This document shows positions 1 through 49,116 of a stretch of 49,116 bases of DNA, one piece after another (within the stretch, counting starts at the first letter, position 1; the number at the start of each line of letters is the position of its first letter). The position numbers were made by a program, and so were the translations under genes. The stretch is taken from NCBI GenBank assembly GCA_944387325.1, contig CALXEN010000030.1, positions 1-49,116 on the forward strand, in the 5' to 3' direction. Under the pieces are notes generated by a model. The model searched no databases and was not told the DNA's origin. It worked only from the letters and a program-made list of their open reading frames with translations. The DNA is from an uncultured Clostridia bacterium (lineage in GTDB: Bacteria; Bacillota; Clostridia; Oscillospirales; Ruminococcaceae).

Positions 1-40
1 TAATGTGGGGAGAAGCAGTTACGATCAAACGATTTTCCAT
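1..40 (-). CDS. rnfD: RnfD-like subunit, first 13 codons only (gene runs off the window start)
   Basis: ATG at 40-38, 9 nt after GGAGGG and 3 nt after the rnfC stop (TAA 46-44). Translates MENRLIVTASPHI, an RnfD-type N-terminus. Too short for certainty. Confidence 0.45.
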   Translation of the reverse strand, partial: MENRLIVTASPHI

Positions 41-43
41 TGC

Positions 44-1396
44 TTATTTCCCTCCTGTTCTCTGCAGCACCTTGGCCAGACTCATGGTCTGGGTCACGGG
101 GCGCTTGGCAGGGCAGACAAAGCTGCAGGTGCCGCACAGCACGCACAGATCCAGATTCAGCTTGTTCAGTGCTTCCACATCTTTGTTCTTGAAGGCCTCT
201 GCGATCTGCACGGGAGCCAGACCCATGGGGCAGCCGTTGATGCACCGGCCGCACCGGATGCAGGGCTGGGGGTCAGGAATGGTGGCAGCCTCCCGGCTGA
301 ACAGCAGCAGGCCGTTGTTCTGCTTCAGGAGGGGGAAGGAGGTGTCGGAGACACAGCCGCCCATCATGGGGCCGCCGTAGATGACCTTGCCCAGTTCCTT
401 GCCTTCCTTGATGCCCCCTGCAAAGTCGATGATGTCCTGGTAGGGAGTGCCGATGGCCACTTCCACATTCATGGGCTTGGCGCAGGCATCCCCATCCACA
501 GTGACCCGCTTGGTCACCAGAGGCATACCAGTCTTCAGGAACTTGCCCAGGGTGGAAACGCTGGTCACATTCATGACGATGCAGCCCACGTCCGCAGGCA
601 GACCGGCACGGGGACGGTCACCGGGGACAGTCTTGGGAACTTCCCGTCCGGTGCAGGTCTCCACCAGGTTCTTCTCGGCGCCCTGGGGATACCGGCTGGG
701 GAGAGGCTTGACGCTGACCCCGGCCATGGAGGAGGTCCGTTCCTCCATCAGTTTGATGCACTCGGGCTTGTTGGTCTCGATGCCGATGATGCAGTTGGGG
801 ATGGAGCAGTACTTCATGACTGCTTCAATGCCGCTGATCACCGTGTCGGTGCACTCCAGGAACTCCCGGGTATCCGGGGTCAGGTAGGGCTCACACTCAG
901 CGCCGTTGATGACCAGGGTGTCCACAGGGGTGGCAGGGCAGAGCTTCACATGGGTGGGGAAGCCTGCGCCGCCCAGACCCACCAGGCCGCAGTCCTTCAC
1001 CGCCTGGATCAGGCTGTCGTGATCGGTGACCACGGGAGGCTGGATGGACGGGTCCACCTTCTGCTCTCCATCGGTGTCAATCACCACGGTAGCGCAGGCG
1101 GAGCCGTTGGGCATCCGGATGGTACCTACCTCCGCCACAGTGCCGCTGGCAGGAGAGTAGATGTTTGCGCTGACAAATCCGCCGGCCTCGCCAATGAGGG
1201 TGCCCACCAGAACGGTGTCACCCTTCTTGACCACAGGCTTGGCGGGGGCGCCGATGTGCATACTCATGGGAATGACCAGCCGCTTGGCAACCGGCATCTG
1301 CACGGTTTCCATGGTAGCGGTGATCTTTTCATGAGGTACACCTGCACCTTCGGCAGAACGCTTCAGCTTTTTAAACATGAAAGAACGATCCCCCAT
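44..1396 (-). CDS. rnfC: Rnf electron transport complex subunit C
   Basis: 450-aa ORF with the core GLVGLGGAGFPTHVKL and two C-terminal 4Fe-4S motifs, CIRCGRCINGCP and CVLCGTCSFVCP. An alternative start ATG at 1378 (MFKKLKR) is possible. Confidence 0.92.
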   Translation of the reverse strand: MGDRSFMFKKLKRSAEGAGVPHEKITATMETVQMPVAKRLVIPMSMHIGAPAKPVVKKGDTVLVGTLIGEAGGFVSANIYSPASGTVAEVGTIRMPNGSACATVVIDTDGEQKVDPSIQPPVVTDHDSLIQAVKDCGLVGLGGAGFPTHVKLCPATPVDTLVINGAECEPYLTPDTREFLECTDTVISGIEAVMKYCSIPNCIIGIETNKPECIKLMEERTSSMAGVSVKPLPSRYPQGAEKNLVETCTGREVPKTVPGDRPRAGLPADVGCIVMNVTSVSTLGKFLKTGMPLVTKRVTVDGDACAKPMNVEVAIGTPYQDIIDFAGGIKEGKELGKVIYGGPMMGGCVSDTSFPLLKQNNGLLLFSREAATIPDPQPCIRCGRCINGCPMGLAPVQIAEAFKNKDVEALNKLNLDLCVLCGTCSFVCPAKRPVTQTMSLAKVLQRTGGK

Positions 1397-1594
1397 TTCT
1401 TAAAAACTTGGCGGCGGACATCCAAAAGCAAAAAAATGCCCGCCCGGACGGCCGCACAAAAAACAAGCCGCCCTTATACCATACAAACTCATTTTATCAT
1501 TTTTCTTTTCTAAGTCAACCAAAAGTAGCATATTGGCCGAGATTTTTCTTGGAGTTTTTTCCAATTCTTTTCCAGCTCCGTCCTGGATTTTCAG

Positions 1595-1623
1595 TTGCAT
1601 TTACCCCCGGAGCATGGTACAAT
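1595..1623 (+). promoter_or_regulatory. sigma70-like promoter for the small ORF at 1656
   Basis: TTGCAT (1595-1600), 17-nt spacer, TGgTACAAT (extended -10; -10 at 1618-1623). Confidence 0.4.
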
Positions 1624-1655
1624 AAGGGCATATAACATGACAGGAGGCTGTTGGG

Positions 1656-1781
1656 ATGAAGGTTCTTTTTCGGATTTTGGTAGCCCTGCTGGCCCTTACC
1701 GGGGCGGCTTTGGCCGTGGTTTATGCCCTGCAGGAGAACCAGAAAAGCCAGTATATCACCCTGGACAGCGATCTGGATTGA
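1656..1781 (+). CDS. hypothetical 41-aa hydrophobic peptide (below the ORF-track cutoff)
   Basis: ATG 1656 follows AGGAGG with a 7-nt spacer. Translates MKVLFRILVALLALTGAALAVVYALQENQKSQYITLDSDLD (one TM or signal-like helix). Followed by a strong hairpin terminator. Confidence 0.4.
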   Translation: MKVLFRILVALLALTGAALAVVYALQENQKSQYITLDSDLD

Positions 1782-1805
1782 TCGCATTTCCTCCCCTGAA
1801 CGGTT

Positions 1806-1848
1806 GCAGCCCGGATTCCTTTGGGAATCCGGGCTGCTTTTTTATTTT
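1806..1848 (+). terminator. intrinsic terminator between the small ORF and convergent pepV
   Basis: GCAGCCCGGATTCC-TTTG-GGAATCCGGGCTGC perfect 14-bp stem, followed by TTTTTTATTTT. Confidence 0.75.
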
Positions 1849-1858
1849 GATATTGCAC

Positions 1859-3235
1859 TTACAGGTCCAGCTCTTCCAGTCGGAGGAGGGCCTTGATGTA
1901 GATCTCCAGACCCATGAGGAGATCCTCAAACCGGGCCCCCTCGTTGGCGCCGTGCATGGGACCGGCAAAATCCGGCAGGACCAGGTCCTGGACCTCGGGG
2001 CCATAGCTGACGGCACAGGGGAAGTGCCGGGCGTAGGTGCCGCCGCCCATGAGGAAGGGCTGAGCCTGACGGCCGGTGACTTCGTTGTAGGTGTCCAGCA
2101 GGGCCCGGATGGCAGGATGATCCGGCTCAATGTAGAAGCAGTCATTTCCTTCCACTTCCTCCAGATGAGCGGCCGTACCGCAGGCAGCCTCCATCTGCCG
2201 GGTCAGGGTCTCCACATTGGTGGAGGTGACATACCGGCAGTCGAAGGTCTGGCAGATGACCCCGTCCTTCATGGAGATGACCCCGCCGATGACGGTAAGG
2301 GGGGTGAACTTTCCGTCGTCGGCCTGGATCCCCACTCCCCTGCCGTAGTAATCCTTGTGGAGATTATGGAGCACCTTCAGGTAGGCGGTCTCCGCCTCAT
2401 TGCAGACGCCGCTCTCCAGCAGGCAGTCCACCACCAGGCCGATAGCGTTGACGGTGCCCTCGGGGAGGGCCGCATGGCCGCTCTTCCCCTGGCCCAGAAC
2501 GGCGGTGGTATCCTGGTCCACCTTTTCCAGGGTGATGCCCGGGGTCTGCTTCAGCTGGTCCATCGGCACCTTCACCAGTGCCCTGGCCCGGTCGGGCACG
2601 GCATTGTTGGCCACGCCCCCCTGGAAATCCAGGATGGCCCCATCACAGACCGGGCTGCAGATGTTACCGGAGAAATGGCCCTTCTCCCCGTTGCAGAGAG
2701 GGAACTCCGCATCGGGGGTGAAGAGGAAGGCGGGGGCGGGATAGTTGGCCTGATAATACTCCACATCGGTCATGCCGCACTCCTCGTCACAGCCGAAGAT
2801 GGCCCGGATGGGGTACTTCAGCTCCATCCCGCTCTCCTTGATGTACTTGAGGGCGTAGAGGATGAGGACCGAGGGGCCCTTGTCGTCGGCAATGCCCCGG
2901 CCCAGAAGCCAGCCTTCCCGCTGGCGAAGGGTCCAGGGATCGGCGTCCCAGCCGTTCCCCACCGGTACCACGTCCAGGTGGGTGATGGTGGCAATATATT
3001 TTTCCGGATCCTTCCCCGGCAGCTGGACCCACCCCAGGTATCCCTGGGCGTCATAGGTCTCAAAGCCCATCTCCCGGGCCATGGCCAGCCCCTCGTTCAG
3101 GGCATTCCGGGGCCCCTCCCCATAGGGTGCGCCGGGGAGGGCGGGGCCCTTGACGCTGGGCACCGCCACGATCCGGGTCATATCCCGCAGGATGTTCTCC
3201 CGGTTTTGTTCAATAAATTCCTTTACAGACTGCAT
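1859..3235 (-). CDS. pepV: M20-family dipeptidase (PepV/Sapep-like)
   Basis: 458 aa with the metal and catalytic motifs HLDVVPVG, GRGIADDKGP and FGCDEECG. Confidence 0.88.
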   Translation of the reverse strand: MQSVKEFIEQNRENILRDMTRIVAVPSVKGPALPGAPYGEGPRNALNEGLAMAREMGFETYDAQGYLGWVQLPGKDPEKYIATITHLDVVPVGNGWDADPWTLRQREGWLLGRGIADDKGPSVLILYALKYIKESGMELKYPIRAIFGCDEECGMTDVEYYQANYPAPAFLFTPDAEFPLCNGEKGHFSGNICSPVCDGAILDFQGGVANNAVPDRARALVKVPMDQLKQTPGITLEKVDQDTTAVLGQGKSGHAALPEGTVNAIGLVVDCLLESGVCNEAETAYLKVLHNLHKDYYGRGVGIQADDGKFTPLTVIGGVISMKDGVICQTFDCRYVTSTNVETLTRQMEAACGTAAHLEEVEGNDCFYIEPDHPAIRALLDTYNEVTGRQAQPFLMGGGTYARHFPCAVSYGPEVQDLVLPDFAGPMHGANEGARFEDLLMGLEIYIKALLRLEELDL

Positions 3236-3362
3236 ACTCCATTACTCCCGTTCAAGACCCGCCGGGCAGGTCCGTAGTCTGGGGGCCGCTCCCCTTCCGG
3301 GCCGTCCCCTTACAGGTGGATTATAGCACACTCCCTTTAAAAAGGAAATGGGAGGGCAGGCC

Positions 3363-4127
3363 TCAGGGCTGCATCTCGGTCAAATACTCCCAGTACCGCT
3401 TGGGAAGGTTGCTTCTTTGGAGGGCTTCGTTCCTCCGTTCCTCAATGGTGAGGGCCTTGAAAAACGCCTTCCACAGGTCCTGATACTGCTTTTCCCGGGC
3501 TTCAGGGGTGGGGAGGATCACCGGCTTTTCAAACTCCAGATACTCCACCTTGCCGCCCCGTTTCAGAAGGGCCAATCCATGGCTGTTGTCAAAGATGACA
3601 AAATCCTCCTGGGGGAGCCGGTCGCAGAAGTGGTTTTGCAGAAGGGGCAGCACACAGTGGTGAGGCCGGATGACGGCGCCCAGCATCCCCTCCCGCTCCT
3701 GGAACCGGAGCACCTCCAGGTATTTTCCGCTTTCCCGGGAGACCTGCCGCTCCAGCTCCACCACCGCCGCCACATCCGGGTGCGCCAGCTGCCGGGCTGC
3801 CTGGGGGCCTTCCCGGTAGCAGAGTTCCAGGAACCGGAGGAGTTTCATCTCCTTGTCCGGGCTGTCGTTCAGGAAGGCATACATGACCAGCCGCCGGATC
3901 CAGGGTCCCATCTTTCGGATGCTGGCCTCCACCCTCTGGGCCTGGCCGGGGTGGGTGACGATCTCCACCTGGGGAAAGAGGGTGGTCTCGGGCCGGAGAA
4001 GCTGCCAGATATCGGTGGGCAGTTCCCGGTTTTGGTAGCTCTGAAAGACACAGCAGAGGAATCCCTCGTAGCTGCCGTCATACCAGTAAATGAGATCCTT
4101 GGGGATCAGAGCTTTTCTGCCAGGCAT
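3363..4127 (-). CDS. DUF4130 / TIGR03915-type probable DNA metabolism protein (partner of the radical SAM below)
   Basis: 254 aa. Its start overlaps the upstream radical SAM gene by 22 nt. Family assignment is from memory of the conserved two-gene pairing. Confidence 0.8.
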   Translation of the reverse strand: MPGRKALIPKDLIYWYDGSYEGFLCCVFQSYQNRELPTDIWQLLRPETTLFPQVEIVTHPGQAQRVEASIRKMGPWIRRLVMYAFLNDSPDKEMKLLRFLELCYREGPQAARQLAHPDVAAVVELERQVSRESGKYLEVLRFQEREGMLGAVIRPHHCVLPLLQNHFCDRLPQEDFVIFDNSHGLALLKRGGKVEYLEFEKPVILPTPEAREKQYQDLWKAFFKALTIEERRNEALQRSNLPKRYWEYLTEMQP

Positions 4128-5470
4128 TTCACTGCTTCCTCCTCCACGGTTTTGGCGGCCAGGGCGGGAGCCATCCCCTCCTCGGCCAGCTGCTGCACCT
4201 GGGGCGCCGCCCCCAGCAGGCCGGAGGGGTCCTCAAACAAACTGGTCTGGTAACTGCCGTACCCGAAGGCCTTGGGGTCCAGCAGGGACCGGACCACCAT
4301 CTCCCTCCGGGGGGAATGAGGGCCGGCGTATCCTTTGCAAGTAATGAAGTATTGGGCCCGCTTCAGCACCACCCCCAGCCGCCGCAGCCCCTCCCAGTCC
4401 AGGGTCTGCTGGCGGCGGGCGGTGCGGATTCGCCGGGCGGACTTAGGCCCGATCCCCGGCACCCGGAGGAGCATCTCAAAGGGGGCTTTGTTTACATCCA
4501 CCGGGAAGAGATGGTAGTGGTTCACCGCCCAGTTGCATTTGGGGTCCAGATAAGGGTTGAAGTTGGGGTTTTCCCGGTCCAGAATCTCCTCTGCCTGAAA
4601 ATCATAGTACCGCAGCAGCCAGTCCGCCTGGTAGAGGCGGTGCTCCCGGAGCAGCGGCGGCTTGGTGTCCGCCGCCGGGAGGCGGGAATCCTCCACCACC
4701 GGAATGTAGGCGGAGAAAAAGACCCGTTTCAGTTGGTATTTCTTGTACAGTTCCTGGGTCAGGTTGAGGATTTGGTAATCGCTTTCCGGGGTGGCCCCTA
4801 CGATCATCTGGGTGGATTGGCCCGCCGGAGCAAACTTGGGAGCCCCCCGGTAGAGCTGGAGCTCCTGCCGGTTTTCCTGGGCGGTCCGGGCGATCTGCCC
4901 CATAGGCCGGAAGATGGCCTTTCTACCCTTGTCGGGGCAGAGCAGGTTGAGGCTGGTCTCGCTGGGGAGCTCGATGTTCACCGACAGCCGGTCCGCCAGC
5001 AGGCCCAGCCGCTGCACCAGGGCCGGGTCCGCCCCGGGGATGGTTTTGGCGTGGATATACCCGTTGAAGCCATACTCTCCCCGGAGAAGTTCCAGGGCGT
5101 GGATCATCTGCTCCATGGTGTAGTCCGGATTTTTCAGGACGGCGCTGGAGAGAAACAGCCCTTCTATATAATTCCGGCGGTAAAATTCAATGGTGAGCCG
5201 GGCCAGCTCCCGGGGGGTAAAGGCGGCCCGGGGCAGGTCGTTGGACCGGCGGTTGACGCAGTATTTGCAGTCGTAGGCGCAGATGTTGGTGAGGAGCACC
5301 TTCAGAAGAGAGACGCAGCGGCCGTCCGCCGTGAAGGTGTGGCAGAGCCCGGCGTTCACCGTGTTCCCGATCTTCCCCGGCTGCCCCTGCCGTTCCGACC
5401 CGCTGGAGGTGCAGGCCACATCGTATTTGGCGCTGTCGGCCAAGATCCGGAGCTTTTCCAGCAGTTCCAT
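4106..5470 (-). CDS. putative DNA modification/repair radical SAM protein (TIGR03916-like)
   Basis: Radical SAM triad CAYDCKYC, family-typical N-terminus LADSAKYDVAC, and a C-terminal helix-hairpin-helix LLRVPGIGPKSARRI. ATG 5470 (MELLEKL) follows GGGAGAGAGG. The ORF-track start at 5500 has no RBS. Confidence 0.88.
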   Translation of the reverse strand: MELLEKLRILADSAKYDVACTSSGSERQGQPGKIGNTVNAGLCHTFTADGRCVSLLKVLLTNICAYDCKYCVNRRSNDLPRAAFTPRELARLTIEFYRRNYIEGLFLSSAVLKNPDYTMEQMIHALELLRGEYGFNGYIHAKTIPGADPALVQRLGLLADRLSVNIELPSETSLNLLCPDKGRKAIFRPMGQIARTAQENRQELQLYRGAPKFAPAGQSTQMIVGATPESDYQILNLTQELYKKYQLKRVFFSAYIPVVEDSRLPAADTKPPLLREHRLYQADWLLRYYDFQAEEILDRENPNFNPYLDPKCNWAVNHYHLFPVDVNKAPFEMLLRVPGIGPKSARRIRTARRQQTLDWEGLRRLGVVLKRAQYFITCKGYAGPHSPRREMVVRSLLDPKAFGYGSYQTSLFEDPSGLLGAAPQVQQLAEEGMAPALAAKTVEEEAVKCLAEKL

Positions 5471-5484
5471 CCTCTCTCCCTCCC

Positions 5485-5546
5485 CTGAAAAAAAGTGCAA
5501 AAAACAAGGCCCCCTCCCTTCCGGAATTTTCCGGGGCAGGAGGCCT
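5485..5546 (-). terminator. terminator-like GC hairpin plus U-run between the repressor gene and the radical SAM gene
   Basis: On the minus strand, an imperfect hairpin GGCCTCCTGCCCCGGAAAATTCCGGAAGGGAGGGGGCC is followed by TTGTTTTTTGCACTTTTTTT. It ends about 15 nt before ATG 5470. Confidence 0.5.
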
Positions 5547-5604
5547 TTACAGTCCCAATTATAGGACTTTTAATCTGGTACTCTCAAATTACGGAAGGCC
5601 CCCC

Positions 5605-6237
5605 TCACCACCGGGCCTTGGTCTCCACCACTTTCCCGGCAATGTAAAGGTGGGAAAGCTCCTCCCCCCGGAGGATCTTGTCCTCATACTGGGGATTGAA
5701 GGCTTTCAGGACCACAGCGTTCCCACGGCGGATGAACTTTTTCAGGGTGCCCTCGCCCCCTTCGTCCCCGTAGACCATAACCCCCAGGTCCCCGTCGTCC
5801 AGGGTGTTCTGGCGGTGGACCAGAGCCAGGTCTCCGTCAAAGATCCGGGGCTCCATGCTGTCCCCCTTCACCACCAGGAAGAAGTAGTTGTCCGGGTCCT
5901 TGACGCAGGCATACTCGGTGCCGTAGTCCTCCTCGAAGGCCAGGCCGCCGTACCCCGCCTTGACGGTGCCGATGACCGGGATAAGGCACTGCTTCCTCCC
6001 CCCGAAGAACCGTTCCTCCGCCTGGAGGGTCTCGGGCCCGGGCTGGTTGAAGCCCAGCAGGGTGTCGGTGGTGGTCTGGAGGACTTCGGCGATCTTGGCC
6101 ACCATATCGGGGGAGGGAGTGGCTTTATCCTTTTCCCACTTCCCCACCGCCTGCTGGGTGACCCCCAACCGGCTGGCCAGTTCTCCCTGGCTCATCTTCT
6201 GTGCCTTCCGGGCACTACGCAGAAATTCCGAAAACAT
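5605..6237 (-). CDS. LexA-like S24 autoprotease repressor with an XRE-type HTH
   Basis: 210 aa. HTH QGELASRLGVTQQAVGKWEKDK, Ala-Gly cleavage site VKAGYGG, catalytic Ser in VVKGDSMEP and Lys in GTLKKFIR. RBS GGAGGTG lies 7 nt upstream of the ATG. Confidence 0.9.
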   Translation of the reverse strand: MFSEFLRSARKAQKMSQGELASRLGVTQQAVGKWEKDKATPSPDMVAKIAEVLQTTTDTLLGFNQPGPETLQAEERFFGGRKQCLIPVIGTVKAGYGGLAFEEDYGTEYACVKDPDNYFFLVVKGDSMEPRIFDGDLALVHRQNTLDDGDLGVMVYGDEGGEGTLKKFIRRGNAVVLKAFNPQYEDKILRGEELSHLYIAGKVVETKARW

Positions 6238-6266
6238 CTGCTGCCACCTCCTTCTGTCTTGGTTTT

Positions 6267-6296
6267 ATTATACAACCATTGGTAGTTTCATGTAAA
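6267..6296 (-). promoter_or_regulatory. promoter of the LexA-like gene
   Basis: On the minus strand: TTTACA (6296-6291), 18-nt spacer, TATAAT (6272-6267). Confidence 0.5.
6272..6286. promoter_or_regulatory. candidate operator O1 (ACAAC-N5-GTAGT)
   Basis: ACAACCATTGGTAGT lies within the spacer and touches the -10 of the repressor promoter. It shares ACAACC with the sites at 6365, 6376 and 23672. Confidence 0.5.
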
Positions 6297-6335
6297 GATA
6301 TTTTTGAAATTTTTCATTTTTTTCTCAGTTTTATC

Positions 6336-6364
6336 TTGACTTTCCTCAGGAAAGCCACTATAAT
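6336..6364 (+). promoter_or_regulatory. near-consensus sigma70 promoter of the small membrane protein gene
   Basis: TTGACT (6336-6341), 17-nt spacer, TATAAT (6359-6364). Confidence 0.65.
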
Positions 6365-6390
6365 ACAACCATAACACAACCATTTGTTGT
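6365..6390. promoter_or_regulatory. candidate operator O2 (half-site plus ACAAC-N5-GTTGT)
   Basis: ACAACCAT (6365-6372) followed by ACAACCATTTGTTGT (6376-6390), immediately downstream of the -10 and covering the likely transcription start. Confidence 0.55.
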
Positions 6391-6412
6391 TAATTCTGCG
6401 GAGGTAAGTAAA

Positions 6413-6658
6413 ATGAAACAGATACTTTGCAAGCTGGGTATTGTTCTGGGCGCTCTGGTATTTTGGCTGACCATGGTCTCCACTGCCTACGCCACCGTTT
6501 CCCTGCCCGCCGGGCTGCTGGTGCTGGCTTTCTCCGCTGTTACCATCCGGGTCTGCTGGCTGGAGCTGATCCATCTGGAGATCTCTTCCCGCCGTGCCAA
6601 GGTCCTGGCCCGGCGGAAGGTGCGGGCTGCCGTCTCCTGCAAGACCACCGCCGCCTGA
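6413..6658 (+). CDS. hypothetical 81-aa protein with two TM helices and a basic C-terminal tail
   Basis: GGAGG lies 8 nt upstream of the ATG. Hydrophobic segments LGIVLGALVFWLTMVSTAYA and LPAGLLVLAFSAVTIRVCWL, then tail SSRRAKVLARRKVRAAV. Has its own promoter and terminator. The overlapping ORF 6427-6957 looks off-frame (R/P/G-rich). Confidence 0.6.
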   Translation: MKQILCKLGIVLGALVFWLTMVSTAYATVSLPAGLLVLAFSAVTIRVCWLELIHLEISSRRAKVLARRKVRAAVSCKTTAA

Positions 6659-6750
6659 TTTGCCTTTGCCCCCGGGGAATGTGGGAGCGGGGCTCATGTC
6701 CCCCAGGGTCTGCCCCCTGTCCGCCCGCCTTCCCTTATATAAATGAAGAA

Positions 6751-6795
6751 CGGCATGGTCCCTCCGCCAGGGGGAGCCATGCCGCTTTTTGTTTT
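6751..6795 (+). terminator. intrinsic terminator
   Basis: CGGCATGG...CCATGCCG stem followed by CTTTTTGTTTT. It sits between the small ORF and the convergent pyrophosphatase gene. Confidence 0.75.
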
Positions 6796-6803
6796 ATCTT
6801 GGT

Positions 6804-8459
6804 TCAGGTCTGCTCGAAAACCTTGAGGATGGCAGGGATCAGCTGCTTTTTCCGGCTGACCACCCCGGGCAGGATCGCCAGGTCTCCCTTCCACTCCACC
6901 TGTCCGAAGGCCTCCTCCACCACCTCCCGGGCGCCGGCACCGGCCATCATCAGATAGGTGGTGGTATCACGCACACTGGTGAACATATAGAAGAGGAGAG
7001 GGACATTCTGCTTCTGCATGGCGATGGGGAGATAGCTCCGGAGAAGGTCCTGGGCAGCCTCCCGGTTTTTCTGGGTCATGTAGCTGCCCTGACCCACTCC
7101 GAACCGGTTTTCTCCGCTGGTGAAGATTTTGAAATCCTGCAGGAACACTTCCTCTGGGGATTTTCCTTCCAGGTCTCCCCCGGCTTCAAACATCTGCTGG
7201 GCGTACTCCTCCATATCCACCCCGGCGATGGTGGCCAGAGCGGTGGCAGCCTGCTCGTCCTGGGGAGTGCAGGTGGGGCTGCGGAACATGAGGGTATCGC
7301 TGAGAATGGCGGACAGCATGACCCCGGCAATCTCTCTTGGGATCTCCACCATATTCTCCAGGAACATCTGGAAGATGATGGTGCAGGTGCAGCCTACCGG
7401 CATATTCCGGAAAAAGACGGGGCCGGTGGTTTCCAGGCTGCCCAGCCGGTGGTGGTCGATGATCTCCAGGATATCCGCCCGGTCATACCCTTCCACCGCC
7501 TGGGTCCGCTCGTTGTGGTCCACCAGGATCAGCTGTTTGGGATGGAGATTCAGCAAATTCCGGCGGCTGATGACCCCGCAGTACTTTCCCTCACTGTCCA
7601 GAATGGGGAAATACCGGTGCCGCACCTGGGCCATGATCTTCCGGGCGTTTTCCACCGGGGTGTTGACGCTGAAGGTAAGGAGGTTCTGGGTGGTCATGTA
7701 GTGCCGGACCGGAGCCGCCTGGCTGATGAGACGGCTGGCCTCGTAGGTGTCGTAGGGGGTGCGGATAATGGCCACGTTCCGCTCCTCCGCCAGCCGCAGG
7801 ATGGTCTGGGGCACCTGGGCGTTCATGCAGATGACCAGGATGGAGGCCCCCAGCTCGATGGCGCAGAACTGGCTCTCGTACCGGTTGGACAGCAGTACAA
7901 TGTCTCCCGGCTTCACCAGCCCCTCCATGCTCTCGGGGGTGCCGGCATTGGCATGGAGCCGTCCGGTCTCCACCCGGCCGTTTTCATCCCCCACCACCAG
8001 GGTCCCGTCCAGGGTGGCTACCAGATTTTTGTAGCTGGTCCTGGCCTGGGCCAGGGTGGCACGGTCAAAGTTCCCCATGTTGGCGGTGGCGGTGTCCGTG
8101 ATGGTGGTGGCGCCGCTCAGTGCCCGGACCTTGGCCGTGATGACCAGGGTGTCGATGACCCGGTCCCTCAGGATGCTCCAGGCATCCTTCAGGCTGGTCT
8201 CCTCGTCAATGGGTTCCTCCACCCGGATGTCGATGTCCTCCACCTGAGGGCTCACGTCGGTGACCAGCCGGGGGGCCGGCACGCCGAAATGGTTGAGGGC
8301 AAACTCGGTCTCTCGGTTGATCTCCCCGGCCCGGCAAGCCACACATTCCATCTCGCTGGCAGCGGTTTTCAGGTAAGCATAGCTGATGGCGGCACAGATG
8401 GAATCGGTGTCCGGATTCCGGTGTCCCATCACATATATCTTTTTGTTGGTGGGTTCCAT
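6804..8459 (-). CDS. ppaC: CBS-domain family II (DHH) inorganic pyrophosphatase
   Basis: 551 aa. DHH motifs HRNPDTDS, LVDHNE and IIDHHRLG, with an inserted regulatory (CBS/DRTGG-type) region between the DHH and DHHA2 parts. Confidence 0.88.
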   Translation of the reverse strand: MEPTNKKIYVMGHRNPDTDSICAAISYAYLKTAASEMECVACRAGEINRETEFALNHFGVPAPRLVTDVSPQVEDIDIRVEEPIDEETSLKDAWSILRDRVIDTLVITAKVRALSGATTITDTATANMGNFDRATLAQARTSYKNLVATLDGTLVVGDENGRVETGRLHANAGTPESMEGLVKPGDIVLLSNRYESQFCAIELGASILVICMNAQVPQTILRLAEERNVAIIRTPYDTYEASRLISQAAPVRHYMTTQNLLTFSVNTPVENARKIMAQVRHRYFPILDSEGKYCGVISRRNLLNLHPKQLILVDHNERTQAVEGYDRADILEIIDHHRLGSLETTGPVFFRNMPVGCTCTIIFQMFLENMVEIPREIAGVMLSAILSDTLMFRSPTCTPQDEQAATALATIAGVDMEEYAQQMFEAGGDLEGKSPEEVFLQDFKIFTSGENRFGVGQGSYMTQKNREAAQDLLRSYLPIAMQKQNVPLLFYMFTSVRDTTTYLMMAGAGAREVVEEAFGQVEWKGDLAILPGVVSRKKQLIPAILKVFEQT

Positions 8460-8624
8460 AATTTCTCTCCTGTCTGATCCTGGTAAAGCCGGATCCCGCT
8501 CTTCTTCCTGTGTGATGTGTTTATTATAGTCCTTTTAGGTAGCCCCCGCAAGAATAATTCCTTCTTTGACTTTCCATTTTCAGTGTGCAAAGCGACGAAA
8601 TTTCAAAAAAATGTTTGTGTATTC

Positions 8625-8653
8625 TTGACAAATACATTTCCTTCAATTACACT
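8625..8653 (+). promoter_or_regulatory. promoter of typA
   Basis: TTGACA (8625-8630), 17-nt spacer, TACACT (8648-8653). Confidence 0.5.
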
Positions 8654-8725
8654 ATGATATGTATGCGTGGAAATGGACCTATAATTTCCTATGGAATATG
8701 AATCATACAGATAAGGATGAATCGT

Positions 8726-10546
<1,821 letters not shown>

Positions 10547-10552
10547 TTTTCC

Positions 10553-10590
10553 AAGACCCGGTCCAGTGGACCGGGTCTTTTCCTTGTTTT
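10553..10590 (+). terminator. intrinsic terminator after typA
   Basis: AAGACCCGGTCCA/TGGACCGGGTCTT stem followed by TTCCTTGTTTT. Confidence 0.8.
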
Positions 10591-10671
10591 CCCCCTTGTG
10601 CGGGAGTGGAAAACCAGGTACAATGGTATCAGGAAACGGCTGTCAACAAGGCAGAAAGGATGTTTTGAACC

Positions 10672-11898
10672 ATGGGATACAACATTGTGGTAGGACAGAG
10701 CGGCGGCCCCACCGCCGTCATCAACTCCAGTCTGGCGGGGGTCTATGAAACCGCCAAAAAGCTGGGAGTGGAAAAAGTATATGGAATGAAGTTCGGCATC
10801 GAAGGGTTTCTCCAGGATATGCTGGTGGATCTGGATTCCCTTCTGAAAGGGGACATGAGCATCGAATTGCTGAAGCGGACCCCCTCCAGCTATCTGGGAT
10901 CCTGCCGGTACAAGCTGCCCGAATCCGAGCAGGATGAGGAGGTCTACCGGACCATCTTTGCCATACTGAAGAAGTACGAGATCCAGGCCATGTTCTATAT
11001 CGGCGGGAACGACAGCATGGATACCATTGCCAAGCTGTCCCGGTACGCCCAGACCCTGAACAGTCCCATACGGTTCATTGGGGTGCCCAAAACCATTGAC
11101 AACGACCTGATGCTCACCGACCACACCCCCGGCTACGGCAGCGCTGCCAAGTACATCGCCACCATCCTCAAGGAGATGATCTGCGACTCCACCGTATACA
11201 ACATCCGGAGTGTGACGGTGGCCGAGATTATGGGCCGCCACGCAGGCTGGCTGGCGGGAGCTGCCAGTCTGGCCGCCGGGGATGACGGAGAGGGGCCTGA
11301 CATCATTCTTCTGCCGGAAGTTCCCTTTGACCCGGAGGTATTCCTGAAACGGGTGGATGATCTTCAACGGTCCAAATCCAACGTGATCATTGCCGCCAGC
11401 GAGGGGGTAAAGACCCGGGAAGGCACCTACCTCTGCGACCTGGTGAGCACTGCCGGCCAGCTGGACGCCTTCGGCCACAAGGCCATCCTCAGCGGCACCA
11501 GCCGGTACCTGAGCGACCTCATTGGTAAAAACCTGGGCTGCAAGAGCCGGGCTATCGAGTTCAGCACCCTGCAGCGGTGTGCCAGTCATCTGGCCAGCCG
11601 AAACGACATTACCGAGGCGTACATGGTGGGCGGCGCCGCTGTGAAAGCCGCTCTGGAAGGTCAGACCGGAAAGATGAGCGCTCTGAAGCGGCTCCACAAT
11701 CATCCCTACCTCTGCGTCAGCGAAATGGTGGACGTACAGGCGGTGGCCAACCTGGAAAAGAAGGTCCCGCTGGAGTGGATCACCCCCGACGGCACCCATG
11801 TAACCAAGGAATTCCTCCACTACGCCCGCCCCCTGATCCAGGGAGAATTGAGTCCCATGTTTGTCAACGGTGTTCCTCTTCATATGCATCTGGACTGA
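10672..11898 (+). CDS. pfp: phosphofructokinase, PPi-dependent type by sequence determinants (copy 1)
   Basis: 408 aa. N-terminus GQSGGPTAVINSS, then IGGNDSMDT (Asp at the position equivalent to E. coli Gly104) and GVPKTIDNDL (Lys at position 124). Confidence 0.88.
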   Translation: MGYNIVVGQSGGPTAVINSSLAGVYETAKKLGVEKVYGMKFGIEGFLQDMLVDLDSLLKGDMSIELLKRTPSSYLGSCRYKLPESEQDEEVYRTIFAILKKYEIQAMFYIGGNDSMDTIAKLSRYAQTLNSPIRFIGVPKTIDNDLMLTDHTPGYGSAAKYIATILKEMICDSTVYNIRSVTVAEIMGRHAGWLAGAASLAAGDDGEGPDIILLPEVPFDPEVFLKRVDDLQRSKSNVIIAASEGVKTREGTYLCDLVSTAGQLDAFGHKAILSGTSRYLSDLIGKNLGCKSRAIEFSTLQRCASHLASRNDITEAYMVGGAAVKAALEGQTGKMSALKRLHNHPYLCVSEMVDVQAVANLEKKVPLEWITPDGTHVTKEFLHYARPLIQGELSPMFVNGVPLHMHLD

Positions 11899-11913
11899 GC
11901 AGTGATTTTTTAT

Positions 11914-11953
11914 ACCGCAATATTTACAATGTTCTTGTTGTGTATATTGCGGT
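11914..11953 (+). repeat. perfect 10-bp inverted repeat with a 20-nt loop, downstream of pfp copy 1
   Basis: ACCGCAATAT (11914-11923) and ATATTGCGGT (11944-11953). It precedes the true terminator. Confidence 0.6.
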
Positions 11954-11970
11954 TTCGGTTTCACCATGCG

Positions 11971-12006
11971 GAACAAGCCTCTCCTCTGGGAGGCTTGTTC
12001 TTTTTT
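11971..12006 (+). terminator. strong intrinsic terminator after pfp copy 1
   Basis: GAACAAGCCTC-TCCTCTGG-GAGGCTTGTTC (11-bp perfect stem) followed by TTTTTT. Confidence 0.88.
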
Positions 12007-12151
12007 GATATTCCGCATTGTGGAACTTTCCAGCAATCTGCTCAATGAGCAAGGGCCGCAATTGGAAAATTAAACGAAGACTGGTAGAATAAAGTCGTTC
12101 AGAAAAAAGGGTAAGCCTCCCTCGGAGGCATGGTTGGAAAGGGGAACATTT

Positions 12152-13375
12152 ATGGGCAAAAACGCAATCGTGGGCCAGTCCGGCGGACCCACCTCGGTGA
12201 TCAACGCAAGCCTGGCCGGGGTTTTCCAGAGCTGTCAAGCCCGGGGCGCCCAGGTGGTTTACGGAATGTGCAACGGAGTGGCCGGCCTGCTGGAAAAGCG
12301 GGTGGTAGATCTCTCCAGCCAGCTGAAGGACCATATGGATGTGGAGCTGCTCAAGCGGACCCCTTCCAGCTTCCTGGGATCCTGCCGGTACAAACTGCCC
12401 CCCATTGAGGAAGGGCGGGAGGTCTACGAGAAGCTCTTTGACATTCTGAAAGAGCTGGACATCGGCTACTTCTTCTACATTGGCGGCAATGACAGTATGG
12501 ACACCATCGGAAAGCTGGCCGACTACGGCAAGCTGGTGGGGAGCGACATCCGGTTCATGGGGGTGCCCAAGACCATCGACAACGACCTGATGATCACCGA
12601 CCACACCCCCGGCTACGGCAGCGCTGCCAAGTACATTGGGGTGGTCATGAAAGAGATCATCCGGGACGCCACCGTCTACGGCACCAACTATGTGACCATT
12701 GTGGAGATCATGGGCCGGAATGCCGGCTGGCTCACCGCCGCCGCTGCCCTGGCCCGGGCCGAGGACTGCGAGGGGGTGGACATGATCTGCCTGCCCGAGA
12801 TTCCCTTCAACGTGGACCGGTTCGTGGAGAAGGTGGCCGCCATGCAGGCCAAAAAGCCCAGCATCGTTATCGCCGTCTCCGAGGGGGTCAAGCTGGAGGA
12901 CGGCCGGTATGTCTGCGAGCTGGCGGATGACGTCCATGCGGTGGACGCCTTCGGTCACAAGGCCCTCACCGGCACCGCCCGGTTCCTGGCCAACACCTGC
13001 GCCCGCCGTCTGAACACCAAGACCCGGTGCATCGAGCTCTCCACCCTGCAGCGGTGTGCCGGACACCTCACCAGCCGCACCGACATTACCGAAGCCTACC
13101 AGGTGGGCGGCGCCGCTGCCAAGGCCGCTTTTGAGGGGCATACCGGGGAGATGGTAGCCATCAAGCGGGTCTCCAACGCCCCCTACCAGAGCACCACCGA
13201 ACTCCATCCCATCAGCGAGGTGGCCAACCTGGAGAAGAAGGTCCCCCTGGAATGGATCAACGACACTCACACCGATATGCTTCCGGCGTTCCTGGAATAC
13301 GCCCGGCCCCTGATCCAGGCCGAACTGACCCCCATTTATGTGGACGGTCTCCCCTGCCACATCTGTATGAACTGA
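12152..13375 (+). CDS. pfp: phosphofructokinase, PPi-dependent type by sequence determinants (copy 2, tandem paralog)
   Basis: 407 aa from ATG 12152 (RBS GGGGA 6 nt upstream; the track start 12134 is a TTG). Motifs GQSGGPTSVINAS, IGGNDSMDT and GVPKTIDNDL. Collinear with copy 1. Confidence 0.88.
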   Translation: MGKNAIVGQSGGPTSVINASLAGVFQSCQARGAQVVYGMCNGVAGLLEKRVVDLSSQLKDHMDVELLKRTPSSFLGSCRYKLPPIEEGREVYEKLFDILKELDIGYFFYIGGNDSMDTIGKLADYGKLVGSDIRFMGVPKTIDNDLMITDHTPGYGSAAKYIGVVMKEIIRDATVYGTNYVTIVEIMGRNAGWLTAAAALARAEDCEGVDMICLPEIPFNVDRFVEKVAAMQAKKPSIVIAVSEGVKLEDGRYVCELADDVHAVDAFGHKALTGTARFLANTCARRLNTKTRCIELSTLQRCAGHLTSRTDITEAYQVGGAAAKAAFEGHTGEMVAIKRVSNAPYQSTTELHPISEVANLEKKVPLEWINDTHTDMLPAFLEYARPLIQAELTPIYVDGLPCHICMN

Positions 13376-13450
13376 GGCAGGCTTACCAAACCAACCCCCA
13401 AGGTGTATTGTGTATTCGATATGCTTTGATCTCTCCTGTGTAAAAGGGAA

Positions 13451-13492
13451 AAGACCCACACCAAATGGTGCGGGTCTTTTCTCGTTTATTTT
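13451..13492. terminator. bidirectional terminator between pfp copy 2 and the convergent 980-aa gene
   Basis: AAGACCCACACC-AAAT-GGTGCGGGTCTT followed by TTCTCGTTTATTTT. Confidence 0.75.
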
Positions 13493-13497
13493 AGGAT

Positions 13498-16440
13498 TCA
13501 GAAATACCAGCTGGGGAAAAGGCGAAGGTGCTCCACCCAGCTCTGGGCCACCGGCAGCCCGGAAAGGACCGGGAAATAGAGGACGAAGAGGAGGGCGGCG
13601 ACCCCCGTCAGCCCTATCATCCAGCCCCGGGCCAGCCGGGGACGGAGAGCCGAGAGCCGGCCCACCCAGACCGTCAGGGCCAGGAGGGCAAAGAGGGCAC
13701 TGGCCCAGTAATGATAGAGGAAGGTGCACCGGGTAACCAACACCCAGGGCAGTAGCTGGGAGAGGAAAAAGATCACCACCAACCGGGTCTTGGACGTCAT
13801 CCCCTCCCGGATGGCGTGGGCTCCCAGGGCCAGAAGAGCGGCCAGGCCGCCCCAGGCCAGCACCGGACTGTAAAAGCCTGCTATGCTCCCCCACTGTCCG
13901 GCTTCCAGGTTTCCGTTCAGGTAGTACCAGACAGGGCGCAGGTCAAAGAACCAGGTGTACCAGGGGCTCTCGTAGGGATGGGTGGCAGTGAGCTGGCTGT
14001 GGTACCGGAACATCCCCACCTGGGTATTCCACCAGTCGGTGAGAGTAAATCCGTTCTCTCCCCAGGCGTAGGGCAGATAGCTGGCCAGGTAGATGGCCAG
14101 GGGGACCACCACAAAGCAGACCGTTCCCCCAAAAACGGCCAGGGCAGCCTCCCGGCGGAAGGTGGCGGGTTTCTGGAGGTACCGCTCCCAGAGGGTCCAG
14201 AAGTAGACTACCGCCAGCCCGGCCCCGGCATAGATCCCGGTCCACTTGCTGGCGCAGCCCAGGCCGAAGGCGATCCCCCCCAGCACCATGGGCAGAACGG
14301 CCCGATGGACCCCCGCCTCCAGCACCCGGTCCCGGTACCAGAGCATACACCCTGCTCCCAGCAGGATGAAGAAGGCGGGATAGGTGTCGATGGTGGCCAT
14401 CCGGCTCTGGGTATACCGCATGAAATCCAGCCCCAGGAGCAGGGCCCCGAAGAAGGAAGCCTCCCGGCTGCGGGTGAGCCGCCGGGCCACCCAGTAGAAG
14501 AGGGGGACCAGCAGCACCCCGAAAAGGGCCCCGAAGAACCGCCAGCCAAAACCGGTCATTCCGAAAAGGGCGATGCCCAGCATGATGAAGTCCTTCCCCA
14601 GGGGTGGATGAGTGGTCTCGTAGATGGACATCCCCTTAAGTTCCTCGTATCCGGTGCGGGCGTGGTAGATCTCGTCAAAATAAAAGCTGTTCAGCTGGCT
14701 GATGGAATCCGGCACCAGGGACTGCTCGTCCAGAAGGGCGGTATCCTGGTCCGCCGTCACCGCCAGCAGGTTCCCTTCCCCGTCCCGGAAGGCCACCTCC
14801 ATCACCCGGGCATTTTCCAAAAGGAGGCTGTATTGGCTTTCTCCCGAGAGGGTGTACCGCTGCCAGGTAAAGCACTGGCCCTGGTCCAGCTCCGCCTCCA
14901 GAACGGCCTGGCCCTGGCTGTCCAGGATCCAAAGGGTCCCGCCCTGGGAGGTCTGGATCTGGGGATAGACCCACAGCTCCTGGGCCTCTCCCTCCAGGGT
15001 AAGGTCCAGCCACAGGGTGGTCTGGCCCACCCGGTCCTCCACCGTCTGGGGCGCACTGGTGTCTCCCAGGTAGGTGAAGCCCAGGATCCCCACCCCCAGG
15101 GTGAGAACTCCCAGGGCCAGCAGCTCCTTCCGGGTCCAGGGCGGCATTTTCTCCCCCAATTCGGGGCGCTTTTCCTTCAGGGGACGGCGTTTTCCCTCCA
15201 GAACCAGGCAAAGAGCGATCCAGAGCAAAACACCCCAGAGGAGGGTCACTCCCAGGCCGCAGAGCCGGACCATGGTCTGGGAGAGAGCACTGGACATCCA
15301 CTCATCTTCCGTTCCCACCAGGGTGTAGACCACCGCCAGATTCAGGCAGCCAAAAAAGGACAGGCCCGCTCCGCAGGCGGCCAGCCGCCAGTCCTTGCTG
15401 CGGGCGGCAGCCAGAAAGACAAAGATGATCCCCACCAGGAGGTACCGTTCATGCATCCGGTGGCCGAAGGTAAAGATTCCCACCAGATAAACCGCCGCCA
15501 GCAAGACCGGGCTGAACCGCCTGTTCCGATAACTCTGCCAGGCCAGCCAGCAGAGCCCCAGAGTGAGGAGCAGGATGGCCCCGGTTCCCCACTGCTGCCA
15601 GGTAAAGCAGAGGAAGTTCTCCTCCTGGGGCCTCCAGTTTCCCCCCAGAGCGGCAATGAAGTTGAATCCGTTCACACTTGCGTAGGGGTAGCTGGTGATG
15701 GTACCGAAGTACTGTTCCCAGGTTTTGGAGAGGACCTGTGTGCCAAAAAAGGGCAGTCCACAGGCCAGCACCACCCCTACTGCCAGGGCGGCGCCTCCCA
15801 AAAGATTCTTCAGCCCCCGGGCCAGATCCTCCCGGAGGGGAAACAGGAAAGCCAGCGCCAGCACCGGGCCCGCCAGAAGAGCCTGGGGCTTTAGGGCCAG
15901 GGCCAGGCCGTAAAGAGCAGCGGCCGGCAGGTACCGGCGCCGCTCCAAAAGGGCAAAGGCGGCTCCCAAGGTCAGGATCATGATGCTGTCCACCTGCTTC
16001 CAGACGGCGGTACTGTAAACCAGTGCCGGGTTGAAAGCCACCAGGGCAGCCAGCCGCAAAGCCAGGGCAGGGGCCATGATCCGCCTGGCCTCCCGCCAGA
16101 CCAGCCAGGCCAGGCCGCAGACGGCCAGGGCGGGGAGCAGTCCCAGAGCCAGGAAACTCAAAGGGGTGTTATACTCCAGCCGGAACAGCCCGATGAGGAC
16201 AGCCGCCGGGTAAAAGGCCAGGATCCCGCCGGGAGGATAGTCGGAAAAGTTCTCAATATAGAAGTTCCCCGGCCCCTCCTGGAGCAGCCGGGTGACCCAA
16301 CTGTAAAAGCTGCCCATATCATAGGGGTAGCTCTCTGTCACCATCTGCAATCCCATCTGTAAGAGAAAAGCCCCCGCCAGTATCATCGCCAGCGAGGTCT
16401 TTTCCTTCCTTTGAGATTGGTTCAGCATCCGCCCCGCCAT
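13498..16440 (-). CDS. 980-aa polytopic membrane protein: N-terminal GT-C-like domain fused to a C-terminal PMT (GT39)-like domain
   Basis: N-terminal half is multi-TM with SDYPPGG, LKPQALL and GHRMHERYL. A soluble stretch of about 140 aa follows. C-terminal half has FYFDEIYHA and THPPLGKD (PMT hallmark DE and HPPLxK motifs) plus further TM helices. Confidence 0.85.
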   Translation of the reverse strand: MAGRMLNQSQRKEKTSLAMILAGAFLLQMGLQMVTESYPYDMGSFYSWVTRLLQEGPGNFYIENFSDYPPGGILAFYPAAVLIGLFRLEYNTPLSFLALGLLPALAVCGLAWLVWREARRIMAPALALRLAALVAFNPALVYSTAVWKQVDSIMILTLGAAFALLERRRYLPAAALYGLALALKPQALLAGPVLALAFLFPLREDLARGLKNLLGGAALAVGVVLACGLPFFGTQVLSKTWEQYFGTITSYPYASVNGFNFIAALGGNWRPQEENFLCFTWQQWGTGAILLLTLGLCWLAWQSYRNRRFSPVLLAAVYLVGIFTFGHRMHERYLLVGIIFVFLAAARSKDWRLAACGAGLSFFGCLNLAVVYTLVGTEDEWMSSALSQTMVRLCGLGVTLLWGVLLWIALCLVLEGKRRPLKEKRPELGEKMPPWTRKELLALGVLTLGVGILGFTYLGDTSAPQTVEDRVGQTTLWLDLTLEGEAQELWVYPQIQTSQGGTLWILDSQGQAVLEAELDQGQCFTWQRYTLSGESQYSLLLENARVMEVAFRDGEGNLLAVTADQDTALLDEQSLVPDSISQLNSFYFDEIYHARTGYEELKGMSIYETTHPPLGKDFIMLGIALFGMTGFGWRFFGALFGVLLVPLFYWVARRLTRSREASFFGALLLGLDFMRYTQSRMATIDTYPAFFILLGAGCMLWYRDRVLEAGVHRAVLPMVLGGIAFGLGCASKWTGIYAGAGLAVVYFWTLWERYLQKPATFRREAALAVFGGTVCFVVVPLAIYLASYLPYAWGENGFTLTDWWNTQVGMFRYHSQLTATHPYESPWYTWFFDLRPVWYYLNGNLEAGQWGSIAGFYSPVLAWGGLAALLALGAHAIREGMTSKTRLVVIFFLSQLLPWVLVTRCTFLYHYWASALFALLALTVWVGRLSALRPRLARGWMIGLTGVAALLFVLYFPVLSGLPVAQSWVEHLRLFPSWYF

Positions 16441-17840
16441 TACAGTCTGGCCAGCTTGGGGCCCTGGGCGGTGTCGGTGACGCTCCAGCCCAGACCGGTA
16501 AGCTGCTCCCGGATGGCGTCCGCCCGGGCCCAGTCCTTGGCCTTCTTGGCGGCGGACCGCTCATCCACCAGAGCGGTGACTTCAGCAGGGATCTCCTCTT
16601 CCTTCTTCCGGTTATAGAGAAGGCCCAGTACCCCGGTCAGCTCGTCCATGGTATGTGCGGCCTCCTCCAGAGCGGCCTTGGAGGCCTTGGAGGAAAGGGT
16701 GTTGATCTCCCGGACCAGGTCGAAGATGGCGGCCAGGGCGTCCGGGGTGTTCAGGTCGTCATCCATAGCCTTGATGAACTTCTCCCGGGCGGCGGCGCAC
16801 TTTTCTGTCAGGGTGTTCTCCCCTTCCCCGGCGGCATGGGCCAGGGCAAAGTCCAGGTTCTCCCGGCAGTTGTAAAGCCGCTCCAGGCTGTTCTTGCAGC
16901 TTTCGATCAACTCCACGGTGTAGTTCAGGGGCATACGGTACCCGGCGGTGAGCATGAAATACCGGATGGGCTCGTACCCGTACAGGTCGGCTACATCCCG
17001 GACGGTGAAGAAGTTGTGGAGGCTCTTGGACATCTTCTGGTTGTCCACGTTGATGAAACCGTTGTGCATCCAATACCGGGCAAAGGTGCATCCGTTGGCG
17101 CACTCGGACTGTGCGATCTCGTTCTCATGGTGGGGGAAGATCAGGTCCTGGCCGCCGGCGTGAAGGTCGATGGTCTTGCCCAGGTGGGTGCGGCTCATGG
17201 CGGAGCACTCAATGTGCCAGCCGGGGCGGCCCATACCGTAGGGGCTCTCCCAGGCGGGCTCCCCGGGCTTGGCGGCCTTCCAGACGGCAAAGTCGGCGGG
17301 GTCCTCCTTCAGGTCGTCCTCCATCTGGCTGCGGAGCTCCCGGTTGCCGCTTTCCAGGTCCTCCAGGTTCAGGTGGCTCAGCTTCCCGTAGCCGGGGTCG
17401 CTCTTCACCCGGAAGTACACATCCCCGTTCTTGGCCACATAGGCGTGGCCGGACTCCACCAGGTCCTTCACAATATCCAGGATCTGGGCGATGTGCTCGG
17501 TGGCCCTTGGCTGGACGGTGGGGACCTTGCAGTTGAGACCGGCAGCGTCCTTCAGGTACTCTGCCTCAAACCGCTGGGCCACCTCCTTCATGGAGGTGCC
17601 CTCCTCCTGGGCCTTGGTGATGAGCTTATCGTCGATATCGGTGATGTTGCTCACGTAGAGCACCTTGTTTCCCCGGTATTCCAGGTACCGGCGGAGGGTG
17701 TCAAAGACGATGAGGGGACGGGCGTTCCCAATATGAATATAGTTGTACACCGTGGGGCCGCAGACATAGATGCGGTATTCGCCGGGCACCTGGGGGACAA
17801 ACTCTTCCTTTTTCCGGGTAAGGGTGTTGAAAATTTCCAT
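16440..17840 (-). CDS. cysS: cysteine--tRNA ligase
   Basis: 466 aa with HIGNARP (HIGH) and KMSKS motifs. The stop overlaps the next ATG as TAATG. Confidence 0.96.
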   Translation of the reverse strand: MEIFNTLTRKKEEFVPQVPGEYRIYVCGPTVYNYIHIGNARPLIVFDTLRRYLEYRGNKVLYVSNITDIDDKLITKAQEEGTSMKEVAQRFEAEYLKDAAGLNCKVPTVQPRATEHIAQILDIVKDLVESGHAYVAKNGDVYFRVKSDPGYGKLSHLNLEDLESGNRELRSQMEDDLKEDPADFAVWKAAKPGEPAWESPYGMGRPGWHIECSAMSRTHLGKTIDLHAGGQDLIFPHHENEIAQSECANGCTFARYWMHNGFINVDNQKMSKSLHNFFTVRDVADLYGYEPIRYFMLTAGYRMPLNYTVELIESCKNSLERLYNCRENLDFALAHAAGEGENTLTEKCAAAREKFIKAMDDDLNTPDALAAIFDLVREINTLSSKASKAALEEAAHTMDELTGVLGLLYNRKKEEEIPAEVTALVDERSAAKKAKDWARADAIREQLTGLGWSVTDTAQGPKLARL

Positions 17841-17917
17841 GGTGTTCTCTCCTTAGGGCGGTCCTTTGCCGGACTGCCGCAGTATATGGTCCTATTATAG
17901 TCTATTTCCAGGCCCGG

Positions 17918-17937
17918 TGCAAGGGTCATCCCTTGCA
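17918..17937. promoter_or_regulatory. 8-bp-arm palindrome at the overlapping -35 regions of divergent cysS and asnA promoters
   Basis: TGCAAGGG-TCAT-CCCTTGCA. TTGCAA-17-CATACT reads toward asnA and TTGCAC-17-TATAAT reads toward cysS. Confidence 0.4.
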
Positions 17938-18017
17938 ATTTGAGGCCATTTATGGCATACTGTTTCTATTGACCCCCCGGCGTTTCCGGGAGGATCCCAG
18001 AGGAAAGTAGTGAAAGT

Positions 18018-19031
18018 ATGAGCAAATCCTTTGTGCCCCAGGGGTATCGCCCCCTGTTGAGCCTTTATGACACCCAGCGGGCCATCGGCCTCATCAAGCA
18101 GCTGTTCCAAGACAACCTCTGCCGGACCCTGACCCTCCACCGGGTCAGCGCTCCTCTTTTCCTGGAGGCCAACACCGGCCTCAACGACGACCTGAACGGG
18201 GTGGAGCGGCCGGTGGAGTTCACCATCCGGGAGACCGGCACCCCCGCCCAGGTGGTTCACAGTCTGGCCAAGTGGAAGCGCCAGGCCCTGCGGGACTACG
18301 GGTTTGTGCCCGGGGTCGGGCTGTACACCGACATGAACGCCATCCGCCGGGACGAGGAGCTGGACAACCTCCACAGCGTTTATGTGGACCAGTGGGACTG
18401 GGAAAAGGTGATCCGGCTGGAGGACCGGAACCTGGAATACCTGGAGGGTGTGGTGAAAGGGATCGTGGCCAGCATCTGCGCCACCGAGATGACCCTGCGG
18501 GCCATGTACCCCCAGCTGAGCCAGCACGCCTTCCTCAACCCCAACGTGGCCTTCGTCACCACCCAGGAGCTGGAGGACGCCTACCCTGACCTCACCCCCA
18601 AGGAGCGGGAGAATGTGGTGACCAAGCAGTACGGCACCGTTTTTCTCATGCAGATCGGAAAGACCCTGAAAAGCGGTCAGGTCCATGACGGCCGTGCCCC
18701 CGACTATGATGACTGGGACCTGAACGGGGATATCCTCTTCTGGAACAACACCCTCCAGCAGAGCTTCGAGGTGTCCAGCATGGGGATCCGGGTGAGCCCC
18801 GAAAGCCTGGACCGGCAGCTGACCCTCAGCGGCCACGACGAGCGGCGTTCCCTGCCCTTCCACAAGGCCCTCCTGGCCGGGGAACTGCCCTACACCATCG
18901 GGGGCGGCATCGGCCAGAGCCGTCTGTGTATGCTGCTCCTGGGCAGCGCCCACATCGGGGAAGTCCAGGCCAGCGTCTGGGACCCCGACACCCTGGCCCT
19001 TTACAAGAAGGCTGGGATCCCCCTCCTGTAA
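18018..19031 (+). CDS. asnA: aspartate--ammonia ligase (AsnA-type asparagine synthetase)
   Basis: 337 aa. AsnA-typical N-terminus TQRAIGLIKQLF..HRVSAPLFL, GLNDDLNGVERPV, and a class-II-synthetase-like C-terminus GGGIGQSRLCMLLL. Confidence 0.94.
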   Translation: MSKSFVPQGYRPLLSLYDTQRAIGLIKQLFQDNLCRTLTLHRVSAPLFLEANTGLNDDLNGVERPVEFTIRETGTPAQVVHSLAKWKRQALRDYGFVPGVGLYTDMNAIRRDEELDNLHSVYVDQWDWEKVIRLEDRNLEYLEGVVKGIVASICATEMTLRAMYPQLSQHAFLNPNVAFVTTQELEDAYPDLTPKERENVVTKQYGTVFLMQIGKTLKSGQVHDGRAPDYDDWDLNGDILFWNNTLQQSFEVSSMGIRVSPESLDRQLTLSGHDERRSLPFHKALLAGELPYTIGGGIGQSRLCMLLLGSAHIGEVQASVWDPDTLALYKKAGIPLL

Positions 19032-19040
19032 AAGAGCAGA

Positions 19041-19072
19041 AAAAATCTCCTTCCCACGGGAAGGAGATTTTT
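19041..19072. terminator. bidirectional terminator between asnA and mntP
   Basis: AAAAATCTCCTTCC-CACG-GGAAGGAGATTTTT. Confidence 0.8.
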
Positions 19073-19076
19073 CCGT

Positions 19077-19649
19077 TTAAAGGGCCAGCACACCCAAATG
19101 CTCTAGCAAAATTTTCAGTCCGATTGCAATGAGGATGACTCCCCCCGCTACGGCCGCCCGCTGCTGGTACCTGCTGCCGAACCGGTGGCCCATGACCACC
19201 CCCACCAGAGAGAGGACAAAGGTGGTGCAGCCGATAAGGCTGATGGCGGGCAGGATCTCCACCTGAAGGAAGGCAAAGGTGATCCCCACCGCCAGGGCGT
19301 CAATGCTGGTGGCGATGGCCAGCATGAAGAGCTCCCGGTGGTCCAGGCGGTAGCTGGCGGGGCAGGCTTGTTCCTCCTCCGAGAAAGCCTCCCGGATCAT
19401 ATTGACCCCAATGAAGGCCAGAAGCAGGAAGGCGATCCAGTGGTCCACCGCCACAATATACCTTTCAAACTGCTTTCCCAGGGCCCAGCCCACGAGGGGC
19501 ATAAGGGCCTGGAACCCCCCGAAGTAGAGGGCGGTGATGAAGGCCCCTTTCCGGTGGATCTTTTTCATGGAAAGCCCCTTGCAGGCCGAAACCGCAAAGG
19601 CGTCCATGGAAAGGCTTACCCCGATCAAAAACAATTCCCCGATTCCCAT
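19077..19649 (-). CDS. mntP: manganese efflux pump MntP
   Basis: 190 aa from ATG 19649 (MGIGELFLIGVSLSMDAFAVS). Second repeat is ATSIDALAVG. The track ORF extends to 19757 only because it reads through the riboswitch expression platform and the 3' edge of the aptamer. Confidence 0.9.
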   Translation of the reverse strand: MGIGELFLIGVSLSMDAFAVSACKGLSMKKIHRKGAFITALYFGGFQALMPLVGWALGKQFERYIVAVDHWIAFLLLAFIGVNMIREAFSEEEQACPASYRLDHRELFMLAIATSIDALAVGITFAFLQVEILPAISLIGCTTFVLSLVGVVMGHRFGSRYQQRAAVAGGVILIAIGLKILLEHLGVLAL

Positions 19650-19708
19650 AAATTCACTGTCCACTCCGTTCCATAAAAAATAGCCCGGCGTACCGCTGTA
19701 CCCGAGCC

Positions 19709-19838
19709 ATAAAAAAGGCCCACGCACAGCAAAAACGCCATGCGTGAGTCTTGCCATTTAATTCAAGCCAGGAGAGGACCTCTCCAGTATGTTGACTTGC
19801 CACGCCGGATCCCGGCGCCAGCTACTCCCTCACGAAGC
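19709..19838 (-). promoter_or_regulatory. yybP-ykoY Mn2+ riboswitch (aptamer plus terminator expression platform)
   Basis: Minus strand: GUGAGGGAGUAGC...GUCAACAUAC...GGAGAGG...AUGGCAAGACUCAC, matching the conserved GGGAGUAG, UUGACAUAC-like and GCAAGAC elements. This is followed by CUCACGCA...UGCGUGGG plus U6, which shares the P1 3' strand. Confidence 0.85.
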
Positions 19839-19844
19839 CCTATC

Positions 19845-19874
19845 ATTATAGGGGAGAAAGGAGGGGTTAGTCAA
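19845..19874 (-). promoter_or_regulatory. promoter of the riboswitch-mntP unit
   Basis: On the minus strand: TTGACT (19874-19869), 18-nt spacer, TATAAT (19850-19845). Confidence 0.5.
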
Positions 19875-19888
19875 GGCAAACCTTTTTC

Positions 19889-20464
19889 TTATTTTGCCTG
19901 GGCGAAGCACTCCCGGTTCTGCCACAGGTAGATGACCCCGGAGAGAAGGGTAACGGCGGCTACTCCCCAGCAGAGGACCATGGTGACCATCATCACAAAA
20001 CCGATGGCATCGGGGCCGGCCAGGCCGGCGGCAAAATAGTAGAAGATGACGGTGACCATCTGGAGGACGGTCTTTACCTTCCCCCACATATTGGCGGCAA
20101 TGACGGTACCGGAACCGGCGGCGATCATCCGCACTCCGGCCACGGCAAACTCCCGGAAAAGGACCAGGGCCAGCACCACCGGGTGGCAGACTCCGTCCGC
20201 CATCATGTAAATAAGGGCGGCAGTGGTGAGCATTTTATCCGCCAGAGGGTCCGCAAATTTTCCGAAATCGGTGACCAGCTTCCATTTCCGGGCCAGATAG
20301 CCGTCCAGAAAATCGGTGAAGCTGGCGGCGGCAAAGACTACTCCCGCTGCCAGATAAAGGGCCGGGTTAAAATCGGCGGCACCGTACTGGGTCATTCCAG
20401 CCAGGACCATAAACACCGGCACCAGAATTACTCGGAGCATGGTGAGTTTGTTGGGCAGATTCAT
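19889..20464 (-). CDS. pgsA: CDP-diacylglycerol--glycerol-3-phosphate 3-phosphatidyltransferase
   Basis: 191 aa with the CDP-alcohol phosphatidyltransferase motif DFLDGYLARK...GKFADPLADK. Confidence 0.93.
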   Translation of the reverse strand: MNLPNKLTMLRVILVPVFMVLAGMTQYGAADFNPALYLAAGVVFAAASFTDFLDGYLARKWKLVTDFGKFADPLADKMLTTAALIYMMADGVCHPVVLALVLFREFAVAGVRMIAAGSGTVIAANMWGKVKTVLQMVTVIFYYFAAGLAGPDAIGFVMMVTMVLCWGVAAVTLLSGVIYLWQNRECFAQAK

Positions 20465-21804
20465 GCTTGGTCGCCTCCGTTCAAAGCAGGATCAAAGGTG
20501 GCGTACAGGTCCACCATATCGCTTTCGTCAATGGTCACCCGGTAGAAATCCCCGGGATAGAGGGGCTGATCACTCTTGACGCAGACACAGCCGTCAATGT
20601 CGGGGGCATCCCCCCGGGTGCGGCAGAGATAGAGGCCGCTCTCCTCGTCGATGCCGTCACAGAGGACGGTGAGGGTCCGGCCCACCTGGGCCGCCTGTTT
20701 CTGGGCCATGATCTCGCTCTGGATGCGCATGACGGTGTCTGCCCGGCGCTGTTTTTCGCCCTCCTCCAGCTGATCGGGGAAGGTGGCGGCCACGGTGTGC
20801 TCCTCCTGGCTGTAGGCAAAGCAGCCCAGCCGGTCGAATTGCATCTCCCGGACAAACTGGCAGAGCTCCTCAAACTGCTCCTGGGTCTCCCCGGGGTACC
20901 CGGCGATAAGGGTGGTGCGGAGGGTGATGCCGGGAATTTCTCTGCGGAGGCGGGCGATGGTGTCCTCCAGCATGGCCTTGGTGCTCCGGCGGTTCATCCG
21001 CTTCAGCACCTGGTCATTGCAGTGCTGGATGGGCAGGTCCAGGTAGGGCAGGATCTTTTTTCCCTTAGCCATACAGGCGATGAGCTCCGGGGTGATCCTC
21101 TCCGGATAGGCGTAGAGGAGGCGGATCCAGTCCAGCCCCTGGATCTCGTCCAGTCCCTGGAGCAGCTCCACGATCTGGTTTTTCCCCAGATCCTCCCCAT
21201 AGGCGGTGGGGTCCTGGGCCACCACGATCAGTTCCCGGACACCCTCCCCTGCCAGCCACCGGGCCTCGGCCAGGCAGTCCTCCAGAGGACGGCTCCGCAT
21301 GGGGCCCCGGATGCCGGGGATGGCGCAGTAGTGGCAGTGGTTGCTGCACCCCTCTGCGATTTTCAGGTAGGCATAGTGCCGGGGGGTGCTGATGACCCGC
21401 TTGCCCCCCAGGGGCAGGTCGGTCTTGGGGCCGTAGGATTCCAGCTGTTCCCCTCCAAAGACCCGGTCCAGTATGGCGGGAAGGGCCTTGTTGCTGCCGA
21501 TCCCCACCACGGCGTCCACCTCGGGGATCTCCTGGCGGATCTGTTCCCGGTACCGCTCGGCCAGGCAGCCGGTAACGATGACCTTCAAATCCGGATTCTG
21601 CTCCTTATAGCTGCAGGCAGTGAGGATATTTTCAATGGCCTCCTCCTTGGCGCTGTCGATGAATCCGCAGGTGTTGACCAAAATGGCGTCCGCCTCCGAC
21701 AGATCGGCGGTGGTGGTGTGCCCCTGCAGCAGCAGACTGTGGCAGAACACATCCGCATCCACCTGATTTTTGGGGCAGCCCAAGCTGATGATGGCGATTT
21801 TCAT
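20461..21804 (-). CDS. rimO: ribosomal protein S12 methylthiotransferase RimO
   Basis: 447 aa. N-terminus ISLGCPKNQVD, radical SAM triad CSNHCHYC, C-terminal TRAM-like domain. ATGA overlaps on both sides. Confidence 0.9.
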   Translation of the reverse strand: MKIAIISLGCPKNQVDADVFCHSLLLQGHTTTADLSEADAILVNTCGFIDSAKEEAIENILTACSYKEQNPDLKVIVTGCLAERYREQIRQEIPEVDAVVGIGSNKALPAILDRVFGGEQLESYGPKTDLPLGGKRVISTPRHYAYLKIAEGCSNHCHYCAIPGIRGPMRSRPLEDCLAEARWLAGEGVRELIVVAQDPTAYGEDLGKNQIVELLQGLDEIQGLDWIRLLYAYPERITPELIACMAKGKKILPYLDLPIQHCNDQVLKRMNRRSTKAMLEDTIARLRREIPGITLRTTLIAGYPGETQEQFEELCQFVREMQFDRLGCFAYSQEEHTVAATFPDQLEEGEKQRRADTVMRIQSEIMAQKQAAQVGRTLTVLCDGIDEESGLYLCRTRGDAPDIDGCVCVKSDQPLYPGDFYRVTIDESDMVDLYATFDPALNGGDQA

Positions 21805-22445
21805 TCCTCGTAATACTCGCTTTCCTGGTTAGTGTATTCCTTGAGCAGGGCCCAGACCAGCCGGGGGGCAAACCCCCGTCGGCAGAGGGCTGCCGCCACC
21901 TGCTGGGTCTTTCCCTGAGCCAACTTTTCACGGTAGCTTTTCTGGATCAGGTATTCCAGAGCCTCCTGCTCCGGGTCGGAATTTTCCTCCTCCCAGAGCT
22001 GCTCCAGCACCCGGGCCACCGTCTGCCGCTCGATCCCCTTCTGGGCCAGGGCCTGGGCGATCTGATTCCGGCTTTTATGCTGGTTCATGAGATATCGGGC
22101 CCGGTGAAGGGCAAAGGCGGCGTCGTCCACCAGCTCCAGCTCCTGCATTTTGGCCAGAGCCGCAGCGCTGGACTGGGGGTCGAACTTCCGGCAGAGCTTC
22201 TGGTACAGCTCCCCCGAGGCGTGGTCCCGAAGGGAGAGGTACTCCAGGGCTTTGTCGCAGGCCTTCCGGGTCTCGCTTTTCTGCCGCAGCTCCTCCAGCC
22301 GGGGCAGGGTGAGGGTGAGACCCTCCCGGAGTTTTTCCCGGACCAGGGTCTCCTCGTCCACCGAGAAGAGAAACTGTCCTCCGGCAAAGAGGGCGTACCG
22401 GCCCCGCTTGGTCACCGAAATGGTCTCAATGGTCAGGGTCTCCAA
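21801..22445 (-). CDS. recX: recombination regulator RecX
   Basis: 214 aa helical-repeat protein. Its TTG start is the codon immediately after the recA TAA. Confidence 0.85.
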   Translation of the reverse strand: METLTIETISVTKRGRYALFAGGQFLFSVDEETLVREKLREGLTLTLPRLEELRQKSETRKACDKALEYLSLRDHASGELYQKLCRKFDPQSSAAALAKMQELELVDDAAFALHRARYLMNQHKSRNQIAQALAQKGIERQTVARVLEQLWEEENSDPEQEALEYLIQKSYREKLAQGKTQQVAAALCRRGFAPRLVWALLKEYTNQESEYYEE

Positions 22446-23600
22446 TTAGTCCTCCACCATAATATCCAGCTCCGCCTCGCTGCCGGTGGTCTTGGGGGCC
22501 TCCGGGGCGGAAGCGGCGGGAACCTGACCGGGCATGACCAGTTCCAGCTTGGGGCCGGCCCCCTTCTTGGCCTTCACCAGCTTGTCGGCGTTGGCCCGGA
22601 CAATGGCCTCCAGTTCCTGGGCCAGTTCCGGGTGCTCGCTGAGGTAATTCTTCACATTGTCCCGGCCCTGCCACCGCAGGTCCCCGTAGGTGAACCAGGC
22701 GCCGGCCTTCTGGATGGCCCCCAGCTGGACCGACAGATCCAGGATCTCCCCGATCTTGCTGACCCCTTCTCCGAACATGATATCGAACTCGGCCTCCTTG
22801 AAGGGGGGAGCCACCTTGTTCTTGACCACCTTGGCCCGGGTGCGGTTTCCAATGAAGTTGCCGCTGGCGTCCTTCAGGCCCTCAATACGGCGGACGTCGA
22901 TCCGGACGCTGGAATAGTATTTCAGGGCACGGCCGCCGGCGGTGACCTCCGGGTTGCCGTAGACCACCCCCACCTTCTCACGAAGCTGATTGATGAAGAT
23001 ACAGACGGTGTTGGTCTTGCCGATGACGCCGGTGAGCTTCCGGAGGGCCTGGCTCATGAGCCGGGCCTGGAGGCCCACGTGGCTGTCCCCCATCTCCCCC
23101 TCGATCTCGGCCCGGGGGACCATGGCGGCTACCGAGTCCAGAACGATGGCGTCAATGGCGCCGGAACGGACCAGAGCCTCGCAGATCTCCAGGGCCTGCT
23201 CGCCGGTGTCAGGCTGGCTGACCAGAAGGCTGTCAATGTCCACCCCCAGGGCCCGGGCGTAGGCGGGATCCAGGGCGTGCTCCACATCGATGAAGGCCAC
23301 CTCTCCCCCCTGCTTCTGGGCCTCGGCCAATACATGAAGGGCCAGGGTGGTCTTACCGCTGGATTCGGGGCCGTACACCTCAATGACACGGCCTCTGGGC
23401 ATACCGCCCACCCCCAGGGCCAAATCCAGCCCCAGGCTGCCGGTGGAGATAGCGTCCACCTGCATGGCGGTGTTGGCCCCCAACTTCATGACGGCCCCCT
23501 TGCCAAACTGCTTTTCAATCTGGGCAATGGCGGTAGCCAGTGCCGCTTTCTTGTTATCCGCCGGTTTGGGTGCGGCGGCTGCTGCTTTCTTTTCTGCCAT
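22446..23600 (-). CDS. recA: recombinase RecA
   Basis: 384 aa. Walker [10 protein letters not shown] and an unmistakable RecA core. It carries a longer-than-usual C-terminal tail of about 35 aa, Pro/Ala-rich and then acidic. Confidence 0.97.
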
Positions 23601-23646
23601 AATTCGTTCTCTCCTTCGGGGCGGACCCCTGTTATTACTCAGTGGT

Positions 23647-23675
23647 ATTATACACCACTCAAGGGCAAATTACAA
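23647..23675 (-). promoter_or_regulatory. recA promoter
   Basis: On the minus strand: TTGTAA (23675-23670), 17-nt spacer, TATAAT (23652-23647). Confidence 0.55.
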
Positions 23676-23693
23676 CCTCTAGTTGTAATTTGC
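23665..23693. promoter_or_regulatory. perfect 12-bp-arm palindrome over the recA -35 (candidate SOS-type operator)
   Basis: GCAAATTACAAC-CTCTA-GTTGTAATTTGC. The core ACAAC-N5-GTTGT is the same architecture as the sites at 6272 and 6376. Confidence 0.6.
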
Positions 23694-23715
23694 TGGGAGA
23701 ATTTTTGAGCGCTTT

Positions 23716-24558
23716 TCAGGGCCGCCGGGCCAATACCACCCGGTCCCGGTCCTCCAGGTCCCGGCATACCCGTACCCGGGTCCAGCCGGCCTTCTCCAGC
23801 AGGGCGGACACCGCCGGTCCCTGCTCCCAGCCGATCTCCAGGGCCATCCAGCCGCCGGGCTTCAGACAGGGCTGGTACCGGGCGGCCAGGTACCGGTAAA
23901 AGGTCAGGCCGTCCTCTCCTCCGTCCAAGGCCATGGCGGGCTCGTGGGCCACCTCCGGCTGGAGGCTCGCCATCTCGGCCCCGGTCAGGTAGGGGGGATT
24001 GGCGGTGATCAGATCCAGGCTCCCGGCGGGGACCCTTCCCTCATAACCGAAGAGGTCCCCCTCCACCCAATCCACCCCGTAGGCGGTGCAGTTCTCCCCC
24101 AGGTAGGGCAGGGCGGCAGGGCTTTTTTCCAGGCAAGTGACCCGGGCGGCGGGGACCAGGGATTTGATCCCGATCCCCACGCAGCCGGTGCCCGCACACA
24201 GGTCCAGCACCCGGGGACTGGGGCAGCCCTCCAAAAGGGAGGCCCCTTCCTGGCAGAGAAGCTCGGTATCGCTGCGGGGGCAAAGCACCCCTTCTCCTAC
24301 CTTCAGTGTAACATTGAGGAAGTCCCATTTTCCGGACAGATACTGGAGCGGCACCCGGGCCAGCCGCTTTTGAAGCAGGCTCTCCAGCCGGTGGGCCTGG
24401 GCCTGGTCCAGGGGCGTCTCGTCAAAGCGGGGCTGACGGCCGGTGACCAGTTCCACCAGAAAAGGGCCTTCAAACTCCCAGTCGGGGCAGCCCCCCTGGC
24501 GGAGGGCCCGGCGCAGTTCCAGTGCCGCTGCCCAGGGCAGCAGCCCGGAGGTCACCAT
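23716..24558 (-). CDS. prmC: peptide chain release factor N5-glutamine methyltransferase
   Basis: 280 aa with the SAM motif VLDLCAGTGC and the catalytic ITANPPY. Confidence 0.9.
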   Translation of the reverse strand: MVTSGLLPWAAALELRRALRQGGCPDWEFEGPFLVELVTGRQPRFDETPLDQAQAHRLESLLQKRLARVPLQYLSGKWDFLNVTLKVGEGVLCPRSDTELLCQEGASLLEGCPSPRVLDLCAGTGCVGIGIKSLVPAARVTCLEKSPAALPYLGENCTAYGVDWVEGDLFGYEGRVPAGSLDLITANPPYLTGAEMASLQPEVAHEPAMALDGGEDGLTFYRYLAARYQPCLKPGGWMALEIGWEQGPAVSALLEKAGWTRVRVCRDLEDRDRVVLARRP

Positions 24559-25496
24559 GCCCCCTCCTCGGGAGTCTGGGGCAGAACGGGGGTGACCGCT
24601 GCGATGGCCACCTCCATCATGGAATCCTCCGGTTCAAAGGTGGTGAGCCGCTGGAGCCAGAGCCCCGGGGCAGAGATGGCCCGGGTGAGGGGGTTGCAGC
24701 TCCGGCCCGCCCATTTGATGAGCTCGTAGCTGATTCCCATGACCACCGGGAGCAGGAGGATCTTGTATACCACCCGCAAGCCCAGGTGCTCCCAGGGAAG
24801 AATGGCGTTGACAAAAATGCTTACCAGGAGCACCAGGATGAGAAAGCTGGTGCCGCACCGGGGATGGAACCGGCTGCACTTCCGCACATTCTCCACCGTC
24901 AGGGGGAGGCCTGCCTCATAGCAGGCGATGGTCTTGTGCTCGGCTCCGTGGTACTGGAACATCCGGTGGATCTCCTCCATCCGGGTGCAGAGGTAGAGGT
25001 AGAGGATGAAGATGGCCACCTTCAGAATGCCTTCCAGAATGACCCGGGGCCACCGGCCCAGCTCTATAAAGTAGCCCAGCCATCCCACCAGGGTGGTGGG
25101 GATGACCAGAAAAAGAACGATGGCCAGCACCCCGCCGGTGAGGGCAGCCGCCCCCATAAAGAGGTTCTGGACGGTTTTGCCCCGCTGATCCAGCCACCGG
25201 TCAAACTTGCTTTCGCTCTGGGCGAAGGCTTCCTCCCCCATGCTCACCTCTGCGGAGTGCATGAGATAATGGTAGCCCTTGATCATGCTGTCGATCATGG
25301 CGCAGCAGCCCCTCAGAAGAGGGATCTTCTCGTAAAAATGGTGGCGGGTGGCCTCCTCTTTCAGGTCGATCTCTCCGTCCGGGCGGCGGACTGCACAGCA
25401 GATTTTTTCCGGGCCCCGCATCATGATCCCTTCCATGAGGGCTTGGCCCCCCACGCTGGTGCGGAACCGCTCCTTGGGTTGATTGTTCTGTTCCAT
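24552..25496 (-). CDS. DUF1385 (YqhQ-like) membrane protein
   Basis: 314 aa. N-terminus VGGQALMEGIMMRGP and several TM helices. It occupies the usual Firmicutes position just upstream of prmC and overlaps it by 7 nt. Confidence 0.8.
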   Translation of the reverse strand: MEQNNQPKERFRTSVGGQALMEGIMMRGPEKICCAVRRPDGEIDLKEEATRHHFYEKIPLLRGCCAMIDSMIKGYHYLMHSAEVSMGEEAFAQSESKFDRWLDQRGKTVQNLFMGAAALTGGVLAIVLFLVIPTTLVGWLGYFIELGRWPRVILEGILKVAIFILYLYLCTRMEEIHRMFQYHGAEHKTIACYEAGLPLTVENVRKCSRFHPRCGTSFLILVLLVSIFVNAILPWEHLGLRVVYKILLLPVVMGISYELIKWAGRSCNPLTRAISAPGLWLQRLTTFEPEDSMMEVAIAAVTPVLPQTPEEGAW

Positions 25497-25514
25497 ATTG
25501 CTCCTTTGCGCTGC

Positions 25515-26945
25515 TTATTCTTCCGATTCCGGGCAGGGCTGGGGATAATGGGGGAGCCGGATGGTAACGGTGGTTCCCTCCCCCAGCTGGCTGGCGATCT
25601 CCACCGACCCGTCCATGGCGGTGACGATCTCCTCCACCACGGCCAGTCCGATGCCGCTGCCCCGCTCGGCGTTCTTTCCCTTAAAGAATTTCAGTTTTAC
25701 GTTTTCCAGGTCCTCAGGGGAGATGCCCCGCCCTTCATCCCGGATACAGATGTATACATTATCCACCTCGCTGAGAAGCTCCAGATGGATGGTGCTTCCG
25801 GGTGAGGAATACTTGATGGCGTTGTCCAGCACATTCACCAGGACCTGGCGCAGCCGGTTGGGGTCCGCCCAGACCGGGACCATGAGCTCCGGTTCCTGGT
25901 AATCCAGGGCAATGCCCAGGCTGGTCATCCGGGGCTGGACAAAGAGGGCCACGTCGGTGACCTCCGCCACCAGGTCCAGGCTTTCACATTCCAGCTGGAC
26001 CCCGTTCTGGAGGCGGGAGAAATTGAGCAGCTCCTCCACCATGTTGTAGAGGCGGTCCGCCTCCTGGCCGATGATGGCGATCCCCTTCCGGTAGTTTTCA
26101 TCCTCCGGGTCCCGGATGGCGGAGATGGTCTCGATCCAGCCCTTGATGCTGGTGAGGGGGGTGCGGAGCTCGTGGCTCACCGAGGAGATAAAGTCGTTCT
26201 TCATCCGCTCGGTCTTTCCCAGATCCTCCGCCATCTGGTTGATGGTCTGGCAGAGGCGGCCCACCTCGTCCTGATAATGGGTGGGAGGGAGCCGGACCTC
26301 CAGGTCTCCCCGGGCGATCCGGGTGGCGGTGGCCTCCACCCGGGCCAGGGGCTGAACGATGGACCGGATGAAATAGAGCCCTGACAGAAGGCTCCCGCCC
26401 ACCACCAGAGCAGCCATAACCAGACTGATGAGAGCATACTGGCTGATGGTCTGGTCCACCAGGGTCAGGCTGGTGACCATTCGGAGGGCGGCGATTTCCC
26501 CCACGGGATAGGGGGCCAGCAGGGTGATGCTCATGACCTTTTCCCCCTGGGAGGTGCGGTAGATGCTCTCTCCCTGGCCTTCCACGCTTTCCAGGGCCTG
26601 GATGAAGTCATCCTGGGAGAAGAGCCCTGCCTCCTTCTGGCCGCTGGAGGTGGAGATGATCCGGCCCTGGCTGTCCAGGAGCATGAACTCGTAGGATTCC
26701 TTGGCGTCAAACTGTTCTACCATCCGCCGGAGGGCCAGGCTGCGGGCATTGGCGGTGGCGCTGTCGTTGGCGGAGAGGGTGATTTCCAGCTGGGCCGTAA
26801 TGGTGGAAAACCGGCTCTGGATGCTCTGACGCACGGCGCCGTACATGGATTGGTAGGTGTTGTAGAGGAAGAAGACCTCCACGGCAATGGCCGCCAGGAG
26901 GGTAAAGAGCAGTCCGCCCCGGAGCCATCGCCTGGTAATGCTCAT
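25515..26945 (-). CDS. sensor histidine kinase (2 TM, HAMP, HisKA, HATPase)
   Basis: 476 aa with H-box SHELRTPL, N-box DNAIKYS and G-box GSGIGLAVV. Confidence 0.9.
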   Translation of the reverse strand: MSITRRWLRGGLLFTLLAAIAVEVFFLYNTYQSMYGAVRQSIQSRFSTITAQLEITLSANDSATANARSLALRRMVEQFDAKESYEFMLLDSQGRIISTSSGQKEAGLFSQDDFIQALESVEGQGESIYRTSQGEKVMSITLLAPYPVGEIAALRMVTSLTLVDQTISQYALISLVMAALVVGGSLLSGLYFIRSIVQPLARVEATATRIARGDLEVRLPPTHYQDEVGRLCQTINQMAEDLGKTERMKNDFISSVSHELRTPLTSIKGWIETISAIRDPEDENYRKGIAIIGQEADRLYNMVEELLNFSRLQNGVQLECESLDLVAEVTDVALFVQPRMTSLGIALDYQEPELMVPVWADPNRLRQVLVNVLDNAIKYSSPGSTIHLELLSEVDNVYICIRDEGRGISPEDLENVKLKFFKGKNAERGSGIGLAVVEEIVTAMDGSVEIASQLGEGTTVTIRLPHYPQPCPESEE

Positions 26946-26972
26946 CTTCCCTTCCTCCCTTCTTTCCGGCGG

Positions 26973-27677
26973 TTACTTTCCGTCTGCGGACCAGCGGTAG
27001 CCGTAGCCCCAGACCGTAAGGATATGCTTGGGATCGCTGGGCTGGTCCTCCACCTTCATCCGAAGGCGGCGGATATTCACGTCCACGATCTTTACATCCC
27101 CGTAATAGTTTTCTCCCCAGACCCCTTCCAGGATCTTTTCCCGGACCAGGGCAGTACCGGGATTCTTGAAGAACAGTTCCATGATCTGGAACTCCACCTG
27201 GGTCAGGTCCACCGGCTCCCCGTTTTTATAGAGGATCCGGCTCCGCTGGTCCAGAATAAAGGGCCCGCTGACCAGCTGGTCCTGATCCTCCCCTTTGGCG
27301 GGCTGGCTCCGCTGGACCCGCCGGGCCAGGGCCTCCAGTCGAGCTACCAGCTCGTTGACGCTGAAGGGTTTGGTCATATAATCATCCGCCCCAATGGAGA
27401 GCCCCCGCACCTTGTCCGATTCCTGGGACTTGGCGCTGAGGATGATGATTCCCATGTCCGGGTTGTCCCGGCGAAGGGTCTCACAGAGGGAGAACCCGTT
27501 CATCCCGGGGAGCATCACATCCAGGAGGGCCACATTGCAGGGGCCTGCGGAGTGGAGAAGCTGCAGTCCTTTCTCAGCGCTGCCCGCCTCCAGCACCTCC
27601 CACCCGGCCATGGTCAGGTTGAGGGCGATCATCTCCCGGATGCTCTGCTCATCTTCTACCACCAGAACTCGTTTCAT
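26973..27677 (-). CDS. OmpR-family response regulator
   Basis: 234 aa from ATG 27677 (MKRVLVVEDE; RBS AAGGG). Receiver Asp in ALLDVMLPG and a winged-helix C-terminus TVWGYGYRW. The track start 27695 is a GTG without an RBS. Confidence 0.92.
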   Translation of the reverse strand: MKRVLVVEDEQSIREMIALNLTMAGWEVLEAGSAEKGLQLLHSAGPCNVALLDVMLPGMNGFSLCETLRRDNPDMGIIILSAKSQESDKVRGLSIGADDYMTKPFSVNELVARLEALARRVQRSQPAKGEDQDQLVSGPFILDQRSRILYKNGEPVDLTQVEFQIMELFFKNPGTALVREKILEGVWGENYYGDVKIVDVNIRRLRMKVEDQPSDPKHILTVWGYGYRWSADGK

Positions 27678-27701
27678 AGAGATCCCTTCTTTCACTCATG
27701 A

Positions 27702-28973
27702 TTACAGAATCACAGTTCCTTCTGATACATTGTAAATGTCCAGGCCGGGATAGGTAGCCCCGATCTTTACCTGGACCTGCTGGCTTCCAATATAGGCGAT
27801 CCGGGTATAGTCTCCCCGGCTCTCGCTGGGATAGGCCACCCGCACATAAAGATAGGCTTCCTCTGTTTCCCGGTCGCAGACCATCCACCCCATCTCGCTG
27901 GGGCGGAGGCAGGCGGTCTCTTTCAAGGAGACGGGAAGAGGAAGGAAAAAGTTGTATTCCGTATCCCACACCCCGAATTCCACCAGAGGATCCTCCGGGT
28001 TGGTAAAGTCCATCCACTCCAGGGCGGCTGCCCGGTGTTCCAGCTCCGGGTCTATATCCCAGGCCACCTGCTGCGGGATGCAGACTACCTGATCCCCTTT
28101 CAGGTCCCGGCTGGTGAGGATGCTGCTGTACCGCTGGGTGCCCCCCGGCAGTTCCTCCATTTCCTCCGCCTGGTAATAGACCAGCCGTCCCTGCTCGGAG
28201 TCATACATGAGGATGATGCTACCCAGGCTGTTGCCGCTGTTGCCCAGATATCCGTCCACCACCAGGTAGGGGGTGCCCTGCCTGTCCACCCCGGGGGTAA
28301 GGCCGGCGCATCCTGCAAAGGTGCCCTGGCCCACCGTCAGCTGCTGGCTTACATGGAAGCTGCCCTCCCGGTTGGTGAGGACCTGAAGGTCCACCTTTCC
28401 CTCCTCGTTTTCCGGCAGAACCAGGATCAGGTCCTGGGCGCCGCTGCCGCTAAGGTCGGCCAGGAGGAGCTGGGAATAGGTCTGCTGAAGAAGATTGACC
28501 AGTTCCCCCGATTCCTGGGCATAGACCGCCAGATAAAGGCTGGTCTGGGGGCTGCCGTATCCCACCAGGATCTGACTGTCTGCCGTTCCTTTCAGGGATG
28601 CCACTGTTACCGAGTTCACCTCGGAGGCAAGCCCCTCCTCCCAATCTACCACCTGCCACTGGGCCTGGTCGTCCTGTTCCAGCAGGGCCAGGCTTACATT
28701 CTGGCCGGTGCTCTGGAGGGTGAAGAGAACCGCCGCATCCTGATTGCCGTCCCCGTTCCAGTCCCCAAACACAAAGGGGGATAGATATTCCCCGGTGGTG
28801 GGGAATTTCAGTTGGACGCTCTCCCCCAGGTAGGCGTTGAGGGCCTGCTGGATGGCGCCGGTCTCCCCGGTACCCTGGGGGGCCCGGAGAAGCTTCTCCG
28901 TGTCGGTCATATTCCCGCAGCCCGCCAGGGAAAGGGCCAGGGCCAGAACGGCCAGCATCCTGCCTCCCTTCAT
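27702..28973 (-). CDS. hypothetical lipoprotein with FG-GAP/VCBS-like Asp-Gly-rich loops
   Basis: 423 aa. Signal peptide with lipobox LSLAGC, and the loops GDWNGDGNQD and ADLSGSGAQD. It is the first gene of a unit with the two-component system. Confidence 0.75.
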   Translation of the reverse strand: MKGGRMLAVLALALSLAGCGNMTDTEKLLRAPQGTGETGAIQQALNAYLGESVQLKFPTTGEYLSPFVFGDWNGDGNQDAAVLFTLQSTGQNVSLALLEQDDQAQWQVVDWEEGLASEVNSVTVASLKGTADSQILVGYGSPQTSLYLAVYAQESGELVNLLQQTYSQLLLADLSGSGAQDLILVLPENEEGKVDLQVLTNREGSFHVSQQLTVGQGTFAGCAGLTPGVDRQGTPYLVVDGYLGNSGNSLGSIILMYDSEQGRLVYYQAEEMEELPGGTQRYSSILTSRDLKGDQVVCIPQQVAWDIDPELEHRAAALEWMDFTNPEDPLVEFGVWDTEYNFFLPLPVSLKETACLRPSEMGWMVCDRETEEAYLYVRVAYPSESRGDYTRIAYIGSQQVQVKIGATYPGLDIYNVSEGTVIL

Positions 28974-29013
28974 GGTCCCTCCCCCTTTCTTTTTCTCGCA
29001 GACTTTAAATGTC

Positions 29014-29042
29014 AGTATACCACATTCTGCCCTTTCCTACAA
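29014..29042 (-). promoter_or_regulatory. promoter of the lipoprotein / two-component system unit
   Basis: On the minus strand: TTGTAG (29042-29037), 17-nt spacer, TGgTATACT (-10 at 29019-29014). Confidence 0.45.
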
Positions 29043-29044
29043 GC

Positions 29045-29069
29045 AAAAAGGCGCTCCCGAAGGAACGCC
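29045..29069 (-). terminator. intrinsic terminator after deoC
   Basis: Minus strand GGCGUUCC-UUCG-GGAGCGCC followed by UUUUU. The stem has a U-G wobble on the minus strand that would be a C-A mismatch on the plus strand. Confidence 0.75.
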
Positions 29070-29085
29070 TTTTCTTTCCTGCAAA

Positions 29086-29751
29086 TCAGTATCCCTGGGC
29101 CTCCTGCCCTGCCAGGATCTTCACCGCCCGGCTGGTGCCCAGGCGGTCCGCCCCCAGGGCAATGAACCGCTCCATATCCTCCCGGGTGGAAATTCCCCCG
29201 GCGGCCTTGATCTTGCAGCGGCCGGCCACGCACCGTGCAAAGAGCTCGATGTCCTCAAAGGTGGCTCCGCCGGTGGAGAAACCAGTGCTGGTCTTGATGA
29301 AGTCCGCCCCGGCCTGGGGGACGATATCACACATGATCTCCTTCTCCTCCTGGGTTAGCAGGCAGGTCTCGATGATGACCTTCAGGACCTTGTCCCCAAT
29401 GGCTTTCTTGATGGCGGCGATCTCGTCCCGCACAAAATCGTATTCCTTGTTTTTCAGCCGTCCGATGTTGATGACCATATCCACCTCGGAAGCCCCGTTC
29501 TCAATGGCGGTCTTGGCCTCAAACACCTTGCTGGCGGTGTCCATGGCGCCCAGGGGGAAGCCAACCACGCAGCAGACCGGCACCCGGCCGGCCAGGTACT
29601 CCACCGCCTGCTTCACATAGCAGGTATTGATGCAGATGGAAGCGGTGTGAGCCGCCATCGCCTCGTCGCAAATAGTCTGGATCTGGGGCCAGGTGGCCTC
29701 CGGCTTAAGGAGGGTATGGTCCACCCGGGCAAGGATTTCCTGATCGGTCAT
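29086..29751 (-). CDS. deoC: deoxyribose-phosphate aldolase
   Basis: 221 aa from ATG 29751 (RBS GGAGGG). Motifs VDHTLLKPEAT and the Schiff-base region DFIKTSTGF. Confidence 0.92.
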   Translation of the reverse strand: MTDQEILARVDHTLLKPEATWPQIQTICDEAMAAHTASICINTCYVKQAVEYLAGRVPVCCVVGFPLGAMDTASKVFEAKTAIENGASEVDMVINIGRLKNKEYDFVRDEIAAIKKAIGDKVLKVIIETCLLTQEEKEIMCDIVPQAGADFIKTSTGFSTGGATFEDIELFARCVAGRCKIKAAGGISTREDMERFIALGADRLGTSRAVKILAGQEAQGY

Positions 29752-29903
29752 CTGTACATTCCCTCCATTTTGCAATGTTTGCACTGGTGTGCTTTGTGCA
29801 GGCCAATGGCCGACATGACCACCCCTACCACAGACAGGACCAGGGCCAAGATCCCCAGCACCAGGCCTGCGATCCGGAAACCGGCGCCACGCATAAATTT
29901 CAT
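29748..29903 (-). CDS. hypothetical 51-aa membrane peptide with C-terminal CxxC (below the ORF-track cutoff)
   Basis: AAAGGAGGAGAG lies 4 nt before the ATG. Translates MKFMRGAGFRIAGLVLGILALVLSVVGVVMSAIGLHKAHQCKHCKMEGMYR. Its stop overlaps the deoC ATG (ATGA) and its RBS lies in the gtrA 3' end. Confidence 0.5.
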   Translation of the reverse strand: MKFMRGAGFRIAGLVLGILALVLSVVGVVMSAIGLHKAHQCKHCKMEGMYR

Positions 29904-29904
29904 A

Positions 29905-30408
29905 TTACTCTCCTCCTTTGGGTTCTTTTTTGAAAATAAAGAGTTTACTGAAAAGATAGTTGGACAGGATGACCACCACCTGGCTGAACAATTTCACTCC
30001 CAAATTCCAGATTTTCACATATTCGGTGGAGATTGCCAGGCTTCCCATCATGAAGGTGACCCAACCCACGGGAATCAATTTCGGGCCCAGCAGGGTGACC
30101 CCGATAAAGAGGATGACCTGGTCCAGCACTGCGGTGCCCAGCCGACAGAGGATAAAGCTGAAAAATTCCCGCACCGCCTGCTTTCCCTTGGACTGGCTCT
30201 TAAAAACCCAGAGCCGGTTGGTGGTGTAGGCGAAGAGAATGCAGATGGCGTTATTGAGGATGTTCCCTGCCCCGGCGGCAAAACTGCTGCCCACGAAATG
30301 GTCAAAGAGGGTAAAGATCAGAATATTCAGCAGGGTCGCCAGTCCTCCGAAAAACAGATAGGCCAGACCCTCGTAATATTTTTGGAAAAGCGCTTTCAGC
30401 TTATTCAT
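29905..30408 (-). CDS. GtrA-family membrane protein (lipid-linked sugar flippase family)
   Basis: 167 aa with four hydrophobic helices. GtrA-like N-terminal pattern YLFFGGLATLLN...ILFAYTTNRLWVF. Confidence 0.85.
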   Translation of the reverse strand: MNKLKALFQKYYEGLAYLFFGGLATLLNILIFTLFDHFVGSSFAAGAGNILNNAICILFAYTTNRLWVFKSQSKGKQAVREFFSFILCRLGTAVLDQVILFIGVTLLGPKLIPVGWVTFMMGSLAISTEYVKIWNLGVKLFSQVVVILSNYLFSKLFIFKKEPKGGE

Positions 30409-30485
30409 AAACCTTCTCTCTTCTCTTTTTATAATCCGTTTTCAGTGTACCACAACCGGAGCCGGGGCGCAACCATTCCCCGCAA

Positions 30486-30519
30486 TTAAAAAACCGCCCT
30501 GGATGCTCCAGGGCGGCTG
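30486..30519 (-). terminator. strong intrinsic terminator after ispH/rpsA
   Basis: Minus strand GCCGCCCTGGA-GCA-TCCAGGGCGG followed by TTTTTT. A TTGCGC-17-TACACT promoter for gtrA follows. Confidence 0.82.
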
Positions 30520-30538
30520 GGATATGCAGGATTGGAAA

Positions 30539-32458
30539 TTACTCGGCGTCCTCGGCCTCGGCGTTCTCCAGAGCCTTCATGCTCAGGCTGATCCGCTTCT
30601 TGTCGAAGTCCACATCCATCAGCTTGACGGTGACCTCGTCGCCTACCTTCAGCACATCGGATACCTTGTTGACCCGGGTGTTGGAGATCTCGCTGATATG
30701 GACCAGACCGTCAATGCCGGGCAGGATCCGAACGAAAGCGCCAAAGTCAGTGATGCTGACCACGGGAGCGGTGAAGATGCTGCCCAGAGGATACTCGTTC
30801 TTCAGCTTCTCCCAGGGATTGTCCTCAGCCTTCTTGTAGCCCAGGCTGACCTTCTGGTTCTCGGGATCCAGCTCCTTGATGTAAACTTCCACCTGGTCGC
30901 CTACATTCATCACCTCACGGGGATGCTTGATCCGGTTCCAGCTCAGCTCACTGATATGGCACAGGCCGTCCACGCCGCCGATGTCCACAAAGGCGCCGTA
31001 GGAAGTCAGGCTCTTGACCACGCCCTGGCAGACCTGGCCCTCCTGAGCGTTGGCCCAGAAAGCCTCCCGCTTGGCCTTGTTGGCCTCGGCAGTGACCTTG
31101 TTGATGCTGCCCACGATCTTACGGCCGGCGCACTCGGTGACTACCAGCTGTACGTGCTGTTTGAGCAGCTTGGTGTAATCCTCATCACGGCGCAGGGTAG
31201 CCTGGCTGCGGGGCACAAATACCTTGACCCCCTTGACCAGAACGACCACACCGCCCTTGTTGGTCTCAGTAACGTCGCCTTCCACGACCTCGCCGGACTC
31301 GCAGGCCTGAGCGATTTCCTCCAGACCCTTGCGGGCTTCCAGCTTCTTCCGGGACAGCATATCCACGCCGTCCTGGTCGTTGGTCTTCTCCACTACAAAC
31401 TCCATCTCATCGCCCACCTTCACCAGGTCGCCGATGGATGCAGAAGAATCATCGGTCAGCTCGCTCAGCTTGCATACGCCGGTGTGTGCGCCGCCGATGT
31501 CAACAAAGATCTCGTTGTTATTGATGCTGGTGATCTTGCCCTTTACCACTTTGCCCACAAACACCCGATTGCTTTCAGCCTCGGACTCGGCCAGCAGCTC
31601 GGCAAAGCTCTTTTCCATGGTTTCGCTCATACTATTAAGTACCTCCTCAATTATGGACGATGGCGTGGAAGCCCCGGCCGTTACACCCACTGTTCCCGCC
31701 CCATCCCACCAGGATGGATCCAGGTCTGCGGCGGTCTCCACCGACACAGCTTTGGTATAGCGGGCAGCGACTTGTACCAGCTTTTGGGTATTGGAGGAAT
31801 GATGACCACCAATGACGATCATGAGATCGCATTTTTGGCTGAGGTCCTCCGCCTCCTGTTGCCTCGTCCCCGTTGCACTACATATTGTATCAAAAACAAA
31901 CGCATTTGTATAGACTTTTTTTATAAAGTCCACGCATTCTAACCATTTTGTAACCTGGAAGGTGGTCTGTGCCACAGCATAGACGAGGGTGTCGGAGGGA
32001 ATGTTTTTGGAGTATTCCTCCAGCTTGGCCAGGGTGTCGAAAACAAACACTTTTCCCCCGGAATGTCCCACAATTCCTCGTACTTCCGGGTGATTTTCAT
32101 CCCCGGCCACCAGCAGCAGCGCCCCTTCGCCCCGGGCTTTTTCCGCCAGGCGATGGATCTTGGATACAAAGGGGCAGGTGGCGTCATGGCACACCAGGCC
32201 ACGTGTATTTATTTCGTCATAAACCGAGGCAGGGACCCCATGGCACCGGATGACCACCTCGTATCCGTCTGGGATCTGGTCCAAGGAATCGGCGGTGATA
32301 ACGCCCTTTTCCTCCAGGTCCCGGACCATCTGGTCGTTGTGGATGAGGGGGCCCAGGGTGGCCACCTTATGGCCCTGGGCCACCAGGTCGTAGGTCATCT
32401 TGACCCCCCGGTCCACCCCAAAGCAGAACCCGGCGGTTTTAGCCAGCAGTATCTTCAT
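30539..32458 (-). CDS. ispH: bifunctional 4-hydroxy-3-methylbut-2-enyl diphosphate reductase / ribosomal protein S1-domain protein
   Basis: 639 aa from ATG 32458 ([19 protein letters not shown], IspH/LytB N-terminal half). The C-terminal half has four S1 repeats (e.g. [36 protein letters not shown]). The upstream 64 codons of the track ORF are Arg/Pro-rich noise. Confidence 0.92.
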
Positions 32459-33143
32459 GGTGTTCCTCCTCCGGGACAGCGGTCCGGGCCGCCCGCCGCT
32501 GGGGCAGGGGCTGGTCCGGCATCCAGTCCGGCTTGTTCTCCTGGTACAGCTGCCGCCAAGCGTCCTCCACCAGGTGTTTGTTCTCCCGCAGCCTGGCGGA
32601 GCTGGGCTTCCCGTCCTCCCCCAGCTGAGGGGCGGGGATGGGGGCGCCAAAGCAAACCTTCACCTTGCAGAAGAGGTGCATCTCCCGGTCCCTGGTGCAG
32701 TAGATGATCCGGCAGGGGATGAGGGGGGCATTGGCCTCGGCAGCCACCACAAAGGCGCCGCTCTTCAGCTTGCCGGGCCAGCCGTCATTTTTGCTTCGGG
32801 TGCCCTCGGCGAAGATCAGGACCCCCCGGCCCTCCCGGCAGCCCTCGGACACATGGTCCAAAAGCTGGGTGTCCCCTTTTCCCCGGGCCACTGCCACCGC
32901 CCCGAACTGGGTAAAGATCCATTTCAGAAGGGCGTTTTTGAAAAGTTCTTCCTTGGCCAGGACCAGCATCCGCTTGCCCCAAAACCGGGCGATGACCACA
33001 AAGACCGGGTCGATGGCGGAGATATGGTTGGGGACGATGACAAAGGAGCCCTGGGTGGGGATATTCTCCCGGCCCACCACCTGGATCCGGAAGGCCAGAT
33101 GCCAGAGCACCCAGGCTCCGGTAAGGCAAATAACGTAGATCAT
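32439..33143 (-). CDS. plsC: 1-acyl-sn-glycerol-3-phosphate acyltransferase
   Basis: 234 aa with the HX4D motif NHISAID and FAEGTRS. Confidence 0.9.
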   Translation of the reverse strand: MIYVICLTGAWVLWHLAFRIQVVGRENIPTQGSFVIVPNHISAIDPVFVVIARFWGKRMLVLAKEELFKNALLKWIFTQFGAVAVARGKGDTQLLDHVSEGCREGRGVLIFAEGTRSKNDGWPGKLKSGAFVVAAEANAPLIPCRIIYCTRDREMHLFCKVKVCFGAPIPAPQLGEDGKPSSARLRENKHLVEDAWRQLYQENKPDWMPDQPLPQRRAARTAVPEEEHHEDTAG

Positions 33144-33811
33144 CTCTGCCCCGCCTTTCCCCGGATCACCTCTTTCAGGGCTTCCAGGCTTTCCTCCAGA
33201 TTCAGGTGACTGGTATCCACCAGCACGGCATCCTCCGCCTGGCGGAGGGGGGCGATAGCCCGGTGGGTATCCTGATAATCCCGCTGGCGGATGTCTGCCA
33301 GCACCTGGTCATAGTCCGGGGACTGGCCCTTTTCCACCAGCTCCTTGTACCGGCGCTGGGCCCGGGCCTCATCGCTGGCGGTGAGGAAGATCTTGACCTG
33401 GGCGTGGGGCAGGATGACGGTGCCGATATCCCGGCCGTCCATCAGCACGTTGTTGGCCCGAGCCAGGTCCCGCTGGGTGTCCAGCAGGAACTGCCGCACT
33501 GCCGGGATGGCGGAGACGCCGCTGGCGGCCATTCCGATCTCCTCCGCCCGGATGGCGGTGCTCACATCCTCCCCGTTGAGATAGATATGCTGGGTCCCCT
33601 CCTCCAGCCGGATGTCCAGCCGGATGTCCGGAAGCAGGGGTTCCACCTGGTCTGCCGCCTTGGGGTCAGCCCCCTGCCGCACAGCGTAGAGGCCGATGGC
33701 CCGGTACATGGCCCCGGTATCCACATAGAGGTATCCCAGGTCCCGGGCCAGCTGTTTTGCCAGACTGGACTTTCCTGCCCCGCTGGGGCCGTCGATGGCA
33801 ATGTTGATCAT
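33140..33811 (-). CDS. cmk: cytidylate kinase
   Basis: 223 aa with P-loop IDGPSGAGKSS and YVDTGAMYR. Confidence 0.95.
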   Translation of the reverse strand: MINIAIDGPSGAGKSSLAKQLARDLGYLYVDTGAMYRAIGLYAVRQGADPKAADQVEPLLPDIRLDIRLEEGTQHIYLNGEDVSTAIRAEEIGMAASGVSAIPAVRQFLLDTQRDLARANNVLMDGRDIGTVILPHAQVKIFLTASDEARAQRRYKELVEKGQSPDYDQVLADIRQRDYQDTHRAIAPLRQAEDAVLVDTSHLNLEESLEALKEVIRGKAGQR

Positions 33812-33829
33812 GGTTTTTACCGTCCTTTT

Positions 33830-35044
33830 TCAAAATGCTCTGGCCGCCGCCTGGGCGGTGGAGAAGGCGATCTGGAGGTTGTATCCGCCGGTGTAGGCGT
33901 CCAGGTCCAGCACCTCCCCCGCAAAGTACAAACCGGGGCAGAGCTTGCTTTCCATGGTTTTGGGGTTCACCTGGCTTACATCCACCCCGCCGCTGGTGAT
34001 GACGGCGTGGTCCAGGTCTCCCCGCCGGGTGATGGGGACCCGGAAATGCTTCACCAGTTCCACCAGGCGGCGCTTTTCCTCCCGGGTGATCTGGTTGGCC
34101 TTGGTCTGGGGGTCGATCCCCCACCGGCGGACCATCACCGGCTGCATACTGGCAGGGAGCAGCTTGACCAGAGCCCCCTGGGCCGACTTGTTGGCCAGAA
34201 GAGCGAAATCCTGGGTGATCCGCTTATAGAGGGTATCCGGGTCCAGGGCCGGCTTCAGGTCGATCTCCGCCGTCCAGGTATGCTGCTTCATATTTTTGAT
34301 ATAGCAGCTGGCGGAGAGGGTGAGGGGCCCGCTGATCCCAAAATGGGTAAAGAGCATCTCCCCCTGCTGGGAGAAAACTGCCTTGTTGTCCTGATAAAGG
34401 GTGAGGGTGACATTTTTCAGGGCCAGCCCCATCATTTTGGGGCAATCCGGGTCAGGGCTGACCAGGCTGCAAAGGCTGGCCACCGGGGGCACGATCTTGT
34501 GTCCTGCCTGGGAAGCCAGCTTGTAGCCGTCTCCCCGGCTGCCGGTGCCGGGGTAACTGACCCCGCCGGTGGCAATGAGGACGGCGTCCCCCTTCCAGCG
34601 GCGGCCAGTGTCGTCCTCCACCCCAATGCACCGCCCCTCCTCCAGAAGGAGCTTTGTCACATGGGCGGAGCGGATGTCCGCCCCGGAGGCGTAGGTGAGA
34701 AGGGCCTGGCGGATATCCTCCGCCTGATCCGACACCGGGAATACTCGGCGCCCCCGCTCTGTTTTCAGGGGGACCCCCAGTTCCTGGAAGAGGGCCATGG
34801 TTTTGGCCGGAGGCCAGCTGTACAGGGCCGAATAGAGGAACCTGGGATTGGTCCGGACATTCTGGAGAAAGGTCTGCTCGTCGCAGTGGTTGGTCAGATT
34901 GCACCGGCCCTTGCCGGTGACCAGGATCTTTTTCCCGGGGATCTCGGAGTGCTCCAGCACCGTGACGGTGTGGCCCATCCGGCTGGCAGCTCCCGCCGCC
35001 ATCAGGCCGGCGGCGCCGCCGCCCACAATGATTATCTCTGCCAC
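33830..35044 (-). CDS. HI0933/BaiN-like NAD(P)/FAD-dependent oxidoreductase
   Basis: 404 aa from GTG 35044 (RBS GGGAGGTG 5 nt upstream). Motifs IIIVGGGAAGLMAA and GKGRCNLTN. The upstream part of the track ORF has no coding character. Confidence 0.85.
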   Translation of the reverse strand: MAEIIIVGGGAAGLMAAGAASRMGHTVTVLEHSEIPGKKILVTGKGRCNLTNHCDEQTFLQNVRTNPRFLYSALYSWPPAKTMALFQELGVPLKTERGRRVFPVSDQAEDIRQALLTYASGADIRSAHVTKLLLEEGRCIGVEDDTGRRWKGDAVLIATGGVSYPGTGSRGDGYKLASQAGHKIVPPVASLCSLVSPDPDCPKMMGLALKNVTLTLYQDNKAVFSQQGEMLFTHFGISGPLTLSASCYIKNMKQHTWTAEIDLKPALDPDTLYKRITQDFALLANKSAQGALVKLLPASMQPVMVRRWGIDPQTKANQITREEKRRLVELVKHFRVPITRRGDLDHAVITSGGVDVSQVNPKTMESKLCPGLYFAGEVLDLDAYTGGYNLQIAFSTAQAAARAF

Positions 35045-36699
35045 GGGCGCACCTCCCAGCCGGTATAGATGCCCAAAAGAGCATAAACCATAAGAAGCGG
35101 GTGGACTGTGGCCAGATACATGACATAGGTGCCGATCTGGAAGGCAGCCACCTCCATGAAGGCAATGAGGAAGACCCGGAGGAGGGCCATTCCCAGCAGA
35201 CCAGTGAGGATCCACCAGACCAGCCAGTCCCGGCGTTCCTTCATCCGGAACGCCTTCCGCATTTGTAAAAAGAGGGCCAGGACCAGGGCCAGGGGCAGGG
35301 CCACAGAGTAGACCAGCCGCACCCCGTTCAGCCCCAGATAGGCCAGCTTCTGGAGGGGGCTGTAATAGGGCAGATCGCTCCCCTCCTGGGCGGCGGCGTT
35401 GGCGGAGGACCCCAGATAGTCCTCATAGACCGCCAGCTCCTCCGCCGTCCCGATGGACCGCTGGTCGGCGTAATAGGGTTCACAGTCCTGGAAGGCGGCG
35501 CAGAACCAAAGGCTGTACCCAGCCTCCTGCACCACCGGCAGGATATATTCGCTCCGCACCGAGGGAGCGGTACCCGACCGCCTGCCCCCTTCCGAGGGGA
35601 GAAGGCCGCTGTCACAGGCGGCATTGATCTCATCCGCCACCTGCTGCCAATAGCTTTGGGCGGTGAGGGCCGTTTCATACTTTCCCTCCTGCTGGGCTGC
35701 CAGCCGGACCGCCCAGTAGAAGCCCCCTGCCCGGTAGTCCCCGGACGTAGGGTTCATATAGCTGTTTCGGATGGACTCGTCCTCCTCCAGCCAGTATTGC
35801 AGGCAATCCATGGCATCGGTGGCGTCGTAGATCTTCTGCCGCACCTCATAGGGCACCGACACCAGGGGGACGAATTCCTCTTCCTCCACCCGGTTCATGG
35901 CTCCCATAGCCTGGGAGAAGCTGCCGTAGGAGAAATCCGAGAGAGTGAACACCCCATAATATGCCAGGTTGATCCCTGCAAAGACCCCCAGCACTCCGGC
36001 GGTGACTGCCGCCGGGAGAAGAAGGGAAAGGCACCGGAGCGCCTTCCGGTCCAGGGATTTTTCCCGCAGGATGAACCAGACCAGGATCCCGCTCCCTGCC
36101 AGCAGGAAGGGAGCCAGCCAGTAGCCGTCCTCCCGGCAGAGCCAGCTGGAGGCCAGCCCCAGCCCGGCCAGCAGCTGCCAGCCCAGGCTGTATTTCAGGG
36201 GCTTCTGATACCGGAGGGCATATCCCATCACCCCTGCAAAGAAGAAGAGGCAGAGGGCGGGATAGATGCTGTCCCGGTAGACCCGGAGGGTGAAGCTGGC
36301 CATGGCGGAGGGCAGGAAGACCATAAGAGCAAAGCCTGCCAGCCGGGCCCACCGCTTTTCCACCACCGGCGCTGCGGACTGGACCAGAGCCAGGCAGCCT
36401 GCCGCCCAGAGAAGCTGGTTTGCCCCCAGGTAGGGCAGGCGGAGAAAATGGATCAGGGCCAGCCAAAGGGGAAACAGCATATGTTTGGAGAGGGTGAGCC
36501 AATCGTAGGGGCCCAGCCACTGACCTGCCGTCAGGTTCTGGGCCGCCCGGAACATCAGTTCATCATCAATGGGGGCGCCCCCCACCCAGACGTAGGTGTT
36601 CTGGAAAAAGCTCAGGAGGAACTTGATCCCCGTCAGGAGGATCACTCCCAGCCAGAACCAGGAGACAGGGATATCCTTTTGGGAAAAGCGATGTTTCAT
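35032..36699 (-). CDS. hypothetical 555-aa polytopic membrane protein, GT-C-like candidate
   Basis: Start ATG 36699 (ATGA overlap with the upstream gene). After TM1 comes an acidic loop, GGAPIDDELMF, then about 8 TM helices, a soluble loop of about 180 aa, and 3 C-terminal TM helices. The stop overlaps the flavoprotein GTG by 13 nt. Confidence 0.8.
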   Translation of the reverse strand: MKHRFSQKDIPVSWFWLGVILLTGIKFLLSFFQNTYVWVGGAPIDDELMFRAAQNLTAGQWLGPYDWLTLSKHMLFPLWLALIHFLRLPYLGANQLLWAAGCLALVQSAAPVVEKRWARLAGFALMVFLPSAMASFTLRVYRDSIYPALCLFFFAGVMGYALRYQKPLKYSLGWQLLAGLGLASSWLCREDGYWLAPFLLAGSGILVWFILREKSLDRKALRCLSLLLPAAVTAGVLGVFAGINLAYYGVFTLSDFSYGSFSQAMGAMNRVEEEEFVPLVSVPYEVRQKIYDATDAMDCLQYWLEEDESIRNSYMNPTSGDYRAGGFYWAVRLAAQQEGKYETALTAQSYWQQVADEINAACDSGLLPSEGGRRSGTAPSVRSEYILPVVQEAGYSLWFCAAFQDCEPYYADQRSIGTAEELAVYEDYLGSSANAAAQEGSDLPYYSPLQKLAYLGLNGVRLVYSVALPLALVLALFLQMRKAFRMKERRDWLVWWILTGLLGMALLRVFLIAFMEVAAFQIGTYVMYLATVHPLLMVYALLGIYTGWEVRPWQR

Positions 36700-37607
36700 T
36701 TCTGGATCTTCTCGATACTTTCTACAAAATACTGCTGTTTCTTGAACACAGTGTCCAAAATCAGAGAGAGATATTTCACCACCAGGGTCATGATGGCAAA
36801 CAGGCCGCTGAACCCGCAGGTGATGACGAACATGGTGGTGGTCCACCCTTCAATGGGATGGCCGGCCACCGTGACCGCCAAAGTATAAACGAGCTCTGCC
36901 AGAGCCAGCACCAGCATGGCCAGGGTGATGCCAAAGCTGATCCGGTACCCGGCGGTGGTGTAAAGGAGCAGACTGTTGACCCCCAGGTCCAGATCCTGGA
37001 AGTGGACGGCCTGGCCCTGGTATTCCAAAGTTCCCATCTTCAGGCCGCTGGCGGCGTAAGCCGCTTTCCGGTAGGGCAGATAGGCGCTGACCGCATGGAC
37101 CTTGTTCACCGCCCGGCGGGAGACCAGGCGGAAAGCCTCGGTGCGAAGGCGGTAGGCGGAACCGCTGTACCGGTTAAAGAGCCGGTAGAAGAGGCGGCTC
37201 CTTCCCCCGCAGCGGGAGGGGCAGACGTTTACAATGTCATTCCCTTCCATGGCCTTCCGGTAGGCTTCCCAGATGAGGGAGGAATCCCAGTTCATTCTGA
37301 TATCGTCGAACTCATACACATAGTCTCCAATGGAGATATCCAGCCCGGCGTTCATGCACTGTTCCACTCCCTGGCGGAGGCTCATGTGGAGGATGGTCAG
37401 GGGCTTGGTCATCTGGGCGGCAAACTCCCGCAGCCGTTCCAGGGCGGAGGCGGGGGCGCAGTCATTGACCACTACCAGCTCATATTGGGCGAAATGCTCC
37501 TCCAGCCGGTCAGAGAGCTCGGTGAAAAAGCCCTGGACATCCCCCCCCTCCGGGCCCAGATAGACCACGGCGGAGACAAAATTCTTTTCTTTTTCCTGAT
37601 TATTCAT
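36696..37607 (-). CDS. GT2 glycosyltransferase with two C-terminal TM helices (GtrB/CsbB/DPM1-like architecture)
   Basis: 303 aa from ATG 37607. Divergent GT-A core (FVSAVVYLGPE, VVVNDCAP, DYVYEFDD), then two C-terminal TM helices, ISFGITLAMLVLALAELVYTLAV and MFVITCGFSGLFAIMTLVV. Confidence 0.75.
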   Translation of the reverse strand: MNNQEKEKNFVSAVVYLGPEGGDVQGFFTELSDRLEEHFAQYELVVVNDCAPASALERLREFAAQMTKPLTILHMSLRQGVEQCMNAGLDISIGDYVYEFDDIRMNWDSSLIWEAYRKAMEGNDIVNVCPSRCGGRSRLFYRLFNRYSGSAYRLRTEAFRLVSRRAVNKVHAVSAYLPYRKAAYAASGLKMGTLEYQGQAVHFQDLDLGVNSLLLYTTAGYRISFGITLAMLVLALAELVYTLAVTVAGHPIEGWTTTMFVITCGFSGLFAIMTLVVKYLSLILDTVFKKQQYFVESIEKIQK

Positions 37608-38724
37608 GGAGCAGCACCTCGTCCAAATCATATACGGTATTGATCTTCCCGGACAGCACGCTCACCAGCCGGGGGCTGGCGCTCATTTCCCGGATGACGG
37701 TTGGCCGGGAGTCGTCGATCTCGCTGGCCTTGAGGATAGGCTTCATGCTGAACAGGCTTTTATAATACTCAAACCCGAATTCCTCCCGCAGGTATTTCCG
37801 GGCCAGCTGGCTCATGTAAGGCCAGGCGCTGGCAGGCTTTCCAGGACACTCGTTGCAGTTGTAGAGGCTGCCGGGGCGGCATTTTCCGCCGCTTTCTTCC
37901 TGGCAGGGGAAGGTGGCCACCGACTCCCGACTGGTCTGGTGAGGGGTAAAGGTGACGCTGGTCAGGCTGTGAAGCCCGGTCTTTCCAAAGGGCATGATGC
38001 TGAAGAAGGGCCCGTCCATAACGGTGATACCGGTGTTCTTCAGGGAATCGCTGACGGTGCAGAGGATGATCTCGCAAAGCTCATACTTGATCTTGAAGGG
38101 CTCCATCCCCAGCATGGCGTGGATGTCATTGACTCCCGCATAGGTGGCGTTGAGAAGGAATCCGGTGCGGAAGGTCTCCCCCGCCGCCTCCACCTCCCAC
38201 AGGTCTCCCAGGTTATGGATGGCGGTAGGCTGGGCACTGTACCGGATGGTCACGTTGGTGAGGGAGGCCAGCTGCTCCAGAAACCACTCTTTCAGGATCT
38301 GGGCGTCATAGGTGTATTCCTGGGTAAGGAAGGCTCCATCACACATTCCGGGGTTAAAGTATTTTTCGGTGGGGAGGCGGTCACACCGGATCCCCGCATC
38401 CCGGCAGAACTTTTCAAATTCCGGGCCATTGGTCCAGCTGAAATGGGCGCTGGTGGCGTAGACCTGGTCGAACTCCGTCAGGTTGCAGAAGCCGTAATCC
38501 CGGCAGAACCGGTCGAAGTAATGGGCACTCTTGATGGCGGTGGAGAAGCTGCGGGGATAGTGGTATCCCATGTGGACCCGGGCCTGGTTGATGTAGGTGG
38601 CCCGCATGAAGGGGCCTGCGTCCCGCTCCAGCACCAGCACCCGCTGGCCTGCCTCCCCGCATTTCAGAGCACTGTAAAGACCGTAGAGCCCGGCACCCAG
38701 AATGATCTTATCATATTGTTCCAT
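37600..38724 (-). CDS. FAD-dependent oxidoreductase (DAO/GlpD-like Rossmann N-terminus)
   Basis: 374 aa with the dinucleotide fold KIILGAGLYGLYSALKCGEAGQRVLVLER. It does not match UDP-galactopyranose mutase motifs as I remember them. Confidence 0.8.
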   Translation of the reverse strand: MEQYDKIILGAGLYGLYSALKCGEAGQRVLVLERDAGPFMRATYINQARVHMGYHYPRSFSTAIKSAHYFDRFCRDYGFCNLTEFDQVYATSAHFSWTNGPEFEKFCRDAGIRCDRLPTEKYFNPGMCDGAFLTQEYTYDAQILKEWFLEQLASLTNVTIRYSAQPTAIHNLGDLWEVEAAGETFRTGFLLNATYAGVNDIHAMLGMEPFKIKYELCEIILCTVSDSLKNTGITVMDGPFFSIMPFGKTGLHSLTSVTFTPHQTSRESVATFPCQEESGGKCRPGSLYNCNECPGKPASAWPYMSQLARKYLREEFGFEYYKSLFSMKPILKASEIDDSRPTVIREMSASPRLVSVLSGKINTVYDLDEVLLHE

Positions 38725-38736
38725 GGCGCTTTCCTT

Positions 38737-39528
38737 TCAGGGACGGTACTTCCCCGCCAGGGTGGCAAAGAGGATCCTCAGCAGGTCGGTGTTCCCTCTC
38801 ATTCCCTTGATCTTGGTGGGGGCGGGCTGGTTTTTGGGGTAGGCCCGGGTCACCGGGACCTCGCACCCTTTCAGTCCCAGCTGCTCCGCCCGGACGCTCA
38901 GGTAGGTCAGCAGCTCATACCCGGCAAAAATATCCCGGAAGGGCTGCACTGCCGGGTGCCGCAGATAAGCTCCGCTGTAAGCCCGGTAAGCGTTGGTGGT
39001 ATCGGTGTACCAGTGCCCGGCCGCCAGGCTGATGAGGGGGGCATGGATAAGCCGCACCGCCCAGTACCGCACCTTTGGGGTGTTGACGGCCTTGCCCCCC
39101 TTGATAAACCGGCTGCCCTGGACCAGGTCATATCCCTGGTCCAGTTTTTCAATGAACAGGGGCACGCTCTCGATGCTGTCCTTGTCGTTGCCATCAATAG
39201 TCAGGACCCCTTTGTATCCCCGCTCCAGGGCAAACCAGAGTCCCATCCGAAGCTGGGCCCCCTGTTTGCCGGGGCCGGTCTTCACCAGAAGGGTGTTCAC
39301 CCCCCGGGCTGTAAGGCCATCAGGCTCCATGCTGCCGTCGGTGCTCCCCCCATCGCAGAGGATGATATCCACCAGGGCGTCCACCCCGGCGGCCTTGGCC
39401 CGGTCCAGCTGGCGCAGGATCCGTTCCCCCTCGTTGATGATGGGGACGAGCAGACAGTATTTTGTTTTTTTCTCTTGAAATTCCGTGCAGGTAAAATCCG
39501 GCACGCCTTTGAGATCCTTGTATTCCAT
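38737..39528 (-). CDS. soluble GT2-family glycosyltransferase
   Basis: 263 aa from ATG 39528 (RBS GGGAGG). Motifs LLVPIINEGERI, CDGGSTDGS and the DxD-type TIDGNDKD. No TM segment. Confidence 0.82.
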   Translation of the reverse strand: MEYKDLKGVPDFTCTEFQEKKTKYCLLVPIINEGERILRQLDRAKAAGVDALVDIILCDGGSTDGSMEPDGLTARGVNTLLVKTGPGKQGAQLRMGLWFALERGYKGVLTIDGNDKDSIESVPLFIEKLDQGYDLVQGSRFIKGGKAVNTPKVRYWAVRLIHAPLISLAAGHWYTDTTNAYRAYSGAYLRHPAVQPFRDIFAGYELLTYLSVRAEQLGLKGCEVPVTRAYPKNQPAPTKIKGMRGNTDLLRILFATLAGKYRP

Positions 39529-39569
39529 CTGTTCCTCCCGTATCTCCCATACTAAGCCATGGGAATGGT

Positions 39570-42380
39570 TTAGTCCAGGGTATCCCCCCGGCAAAGCTGC
39601 AAGTTTTCCACCTGGGCAGTTTGATCTCCCCAAAGGAGCAGCGAAAGGCTGTCTGCTCCCGGCTGGTACCAGGCAGGCTCGCCGCTGACCCGGATTTTAT
39701 ACCGGTGAGTTCCCTCCACCACCTTAAACTGGAACTGGGCGATGGATTCCCCCTCCCGCAGCAAGGTAAGGGATATGTTTTCCTGTTCTCCTCCAGTATA
39801 GGTAAGGGTAAATTGGATATAATTTCCCTCCGCCTTATCCCGGTCTGTCAGGTCCAGAATGGCGGTGACTGCCTGGCCGACGCCTGTGGCTCCCTCCTCC
39901 TGCAGAACCATGAGAGGCTCCGCTTCCAGAGGATCCTCCTCCCCCCAAATCAAGGGCAGGTAGCGCAGCGTATGCAGGTGTTCCCCTTCTTCTGCCAGGG
40001 AGCTCACCCCCTCCAGACCTTCCAACTTAGCCTGCTGGGTTTCAAGCAGATCGTTTCTGCACCAGACCGTATACCGGCTTACGGTACACAGAGGCGTGTA
40101 GTTTTGAGACAGGTACTCTCCCACCAGGTAATACCGCTGATAGAAAGAAAGACTGTCCAGACTGCCCTTGGAAAAATCTGCCCAAGTCAGAAGATATACG
40201 CAGTCTGCTCCGGCACATTGGCCGATGAAGCATTGTTGGGCATATTCCCCGTTCAACAGCCCGGGACTCTGATTCACATAGGTGGGTTTGTACCGCCCTG
40301 TCAGGGCATAAAGCAGTGTATCATCGGTAAAATCAATATAAGTTTGGTCCGGCTCCAGGGTCGCATCCAGAAGCGTTTTCAGGGGGATGTAACAATCCTC
40401 TGTCTCTGTAGAGAGGACGGTGCGTACCTGGGTAAGGGGAGCGCTGTATTCCTGGTACTGTTCCACACTGCCCAGGCCGTCGGCCAGGGAACCGTTCCAG
40501 GCCAAAGTACCCCCTCCCGTCAGGGTGAGCAGCACCAAAGACAGGGTATATCCCCCGGCCAACACCAGTCCGGGCCAGTTCTTTTTTCCCTTCTCCCACA
40601 GGTAGACCGCCGCCAAAGGCAAAAACAGCAGAGCCGTACCCATGAGAGGGAAGAGGTTATTGTAGCTTTCTGCCGCCGTGTGACGCACCAGAGACCGTTG
40701 AAAATTGACCAGATAGGCCACCGCCAGAGCAAAAAGCACCCCACCCTTTGGTTCGGCAAAGCTAGATCTTTTCCACTCGAGAAAGACAGCCGCAGCAGTC
40801 AGTACCACCAGAGCAGGGATCACCAGGTAAGCGGTCCAATACCCTGCTCCTTCTCCCAAAGTTGCCCCGCTCCAAACCTGGCTGGACAGAGCCGTAGCCA
40901 GCAGTTCCTTCAACCGGCTGATCAAGGGTACTCCCCTGTAAAAGGTCAAGGCTGCCATCGACCCAAGTACCAGCGCAACACTGGTCAGCCCGGTTCCCAG
41001 GGTCCTGCCCAGTTTACGCCACTGCTGCCGCCCCACCAGGGATACAAGAGCCGCAGCGGCAACGCCAAAGGTGACGGAGGTCCCCACATCCAGCACATAG
41101 AGAATACCGCCTCCGCAGGCCAGCCAGAGGGCAAAGTGCCGGGGCAGCCGGTCCTGTTCCAGATACCTCCCCAATAGCAGGAATACTCCCAACAGGATGG
41201 CATAATACTCCGCCAGGGCCACATCGGACCGCCACGGGAAGAAAAGGACAAGACAGGCCGCAGCCCATGCCGGTGTGTATTTTTTCAGGAAGAAATACAG
41301 GGAGATGGAGGCCAGCGGCAAAACCGAGTAACCGTACCAAAGGGAGCCCAGCGCATCCCCCGATAACAGCCGGTAAAGGGCTGCCGGGAGGAAACTTCGG
41401 AGCATATGTGCATCAAAATTCTGTATAATGGGGAATTCCCCATATTGAAACAGCTGGTAAACCGCCATTCCCGTGTTGGCACTTTCAAACAGCTCATTCG
41501 GGGGGACAAGCTGGACCGGCAGCTGCCCGACCAGCATGGCCATCCCCAGAATCAGAAAGACATAGATTTTCTCCGTTCCTTTTTCCCCTGGCTCCCCTCT
41601 TTTCAGCAGGAAAAGCAGCCCGCAGGCCAGAACCGGCAGGAAGGCCAGCATAAGGATATGTCTTCCCTGCAGGGAGATCAAAATCCCGTGCTGTGCCAGA
41701 AGAATTCTTCCTTCGTAGAGCAGGGAAATCAGTACGCCGCCCAGGCTCAAAGGCCAAAGATGATCCCAGCTCAAAGCCGGGATCCAGGTCCGGGCTGCTG
41801 TTATCCCCAGTGTGAGGACAAGGTAGATGAGGACTGACGCCGCCCAGGGCAGATCCCAGCCCAGAACACCGGCCAAAGCCCAGGCCACCGGCAGGAGTCC
41901 GGCTGGGAGAAGGAAACTGACCAACTGTTCCCCGGCCGAAATCCCAAAGAGAAGAAACAAAAGCTGGATGCAAGCCCCGGACACCAGGATCAGATCCCCC
42001 TGATTGGGCTCCCATCCGGGGGCATTCCCGCTGACAAAAAGGACCGTCATCCTAGCTGCGCCGCAAAGGCTCCAGAGTGCTGACAGATCCCACTGGGTGG
42101 AAGAAAGTTCCTTCTTCCTCTCAGCCGCTCTTTGACAGATGAAGCGGCCGATCCCCCAAAGAGCCACGGGCCCGGCCAGGGAGAGGAGGTACATTACTGT
42201 AATCCGGCTTGACACGGACACACCGTAGGTGGTTGCGATCCCCACCACACGGTCAAAGTTTTCCAGTTTCCAAAGCCGATCCATAGGGAGTATCGCCAGG
42301 AGAAAAAGCCAAAGGAATCCCAGCTGGATAGCCAGAGTTATCCCTTTCTTTTTTGCTGTCACTTGAACCATCTTATCCAA
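39570..42380 (-). CDS. hypothetical 936-aa polytopic membrane protein with a C-terminal extracytoplasmic domain of about 330 aa
   Basis: About 600 aa of TM helices, then a soluble beta-rich-looking C-terminus. The track start 42380 is a TTG overlapping the upstream stop; ATG 42371 is an alternative. It looks more AT-rich than its neighbours. Confidence 0.8.
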   Translation of the reverse strand: MDKMVQVTAKKKGITLAIQLGFLWLFLLAILPMDRLWKLENFDRVVGIATTYGVSVSSRITVMYLLSLAGPVALWGIGRFICQRAAERKKELSSTQWDLSALWSLCGAARMTVLFVSGNAPGWEPNQGDLILVSGACIQLLFLLFGISAGEQLVSFLLPAGLLPVAWALAGVLGWDLPWAASVLIYLVLTLGITAARTWIPALSWDHLWPLSLGGVLISLLYEGRILLAQHGILISLQGRHILMLAFLPVLACGLLFLLKRGEPGEKGTEKIYVFLILGMAMLVGQLPVQLVPPNELFESANTGMAVYQLFQYGEFPIIQNFDAHMLRSFLPAALYRLLSGDALGSLWYGYSVLPLASISLYFFLKKYTPAWAAACLVLFFPWRSDVALAEYYAILLGVFLLLGRYLEQDRLPRHFALWLACGGGILYVLDVGTSVTFGVAAAALVSLVGRQQWRKLGRTLGTGLTSVALVLGSMAALTFYRGVPLISRLKELLATALSSQVWSGATLGEGAGYWTAYLVIPALVVLTAAAVFLEWKRSSFAEPKGGVLFALAVAYLVNFQRSLVRHTAAESYNNLFPLMGTALLFLPLAAVYLWEKGKKNWPGLVLAGGYTLSLVLLTLTGGGTLAWNGSLADGLGSVEQYQEYSAPLTQVRTVLSTETEDCYIPLKTLLDATLEPDQTYIDFTDDTLLYALTGRYKPTYVNQSPGLLNGEYAQQCFIGQCAGADCVYLLTWADFSKGSLDSLSFYQRYYLVGEYLSQNYTPLCTVSRYTVWCRNDLLETQQAKLEGLEGVSSLAEEGEHLHTLRYLPLIWGEEDPLEAEPLMVLQEEGATGVGQAVTAILDLTDRDKAEGNYIQFTLTYTGGEQENISLTLLREGESIAQFQFKVVEGTHRYKIRVSGEPAWYQPGADSLSLLLWGDQTAQVENLQLCRGDTLD

Positions 42381-43161
42381 ATACCTCTTTCAAATAGGTC
42401 AGGCAGCGGTCCAGGGTGTCACAGTCCGCCGCTTTCATTTCCAGAGAAACATACCCCTTATACCCCACCGCATGGAGGAGCAGGGCCAGTTCCCGGTGGA
42501 TGGGTCGAGGCTGGATGGGAGTCAGGCCCGGTTCACTGATGTGGATATGGCTCACATATTTCAGGTCGTTCAGATAATCGTTGAGGGATTCTCCATTCTG
42601 GATCATGGCGCCCAGGTCCAGATTCACCGAAAGACCGGGAATGTCCAGCTTTTTCACCAGGTCAAAGGCCTGGCGGGTGGTATTGAGATAGTTGGTATTA
42701 TAAATGGGAGGATTGGCCTCCAGGGCCAGATATACCCCCTTCTGCCCGGCCAGGATCCCCAGCCGGGTGAAGAAATCCTCCGCCTCCTCCGGCCGGTGGT
42801 CCGGGGGGCAGTTCCGCTGCCGGGGGCAGCCAAAGACCAGGCTGGGGCAGCGGACAGCCCGGGCAAAGTCAAAGGCCTGGGCGGTGTACTCCTCCAACCG
42901 GGCAGCGTCCTCCTGGTTGAAAATATTTCCATTCTGACCGAACCAGATGCTCTGGAGGCTGGGGATCTCCAGCCCGTAATTCTGGTAGAGGTATCCGGCA
43001 AAGAGGGCGGCGGAGGAGAGCCTCTCATAGGGCTGCTCCGGAAAGATACGGGTGGGCGCCAGTTCCAGCCCCTGATACCCCAGCTCCTTCAGCCGGGCAT
43101 AGACCCGCTCGTCTTCCTCTTTGGTCCAGCCCAGATTGCTGGCTGCCAGTTTGATGGCCAT
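42373..43161 (-). CDS. sugar phosphate isomerase/epimerase (xylose-isomerase-like TIM barrel)
   Basis: 262 aa. Family-typical pattern GYQGLELAP..., LALEANP, HIHISE and VSLEMK. Confidence 0.82.
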   Translation of the reverse strand: MAIKLAASNLGWTKEEDERVYARLKELGYQGLELAPTRIFPEQPYERLSSAALFAGYLYQNYGLEIPSLQSIWFGQNGNIFNQEDAARLEEYTAQAFDFARAVRCPSLVFGCPRQRNCPPDHRPEEAEDFFTRLGILAGQKGVYLALEANPPIYNTNYLNTTRQAFDLVKKLDIPGLSVNLDLGAMIQNGESLNDYLNDLKYVSHIHISEPGLTPIQPRPIHRELALLLHAVGYKGYVSLEMKAADCDTLDRCLTYLKEVFG

Positions 43162-43165
43162 GGGT

Positions 43166-44083
43166 TCACTTCCATTCCTTCATAAAGTTGCAGATATCCG
43201 CCAGTTCCTCCTCCCGGGTGAGGAGGTATCCCTCCTGTCCCCCCAGAAGCGGAGCATACCGGCTGCGGAGATCGTAATCGTAGGGCGGGGCGGCGGTGGC
43301 GTTCTCCCACACCTTCCCGGTGAGGGCGGTGTACACCTCCCCCGCCGACACCGGCGGAGTGGTGAGGTTAAGGAGGGTCAGCTCCTGTTCCAGGGCCCGG
43401 GTGATATCCTTCCAGAGGCGGCTCAGGTTGTAGTACTGGTACCGGCTGGCGCTGTGGGTAAAGGCCAGGGCATTAAAGTCATTGCCGGCAAAAAACTCTC
43501 GCAGGGCCTTCCGGTCCGCCTCTTCCGTCAGTTTATAAAATCCGTTGTCTGCCAACTGGTAGTTTTCCCTTACCAGCCGACTTTTCTCCGCCAGTTCCCG
43601 GTATTTGTCCGGCCGGAGCATAGCGGGGGTGATGGTGTGGAGGTCATAGAGGAAATTCTTTTTCAATCCCTTTCCGTAAAGGGCGGGGAGCCGGACAATG
43701 AGGGCCCGGGGAAAGTCCTGGCGGACCCACTGTTCAAGCTGAAGCCGGTTGGCCCCGTAGGGAGCCAGTCCTTCCTTGTCCATGGGGCTGCTCTCGTCCT
43801 TTCCCCGGCTATCCTTATATACCGCAATGGAGCTTATAAGGACCAGCTGTTTGGGGGCAATACGGCGGATATTTTCCCTTGCCTGCGCCATGACTGCCAG
43901 GTCCGCCTCCGGGTCCTGGTTGGCCAGGAACATGGCAGCGGGAACGCCTGCATAGACGGCCAGGTCCGGGTGGGTGCCATACCCCTCCTGAATGTCCCGG
44001 GAGTGGAGGACCATGGAAAAATCATGGGAAAGCATAAGATTTCCTCCCACAAAGCCGGTGCTGCCTACCAGAAGATCCTTCAT
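43166..44083 (-). CDS. NAD-dependent epimerase/dehydratase-family (extended SDR) protein, atypical catalytic motif
   Basis: 305 aa. Rossmann motif VGSTGFVGGNL and LISSIAVY, but the YxxxK position reads YGANR (Arg in place of Lys). Confidence 0.78.
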   Translation of the reverse strand: MKDLLVGSTGFVGGNLMLSHDFSMVLHSRDIQEGYGTHPDLAVYAGVPAAMFLANQDPEADLAVMAQARENIRRIAPKQLVLISSIAVYKDSRGKDESSPMDKEGLAPYGANRLQLEQWVRQDFPRALIVRLPALYGKGLKKNFLYDLHTITPAMLRPDKYRELAEKSRLVRENYQLADNGFYKLTEEADRKALREFFAGNDFNALAFTHSASRYQYYNLSRLWKDITRALEQELTLLNLTTPPVSAGEVYTALTGKVWENATAAPPYDYDLRSRYAPLLGGQEGYLLTREEELADICNFMKEWK

Positions 44084-44133
44084 CCCCGTTTTCCTCCCGT
44101 TTGGCGGTATTCCGCCATTTTATGATCTTTTTT

Positions 44134-44162
44134 ATTATACTATTAAACAGTGGAAAAAGCAA
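44134..44162 (-). promoter_or_regulatory. promoter of the 44083->30539 transcription unit
   Basis: On the minus strand: TTGCTT (44162-44157), 17-nt spacer, TATAAT (44139-44134). It lies just downstream of the preceding terminator. Confidence 0.5.
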
Positions 44163-44218
44163 CGCAAAAGCCGGGTCCCCTAAGACAAAAGGGGTATTTT
44201 GTCCGGCTTTTTGCCAAG

Positions 44219-44255
44219 CCAAAAAGAATCTCCCCGGCCCTGGGGCCGGGGAGAT
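44219..44255 (-). terminator. intrinsic terminator after the acidic anchored protein gene
   Basis: Arms ATCTCCCCGGCC/GGCCGGGGAGAT (12 bp, 4-nt loop), followed on the minus strand by TCTTTTT. Confidence 0.75.
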
Positions 44256-44261
44256 CCCCCG

Positions 44262-44555
44262 TCAGCTCTGTTTTTTATACCACACATAACCTCCCATACC
44301 AATGAGGATGGCGATCCCCACCCCGCTGCGGACCGTGGAGACCATGGCGTCGAACCCTGCCTCCCGGAGGGCATCCTCCTGGGCTTCCTCCTCCCGGGCC
44401 AGCTGTTCTTCCACCTCCTGTTGGATCCCGGCGGGAACGCTCTCCTCCCCGGTTTCTTCCTCCGCCTCCAGGGCAAAGGCTGCCAGGGGGATCAGCCCCA
44501 ACAGCAGCAGTCCGGCCAGTGCGCCCGCCAGCCCTCTCAACCAGATTTTTTTCAT
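44262..44555 (-). CDS. hypothetical 97-aa protein: signal peptide, highly acidic linker, C-terminal TM anchor
   Basis: ATG 44555 follows GGGAGG. Translates MKKIWLRGLAGALAGLLLLGLIPLAAFA, then the Glu-rich stretch LEAEEETGEE..EEEAQED, then GVGIAILIGMGGYVWY-KKQS. Confidence 0.65.
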   Translation of the reverse strand: MKKIWLRGLAGALAGLLLLGLIPLAAFALEAEEETGEESVPAGIQQEVEEQLAREEEAQEDALREAGFDAMVSTVRSGVGIAILIGMGGYVWYKKQS

Positions 44556-44697
44556 GGTTTCCTCCCTTCCCGGCGGCATCGCCGCCCTCCGTGTCTTATT
44601 TTACAGTATACCAACCGGGCGGGAAAAAAATCCGTAAAAAAAGGAAGGTCGCAGTCTGTCGTTTTTGCTCCTTTTTCTCCTTCTGCCGGGGGTTCTA

Positions 44698-44726
44698 TTG
44701 ACATTTCTTTCCCGGAGGGGTATTAT
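44698..44726 (+). promoter_or_regulatory. promoter of the DegV-family gene
   Basis: TTGACA (44698-44703), 17-nt spacer, TATTAT (44721-44726). Confidence 0.5.
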
Positions 44727-44802
44727 ACTTCCAAATATGTTTTTAAAAACCAGATGTCGTTTGAGCAAAAAACAGATGGCTCTGTGTTGGAAGGAGAGGC
44801 CT

Positions 44803-45648
44803 ATGTCCTGGTCCATTGTAGCCGATTCCAGTGTCAATATGTACCAGATGGAAGATCTGCCCATGGGGGTACACTACTCCACCGTCCCCCTGAAGATCCG
44901 GTGCGGAGAACGGGAGTTTGTGGATAACGCCGCCCTGAACACCCGGGAAATGATGGACCTGCTGAACAATTACAACGGTCCCTCCGGCAGCGCCTGTCCC
45001 AGCCCCGAGGAGTGGGCGGAAAAGTTTTTGCAGGCCGACCAGTCCATTGCGGTAACCATCAGCAGCCAGCTGTCCGGCAGCTACAATTCCGCCTGCACCG
45101 CCGCCAAGATGGTGATGGAGGAACACCCGGAGAAGAAGATCCATGTGGTGGACTCCCTGAGCACCGGGGCAGAGATGGTGTTTGTTGTGGAGCGCTGCGT
45201 GGAGCTGATCCGCCAGGGGGCCGACTTTGAGACCATCGCCTATGAACTGGACCATGTGAAGGATTATGTGGGGCTCCAGTTCGTCCTTTGCAGCTTTGAA
45301 AACCTGGTAAAGAACGGCCGGATGAGCCGGATCTCCGGCCTGATGGCCGGGGTCCTGGGAATCCGGGCCGTAGGCCGGGCCAGCGCCCAGGGTACCATCG
45401 ATATGTTCGGAAAAGCCCGGGGAGAGACCAAAGCCCTGGCATTGGTGCTGGAAGAGATGGACCGCTCCGGCTTCAAGGGAGGCAAGGTCTACATTGACCA
45501 TGTCCACAACCCCCAGGCCGCCCATATGCTGGCCCGGGCCATCACCGCCAAGTGGCCCCAGGCCCAAATCCGGGTGGGGATGTGCGGCGGTCTTTGCAGT
45601 TTCTACGCACAGGACCAGGGTCTCATTGTGGGGTATATCCTCAAATAA
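44803..45648 (+). CDS. DegV-family fatty-acid-binding protein
   Basis: 281 aa from ATG 44803 (RBS GGAAGGAG). Motifs SIVADSS, TISSQLSGSYN and HVVDSLSTG. Confidence 0.88.
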   Translation: MSWSIVADSSVNMYQMEDLPMGVHYSTVPLKIRCGEREFVDNAALNTREMMDLLNNYNGPSGSACPSPEEWAEKFLQADQSIAVTISSQLSGSYNSACTAAKMVMEEHPEKKIHVVDSLSTGAEMVFVVERCVELIRQGADFETIAYELDHVKDYVGLQFVLCSFENLVKNGRMSRISGLMAGVLGIRAVGRASAQGTIDMFGKARGETKALALVLEEMDRSGFKGGKVYIDHVHNPQAAHMLARAITAKWPQAQIRVGMCGGLCSFYAQDQGLIVGYILK

Positions 45649-45662
45649 ATATTTCCGCAAGA

Positions 45663-45699
45663 AAGGGCGCCCGTTCCAACGGAACCGGCGCCCTTTTGC
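45663..45699. terminator. bidirectional terminator between the DegV-family gene and purA
   Basis: AGGGCGCCCGTTCC-AAC-GGAACCGGCGCCCT (one mismatch), followed by TTTGCT. Confidence 0.7.
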
Positions 45700-45708
45700 T
45701 ATCCTGAT

Positions 45709-46998
45709 TTACCGGAGAATGCAGGCTTCCCGGTCGGGGCCTACGCTGATATAGGCGATGGGGCAGCCCACAGCCTTCTCAATGTAGGTCACATAGTCCT
45801 GAGCGGCCTGGGGGAGGTCCTCAAACTTGCGGCAGCCGGTGATATCGCAATGCCAGCCGGGGAGATACTCCACCACCGGCTTGGCGGTGTCCAGGGCCTT
45901 GCCCATGGGGAACCGGTCAGTGAGGGTTCCGTCCTCCAGCTCATACTTTGCCACCACAGGGATCTGCTCCATGTAGTCCAGCACGTCCAGCAGAGTGAAG
46001 GCCAGCTTGTCAGCCCCCTGGCACTCTACCCCATACCGGCTGGCCACCACGTCAAAGGGACCTACCCGGCGGGGACGTCCGGTGGCTGCGCCAAACTCGT
46101 GGCCTGCCTCCCGGAGGAAGTTCTTTTCCTCCTCGGTCATGGCCAGTTCGGCGGTGAAGGGACCATCTCCCACGCAGGAGCTGTAAGCCTTCATGACCCC
46201 CACGGAGAGATCCAGTTTCCGGCCGGGGATTCCTGCGCCGATGGGGGCATAAGCCCCGATCACATTGCTGGAGCTGGTGTAGGGGTAGATACCAAAGTCA
46301 ATGTCCCGGAGGGCGCCCAACTGGGCCTCGAAGAGGATCTTTTTCCCGGCCTCGTCCGCCTTGGCCAGGTACTCCCCGGCGTCGCAGATGTAATCCTTGA
46401 AGATGGCGGCGTACTTCTCACACCAGGCCCAGAGCTCTTCCAGGTCGGTGGGCTTGGCATGGTAGCAGCCCTCCATCACCAGGTTCTTGGATTCCACAAT
46501 GGTGGCCAGACGCTTTCTCACGCTGTCGTCCATGTGAAGAAGGTCCCCCATCCGGAGGGTCTTTTTCATATACTTATCGGCGTAGCCGTAGGCGATGCCC
46601 CGCTTGGTGGAGCCGAACTGGGCCCCGGTCTTGGAGAGGCGCTCCTCCTCCAGACCGTCCTGCTCCACATGAAAAGGCATACAGATGGTGGCCCGGTCGC
46701 TGATCTTCAGGTTTTCCGGGGTGATCTGGATCCCCTTCTCCCGGAGGGCGGCGATCTCCTTGTCCAGGTGAGCGGGGTCAATGAGCATCCCGTTCCCCAT
46801 GACGCAGACCACCTCGGGCCGGAGGATCCCGGAGGGCAGCAGGTTGAGCACAAACTTCCCCCGGGGATTTTTCACGGTCTGGCCGGCATTGTTGCCGCCC
46901 TGGTACCGTACCACGATGTCGTATTCCTGGGACAGCAGGTCCACCATTCGGCCCTTGCCTTCGTCGCCCCAGTTGATGCCGGTGATTGCAGTAAGCAT
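45709..46998 (-). CDS. purA: adenylosuccinate synthetase
   Basis: 429 aa from ATG 46998 (RBS AAAGGAG). Motifs GINWGDEGKGR and GTTKRGIG-like STKRGIAYGY. Confidence 0.95.
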   Translation of the reverse strand: MLTAITGINWGDEGKGRMVDLLSQEYDIVVRYQGGNNAGQTVKNPRGKFVLNLLPSGILRPEVVCVMGNGMLIDPAHLDKEIAALREKGIQITPENLKISDRATICMPFHVEQDGLEEERLSKTGAQFGSTKRGIAYGYADKYMKKTLRMGDLLHMDDSVRKRLATIVESKNLVMEGCYHAKPTDLEELWAWCEKYAAIFKDYICDAGEYLAKADEAGKKILFEAQLGALRDIDFGIYPYTSSSNVIGAYAPIGAGIPGRKLDLSVGVMKAYSSCVGDGPFTAELAMTEEEKNFLREAGHEFGAATGRPRRVGPFDVVASRYGVECQGADKLAFTLLDVLDYMEQIPVVAKYELEDGTLTDRFPMGKALDTAKPVVEYLPGWHCDITGCRKFEDLPQAAQDYVTYIEKAVGCPIAYISVGPDREACILR

Positions 46999-47120
46999 AA
47001 TTTGATCTCCTTTTTGCAATACATCTAAGACGGCCTTTTCCGTTCAAGGATTGCCCGGGATCCGCTGCCTTTACTAACACTTGCATGATAGCATGAACTT
47101 TTTGGTTTGTAAAGCGGCTT

Positions 47121-47300
47121 TTACTTCTGGTCCTCCACAAACCGGATATTGTCCAGCTGGCTTTTCAGGCTGGCCTTCATGGCGTCGATATAGGCCCGGC
47201 GCAGACGGGTCTGTTCCGCCTTTTCCTCCTCGGTGAGGCCCTCCGGAGTCTTGGCCTTGTGAGCCAGCTCGTTGATCCGCTGGATCTCCTGTTGGGTCAT
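47121..47300 (-). CDS. DUF896 (UPF0291, YnzC-like) small helical protein (below the ORF-track cutoff)
   Basis: 59 aa, MTQQEIQRINELAHKAKTPEGLTEEEKAEQTRLRRAYIDAMKASLKSQLDNIRFVEDQK, the typical DUF896 pattern. RBS GGGGAG. Confidence 0.8.
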   Translation of the reverse strand: MTQQEIQRINELAHKAKTPEGLTEEEKAEQTRLRRAYIDAMKASLKSQLDNIRFVEDQK

Positions 47301-47356
47301 GGGTCTTCTCCCCTTTCCTTCTTTTTACCGTTTAGAGTATAGCACAGCGATGTTCC

Positions 47357-47600
47357 AAACGCAAACAGCCCCCGGTTTTGGTACCAGGGGCTGTTCCTAT
47401 CTGTAAACATCCGGCCGGATGGAATGGGTTGTCTGGGCCCACCTGAACCTCCGGCTGAAGGCTCTGGCATAGGTGGGGAGCCAGTGGGGCACGGGAAGAG
47501 GATTCCCTTCCTGCGCTTGGCTGCATAGCGGGCAGCCTACACCACTACTGTTATGTGGGACAGTCTTTTGATTAGACCCGGCCATACCGGGCGGGTGCTT
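47357..47600 (-). ncRNA. unclassified structured RNA candidate with its own intrinsic terminator (5' end uncertain, possibly up to about 47655)
   Basis: No credible ORF. Several GC-rich hairpins. In three stems a G-U wobble appears on the minus strand where the plus strand would have an A-C mismatch. 3' terminator AACAGCCCCUGG...CCGGGGGCUGUU followed by UGCGUUU (47357-47395). Confidence 0.55.
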
Positions 47601-47710
47601 GTTTTTCTATAAAGTCTCTTTTCGGTAAGAGGCTTCCCTTGATTGTTATCCTACTCCCTGATTATGAAAAATCTGTGAGGGAATTCGGAACGGACTGTAA
47701 AACCTTTCCT

Positions 47711-47738
47711 TTGATAACCCCGCCCGCTGTGCTATAAT
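47711..47738 (+). promoter_or_regulatory. promoter of queH
   Basis: TTGATA (47711-47716), 16-nt spacer, TGcTATAAT (extended -10; -10 at 47733-47738). Confidence 0.55.
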
Positions 47739-47789
47739 GTAATCGTATTCTGTCCCTGACCCTATCCTACCACACAGGAGAAATGATTC

Positions 47790-48431
47790 ATGGCGAACCG
47801 TGTAAACTATGCCAAAGAGATGGACAAGGTGTTGGCCGGGCTGGCCGGCGAGCGGCCAAAGCTCCTTCTCCACGCCTGCTGCGCCCCCTGCAGCAGCGGC
47901 ACCCTGCCCCAGCTGGAAGCGCATTTTGACATTACCATACTTTACTATAATCCCAACATCGACCCGCCGGAGGAGTATCACCGCCGGGAGGGGGAGCTGG
48001 AGGCTTTTCTGGAAGCCAGCGGCCGCCGGGGGATCCCGGTGGTGGAGCTGCCTTACGATCCCCGGGAATTCTATGAATCCGTGAAGGGCCTGGAACAGGA
48101 ACCGGAGCGGGGCCGGCGGTGCACCGTCTGTTACCGGCTCCGGATGGAGCAGGCCGCCCGGTATGCGGCGGAGCAGGGGTTTGACTGGTTCACCACCACC
48201 CTCTCCATCAGCCCCCTGAAAGACCCGGTGAGAATCAATGAAATCGGGGCGGAGCTGGAAAAGGAATACGGGGTGAAACACCTGCCCAGCGAGTTCCGGA
48301 AGCGGGACGGGTACAAACACAGCCTGGAGGAGAGCGCCAAGTACCATCTCTACCGGCAGGACTACTGCGGCTGTATTTACAGCCGACTGGAGCGGGAAAA
48401 ACAAGCAGCAGCAAAAAAAGAGGAAGGCTGA
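47790..48431 (+). CDS. queH: epoxyqueuosine reductase QueH (DUF208)
   Basis: 213 aa with conserved Cys clusters HACCAPCS, CTVCYRLR and YRQDYCGC. Confidence 0.9.
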   Translation: MANRVNYAKEMDKVLAGLAGERPKLLLHACCAPCSSGTLPQLEAHFDITILYYNPNIDPPEEYHRREGELEAFLEASGRRGIPVVELPYDPREFYESVKGLEQEPERGRRCTVCYRLRMEQAARYAAEQGFDWFTTTLSISPLKDPVRINEIGAELEKEYGVKHLPSEFRKRDGYKHSLEESAKYHLYRQDYCGCIYSRLEREKQAAAKKEEG

Positions 48432-48446
48432 GCCTTCCTCTTTTTG
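48420..48446. terminator. bidirectional terminator between queH and purB
   Basis: GAGGAAGGC-TGA-GCCTTCCTC with the queH stop codon in the loop, followed by TTTTT. Confidence 0.75.
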
Positions 48447-48457
48447 ATTTGGGAATA

Positions 48458-49116
48458 TTACACCGACAGCTCGGCCTTCTGGCCCAGGCAGTCGGGGTTG
48501 GCATCCAGGAGAGGCTGGATGACCTCTGCCAGATACTCCTCCACCTGCTGGGGATCACGGCCCACAAAGTTCTCGGGTTTCAGCTGGGCCTCCAGGCTCT
48601 CCCGCTCCAGGCCGAAGCTGGGGTCAGCCAGTACCCGCTGGATCAGGTCGTTGGGTTTGCCCTCCTGCTTGACCACAGCGGCTGCGGCAATGGCGTGCTG
48701 GCGGAGCTTCTCGTGGAGCTCCTGCCGGTCCCCGCCGGCCTTGACGGCCTCCATCATAATGTTTTCGGTGGCCATGAAGGGAAGCTCGGCCATGACCCGG
48801 CTGTGGACCACCTTGGGGTAGACCACCAGTCCGTCACAGACATTGAGCATGATCTTCAGGATGGCGTCGGCGGCCAGGAACCCCTCGGCCATGGCAATTC
48901 TCTTGTTGGCGCTGTCGTCCAGGGTCCGCTCAAACCACTGGGTACCGGTGGTGAAGGCAGGGTTGAGAACATCCACCATGAGATACCGTGCAATGGCGCA
49001 GATACGCTCGCACCGCATGGGGTTCCGCTTGTAGGGCATGGCGGAGGAACCGATCTGGTTCTTCTCAAAGGGCTCCTCCATCTCCTTGAAGTTGGCCAGG
49101 AGCCGGACGTCGGTGG
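48458..49116 (-). CDS. purB: adenylosuccinate lyase, C-terminal part (gene continues beyond the window end)
   Basis: Fumarate-lyase signature [11 protein letters not shown]. The reading frame stays open to position 49116, and the internal Met at 49081 is not the true start. Confidence 0.9.

What the first reader, a model, noticed from the sequence alone, without database searches (positions are those of the whole stretch)
6336..6658. Small two-TM protein divergent from the LexA-like gene: candidate SOS-induced division inhibitor or membrane effector
In Gram-positives, the gene divergent from lexA repeatedly encodes a small, poorly conserved membrane protein that blocks division during SOS. 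Examples are B. subtilis YneA, S. aureus SosA, Corynebacterium DivS and Mycobacterium ChiZ. Here an 81-aa protein with two TM helices and a basic tail occupies that position. It has a near-consensus promoter (TTGACT-17-TATAAT), and the transcription start region is covered by the candidate operator. It has no LysM or other recognisable domain, so homology searches would miss it.
Basis: inference. Interest (0 to 1): 0.7.

Follow-up and report, generated by a model that had tools for sequence, protein, structure and literature searches.

The report
DNA-damage-controlled small membrane hairpin protein
A real, conserved but unnamed 81-residue membrane protein gene sits back to back with an unusual LexA-like repressor in Gemmiger/Faecalibacterium gut bacteria, carries the same operator as recA, and is probably a short-lived DNA-damage effector such as a cell-division brake.

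Summary
ORF 6413-6658 has a near-consensus promoter, a GGAGG ribosome-binding site and a strong terminator. It is under purifying selection (dN/dS about 0.15).

Plain sequence search finds only three close clusters. Synteny-guided profiles reveal a family of about 86 clusters with no name or domain. In 34-35 of 70 Gemmiger, Subdoligranulum, Cibiobacter and Faecalibacterium loci, a 75-106 aa member lies divergent from the same HTH_3 + Peptidase_S24 repressor gene.

Its promoters carry perfect ACAAC-N5-GTTGT palindromes. The same box sits at the repressor's own promoter. It also overlaps the -35 of recA in this window and in the six closest recA loci; more distant recA loci carry the classical Cheo box instead. 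So the gene most likely belongs to a lineage-specific, non-canonical SOS regulon.

The protein is predicted to be an N-in/C-in helical hairpin with a basic cytoplasmic tail that almost always ends in -AA or -VA. In most clades the tail reads PxLRVVRGGRAA, which resembles the ClpX-docking peptide of E. coli SspB (RGGRPALRVVK). The window protein itself keeps only -TTAA.

It is not a YneA, SosA or ChiZ homologue: no LysM domain, and the opposite tail orientation. Division inhibition remains an inference.

The parts
6336..6341 (+). -35 hexamer TTGACT of the small-gene promoter
   Evidence: Promoter scan, 11/12 match with 17-nt spacer. TTGAC(A/T) is conserved at the same place in all 35 syntenic intergenic regions.
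6359..6364 (+). -10 hexamer TATAAT of the small-gene promoter
   Evidence: It is part of the repeat TATAATACAACCAT, which is shared with the repressor promoter.
6365..6372 (.). Operator half-site copy ACAACCAT directly after the -10
   Evidence: Direct-repeat family D1. In most relatives a full box sits in the -35/-10 spacer instead.
6376..6390 (.). Perfect palindromic operator ACAAC-CATTT-GTTGT, about +6 to +20 of the small-gene transcript
   Evidence: An equivalent perfect box is found at this position in 29 of the 34 related syntenic loci.
6400..6404 (+). Shine-Dalgarno GGAGG, 8 nt before the ATG
   Evidence: A GGAGG-like SD is present before nearly all syntenic ORFs.
6413..6658 (+). 81-aa membrane hairpin protein. 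N-in; TM1 about residues 8-27; loop TVSLP outside; TM2 about 31-53; basic cytoplasmic tail ending -TTAA.
   Evidence: dN/dS about 0.15; AF2 helices 2-27 and 31-80; hhalign 97.6% to the syntenic family; positive-inside charge distribution.
6741..6794 (.). Bidirectional intrinsic terminator between the small gene and the convergent DHH/DRTGG/CBS gene
   Evidence: RNA fold -31.7 kcal/mol, z = -5.0, A-run before and U-run after.
6267..6296 (-). Promoter of the XRE-S24 repressor gene (TTTACA-18-TATAAT)
   Evidence: 11/12 match. Conserved in all loci.
6272..6286 (.). Imperfect operator ACAACCATTGGTAGT inside the spacer/-10 of the repressor promoter (autoregulation site)
   Evidence: It has one mismatch in most relatives, where the small-gene boxes are perfect.
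5605..6237 (-). CI-like HTH_3 + Peptidase_S24 repressor (non-canonical LexA analogue). Ala94-Gly95 cleavage site and Ser127/Lys166 are conserved.
4106..5500 (-). TIGR03916 putative DNA modification/repair radical SAM protein, downstream of the repressor gene
   Evidence: E=1.7e-198. Linkage conserved in 72/80 loci.
3363..4127 (-). TIGR03915/DUF4130 putative DNA repair protein
   Evidence: Conserved in 70/80 loci.
23672..23686 (.). Perfect operator ACAACCTCTAGTTGT overlapping the -35 (TTGTAA) of the recA promoter
   Evidence: Conserved in related recA loci.
22446..23600 (-). recA (recX follows at 21801-22445). It is the regulon marker that shares the operator.
   Evidence: TIGR02012, E=1.8e-161.

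Best explanation
The ORF is a monocistronic, tightly repressed gene of a lineage-specific SOS-like regulon.

Regulation. In undamaged cells the neighbouring CI-like XRE-S24 repressor binds ACAAC-N5-GTTGT boxes. These lie over the start region of the small gene (and over the -35/-10 spacer in most relatives), over its own promoter, and over the -35 of recA. DNA damage would activate RecA, the repressor would cleave itself at Ala94-Gly95, and the near-consensus promoter would fire.

Product. It inserts into the membrane as an N-in/C-in helical hairpin with a basic cytoplasmic tail.

Most likely role. It acts through its transmembrane helices on a membrane target, most probably the septal cell-wall synthesis machinery. 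That would delay division while DNA is repaired, as the unrelated proteins YneA, SosA and SidA do. It would be removed quickly afterwards through its conserved C-terminal -AA/-VA tail by a cytoplasmic AAA+ protease, ClpXP or FtsH.

Status of each step:
- Shown here: the gene is real and the family and synteny are conserved; the operator is shared with recA and the repressor gene.
- Predicted: the topology.
- Inferred: induction by damage, the division target and the proteolytic switch-off.
For: Real gene: SD, GC3 of 0.78, dN/dS about 0.15, terminator.

Family:
- 34-35 of 70 related loci carry a 75-106 aa two-helix ORF with a good SD, divergent from the same repressor.
- The alignment is collinear.
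- An independent profile-profile test of the window clade against the rest gives 97.6%, E=2.7e-12. A reversed-sequence control gives 3.6%.
- The exhaustive profile search finds only 86 clusters, all small.

Regulation:
- There are 2.5 boxes per intergenic region against 0.015 per kb in the flanking DNA.
- The layout is fixed: TTGACA, then box 1, then the -10, then box 2.
- A perfect box overlaps the recA -35 in the window and in the 6 closest recA loci. Of 74 more distant recA loci, 29 carry CGAAC-N4-GTTCG instead.
- The repressor keeps its cleavage site and catalytic residues.
- The small-gene boxes are perfect, while the repressor's own box has a mismatch in most loci. This fits a product that must be kept off.

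Topology: mean Lys+Arg is 2.4 in the N-terminus, 0.14 in the loop and 7.2 in the tail. AF2 predicts a hairpin.

Tail: 65 of 73 family representatives end in -AA or -VA although tail length and sequence vary.

Precedent: SOS division inhibitors of Gram-positives are small membrane proteins encoded divergently from lexA and switched off by proteolysis at their C-terminus (PMC6851548). YneA acts through its TM helix on FtsW (PMC13396833).
Against: - No functional data of any kind.
- No sequence or domain relationship to any known inhibitor.
- The known Gram-positive inhibitors have one TM and an extracellular C-terminal domain, usually LysM. This protein has essentially no extracellular part, so a YneA-like peptidoglycan-binding mechanism is excluded.
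- The F. prausnitzii complex keeps the repressor but lacks the gene at this position, so the function is dispensable or is provided elsewhere.
- Binding of the boxes by the XRE-S24 protein, and its RecA-dependent cleavage, are inferred and not demonstrated.
- Whether these genomes also have a canonical LexA could not be checked.
- The window protein itself lacks the LRVV part of the tail motif.
Confidence: 0.45

Rival explanations
1. SOS-induced membrane toxin of the TisB/DinQ/Hok kind. The hairpin oligomerises, dissipates the proton-motive force and pushes damaged cells into dormancy rather than specifically blocking the divisome.
For: Small, very hydrophobic and tightly repressed by perfect boxes. 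No extracellular domain. The basic amphipathic tail could lie on the membrane surface. Dispensable in one species complex. Many frameshifted variants of the Cibiobacter orthologue sit in databases, which could reflect counter-selection.
Against: It is 75-106 aa with two helices and a long conserved-ended tail, not a 20-40 aa single helix. It has a strong SD and a short 5'UTR in the window clade, and no antisense promoter was seen. Type I toxins are controlled at the RNA level, whereas a conserved C-terminal degron-like end points to protein-level switch-off, typical of checkpoint proteins.
Confidence: 0.2
2. Membrane-anchored ClpX-docking or regulatory factor. The conserved tail (PxLRVVRGGRAA) binds the ClpX N-domain and recruits or titrates ClpX(P) at the membrane during the response. 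This would alter turnover of FtsZ, of the cleaved repressor fragment or of other substrates. Alternatively the protein modulates the repressor or RecA directly, as the co-repressor DdrR does for UmuDAb.
For: The family consensus contains the contiguous stretch RPALRVV and RGGR, both found in the SspB XB peptide RGGRPALRVVK (peptide sequence in PMC8808172 and PMC3983244). The XB peptide competes with FtsZ for the ClpX N-domain (PMC3983244). The tail is predicted to be cytoplasmic. HdiR needs Clp for full derepression (PMC8565304). Acinetobacter has a co-repressor, DdrR, unique to that genus (PMC11332147 abstract).
Against: It is a short-motif resemblance noticed after the fact. SspB-type tethering is documented in proteobacteria, not Firmicutes. 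The window clade and the Faecalibacterium clade keep only ...TTAA or LRVA, so the full motif is not universal. A plain degron explains the same data more simply.
Confidence: 0.15
3. Local target of the XRE-S24 regulator with a function unrelated to DNA damage, for example envelope stress or phage exclusion. The shared operator would reflect only a small private regulon.
For: CI-like S24 regulators such as HdiR and IrvR control non-SOS functions in some species (PMC8565304; PMC7101444 abstract). Only one classical SOS gene, recA, was available in the window to test.
Against: The box at recA is perfect and conserved across relatives. The repressor is co-located with the TIGR03916/TIGR03915 DNA-repair pair in 72/80 loci. 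There are no phage or defence-system hits and the context is housekeeping chromosome.
Confidence: 0.1
4. Not a functional protein: a chance ORF or a leader region of the intergenic DNA.
For: GC-rich genomes produce many long spurious ORFs. Only three clusters were found by plain sequence search.
Against: dN/dS about 0.15, GC3 of 0.78, SD, promoter, terminator, and a collinear family across genera with conserved termini.
Confidence: 0.02

Closest known systems
YneA (B. subtilis, Listeria) and ChiZ (M. tuberculosis): SOS-induced division inhibitors encoded divergently from lexA
   Same: Small membrane protein. The gene is divergent from the SOS repressor gene. There are multiple repressor boxes in the shared intergenic region. 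Activity is expected to be limited by proteolysis. YneA's TM helix targets FtsW (PMC13396833).
   Different: No LysM domain. Two helices instead of one. The C-terminus is predicted cytoplasmic, not extracellular. No sequence similarity. The repressor is CI-like XRE-S24, not LexA, and the box is ACAAC-N5-GTTGT, not the Cheo box.
SosA (S. aureus) and DivS (C. glutamicum)
   Same: About 80 aa. No LysM. Genus-restricted and fast-evolving. Divergent from the repressor gene. The extreme C-terminus is conserved and acts as a turnover signal (PMC6851548).
   Different: SosA has a single TM with an extracellular C-terminal part that is degraded by the extracytoplasmic protease CtpA. Here the tail is cytoplasmic, which implies ClpXP, FtsH or Lon instead. 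No detectable homology.
SidA / DidA (Caulobacter): small inner-membrane division inhibitors acting on FtsW/FtsN
   Same: Almost entirely membrane-embedded small proteins with no extracytoplasmic domain that act on late divisome proteins. SidA is LexA-controlled (as summarised in PMC6851548).
   Different: SidA is 29 aa with one TM. It is not adjacent to lexA. It is unrelated in sequence and has no conserved C-terminal motif.
TisB / DinQ / HokE: LexA-controlled type I membrane toxins (own knowledge)
   Same: SOS-box-controlled small hydrophobic proteins whose expression must be kept very low.
   Different: Those are 20-50 aa single helices controlled by antisense RNAs. This one is an 81-aa hairpin with a long tail and protein-level signals.
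SspB XB peptide and ssrA/C-motif-1 degrons recognised by ClpX
   Same: The family tail consensus PxLRVVRGGRAA-COOH shares RPALRVV and RGGR with RGGRPALRVVK-COOH (PMC8808172, PMC3983244). It ends in -AA like ssrA (LAA) and the LexA N-fragment (VAA; own knowledge, Neher et al. 2003).
   Different: The element order is permuted. The motif is incomplete in the window clade (…KTTAA) and shortened in Faecalibacterium (…LRVA). No binding data. SspB itself is not known in Firmicutes.
HdiR (Streptococcaceae), UmuDAb/DdrR (Acinetobacter), non-canonical LexA of Bacteroidetes: for the neighbouring repressor
   Same: An S24 peptidase with a non-LexA (CI-like) DNA-binding domain runs an SOS-like regulon. 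[quoted passage not shown] It is autoregulated.
   Different: A different lineage (Oscillospiraceae, Firmicutes) and a different box. Unlike HdiR and UmuDAb it appears to control recA. That paper reports its family as restricted to Bacteroidetes.

Membership tests
YneA/ChiZ-type SOS division inhibitors | Extracellular LysM peptidoglycan-binding domain | tested here: not met
   No Pfam or NCBIfam hit at E<=0.01. The only extracytoplasmic part is a loop of about 5 residues.
YneA/ChiZ/SosA/DivS-type SOS division inhibitors | Single N-terminal TM with C-terminus outside the cell | tested here: not met
   Two hydrophobic helices. Charge distribution gives N-in/loop-out/C-in across 35 members. This is a prediction, not an experiment. 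If helix 1 were a cleaved signal peptide the tail would still be cytoplasmic.
YneA/ChiZ/SosA/DivS-type SOS division inhibitors | Gene divergently transcribed from the SOS repressor gene, with repressor boxes in the shared intergenic region | tested here: met
   Window and 34-35 of 70 related loci. The repressor is a LexA analogue, not LexA.
YneA/ChiZ/SosA/DivS-type SOS division inhibitors | Induced by DNA damage, and overproduction blocks division | not testable with these tools
   Needs RNA-seq or qPCR after mitomycin C, and microscopy.
YneA/SosA/SidA (sequence families) | Detectable sequence homology | tested here: not met
   Exhaustive profile search of 1.84 billion representatives returned 86 hits. 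All but two are small proteins of 40-143 aa; 65 of the 73 examined (70-135 aa) end in -AA/-VA; none carries an annotated domain or name. Direct pairwise comparison with YneA or SosA sequences was not run.
Type I SOS toxins (TisB, DinQ, HokE) | 20-50 aa single-helix peptide controlled by a cis- or trans-antisense RNA | tested here: not met
   81 aa with two helices and a tail. No antisense promoter overlapping the ORF in the consensus scan. The absence of an sRNA was not rigorously tested.
ClpX-recognised tails (SspB XB tether; ssrA-like C-motif 1) | LRVV(K)-type hydrophobic docking motif near the C-terminus | tested here: inconclusive
   L[RQH]VV lies within the last 16 residues in 29 of 73 family representatives, some with RPALRVV identical to SspB. 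It is absent from the window protein (…RRKVRAAVSCKTTAA) and reduced to LRVA in Faecalibacterium.
ClpX-recognised tails (SspB XB tether; ssrA-like C-motif 1) | C-terminal -AA (or similar small non-polar) with free carboxylate, exposed to the cytoplasm | tested here: met
   The window protein ends -TAA. 50 of 73 representatives end -AA and 15 of 73 end -VA. The tail is predicted cytoplasmic.
ClpX-recognised tails (SspB XB tether; ssrA-like C-motif 1) | Binding to ClpX and ClpXP-dependent degradation | not testable with these tools
   Needs biochemistry or genetics.
LexA (canonical, TIGR00498), for the divergent neighbour | Winged-helix LexA_DNA_bind N-terminal domain and whole-protein score above the family cut-off | tested here: not met
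   The N-terminus is HTH_3/CI-like. TIGR00498 scores 67.7 bits against a cut-off of 110.95, and over the S24 part only. The best PHROG is the CI-like repressor family phrog_4.
SOS-type S24 repressors in the functional sense (LexA, HdiR, UmuDAb, Bacteroidetes LexA-like) | Ala-Gly cleavage site, Ser/Lys dyad, palindromic box at its own promoter and at core SOS genes | tested here: met
   A94-G95, S127 and K166 are invariant in 20 homologues. Boxes lie at its own promoter and at recA, and are conserved in relatives. Binding and RecA-stimulated cleavage were not testable.

The most novel reading that the evidence does not exclude
The conserved tail is a genuine ClpX N-domain docking peptide (XB-like LRVV element plus an -AA end) mounted on a membrane hairpin. 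On this reading, DNA damage in these gut Firmicutes induces a membrane tether that recruits or titrates ClpX(P), and that is how division (FtsZ turnover or assembly) or clearance of the cleaved repressor is controlled. It would be the first SspB-type tether outside the proteobacterial adaptor, and an SOS checkpoint that works through an unfoldase rather than through direct divisome binding. It would sit inside a previously undescribed CI-like-repressor SOS system of Faecalibacterium and Gemmiger.
Probability: 0.12. Interest if true: 0.85.

Novelty: new variant of a known kind. Interest (0 to 1): 0.6.

Why it matters
Faecalibacterium, Gemmiger and Subdoligranulum are among the most abundant and health-associated human gut bacteria. 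Their DNA-damage response matters for prophage induction, antibiotic and chemotherapy effects, and mutagenesis. I found no description of their SOS regulator in the searchable literature.

The data suggest that in this lineage a CI-like XRE-S24 protein with an ACAAC-N5-GTTGT box controls recA. That would be a further independent case of an SOS-like response run by a non-LexA S24 repressor, after HdiR in Streptococcaceae, UmuDAb in Acinetobacter and the LexA-like regulators of Bacteroidetes.

The most heavily operated promoter of that system drives an unannotated small membrane protein. If it is the checkpoint effector, it adds a structurally different solution to the set of convergent SOS division inhibitors: a membrane hairpin with a cytoplasmic degron. 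It would also give a handle for arresting division in organisms that are hard to manipulate. The XB-like tail makes a specific biochemical hypothesis directly testable.

Tried and rejected
- Plain phmmer-type search with the 81-aa protein found only 3 near-identical clusters. It was superseded by the synteny-derived profile and the exhaustive representative search.
- Pfam, NCBIfam, PHROGs, PADLOC, PDB sequence search and tblastn against 50,697 phage records found nothing for the small protein or a Gemmiger homologue. A phage holin, defence-system or prophage origin is therefore rejected. The window is housekeeping chromosome.
- Cheo box (CGAAC-N4-GTTCG): one 1-mismatch hit in 49 kb, at chance level and not near these genes.
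- The box hit at 17030 lies inside cysS and is taken as chance.
- The palindrome TTTCCT-C-AGGAAA in the promoter spacer (I2) is not conserved in L006/L007, so it is not pursued.
- Inverted repeat I3 (6215-6224 / 6394-6403): one arm is coding sequence of the repressor. Judged coincidental.
- Signal-peptide reading of helix 1 (AYA|T in the window, AFA|E in Faecalibacterium). Considered because many members have small residues at -3/-1. It was not adopted for three reasons: the best conserved positions are E/Q-G rather than AxA, some members have I at -1, and the N-terminal K-x-x-x-C-K region is conserved. It cannot be excluded, and it would not change the tail orientation.
- A tmRNA tag for comparison with the tail was not found: none in the window or in 166 fetched loci.
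- Literature searches for an SOS regulator in Faecalibacterium or Oscillospiraceae found nothing specific.
- The profile-profile comparison A1 against A3 was discarded as circular, because A3 contains window-clade sequences. It was replaced by an independent split with a reversed-sequence control.
Full report
**1. The observation**

The region reads as a complete small transcription unit:
- A sigma-70-type promoter, TTGACT-17-TATAAT (6336-6364), matches 11 of 12 consensus positions. The 1.6-kb region has 4 promoter-like sites against 0.7 expected.
- The perfect palindrome ACAACCATTTGTTGT (6376-6390) starts 12 nt after the -10.
- GGAGG lies at 6400-6404, and an ATG-initiated 81-codon ORF runs 6413-6658.
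- A strong hairpin with a U-run follows at 6741-6794 (-31.7 kcal/mol, z = -5.0). It also serves the convergent DHH/DRTGG/CBS gene.

The divergent gene 5605-6237 is HTH_3 + Peptidase_S24. Its own promoter, TTTACA-18-TATAAT, contains the imperfect copy ACAACCATTGGTAGT.

The ORF shows the codon-position GC pattern of real genes in this 60% GC genome (GC3 0.78). Against five close relatives it has dN/dS of 0.04-0.19 at dS up to 0.8. It is a genuine protein-coding gene.

**2. A family found by synteny**

Sequence search with the protein alone finds three clusters at 81-90% identity, all in the same gene order.

The repressor is abundant in Gemmiger, Faecalibacterium and Subdoligranulum. I fetched 80 genomic loci around its homologues.
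- In 34 of the 70 loci with enough upstream DNA, plus L084 by eye, a 75-106 aa ORF with two hydrophobic helices is divergent from the repressor gene. Most have a GGAGG-type SD.
- These ORFs align collinearly. The shared layout is: MK…K, helix 1, a loop with A-x-x-[EQ]-G-[TS]-[LI], helix 2, an R/N-x-x-[CW] motif, a tail of variable length, and a conserved C-terminus.
- An independent profile-profile comparison of the window clade against all other members gives 97.6% probability and E = 2.7e-12 over 68 columns. The reversed-sequence control gives 3.6%.
- P0249 bridges the two groups. It comes from a contig with the same XRE-S24 / small gene / DHH order and the same promoter-box layout.
- A profile search of 5.8 billion proteins gives 74 hits. 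An exhaustive HMM search of 1.84 billion representatives gives 86. None has a Pfam domain. The only name found is 'hypothetical protein [Faecalibacterium gallinarum]'.
- The other neighbour is not conserved: the DHH gene occurs only in the window clade. The repressor → TIGR03916 radical-SAM → TIGR03915 order is kept in 72 of 80 loci.
- In the ten F. prausnitzii-complex loci checked, a tRNA-Ser pair replaces the small gene.

**3. Regulation**

The 35 intergenic regions carry on average 2.5 ACAAC-N5-GTTGT boxes (at most 1 mismatch). The flanking 532 kb of the same loci carry 0.015 per kb.

The layout is fixed. The sequence TTGACA is followed at once by box 1 inside the spacer, then the -10, then box 2 about 34 nt after box 1. 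A half-site AAAGTTGTAAA lies upstream. The window clade has lost box 1 but keeps box 2 and a half-site after the -10. The small-gene boxes are nearly always perfect. The box in the repressor promoter carries one mismatch in most loci.

In the window the pattern has four hits against 0.5 expected. Two are those above and one lies inside cysS. The fourth is a perfect ACAACCTCTAGTTGT at 23672-23686 that overlaps the -35 (TTGTAA-17-TATAAT) of recA-recX.

I fetched 80 recA loci from metagenomes.
- The six closest (76-81% identity) all have a perfect box with different spacers at the same promoter position.
- Of the 74 more distant loci, 29 have the classical CGAAC-N4-GTTCG instead, and only one has even a 1-mismatch ACAAC box.
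- No Cheo box is associated with these genes in the window.

The repressor keeps Ala94-Gly95, Ser127 and Lys166. It scores below the LexA equivalog cut-off and is most similar to CI-like phage repressors.

The simplest reading is that this lineage runs an SOS-like regulon through a CI-like S24 repressor, and that the small gene is its most heavily operated target. The situation parallels HdiR, UmuDAb and the non-canonical LexA proteins of Bacteroidetes, whose operators are also dyad-N5-dyad (PMC8565304). Binding, cleavage and induction are inferred.

**4. The protein**

AlphaFold2 with the family alignment predicts helices 2-27 and 31-80 joined by a 3-residue turn (pLDDT 69.7).

Across 35 members, mean Lys+Arg / Asp+Glu is 2.4 / 0.4 before helix 1, 0.14 / 0.63 in the loop and 7.2 / 2.5 in the tail. 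This gives N-in, loop-out, C-in. Helix 1 could alternatively be a cleaved signal peptide (AYA|T). The tail would still be cytoplasmic.

The tail varies from about 25 to 55 residues and changes composition between clades. Even so, 65 of 73 family representatives end in -AA (50) or -VA (15).
- In Gemmiger, Subdoligranulum and Cibiobacter the end is P-x-L-R-V-V-R-G-G-R-A-A.
- In Faecalibacterium it is P-L-R-V-A.
- In the window clade it is …K-T-T-A-A.

Several members contain RPALRVV followed by RGGR. The ClpX N-domain-docking XB peptide of E. coli SspB is RGGRPALRVVK (PMC8808172; PMC3983244). C-terminal -AA is the hallmark of ssrA-type ClpX degrons (C-motif 1, PMC3983244).

I therefore propose that the tail is a cytoplasmic AAA+ protease signal. 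It would play the role that Lon plays for SulA and that CtpA plays for YneA and SosA (PMC6851548). This is a resemblance, not a test, and the LRVV element is missing from the window protein itself.

**5. Function**

Precedent favours a transient division inhibitor. In Bacillus, Listeria, Staphylococcus, Mycobacterium and Corynebacterium, the gene divergent from lexA encodes a small, poorly conserved membrane protein that blocks division and is removed by proteolysis (PMC6851548). YneA works through its TM helix on FtsW, and other inhibitors are predicted to do the same (PMC13396833).

The present family fits that logic in four ways: position, operator load, strong promoter and conserved terminal signal.

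It fails the structural definition of those families. It has no LysM domain, two helices, no extracellular part and a cytoplasmic tail. It shares no detectable homology with them. In design it is closer to the almost fully membrane-embedded SidA of Caulobacter.

Rival readings that the data do not exclude are:
- a TisB-like depolarising toxin;
- a ClpX-docking or regulatory factor;
- a non-SOS local target.

A spurious ORF is effectively excluded.

**6. Verdict**

The regulatory and synteny parts of the interpretation are supported by comparative evidence. The functional claim remains an inference (about 0.45).

The protein family is undescribed. The regulatory system around it appears to be an unreported non-canonical SOS circuit in major gut commensals. 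I rate it a new variant of a known kind, with interest 0.6.

Noticed in passing
window 23672-23686 (recA promoter); L086-L091: A perfect ACAAC-N5-GTTGT box overlaps the -35 of recA and is conserved in the six closest recA loci. More distant recA loci carry the Cheo box. This suggests the whole SOS box and repressor were swapped in the Gemmiger/Faecalibacterium lineage.
   Followed up: yes
window 6396-6400; 5'UTRs of the small gene in L008-L083: The pentamer TGCGG (usually TTGCGG) occurs in the 5'UTR of the small gene in 15 of 35 loci against 1.3 expected. It sometimes abuts the SD and sometimes lies 20-40 nt upstream in a small hairpin. Its role is unknown.
   Followed up: partly
L016, L018, L020, L027, L036, L047, L057, L063, L065, L068 (about 3550-3780): In the F. 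prausnitzii species complex the partner divergent from the XRE-S24 gene is a tRNA-Ser(TGA)/tRNA-Ser(GCT) pair with its own strong promoter. The small membrane-protein gene is absent at this position, while the repressor's autoregulatory box is kept.
   Followed up: partly
proteins P0152, P0156, P0158-P0164, P0168, P0170, P0174-P0180, P0182-P0193 (Cibiobacter orthologue, locus L030): More than 20 distinct frameshifted or truncated C-terminal versions of one orthologue are in the protein database. Some are adapter or contig-end artefacts. Others enter the same alternative frame at different points of the Pro/Gln-rich tail. This is either an indel hot spot that removes the C-terminal signal or assembly noise.
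   Followed up: no
protein P0128: Tandem duplication of the C-terminal motif (…PPLRVMRGEHA…PPLRVMRGGHAA).
   Followed up: no
window 3363-5500 (-); 72 of 80 related loci: The TIGR03916 radical-SAM / TIGR03915 (DUF4130) putative DNA-repair pair lies directly downstream of the XRE-S24 repressor gene throughout the lineage. In the window a separate promoter-like site (TTGAGA-18-TATAAT, 5587-5558) and a small hairpin lie between the repressor gene and the radical-SAM gene, and there is no box there.
   Followed up: partly
L008-L085 intergenic regions: Extra operator half-sites occur: AAAGTTGTAAA about 20 nt upstream of the -35 of the small gene in most loci, and GGTTGTAAA downstream of box 2 in chicken-type Faecalibacterium loci.
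   Followed up: no
window 10672-11898 and 12134-13375 (+): Two adjacent phosphofructokinase (PF00365) paralogues.
   Followed up: no
L092-L105 (recA loci at 67-76% identity): These intermediate relatives have neither the ACAAC-N5-GTTGT box nor a Cheo box within 350 nt upstream of the recA alignment start. Their SOS operator, if any, was not identified.
   Followed up: no

Follow-up and report, generated by a model that had tools for sequence, protein, structure and literature searches.

The window (the whole stretch of DNA that was analysed, 49,116 bp, 59.9% G+C) carries a gene cluster on the minus strand that includes prmC, recA, recX, rimO and pgsA. Between the prmC stop (23716) and the recA ATG (23600), both on this strand, are 115 bp that house a palindrome and the recA promoter. 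The features of the region are listed below.

23716–24558, minus strand: prmC (TIGR03534)
23665–23693, no strand assigned: perfect 29-bp palindrome, GCAAATTACAAC-CTCTA-GTTGTAATTTGC, between prmC and recA
23672–23686, no strand assigned: 15-bp core ACAAC-CTCTA-GTTGT, predicted to be the operator to which the XRE-S24 protein described below binds as a dimer
23647–23675, minus strand: recA promoter, with −35 TTGTAA (23675–23670), 17 nt, and −10 TATAAT (23652–23647)
22446–23600, minus strand: recA (PF00154, E-value = 4e-138; TIGR02012, 536.8 bits)
21801–22445, minus strand: recX, abutting recA (RecX_HTH1, RecX_HTH2 and RecX_HTH3)
20461–21804, minus strand: rimO, with a 4-nt overlap with recX (TIGR01125, 474.7 bits)
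19889–20464, minus strand: pgsA, with a 4-nt overlap with rimO (TIGR00560, 160.9 bits)

The gene order prmC-recA-recX-rimO-pgsA is kept in relatives, and rimO is probably in the same transcript as recA and recX. An earlier interpretation, made from the DNA of the window only (termed the sequence-only reading), had described recA-recX-rimO-pgsA as a unit of abutting or overlapping genes. The gene boundaries agree with this, i.e. recA and recX abut, and both recX/rimO and rimO/pgsA overlap by 4 nt.

The palindrome starts 23 nt past the prmC stop, on the same strand. Its sequence and position upstream of recA are as the sequence-only reading gave them. A promoter scan of positions 23560–23760 yields a single sigma-70-like site, on the minus strand, with 10 of 12 matches (the mean for shuffled sequences is 0.0). 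Since the scan puts TTGTAA at 23675–23670, the −35 element of recA lies inside the recA-proximal arm of the palindrome. The −35 of a TTGTAA-17-TATAAT promoter had been placed in the right arm before, and the scan confirms it; this arm occupies positions 23665–23676 in window coordinates and lies on the right only in the reading direction of recA.

Exact copies of the core ACAAC-N5-GTTGT are found at two places in the window, 6376 and 23672. Over 1000 shuffles of the window that preserve dinucleotides the mean number of exact cores is 0.009, and no shuffle contains as many as two. If one mismatch is allowed there are four sites (6272, 6376, 17030 and 23672) where 0.5 are expected. The site at 17030 is inside cysS and was set aside as probably due to chance. 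Apart from the recA site and the one at 6376 the window has no full copy of the core, in line with what had been noted by eye. A second perfect palindrome with 12-bp arms is present at positions 48416–48444; it resembles an ordinary terminator.

The XRE-S24 protein and the sites at its locus

The copy of the core at 6376 and the one-mismatch site at 6272 are close to a gene encoding a protein with an XRE-type helix-turn-helix and an S24 peptidase domain. The features of this locus are as follows.

6413–6658, plus strand: divergent open reading frame under O3, encoding an 81-aa membrane protein, with a good ribosome-binding site
6376–6390, no strand assigned: site O3, ACAACCATTTGTTGT, an exact core, just downstream of the divergent promoter TTGACT-17-TATAAT (6336–6364)
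6272–6286, no strand assigned: site O1, ACAACCATTGGTAGT, one mismatch to the core, at the XRE-S24 promoter (minus strand; TTTACA at 6296–6291, 18 nt, TATAAT at 6272–6267)
5605–6237, minus strand: XRE-S24 repressor of 210 aa, a predicted non-canonical LexA (Pfam HTH_3 and Peptidase_S24)
4106–5470, minus strand: putative DNA modification/repair radical-SAM protein (TIGR03916, 659.9 bits), immediately downstream of XRE-S24
3363–4127, minus strand: putative DNA repair protein of the DUF4130/TIGR03915 type, partner of the radical-SAM protein (by profile matches)

In the XRE-S24 amino acid sequence, Pfam places HTH_3 at residues 6–59 and Peptidase_S24 at residues 87–204, and the HTH_3, HTH_31 and HTH_19 matches all fall within residues 2–61. 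The winged helix of LexA (LexA_DNA_bind, PF01726) was not found in the protein by Pfam. The LexA profile TIGR00498 gives 67.7 bits, against a cutoff of 110.95, and matches only residues 83–204.

The protein combines an XRE helix-turn-helix (PF01381) with an S24 domain whose catalytic residues are intact. Residues A94-G95, S127 and K166 align with A84-G85, S119 and K156 of LexA, and with A111-G112, S149 and K192 of lambda CI (the alignment references were E. coli LexA, B. subtilis LexA and lambda CI). The S24 domain independently aligns with solved LexA structures. The cleavage-site and dyad residues are conserved in 119–120 of 120 orthologs, and the recognition helix GVTQQAVGKWE is nearly invariant in the same set. 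As judged from these alignments, XRE-S24 keeps every residue needed for self-cleavage, and such cleavage is predicted.

Matches of the N-terminal domain in the PDB include P22 C2, CylR2 and the phage 434 repressor. With the 434 repressor the identity is 33% (E-value = 1e-8), and Q28-Q29 of one protein fall on Q28-Q29 of the other. Co-crystal structures of the 434 repressor show that Q28-Q29 read the ACA of ACAA-N6-TTGT operators. By analogy, the two glutamines of XRE-S24 would read the ACAA half-site, with base contacts deduced from the 434 case, and this favours the assignment of the core as an operator of XRE-S24.

Many orthologs of XRE-S24 are found, with 65–84% identity, in Faecalibacterium, Gemmiger and Subdoligranulum. 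They carry different names in the sources (XRE family regulator, “LexA family protein” or “repressor LexA”), and some are on contigs of ~3 Mb, i.e. of whole-chromosome size. Among the loci read, only L170–L176 place the gene at the border of a prophage; in all the others it has no phage gene context. Its neighbors are housekeeping genes that vary by lineage, and the window shows no phage genes around positions 5605–6658. XRE-S24 is a chromosomal, vertically conserved gene and not a prophage gene; its locus in the window has no prophage immunity region with cro and lytic genes.

The loci of five XRE-S24 orthologs, which are in different genomic neighborhoods, were compared. They display a recurrent module consisting of a divergent small open reading frame (75–103 aa, with a hydrophobic N-terminal part), XRE-S24 and usually the TIGR03916 radical-SAM gene together with the TIGR03915/DUF4130 gene. 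Orthologous loci (named Faecalibacterium or Gemmiger) have one to three cores in the promoter region, mostly two or three. Every ortholog locus that was fetched has the core at the gene's own promoter region. The positions of the operators relative to the promoters are fixed, and their number differs between lineages.

Site O1 in the window fills the −35/−10 spacer of the XRE-S24 promoter and touches its −10 element. Its consensus, present in most orthologous loci, is AC-N2-C (bases 3 and 4 vary), N5, GTTGTATAAT. It is imperfect in relatives as well, nearly always in the left arm, and more degenerate in one locus (L196). In some lineages the small open reading frame has given way to a tRNA gene and a prophage, and O1 stays. 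Site O2, TTGACAACAAC-N5-GTTGTAT-TATA, is in the −35/−10 spacer of the divergent promoter in relatives; the window and the lineage of ortholog P0150 have lost it. An additional half-site, ACAAC, is found near O3 at positions 6365–6369. The sequence-only reading had stated that the recA core matches the sites at this locus. This holds exactly for the site at 6376, and the site at 6272 carries one mismatch.

A motif at the promoter of the repressor gene itself is the usual signature of an autoregulated repressor. When such a motif is shared with a target promoter and kept across genera, it is the standard comparative-genomics means of assigning LexA-type regulons (PMC8565304).

The 81-aa sequence encoded by the divergent open reading frame gave no match in a Pfam and NCBIfam search; it ends in Ala-Ala. 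In B. subtilis (lexA/yneA) and S. aureus (lexA/sosA) a gene for a small membrane protein is divergent from lexA. Because the 81-aa open reading frame has a position equal to that of yneA and sosA beside lexA, it is a candidate division inhibitor, and more generally a candidate for a small membrane protein induced by damage.

The radical-SAM gene adjoins XRE-S24 in most but not all orthologous loci and is missing from the P0150 lineage. A promoter-like site without an operator precedes it at positions 5587–5558, and the gene may have its own promoter. An SplB-like radical-SAM/DUF4130 cassette is a known member of the SOS regulon in other phyla (PMC8565304, PMC3765255). Co-regulation of the radical-SAM and DUF4130 genes with XRE-S24 is not claimed here, because of the operator-less promoter-like site and the absence from one lineage.

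Conservation of the core at recA and the Cheo box

Related recA loci were collected by a metagenome scan with the poorly conserved neighbor RecX, which gave 80 loci from human-gut assemblies; one genome locus, from Faecalibacterium sp. UMGS253 (L002), came from a RecA scan. A readable recA upstream region is present in 67 loci, the window counted in. Of these 67, 62 have the exact core placed over the recA −35. In all 62 the recA-proximal arm holds TTGTA[A/T/G], followed by 16–17 nt and TATAAT or TATACT. The core is missing from five loci. In four of them RecA is the most divergent (69%–77% identity); the fifth (L102) is rearranged, with an unrelated gene fused directly upstream.

The 62 recA sites represent 23 distinct 31-mers. 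Not one base differs in either 5-nt arm (2.0 bits per position), the spacer comes in 10 different sequences, and the flanks vary, with the left flank almost uninformative. The arms are not conserved beyond 5–6 bp. The 12-bp arms are specific to the lineage of the window, and one relative (L094) has a different 13-bp extension. The full 29-bp palindrome was therefore rejected as the functional unit, since only the 15-bp core is conserved in relatives; on this comparative evidence the functional unit is taken to be ACAAC-N5-GTTGT. Conservation of the palindrome at recA in relatives, as expected in the sequence-only reading, is thus found for the core and not for the full 29 bp. It should be noted that the right arm plus AAT overlaps in part with the −35 element, so that some of the right-arm conservation reflects promoter function. 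Promoter function does not explain the conservation of the left arm.

Across the related loci, 1,056,671 bases in all, exact cores are confined to the recA promoter, the intergenic region between XRE-S24 and the small open reading frame, and one other place, the promoter of a phage-like open reading frame (L081:353). About 0.6 exact cores are expected by chance in this ~1.06 Mb, as calculated from base frequencies. One-mismatch cores in an AT-rich context are almost all O1 operators in these loci. The ~1 Mb of flanking sequence shows no extra exact cores, and no AT-rich one-mismatch cores upstream of other genes. Three transcription units bear the motif in the sequence from the recA and repressor loci. 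Neither the window nor any fetched locus contains another SOS gene, such as uvrAB, a Y-family polymerase gene, ruvAB or recN. The regulon may be small, as the motif scan covers the recA and repressor loci only.

The Cheo box, GAAC-N4-GTTC, had been reported as absent upstream of recA in the window. This is borne out: the best match in positions 23601–23716 has two mismatches, and the sole exact Cheo box in the window (at 36550) is within an open reading frame. The Faecalibacterium group gave 49 distinct sequences from upstream of recA, and none of them has a Cheo box with one mismatch or fewer. Distant taxa among the matches listed in a RecA scan of genome contigs served as controls. Among these listed matches, Lachnospiraceae, Clostridium, Tissierella and other Clostridia have an exact GAAC-N4-GTTC at 31–135 nt upstream of the RecA match, and other Oscillospirales (L004, L008, L015, L029 and L038) have one-mismatch versions. 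The sequence-only reading had asked whether the palindrome is absent from relatives with canonical LexA; Lachnospiraceae, Clostridium and Tissierella have GAAC-N4-GTTC in place of the core, as such a pattern predicts. Ruthenibacterium (L003), whose RecA is 82% identical, shows neither the core motif nor a Cheo box, and the boundary of the system is thus not simply one of RecA similarity. A tblastn search with B. subtilis LexA, which covered the fetched loci only, detected just the S24 half of XRE-S24 genes.

Phage relatives, the proposed circuit and alternatives

A scan of viral contigs with XRE-S24 yielded two groups of sequences. One group consists of orthologs at the very edge of prophage predictions (L170–L176). 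The other consists of true phage repressors with 31%–55% identity in the helix-turn-helix (full XRE-S24 or the helix-turn-helix only). These phage repressors share an SQQAVGKWE helix, and most have ACAAC-N5-GTTGT operators in the same layout of three operators and divergent promoters. At an E-value of 1e-20 or less there are 7870 phage CI-like relatives. One repressor of the second group, P0313, is found on 373 contigs and is encoded in a complete immunity region, together with cro-like, replication, ParAB and integrase genes; the host flank beside the P0313 prophage has 60% G+C. Megablast of the phage homologs against cultured phages gave no match. Because phage CI proteins share the helix, the operators and the layout, the chromosomal module looks like a domesticated phage immunity switch.

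The best reading of these data is that XRE-S24 represents a domesticated phage CI-type repressor, which in Faecalibacterium, Gemmiger and Subdoligranulum would fill the role of a non-canonical LexA. In this lineage the same palindrome core is found at the repressor's own promoter and at a core SOS gene, recA being the SOS target covered by the scan. The link between XRE-S24 and the recA unit that the sequence-only reading had drawn is supported by this shared core. It is considered quite likely that the core is the operator of the protein encoded at 5605–6237, in a damage-inducible circuit.

The circuit is envisaged as follows. A dimer of XRE-S24 would sit on the −35 of recA and block RNA polymerase. 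The protein would repress its own promoter through O1, which reaches over the −10, and the promoter of the divergent small membrane protein through O3 (in relatives, also through O2). Upon DNA damage, RecA on single-stranded DNA would stimulate self-cleavage between Ala94 and Gly95 by Ser127 and Lys166. Cleavage would part the DNA-binding domains from the dimerisation domain and release the promoters. The genes then induced would be recA and recX (probably with rimO and pgsA), the repressor gene and the small membrane open reading frame.

That the palindrome is a chance or lineage-specific oddity without function can practically be dismissed. The restriction of the 12-bp arms to the lineage of the window would fit such a view, but two exact cores where 0.009 are expected, and a core kept in 62 loci amid drifting surroundings, do not. 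It is also very improbable that the palindrome is an RNA element, i.e. a terminator or stabilising hairpin at the prmC 3′ end, or a leader structure, and not a protein site. Its start just past the prmC stop on the same strand is suggestive of such an element, as is the fold of the window sequence, about −15 to −17 kcal/mol (z = −3.8); the L094 sequence gives −15.5 kcal/mol. However, the stem is AT-rich, no U-tract (T-run) follows, and a terminator scan makes no call. Most relatives pair only 5–6 bp and fold at the level of shuffled sequences (z of +0.3 to −1.7). An intrinsic terminator was rejected on these grounds: there is no G+C-rich stem with a U-tract and the hairpin is not conserved. 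The loop and flanks vary, but the arms never do and show no compensatory changes, a pattern that points to base-specific recognition by a protein and not to structure. In addition, the core recurs in the repressor promoter region, including the −35/−10 spacer of the divergent promoter.

If the core is an operator, it might be bound by a regulator other than the 5605–6237 product, such as the CI of a resident prophage or another XRE protein. Phage CI-like proteins with the same helix and operators are abundant, and are carried by prophages whose host flank has 60% G+C. This alternative appears improbable, in that the recA operator is fixed across the lineage and prophages are variable. Chromosomal XRE-S24 is the only gene found always with the motif in its own promoter, and its conservation across the three genera, outside phage contexts except in L170–L176, also argues for the chromosomal protein. 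Greater weight must be given to the view that XRE-S24 binds the sites but is an accessory or non-SOS regulator, with a canonical LexA encoded elsewhere running the main SOS regulon. XRE-S24 would then control only recA, itself and the small open reading frame, or answer another signal, such as heat or competence in the case of HdiR. The finding of only three motif-bearing transcription units is in accordance with this, and HdiR and FddR run small networks (PMC8565304, PMC13148647). Against it, the two genes at the core of the SOS response are recA and that of the repressor (PMC8565304), the 49 distinct upstream sequences of recA retain no Cheo-like box, and the self-cleavage residues are strictly conserved, which is sensible only for cleavage that responds to activated RecA (RecA*). 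An accessory role is thus held to be unlikely, though it is a serious alternative to XRE-S24 as the non-canonical LexA of this group.

A more far-reaching form of the proposal is doubtful: that one operator code, ACAAC-N5-GTTGT read by an SQQAVGKWE helix, is common to the chromosomal SOS repressor and a large family of temperate phages, cross-wiring SOS and immunity, and that in this lineage the domesticated immunity module has fully displaced canonical LexA. If this were true, the host repressor could hold phage lytic promoters through the shared operator code, and a resident phage CI could sit on the host recA promoter and damp its own inducing signal.

In the human colon, Faecalibacterium, Gemmiger and Subdoligranulum rank with the most abundant bacteria. 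Their response to DNA damage governs mutagenesis and the induction of prophages, as well as how the cells survive antibiotics, bile and inflammation. As the motif is defined and a candidate repressor is named, the regulon can be predicted from sequence and is directly testable. If the domestication of XRE-S24 is correct, it would add one more case, probably an independent one, in which an S24 repressor of the phage CI type has seized control of recA. Since extant phages carry the same pair of repressor and operator, this would be a good system for studying how SOS is rebuilt from phage parts.

Comparison with known systems

The sequence-only reading had placed the motif outside the described LexA-box classes. 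In the literature searched there is no report of an ACAAC-N5-GTTGT motif, nor of a LexA/SOS regulator of the Faecalibacterium group, and to that extent the statement stands. The principle is already known from HdiR, the non-canonical LexA proteins of Bacteroidetes, FddR and UmuDAb. The system is less novel than had been suggested, because replacement of LexA by S24 proteins of the XRE/CI type has been described (PMC8565304, PMC13148647). What appears to be new here is the class of operator, along with a tie to present-day phages that is unusually clear. XRE-S24 is set beside HdiR, the Bacteroidetes proteins and FddR below by their published descriptions.

The logic of the canonical LexA/Cheo box system is the same: an operator at the recA promoter, autoregulation, an S24 domain with Ala-Gly, Ser and Lys, and a divergent small membrane protein. 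The differences are that canonical LexA has a winged helix whereas XRE-S24 has an XRE helix-turn-helix, that XRE-S24 is below the TIGR00498 cutoff, that the motif is another one, and that there is no Cheo box at recA.

The 434 repressor displays the likeness in the helix-turn-helix noted above (33% identity), with the TQQ start of the helix aligned, an ACAA half-site and a divergent layout of three operators. Its operator is ACAA-N6-TTGT, whereas the sites described here read ACAA-N7-TTGT, with half-sites 1 bp further apart, and position 33 is Gln in the 434 repressor and Lys in XRE-S24. Unlike the 434 repressor, XRE-S24 is chromosomal, conserved and not prophage-borne, and has one operator at recA.

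HdiR of Streptococcaceae (Lactococcus lactis, Streptococcus thermophilus and S. uberis) is similar to XRE-S24 in having a CI-type helix-turn-helix with an S24 domain, and is also from Bacillota. HdiR is autoregulated, undergoes RecA-dependent cleavage and groups with phage repressors; in S. thermophilus it controls cinA-recA (PMC8565304). It differs in that it belongs to Lactobacillales and not to Oscillospirales, mainly controls umuC cassettes and needs Clp processing. No report of ACAAC-N5-GTTGT for HdiR was found in the literature searched.

The Bacteroidetes non-canonical LexA proteins (Sanchez-Osuna et al. 2021) have a PF01381 helix-turn-helix with an S24 domain and conserved cleavage residues (PMC8565304). 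Their operators are CTAA-N5-TTAG, GGA-N5-TCC and TTAC-N5-GTAA, and their targets are the regulator itself, recA and an splB-type radical-SAM cassette (PMC8565304). The domain combination and the palindromic operators with a 5-nt spacer are thus as in the window; the phylum and the half-sites are different. In addition, the Bacteroidetes regulators form a clade apart from the COG2932 phage repressors, whereas close homologs of XRE-S24, with the same operators, are present in phages.

FddR of Francisella (PNAS Nexus 2026) is a phage-derived chromosomal S24 repressor with a small DNA-damage network, in a lineage without LexA (PMC13148647). Like the role proposed for XRE-S24, it is a case of a phage-derived S24 repressor kept in the chromosome. 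It differs in being gammaproteobacterial, of the lambdoid-repressor type and limited to one genus. An origin from phage repressors has been proposed for HdiR, the Bacteroidetes regulators and FddR (PMC8565304, PMC13148647). Relative to these three, XRE-S24 is probably an independent domestication.

Small open reading frames divergent from XRE-S24

The predicted CI-type repressor gene XRE-S24 and five of its ortholog loci (L161, L164, L166, L168 and L196) each have a small open reading frame in the divergent orientation:

Window 6413-6658 (+), small open reading frame divergent from XRE-S24
L161 3679-3990, same
L164 9484-9765, same
L166 9418-9678, same
L168 5054-5281, same
L196 9517-9786, same

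These encode 75-103 aa and display almost no sequence likeness to one another. The N-terminal ~50 aa are hydrophobic in all six and likely form two membrane helices; a basic tail is also present in every case. An Ala-Ala C-terminus is seen in four of these six proteins (TAA, HAA, RAA and RAA) and could serve to mark a membrane protein made upon DNA damage for degradation, in the manner of an ssrA tag.

The region downstream of XRE-S24

In the window, XRE-S24 is followed by the radical-SAM/DUF4130 repair pair (TIGR03916/TIGR03915), with a gap before the radical-SAM gene:

Window 5471-5604, intergenic gap separating XRE-S24 from the radical-SAM gene, containing a promoter-like site
Window 5587-5558 (minus strand), the promoter-like site, TTGAGA-18-TATAAT

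An imperfect G+C-rich hairpin and then a T-run are found 3′ of this site, ahead of the radical-SAM start. The elements in the gap may represent a separate promoter or an attenuator. In the abundant P0150 Faecalibacterium lineage (L196-L198, positions 10688-11920), an HI0933-like flavoprotein gene stands after XRE-S24 in place of the radical-SAM/DUF4130 pair. The module can therefore occur without the repair cassette, which is not one of its constant components.

Other palindromes and recA upstream sequences

A second perfect palindrome is present in the window:

Window 48416-48444, AAAAGAGGAAGG-CTGAG-CCTTCCTCTTTT, 12-bp arms with a 5-nt spacer

It is situated between convergent genes and has A and T runs at its flanks, as would be expected of a common bidirectional terminator, which it resembles.

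The recA upstream region of Ruthenibacterium (L003, ~9750-9943) has neither the canonical Cheo box (GAAC-N4-GTTC) nor the ACAAC motif (ACAAC-N5-GTTGT), despite 82% RecA identity. A promoter-like site in this region is followed by ACTGTAC-N10-ACTGTAA, a repeat that may represent a further kind of operator.

Phage-linked loci and operator variants

In the metagenome locus L081 (340-440), a promoter-like sequence, TTGACAACTGATAGTTGTTGATATAG, contains the exact operator, with ~320 bp between it and the operator at recA further downstream. It is followed by a phage-like open reading frame (MTYQEKMKWLGRYQ...) that runs into the prmC 3′ end; the arrangement reflects either the remains of an insertion or a chimeric assembly. 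In L157 (7400-10000), a tyrosine-integrase element, whose regulatory region has a related one-mismatch site, TACAACTATACAAAACTTACGGTTGTAT, lies directly upstream of recX, and this contig has no recA ahead of recX.

An XRE-S24 ortholog is found at one end of seven "viral" contigs (L170-L176, IMG/VR). In these strains a tRNA gene is located upstream of the ortholog, where the small open reading frame otherwise stands. This suggests that a prophage integrated at that tRNA and that the virus caller counted the host repressor as a phage gene.

Locus L194 (5800-6000) encodes a phage repressor whose helix reads RTQQAVGKWE, and the sequence upstream of this gene is ACAAG-GTACT-CTTGT, not ACAAC-N5-GTTGT. 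ACAAG is a fifth-position variant of the half-site and is identical to the 434 OR1 half-site, ACAAG.

What the first reader, a model, noticed from the sequence alone, without database searches (positions are those of the whole stretch)
35032..44162. Seven-gene, translationally coupled cassette: candidate polyprenyl-phosphate-sugar modification and extracytoplasmic glycosylation system
The cassette starts from one promoter (44162-44134), with gaps of at most 41 nt or 4-13-nt overlaps between genes. In order it encodes: an extended SDR, a xylose-isomerase-like TIM barrel, a 936-aa polytopic protein with a large outside domain, a soluble GT2, an FAD-dependent oxidoreductase, a GT2 with two C-terminal TM helices, and a 555-aa polytopic protein with an acidic IDDE loop after TM1. 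The TM-anchored GT2 has the GtrB/CsbB/DPM1 architecture that loads a sugar onto undecaprenyl-P. The acidic loop after TM1 is as seen in ArnT, PMT and other GT-C enzymes. A GtrA-family flippase gene lies 5 kb downstream. Together these make up the three-component (GT2, flippase, GT-C) logic used for O-antigen, WTA and LTA glycosylation. What is unusual is the embedded FAD oxidase + SDR + TIM-barrel trio. That trio could oxidise, isomerise and re-reduce the sugar. This is only a functional analogy to DprE1/DprE2 epimerisation of decaprenyl-P-ribose, or to 3-keto-sugar chemistry. I do not recognise this gene combination as a described pathway.
Basis: inference. Interest (0 to 1): 0.78.

Follow-up and report, generated by a model that had tools for sequence, protein, structure and literature searches.

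The report
Conserved flavoenzyme sugar-tailoring glycosylation cassette
This gut Clostridia operon carries a widely conserved but apparently undescribed gene set that probably builds an unusual sugar on a membrane lipid carrier and attaches it to the cell surface.

Summary
They are not one unit, though. Across 80 species genomes, a five-gene core recurs in several phyla: RmlD-like SDR, xylose-isomerase-like TIM barrel, soluble DPM1/AglJ-like GT2, DAAO-fold flavoenzyme and GtrB-like GT2 with two TM helices.

- **555-aa protein:** a lineage-specific GT-C. Its AlphaFold model hits ArnT, Emb, PMT and STT3, and its DDE motif after TM1 is invariant.
- **"936-aa" gene (really 933 aa):** a strain-variable insertion from an unannotated polytopic family. 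Its fold could not be tested.
- **Operon extent:** tight coupling continues into four housekeeping genes. GtrA lies beyond a strong terminator.

Homologous cassettes embed GtrA, SMR or ArnE/F-like flippases and varied GT-C enzymes (PMT_2, YfhO, GtrII, GT87). They also fuse SDR to TIM and the soluble GT2 to a polytopic protein. A 10.8-kb Psychrobacter plasmid carries the whole system as its only cargo.

SDR+TIM can be replaced by DegT, Gfo/Idh/MocA or an aldo-keto reductase. That points to the flavoenzyme making a keto-sugar intermediate. No publication or curated family describes this module.

Verdict: a new variant of multi-component transmembrane glycosylation. The sugar, the acceptor and the tailoring stage (lipid or nucleotide) remain unknown.

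The parts
44117..44162 (-). AT-rich, promoter-like region upstream of the SDR gene. It is preceded by a terminator hairpin (44260-44221) that closes a small upstream gene.
Evidence: Function was not tested.
43166..44083 (-). Extended SDR of the RmlD type (305 aa). It has a GxxGxxG motif, and its family carries an invariant YxxxR (Y109, R113) in place of YxxxK. Candidate keto-sugar reductase.
   Evidence: Fused to the TIM barrel in L072, L078 and L088.
42373..43161 (-). Xylose-isomerase-like TIM barrel (262 aa) with conserved acidic and His residues in the LALEANP, NLDLG, HIHISE and SLEM motifs. Candidate metal-dependent epimerase, isomerase or dehydratase acting next to a keto group.
39570..42371 (-). 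P936 (933 aa from ATG 42371). Polytopic, with about 13 TM segments and a roughly 310-aa soluble C-terminal part. A strain-variable insertion from an unannotated family. Candidate additional polytopic glycosyltransferase; fold untested.
38737..39528 (-). Soluble GT2 (263 aa) resembling the catalytic domain of DPMS, ArnC and AglJ. Intact DGGSTDGS and DGNDKD motifs. Median identity across phyla is about 63%. Fused to a polytopic protein in Cereibacter.
37600..38724 (-). FAD-dependent oxidoreductase (374 aa) with the DAAO/GR2 fold. Median identity across phyla is about 67%. Candidate oxidase that generates the keto intermediate. Carries a clade-specific four-Cys insertion (C274, C282, C290, C293).
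36696..37607 (-). GtrB-like GT2 (303 aa) with two C-terminal TM helices. Adjacent to the FAD gene in 79 of 80 loci.
35032..36699 (-). P555, a GT-C-fold polytopic glycosyltransferase with an invariant D45-D46-E47 motif after TM1. The family is restricted to the Faecalibacterium/Gemmiger/Fournierella group.
30539..35044 (-). HI0933-like flavoprotein, cmk, plsC and ispH-S1. These housekeeping genes are tightly coupled downstream of P555 and are probably co-transcribed passengers rather than part of the pathway.
30492..30518 (-). First strong intrinsic-terminator-like hairpin downstream of the cassette (12 pairs plus a T run). It lies between ispH-S1 and GtrA.
29905..30408 (-). GtrA-family small membrane protein (167 aa, about 4 TM). 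Candidate flippase, probably in a separate transcription unit.
   Evidence: GtrA is embedded inside the homologous cassette in Cereibacter and Sphingomonas plasmids.

Best explanation

Proposed mechanism:
1. One or both polyprenyl-phosphate-type GT2 enzymes load a common sugar from a nucleotide sugar onto undecaprenyl phosphate at the inner face of the membrane. These are the highly conserved soluble DPM1/AglJ-like GT2 and the GtrB-like GT2 with two TM helices.
2. The DAAO-fold flavoenzyme oxidises a sugar hydroxyl to a ketone.
3. The metal-dependent TIM barrel inverts or rearranges the neighbouring centre.
4. The RmlD-like SDR reduces the ketone, giving a rare sugar still attached to the lipid.
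5. A small flippase moves the donor outward. Here that is GtrA, 4.6 kb downstream. In other lineages it is an SMR protein or an ArnE/F-like pair.
6. The GT-C enzyme P555 transfers the sugar to an unknown cell-envelope acceptor.
7. P936 is a strain-variable accessory membrane protein. It probably adds the same donor to a second acceptor or position.

Shown here: the gene order, the domain and fold assignments, the conservation, the fusions and the interchangeable partners.

Inferred: every enzymatic step, the identity of the lipid carrier, the sugar, and the acceptor.
For: - **Donor synthase.** GT2-TM matches GtrB sll0501 over its full length. The soluble GT2 matches DPMS and ArnC catalytic domains and the AglJ model.
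- **Transferase.** The P555 model is confident (pLDDT 86, pTM 0.88). Its best PDB matches are ArnT (E 1.8e-4, probability 1.0), EmbA/B, AglB, PMT, STT3, AftD and PglB. Its DDE motif is invariant.
- **Conserved core.** The five-gene core is present in 62 of 80 species loci, in two permutations, with FAD and GT2-TM adjacent in 79 of 80. The loci include Oscillospiraceae, Lachnospiraceae, Acetobacterium and MAGs labelled Dialister, Sphaerochaeta, Endomicrobium, Bacteroidales, Synergistaceae and Thermoflexaceae.
- **Neighbours in other lineages.** These include tandem EamA half-transporters, PMT_2, YfhO, GtrII, GT87 and DUF6311 proteins.
- **Proteobacterial plasmids.** They carry SDR-TIM-GT2TM-FAD-GtrA-sGT2-polytopic (Cereibacter, Sphingomonas) or SDR-TIM-SMR-FAD-GT2TM-sGT2-polytopic (Psychrobacter). 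In the 10.8-kb Psychrobacter plasmid pA22P4 this is the sole cargo.
- **Fusions.** SDR is fused to TIM. The soluble GT2 is fused to a polytopic protein with a DE motif after its first TM.
- **Keto-hub evidence.** Next to the constant FAD + GT2-TM + small GT2 triad, SDR or SDR+TIM is replaced by a DegT aminotransferase (L083, which keeps a TIM barrel, and L076), by Gfo/Idh/MocA (L080, L037) or by an aldo-keto reductase (L064).
- **Precedents for tailoring a lipid-linked sugar.** DprE1/DprE2 and Citrobacter ORF13 (PMC11127046). ArnD and Rhizobium etli WreQ are cited from my own knowledge.
Against: - No biochemical data exist for any protein of the module.
- FAD, SDR and TIM have no predicted membrane segment.
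- Characterised DegT, RmlD-like and Gfo/Idh/MocA sugar enzymes act on nucleotide sugars (my own knowledge).
- Two viral contigs carry a 47%-identical FAD homologue next to an aldo-keto reductase, with no membrane protein within 8 kb. The flavoenzyme family therefore need not be lipid-specific.
- The need for two GT2 enzymes is unexplained.
- In this window GtrA lies behind a terminator. It is absent at this position in Allofournierella.
- P936 has no detectable relation to any GT-C family.
Confidence: 0.6

Rival explanations
1. The system is the same, but the FAD/TIM/SDR trio remodels a soluble nucleotide sugar in the cytoplasm. The finished rare sugar is only then loaded onto undecaprenyl phosphate by a GT2.
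For: The interchangeable partners (DegT, Gfo/Idh/MocA, aldo-keto reductase, RmlD-like SDR) belong to families whose characterised sugar members use NDP-sugars (my own knowledge). The tailoring enzymes have no TM segments. A viral FAD homologue sits in a context free of membrane proteins.
Against: The FAD gene is always next to membrane components: GT2-TM in 79 of 80 loci, and between GT2-TM and GtrA or SMR in proteobacteria. No nucleotidyltransferase or NDP-sugar dehydratase belongs to the conserved core. NDP-sugar oxidation by a DAAO-fold flavoenzyme has no precedent that I know of.
Confidence: 0.25
2. The redox trio acts on something other than the sugar ring. Candidates are a glycerol-, glycerate- or polyol-phosphate substituent, an amine (typical DAAO-family C-N oxidation), or the polyprenol carrier itself.
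For: The closest folds are amine oxidases (glycine and sarcosine oxidase, D-arginine dehydrogenase) and GlpD. The weak NCBIfam hits of the TIM barrel include hydroxypyruvate and 2-oxo-tetronate isomerases.
Against: SDR/TIM can be replaced by a sugar-type DegT aminotransferase, by Gfo/Idh/MocA or by an aldo-keto reductase, and the SDR is RmlD-like. Both points fit keto-sugar chemistry better. All NCBIfam hits are far below their cut-offs.
Confidence: 0.1
3. The seven genes are unrelated neighbours packed together by operon compaction, and there is no common pathway.
For: The cassette runs straight into clearly unrelated housekeeping genes with the same tight spacing. Tight spacing alone therefore proves nothing.
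Against: The core is conserved across phyla in two gene orders. There are gene fusions. The system also occurs as the only cargo of a small plasmid.
Confidence: 0.03

Closest known systems
Three-component / multi-component transmembrane glycosylation systems (phage GtrA-GtrB-Gtr(type); CsbB-GtcA-YfhO; Csd/CflA). Review: PMC8035078.
   Same: A GtrB-like GT2 with two C-terminal TM helices, a small GtrA or SMR-type flippase, and a GT-C transferase with an acidic motif after TM1. The flippase may be unlinked. A soluble GT-A with a membrane partner has a precedent in GacI/GacJ.
   Different: The described systems transfer an unmodified hexose or HexNAc. The review mentions no oxidoreductase, FAD or epimerase. 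This module adds a DAAO-fold flavoenzyme, a TIM barrel, an SDR and a second, soluble GT2.
DprE1/DprE2 epimerisation of decaprenyl-P-ribose, with Emb/Aft GT-C enzymes (mycobacteria; Pseudomonas pilin D-Araf).
   Same: A flavoenzyme oxidation followed by an SDR reduction of a polyprenyl-P-linked sugar, which is then used by GT-C enzymes outside the cytoplasm.
   Different: DprE1 belongs to the VAO/FAD_binding_4 family, whereas this flavoenzyme has a DAAO/GR2 fold. The mycobacterial donor comes from PRPP through a UbiA-type synthase, not a GT2. That system has no TIM barrel.
Citrobacter youngae O1/O2 pentofuranose three-component system (PPPRS-PRP ORF15, MATE ORF14, GT136 ORF12, epimerase ORF13). 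PMC11127046.
   Same: A lipid-linked donor is made, optionally epimerised by an auxiliary enzyme, flipped, and added by a GT-C enzyme after polymerisation. The epimerases are modular.
   Different: That system uses a UbiA-like phosphoribosyltransferase and a MATE flippase, and a single predicted epimerase (ORF13) rather than an FAD/TIM/SDR trio. None of these enzyme families is present in the cassette.
Arn pathway (ArnA, B, C, D, E/F, T).
   Same: An ArnC-like GT2 (weak hits). The best structural match of P555 is ArnT. ArnE/F-like half-transporter pairs and a DegT aminotransferase occur in variant cassettes.
   Different: No ArnA, ArnB or ArnD orthologue is present here. In the Arn pathway the oxidation is NAD-dependent and acts on UDP-GlcA. 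All NCBIfam scores here are far below cut-off.
Streptococcus mutans Pgf protein-glycosylation locus (PgfS, PgfM1, PgfE, PgfM2).
   Same: A GtrB-like GT2, an SDR epimerase and two polytopic membrane proteins in one operon. PgfS is the best NCBIfam hit of GT2-TM.
   Different: The PgfS score is 66 bits against a cut-off of 500. The Pgf locus has no flavoenzyme, no TIM barrel and no second GT2.

Membership tests
Multi-component transmembrane glycosylation system (Gtr / CsbB-GtcA-YfhO type) | Membrane-anchored GT-A (GT2) polyprenyl-phosphate glycosyltransferase with C-terminal TM helices | tested here: met
   GT2-TM aligns with GtrB sll0501 (residues 12-297 against 29-328, E 3e-10). It has two C-terminal TM segments.
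Multi-component transmembrane glycosylation system (Gtr / CsbB-GtcA-YfhO type) | GT-C-fold polytopic transferase with an acidic motif in the first outside loop | tested here: met
   For P555: the AlphaFold model has pLDDT 86. Foldseek gives ArnT, Emb, AglB, PMT, STT3, AftD and PglB. D45-D46-E47 is invariant.
Multi-component transmembrane glycosylation system (Gtr / CsbB-GtcA-YfhO type) | Small flippase (GtrA or SMR type) serving the system | tested here: inconclusive
   A GtrA gene is present 4.6 kb downstream, but it lies behind a terminator and is absent at this position in Allofournierella. GtrA, SMR or EamA pairs are embedded in homologous cassettes.
Multi-component transmembrane glycosylation system (Gtr / CsbB-GtcA-YfhO type) | An undecaprenyl-phosphate-sugar intermediate that is used outside the cytoplasm | not testable with these tools
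   This needs lipid LC-MS or in vitro assays.
DprE1/DprE2 epimerase pair | DprE1: a flavoenzyme of the VAO/FAD_binding_4 family | tested here: not met
   Pfam assigns DAO and NAD_binding_8. The fold matches glycine and sarcosine oxidase, D-arginine dehydrogenase and GlpD, with TM-score about 0.7.
DprE1/DprE2 epimerase pair | The substrate is made from PRPP by a UbiA-type polyprenyl phosphoribosyltransferase | tested here: not met
   No UbiA-type gene lies in the cassette or the Pfam-scanned genes around it. The donor enzymes are GT2.
GT136 pentofuranose system (PMC11127046) | PPPRS-PRP synthase, MATE flippase and a GT136 GT-C enzyme | tested here: not met
   None of these families is present in the cassette.
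Arn (Ara4N) pathway | ArnA, ArnB and ArnD together with ArnC, ArnT and ArnE/F | tested here: not met
   ArnC-model hits are 20-28 bits against a cut-off of 529. No ArnA, ArnB or ArnD is present.
PgfS (S. mutans) equivalog | NCBIfam NF047588 score at or above its cut-off | tested here: not met
   66 bits against a cut-off of 500.
GT-C superfamily (for P936) | GT-C fold, or a match to a GT-C family model (YfhO, PMT_2, GtrII, GT87 and others) | tested here: inconclusive
   There is no Pfam hit in P936 or in 39 relatives. There is no PDB profile hit. hhalign against P555, YfhO, PMT_2, GtrII, GT87 and DUF6311 gave probability of 11% or less. The context favours a GT-C-like role: P936-family genes sit beside the module in L047, L056 and L059.
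UDP-galactopyranose mutase (considered for the flavoenzyme) | GLF domain or UGM fold | tested here: not met
   There is no GLF Pfam hit. UGM appears only as an N-terminal Rossmann match at E 0.89. The top fold hits are DAAO-family oxidases.

The most novel reading that the evidence does not exclude
A pan-bacterial pathway in which a DAAO-fold flavoenzyme oxidises a sugar while it sits on undecaprenyl phosphate. This would create a lipid-linked keto-sugar hub. Interchangeable partner enzymes (TIM barrel plus SDR, DegT aminotransferase, Gfo/Idh/MocA, aldo-keto reductase) would then convert it into rare or amino sugars. Diverse GT-C enzymes would install these sugars on the cell surface. On this reading, surface-sugar diversity would be generated at the membrane rather than in the nucleotide-sugar pool, in abundant human gut Clostridia among others.
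Probability: 0.4. Interest if true: 0.82.

Novelty: new variant of a known kind. Interest (0 to 1): 0.66.

Why it matters
Three-component glycosylation systems are known to decorate O-antigens, teichoic acids and wall polysaccharides with ordinary hexoses. They shape phage sensitivity, serotype and recognition by the host.

If the model is right, this module shows that a large, cross-phylum group of such systems carries its own sugar-remodelling chemistry, based on a flavoenzyme family never before linked to glycan assembly. At least 594 species genomes hold the flavoenzyme. They include abundant gut commensals of the Gemmiger, Faecalibacterium and Fournierella group and Hungatella, and the system also occurs on proteobacterial plasmids.

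That would predict undiscovered rare sugars on commensal cell surfaces. It would also give a portable seven-gene cassette for glycoengineering, and a second, non-homologous counterpart to the drug target DprE1/DprE2.

The strain-variable P936 slot, and the varied GT-C genes inserted in the same operon in related species, suggest strain-level variation of surface glycans.

Tried and rejected
- **Flavoenzyme as a DprE1 homologue or a UDP-galactopyranose mutase.** Rejected by Pfam and by fold.
- **P936 as an orphan.** The word-indexed search found only 5 relatives. The exhaustive HMMER search found 757 representative clusters, so it belongs to a sizeable family with no annotation.
- **P936 as a YfhO, PMT_2 or GtrII relative, or as a relative of P555.** No support from Pfam, PDB profile search or hhalign.
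- **The four-Cys motif of the flavoenzyme as a universal redox centre.** It lies in an insertion that proteobacterial homologues lack. It is therefore not required by the family.
- **A phage-borne module, by analogy with gtrABC.** Only two IMG/VR contigs carry a 47%-identical FAD homologue. There it sits next to an aldo-keto reductase, with no GT2 or membrane genes nearby. One 4-kb "Bacteriophage sp." fragment is probably bacterial DNA.
- **A riboswitch or other RNA element upstream.** No Rfam match anywhere in the window.
- **Literature searches.** Searches combining undecaprenyl or polyprenyl, GtrB, GtrA, YfhO, GT-C, FAD or flavoenzyme, TIM barrel and sugar phosphate isomerase found no description of this module. 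A search for the plasmid name pA22P4 also found nothing.
- **A functional link to the downstream housekeeping genes.** This linkage exists only in Oscillospiraceae-type loci.

Full report
**Observation**

The region 35032-44162 holds seven consecutive minus-strand ORFs.

| Coordinates | Length | Assignment |
|---|---|---|
| 43166-44083 | 305 aa | Extended SDR (RmlD_sub_bind, Epimerase) |
| 42373-43161 | 262 aa | Xylose-isomerase-like TIM barrel (AP_endonuc_2) |
| 39570-42371/42380 | 933/936 aa | Polytopic protein, no Pfam hit (P936) |
| 38737-39528 | 263 aa | Soluble GT2; best models AglJ and dolichyl-P hexose transferase, far below cut-off |
| 37600-38724 | 374 aa | DAO-family flavoprotein |
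| 36696-37607 | 303 aa | GT2 whose best model is PgfS (66 bits against a cut-off of 500) |
| 35032-36699 | 555 aa | Polytopic protein, no Pfam hit (P555) |

Hydropathy gives about 13 TM segments plus a roughly 310-aa soluble C-terminal part in P936. It gives at least 8 TM segments in P555, two C-terminal TM helices in the 303-aa GT2, and none in the other four proteins.

The exception is P936, which most likely starts at ATG 42371, one base after the TIM stop codon. That is the start used by the gene caller and by homologues.

Upstream there is a small gene (44555-44262) for a 97-aa protein with a signal peptide and a C-terminal anchor. A terminator hairpin follows it, and then an AT-rich, promoter-like stretch. 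The promoter is plausible but untested.

Downstream the tight packing does not stop. The HI0933-like flavoprotein gene overlaps P555 by 13 nt, and cmk, plsC and an ispH-S1 fusion follow with an 18-nt gap and overlaps of 4 and 20 nt. The first strong minus-strand terminator is at 30518-30492. The GtrA gene (29905-30408; Pfam E 3.5e-17) comes only after it.

**The cassette is composite**

The closest relatives have the same locus without P936. These are an 84%-identical MAG contig (L003), L004, and L010, an uncultured Gemmiger sp. with 96% identity in the flavoenzyme. Allofournierella massiliensis also lacks it.

The word-indexed search found P936 in only four other contigs of the same narrow clade, always in the slot between TIM and the soluble GT2. 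It is intact in L007 (87% identity) and in L005 (47% identity, while the flanking genes are 82-92% identical). It is split into two ORFs in L006.

A junction alignment shows that P936 begins at exactly the GGATAAGATG position where the soluble GT2 gene begins in genomes that lack P936. It also brings its own 41-nt spacer and ribosome-binding site. P936 is therefore a strain-variable, fast-diverging insertion and not part of the conserved unit.

**A five-gene core across phyla**

The flavoenzyme is unusually conserved. Of the 8000 candidates scored in the 5.8-billion-cluster database, 7721 matched, and the best are 74-92% identical. At least 594 species-representative genomes encode a relative, at 63-96% identity in the best 80.

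Those 80 loci include Oscillospiraceae, Lachnospiraceae (Hungatella hathewayi, Lacrimispora), Acetobacterium and Anaerotruncus. They also include MAGs labelled Dialister, Sphaerochaeta, Endomicrobium, Bacteroidales, Synergistaceae and Thermoflexaceae.

Mapping the window proteins onto the 80 loci gave these counts:
- FAD is immediately followed by GT2-TM in 79 of 80. The exception is a 2.8-kb contig.
- All five of SDR, TIM, soluble GT2, FAD and GT2-TM are present in 62 of 80.
- The order SDR-TIM-sGT2-FAD-GT2TM occurs 49 times.
- The order FAD-GT2TM-SDR-TIM-sGT2 occurs 10 times.

Outside the Oscillospiraceae group, median identities to the window proteins are FAD 67%, soluble GT2 63%, SDR 45%, TIM 44% and GT2-TM 40%. 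SDR and TIM are fused into one 580-aa protein in three loci.

P555 and the linkage to HI0933-cmk-plsC-ispH-GtrA-DeoC are confined to the Faecalibacterium/Gemmiger/Fournierella group.

**Membrane partners**

The AlphaFold model of P555 is confident (pLDDT 86, pTM 0.88). Its best PDB matches are all GT-C enzymes: ArnT (E 1.8e-4, probability 1.0), EmbA/B, AglB, Pmt1/2/4, STT3, AftD and PglB. Global TM-scores are low (0.3-0.4), as expected between GT-C families. D45-D46-E47, just after TM1, is invariant in 22 homologues.

In related genomes, other polytopic genes sit in the same operon, either between the soluble GT2 and FAD or between GT2-TM and P555. They include GtrII, GT87, DUF6311 and an unannotated 445-aa family. 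Outside the Oscillospiraceae the module neighbours PMT_2, YfhO and GtrII proteins. It also neighbours Acyl_transf_3 and tandem pairs of roughly 113-aa EamA half-transporters of the ArnE/ArnF type, in seven loci.

The exhaustive HMMER search shows that P936 belongs to a family of 757 representative clusters, 25-36% identical and 900-1350 aa long. None of the 40 members tested has a Pfam domain. There is no PDB or profile-profile link to any GT-C family or to P555. P936-family genes lie directly upstream of FAD in three unrelated Clostridia loci: L047, L056 and L059. The association with the module is therefore recurrent.

**Proteobacterial plasmids**

More distant flavoenzyme homologues (29-37% identity) lie on plasmids.
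- Cereibacter sphaeroides and Sphingomonas sanguinis carry SDR, TIM, a degenerate GT2 with two TM helices, FAD, GtrA, soluble GT2 and a polytopic protein as one overlapping gene string.
- In Cereibacter the soluble GT2 (50% identical to the window protein) is fused to the polytopic protein. That protein has a WHDEG motif after its first TM.
- The 10.8-kb Psychrobacter plasmid pA22P4 has one cargo besides its replication and mobilisation genes. It is SDR, TIM, an SMR transporter, FAD, an unannotated but intact GT2 with two TM helices (L090 about 5410-6403), soluble GT2, and a 479-aa polytopic protein with WTDEA after TM1.
- Azospirillum carries SDR-TIM-GT2-FAD-GT2TM inside an O-antigen-type locus.

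Together these show that the complete functional unit is tailoring trio + two GT2 + small flippase + polytopic transferase.

**Chemistry**

- **GT2-TM.** It aligns over its full length with GtrB sll0501. It keeps acidic residues D49, D94 and D101, the last two invariant.
- **Soluble GT2.** It matches DPMS and ArnC catalytic domains. It has intact DGGSTDGS and DGNDKD motifs.
- **Flavoenzyme.** The model (pLDDT 81) matches glycine oxidase, sarcosine oxidase, D-arginine dehydrogenase, NikD and GlpD at TM-score about 0.7. It is a DAAO/GR2-type dehydrogenase for C-N or C-OH bonds. It is not a VAO-type DprE1 and not a UGM.
- **Four-Cys motif.** It lies in an insertion absent from the proteobacterial homologues.
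- **TIM barrel.** It keeps conserved acidic and His residues in motifs typical of the family, and its nearest solved relatives are ketose 3-epimerases.
- **SDR.** It is RmlD-like with an invariant YxxxR.

The most informative result concerns loci that lack the SDR or both SDR and TIM. There, the constant FAD + GT2-TM + small GT2 triad is joined by another enzyme that consumes a carbonyl:
- DegT aminotransferase in Acetobacterium paludosum (which also keeps a TIM barrel) and in a Thermoflexaceae MAG, in different gene orders.
- Gfo/Idh/MocA in Anaerotruncus colihominis and Agathobaculum.
- An aldo-keto reductase in Lacrimispora, and in two viral contigs.

This pattern is best explained if the flavoenzyme produces a keto intermediate that partner enzymes then reduce, epimerise or transaminate.

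**Mechanism and its limits**

[quoted passage not shown] Its lipid-linked donor would be remodelled by oxidation, epimerisation and reduction before flipping and GT-C transfer.

The persistent adjacency of FAD to membrane components favours action on the lipid-linked sugar. So do the absence of any nucleotide-sugar-forming enzyme in the core and the precedents of DprE1/E2 and Citrobacter ORF13 (PMC11127046).

Several points weigh against it. The tailoring enzymes have no membrane segments. Their characterised relatives use NDP-sugars. The viral FAD homologue sits in a context with no membrane proteins. I put lipid-level tailoring at about 0.4-0.5 and nucleotide-level tailoring at about 0.25.

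The reason for two GT2 enzymes is unresolved. The fusion of the soluble GT2 to the polytopic protein, its high conservation and the degeneracy of GT2-TM in proteobacteria suggest one possibility. The soluble GT2 may be the catalytic synthase, and GT2-TM may be a membrane partner that also serves the flavoenzyme, as with DPM1/DPM3 or GacI/GacJ. A second sugar added to the lipid-linked monosaccharide, as in archaeal Agl pathways (my own knowledge), is another option.

The sugar, the acceptor and the flavin re-oxidant are unknown.

**Novelty**

NCBIfam (June 2026) gives only sub-threshold hits, and source annotations are generic. Seven full-text searches found no description of the module. The 2021 review of Gram-positive systems mentions no oxidoreductase, FAD or epimerase.

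The closest concept is auxiliary epimerases on Und-P-pentofuranoses, which uses unrelated enzymes (PMC11127046).

I classify this as a new variant of a known kind of system. The absence of a paper in the searchable library is not proof of novelty.

Noticed in passing
window 13498-16440 (-): A 980-aa protein combines two GT-C modules: GT87 at residues 68-320, and PMT plus PMT_4TMC at residues 611-978. This is a double polytopic glycosyltransferase that could use the same or another lipid-linked donor.
   Followed up: no
window 44262-44555 (-): A small 97-aa ORF with a signal-peptide-like N-terminus, an acidic middle and a C-terminal hydrophobic anchor. A strong hairpin terminator follows at 44260-44221. 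The ORF is conserved only in the closest relatives, between DegV and the SDR gene.
   Followed up: partly
L072 277-2019; also L078 and L088: SDR and TIM barrel are fused into a single 580-aa protein in three uncultured Clostridia/Bacilli MAGs.
   Followed up: yes
L092 10558-13077 (Cereibacter sphaeroides plasmid p.A): An 839-aa protein fuses the soluble GT2 (50% identical to the window protein) to a polytopic domain of about 540 aa with a WHDEG motif after its first TM. In the record it is annotated only as 'glycosyltransferase family 2 protein'.
   Followed up: yes
L090 about 5410-6403 (Psychrobacter plasmid pA22P4, NZ_MN657058.1): An intact ORF for a GT2 with two C-terminal TM helices lies in a stretch with no listed gene. 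With it, the plasmid's cargo is a complete seven-gene glycosylation and tailoring system.
   Followed up: yes
window 37600-38724 (-), residues 274-293: A CX7CX7CX2C motif is invariant in Firmicutes-type flavoenzymes. It lies in an insertion that is missing from the proteobacterial homologues. It may be a structural metal site.
   Followed up: partly
window 43166-44083 (-), residues 109-113: The SDR family has an invariant YxxxR where SDRs normally have the catalytic YxxxK.
   Followed up: no
L094 and L095 (IMG/VR contigs of about 180-190 kb, 33% GC): Viral contigs encode a 47%-identical flavoenzyme homologue directly followed by an aldo-keto reductase. No membrane protein lies within 8 kb. This may be a soluble oxidation-reduction epimerase pair in a large phage.
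   Followed up: partly
L012, L013, L014, L061: Contigs labelled Collinsella, Bulleidia, Coriobacteriaceae and Bacteroides carry the Gemmiger-type synteny (module, HI0933, cmk, plsC, ispH-S1) at 79-80% FAD identity (66% in L061). This suggests mis-binned or mislabelled MAG contigs.
   Followed up: no
window 10672-11898 (+) and 12134-13375 (+): Two tandem phosphofructokinase paralogues, each about 410 aa.
   Followed up: no
window 30539-32458 (-): IspH (LytB) is fused to four S1 RNA-binding domains, and this fusion is conserved across the related loci.
   Followed up: no
MT839812.1 (collection 'phages'): A 4-kb unannotated 'Bacteriophage sp.' record from human faeces ends in a 76%-identical fragment of the flavoenzyme gene. 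It is probably bacterial DNA rather than phage DNA.
   Followed up: no
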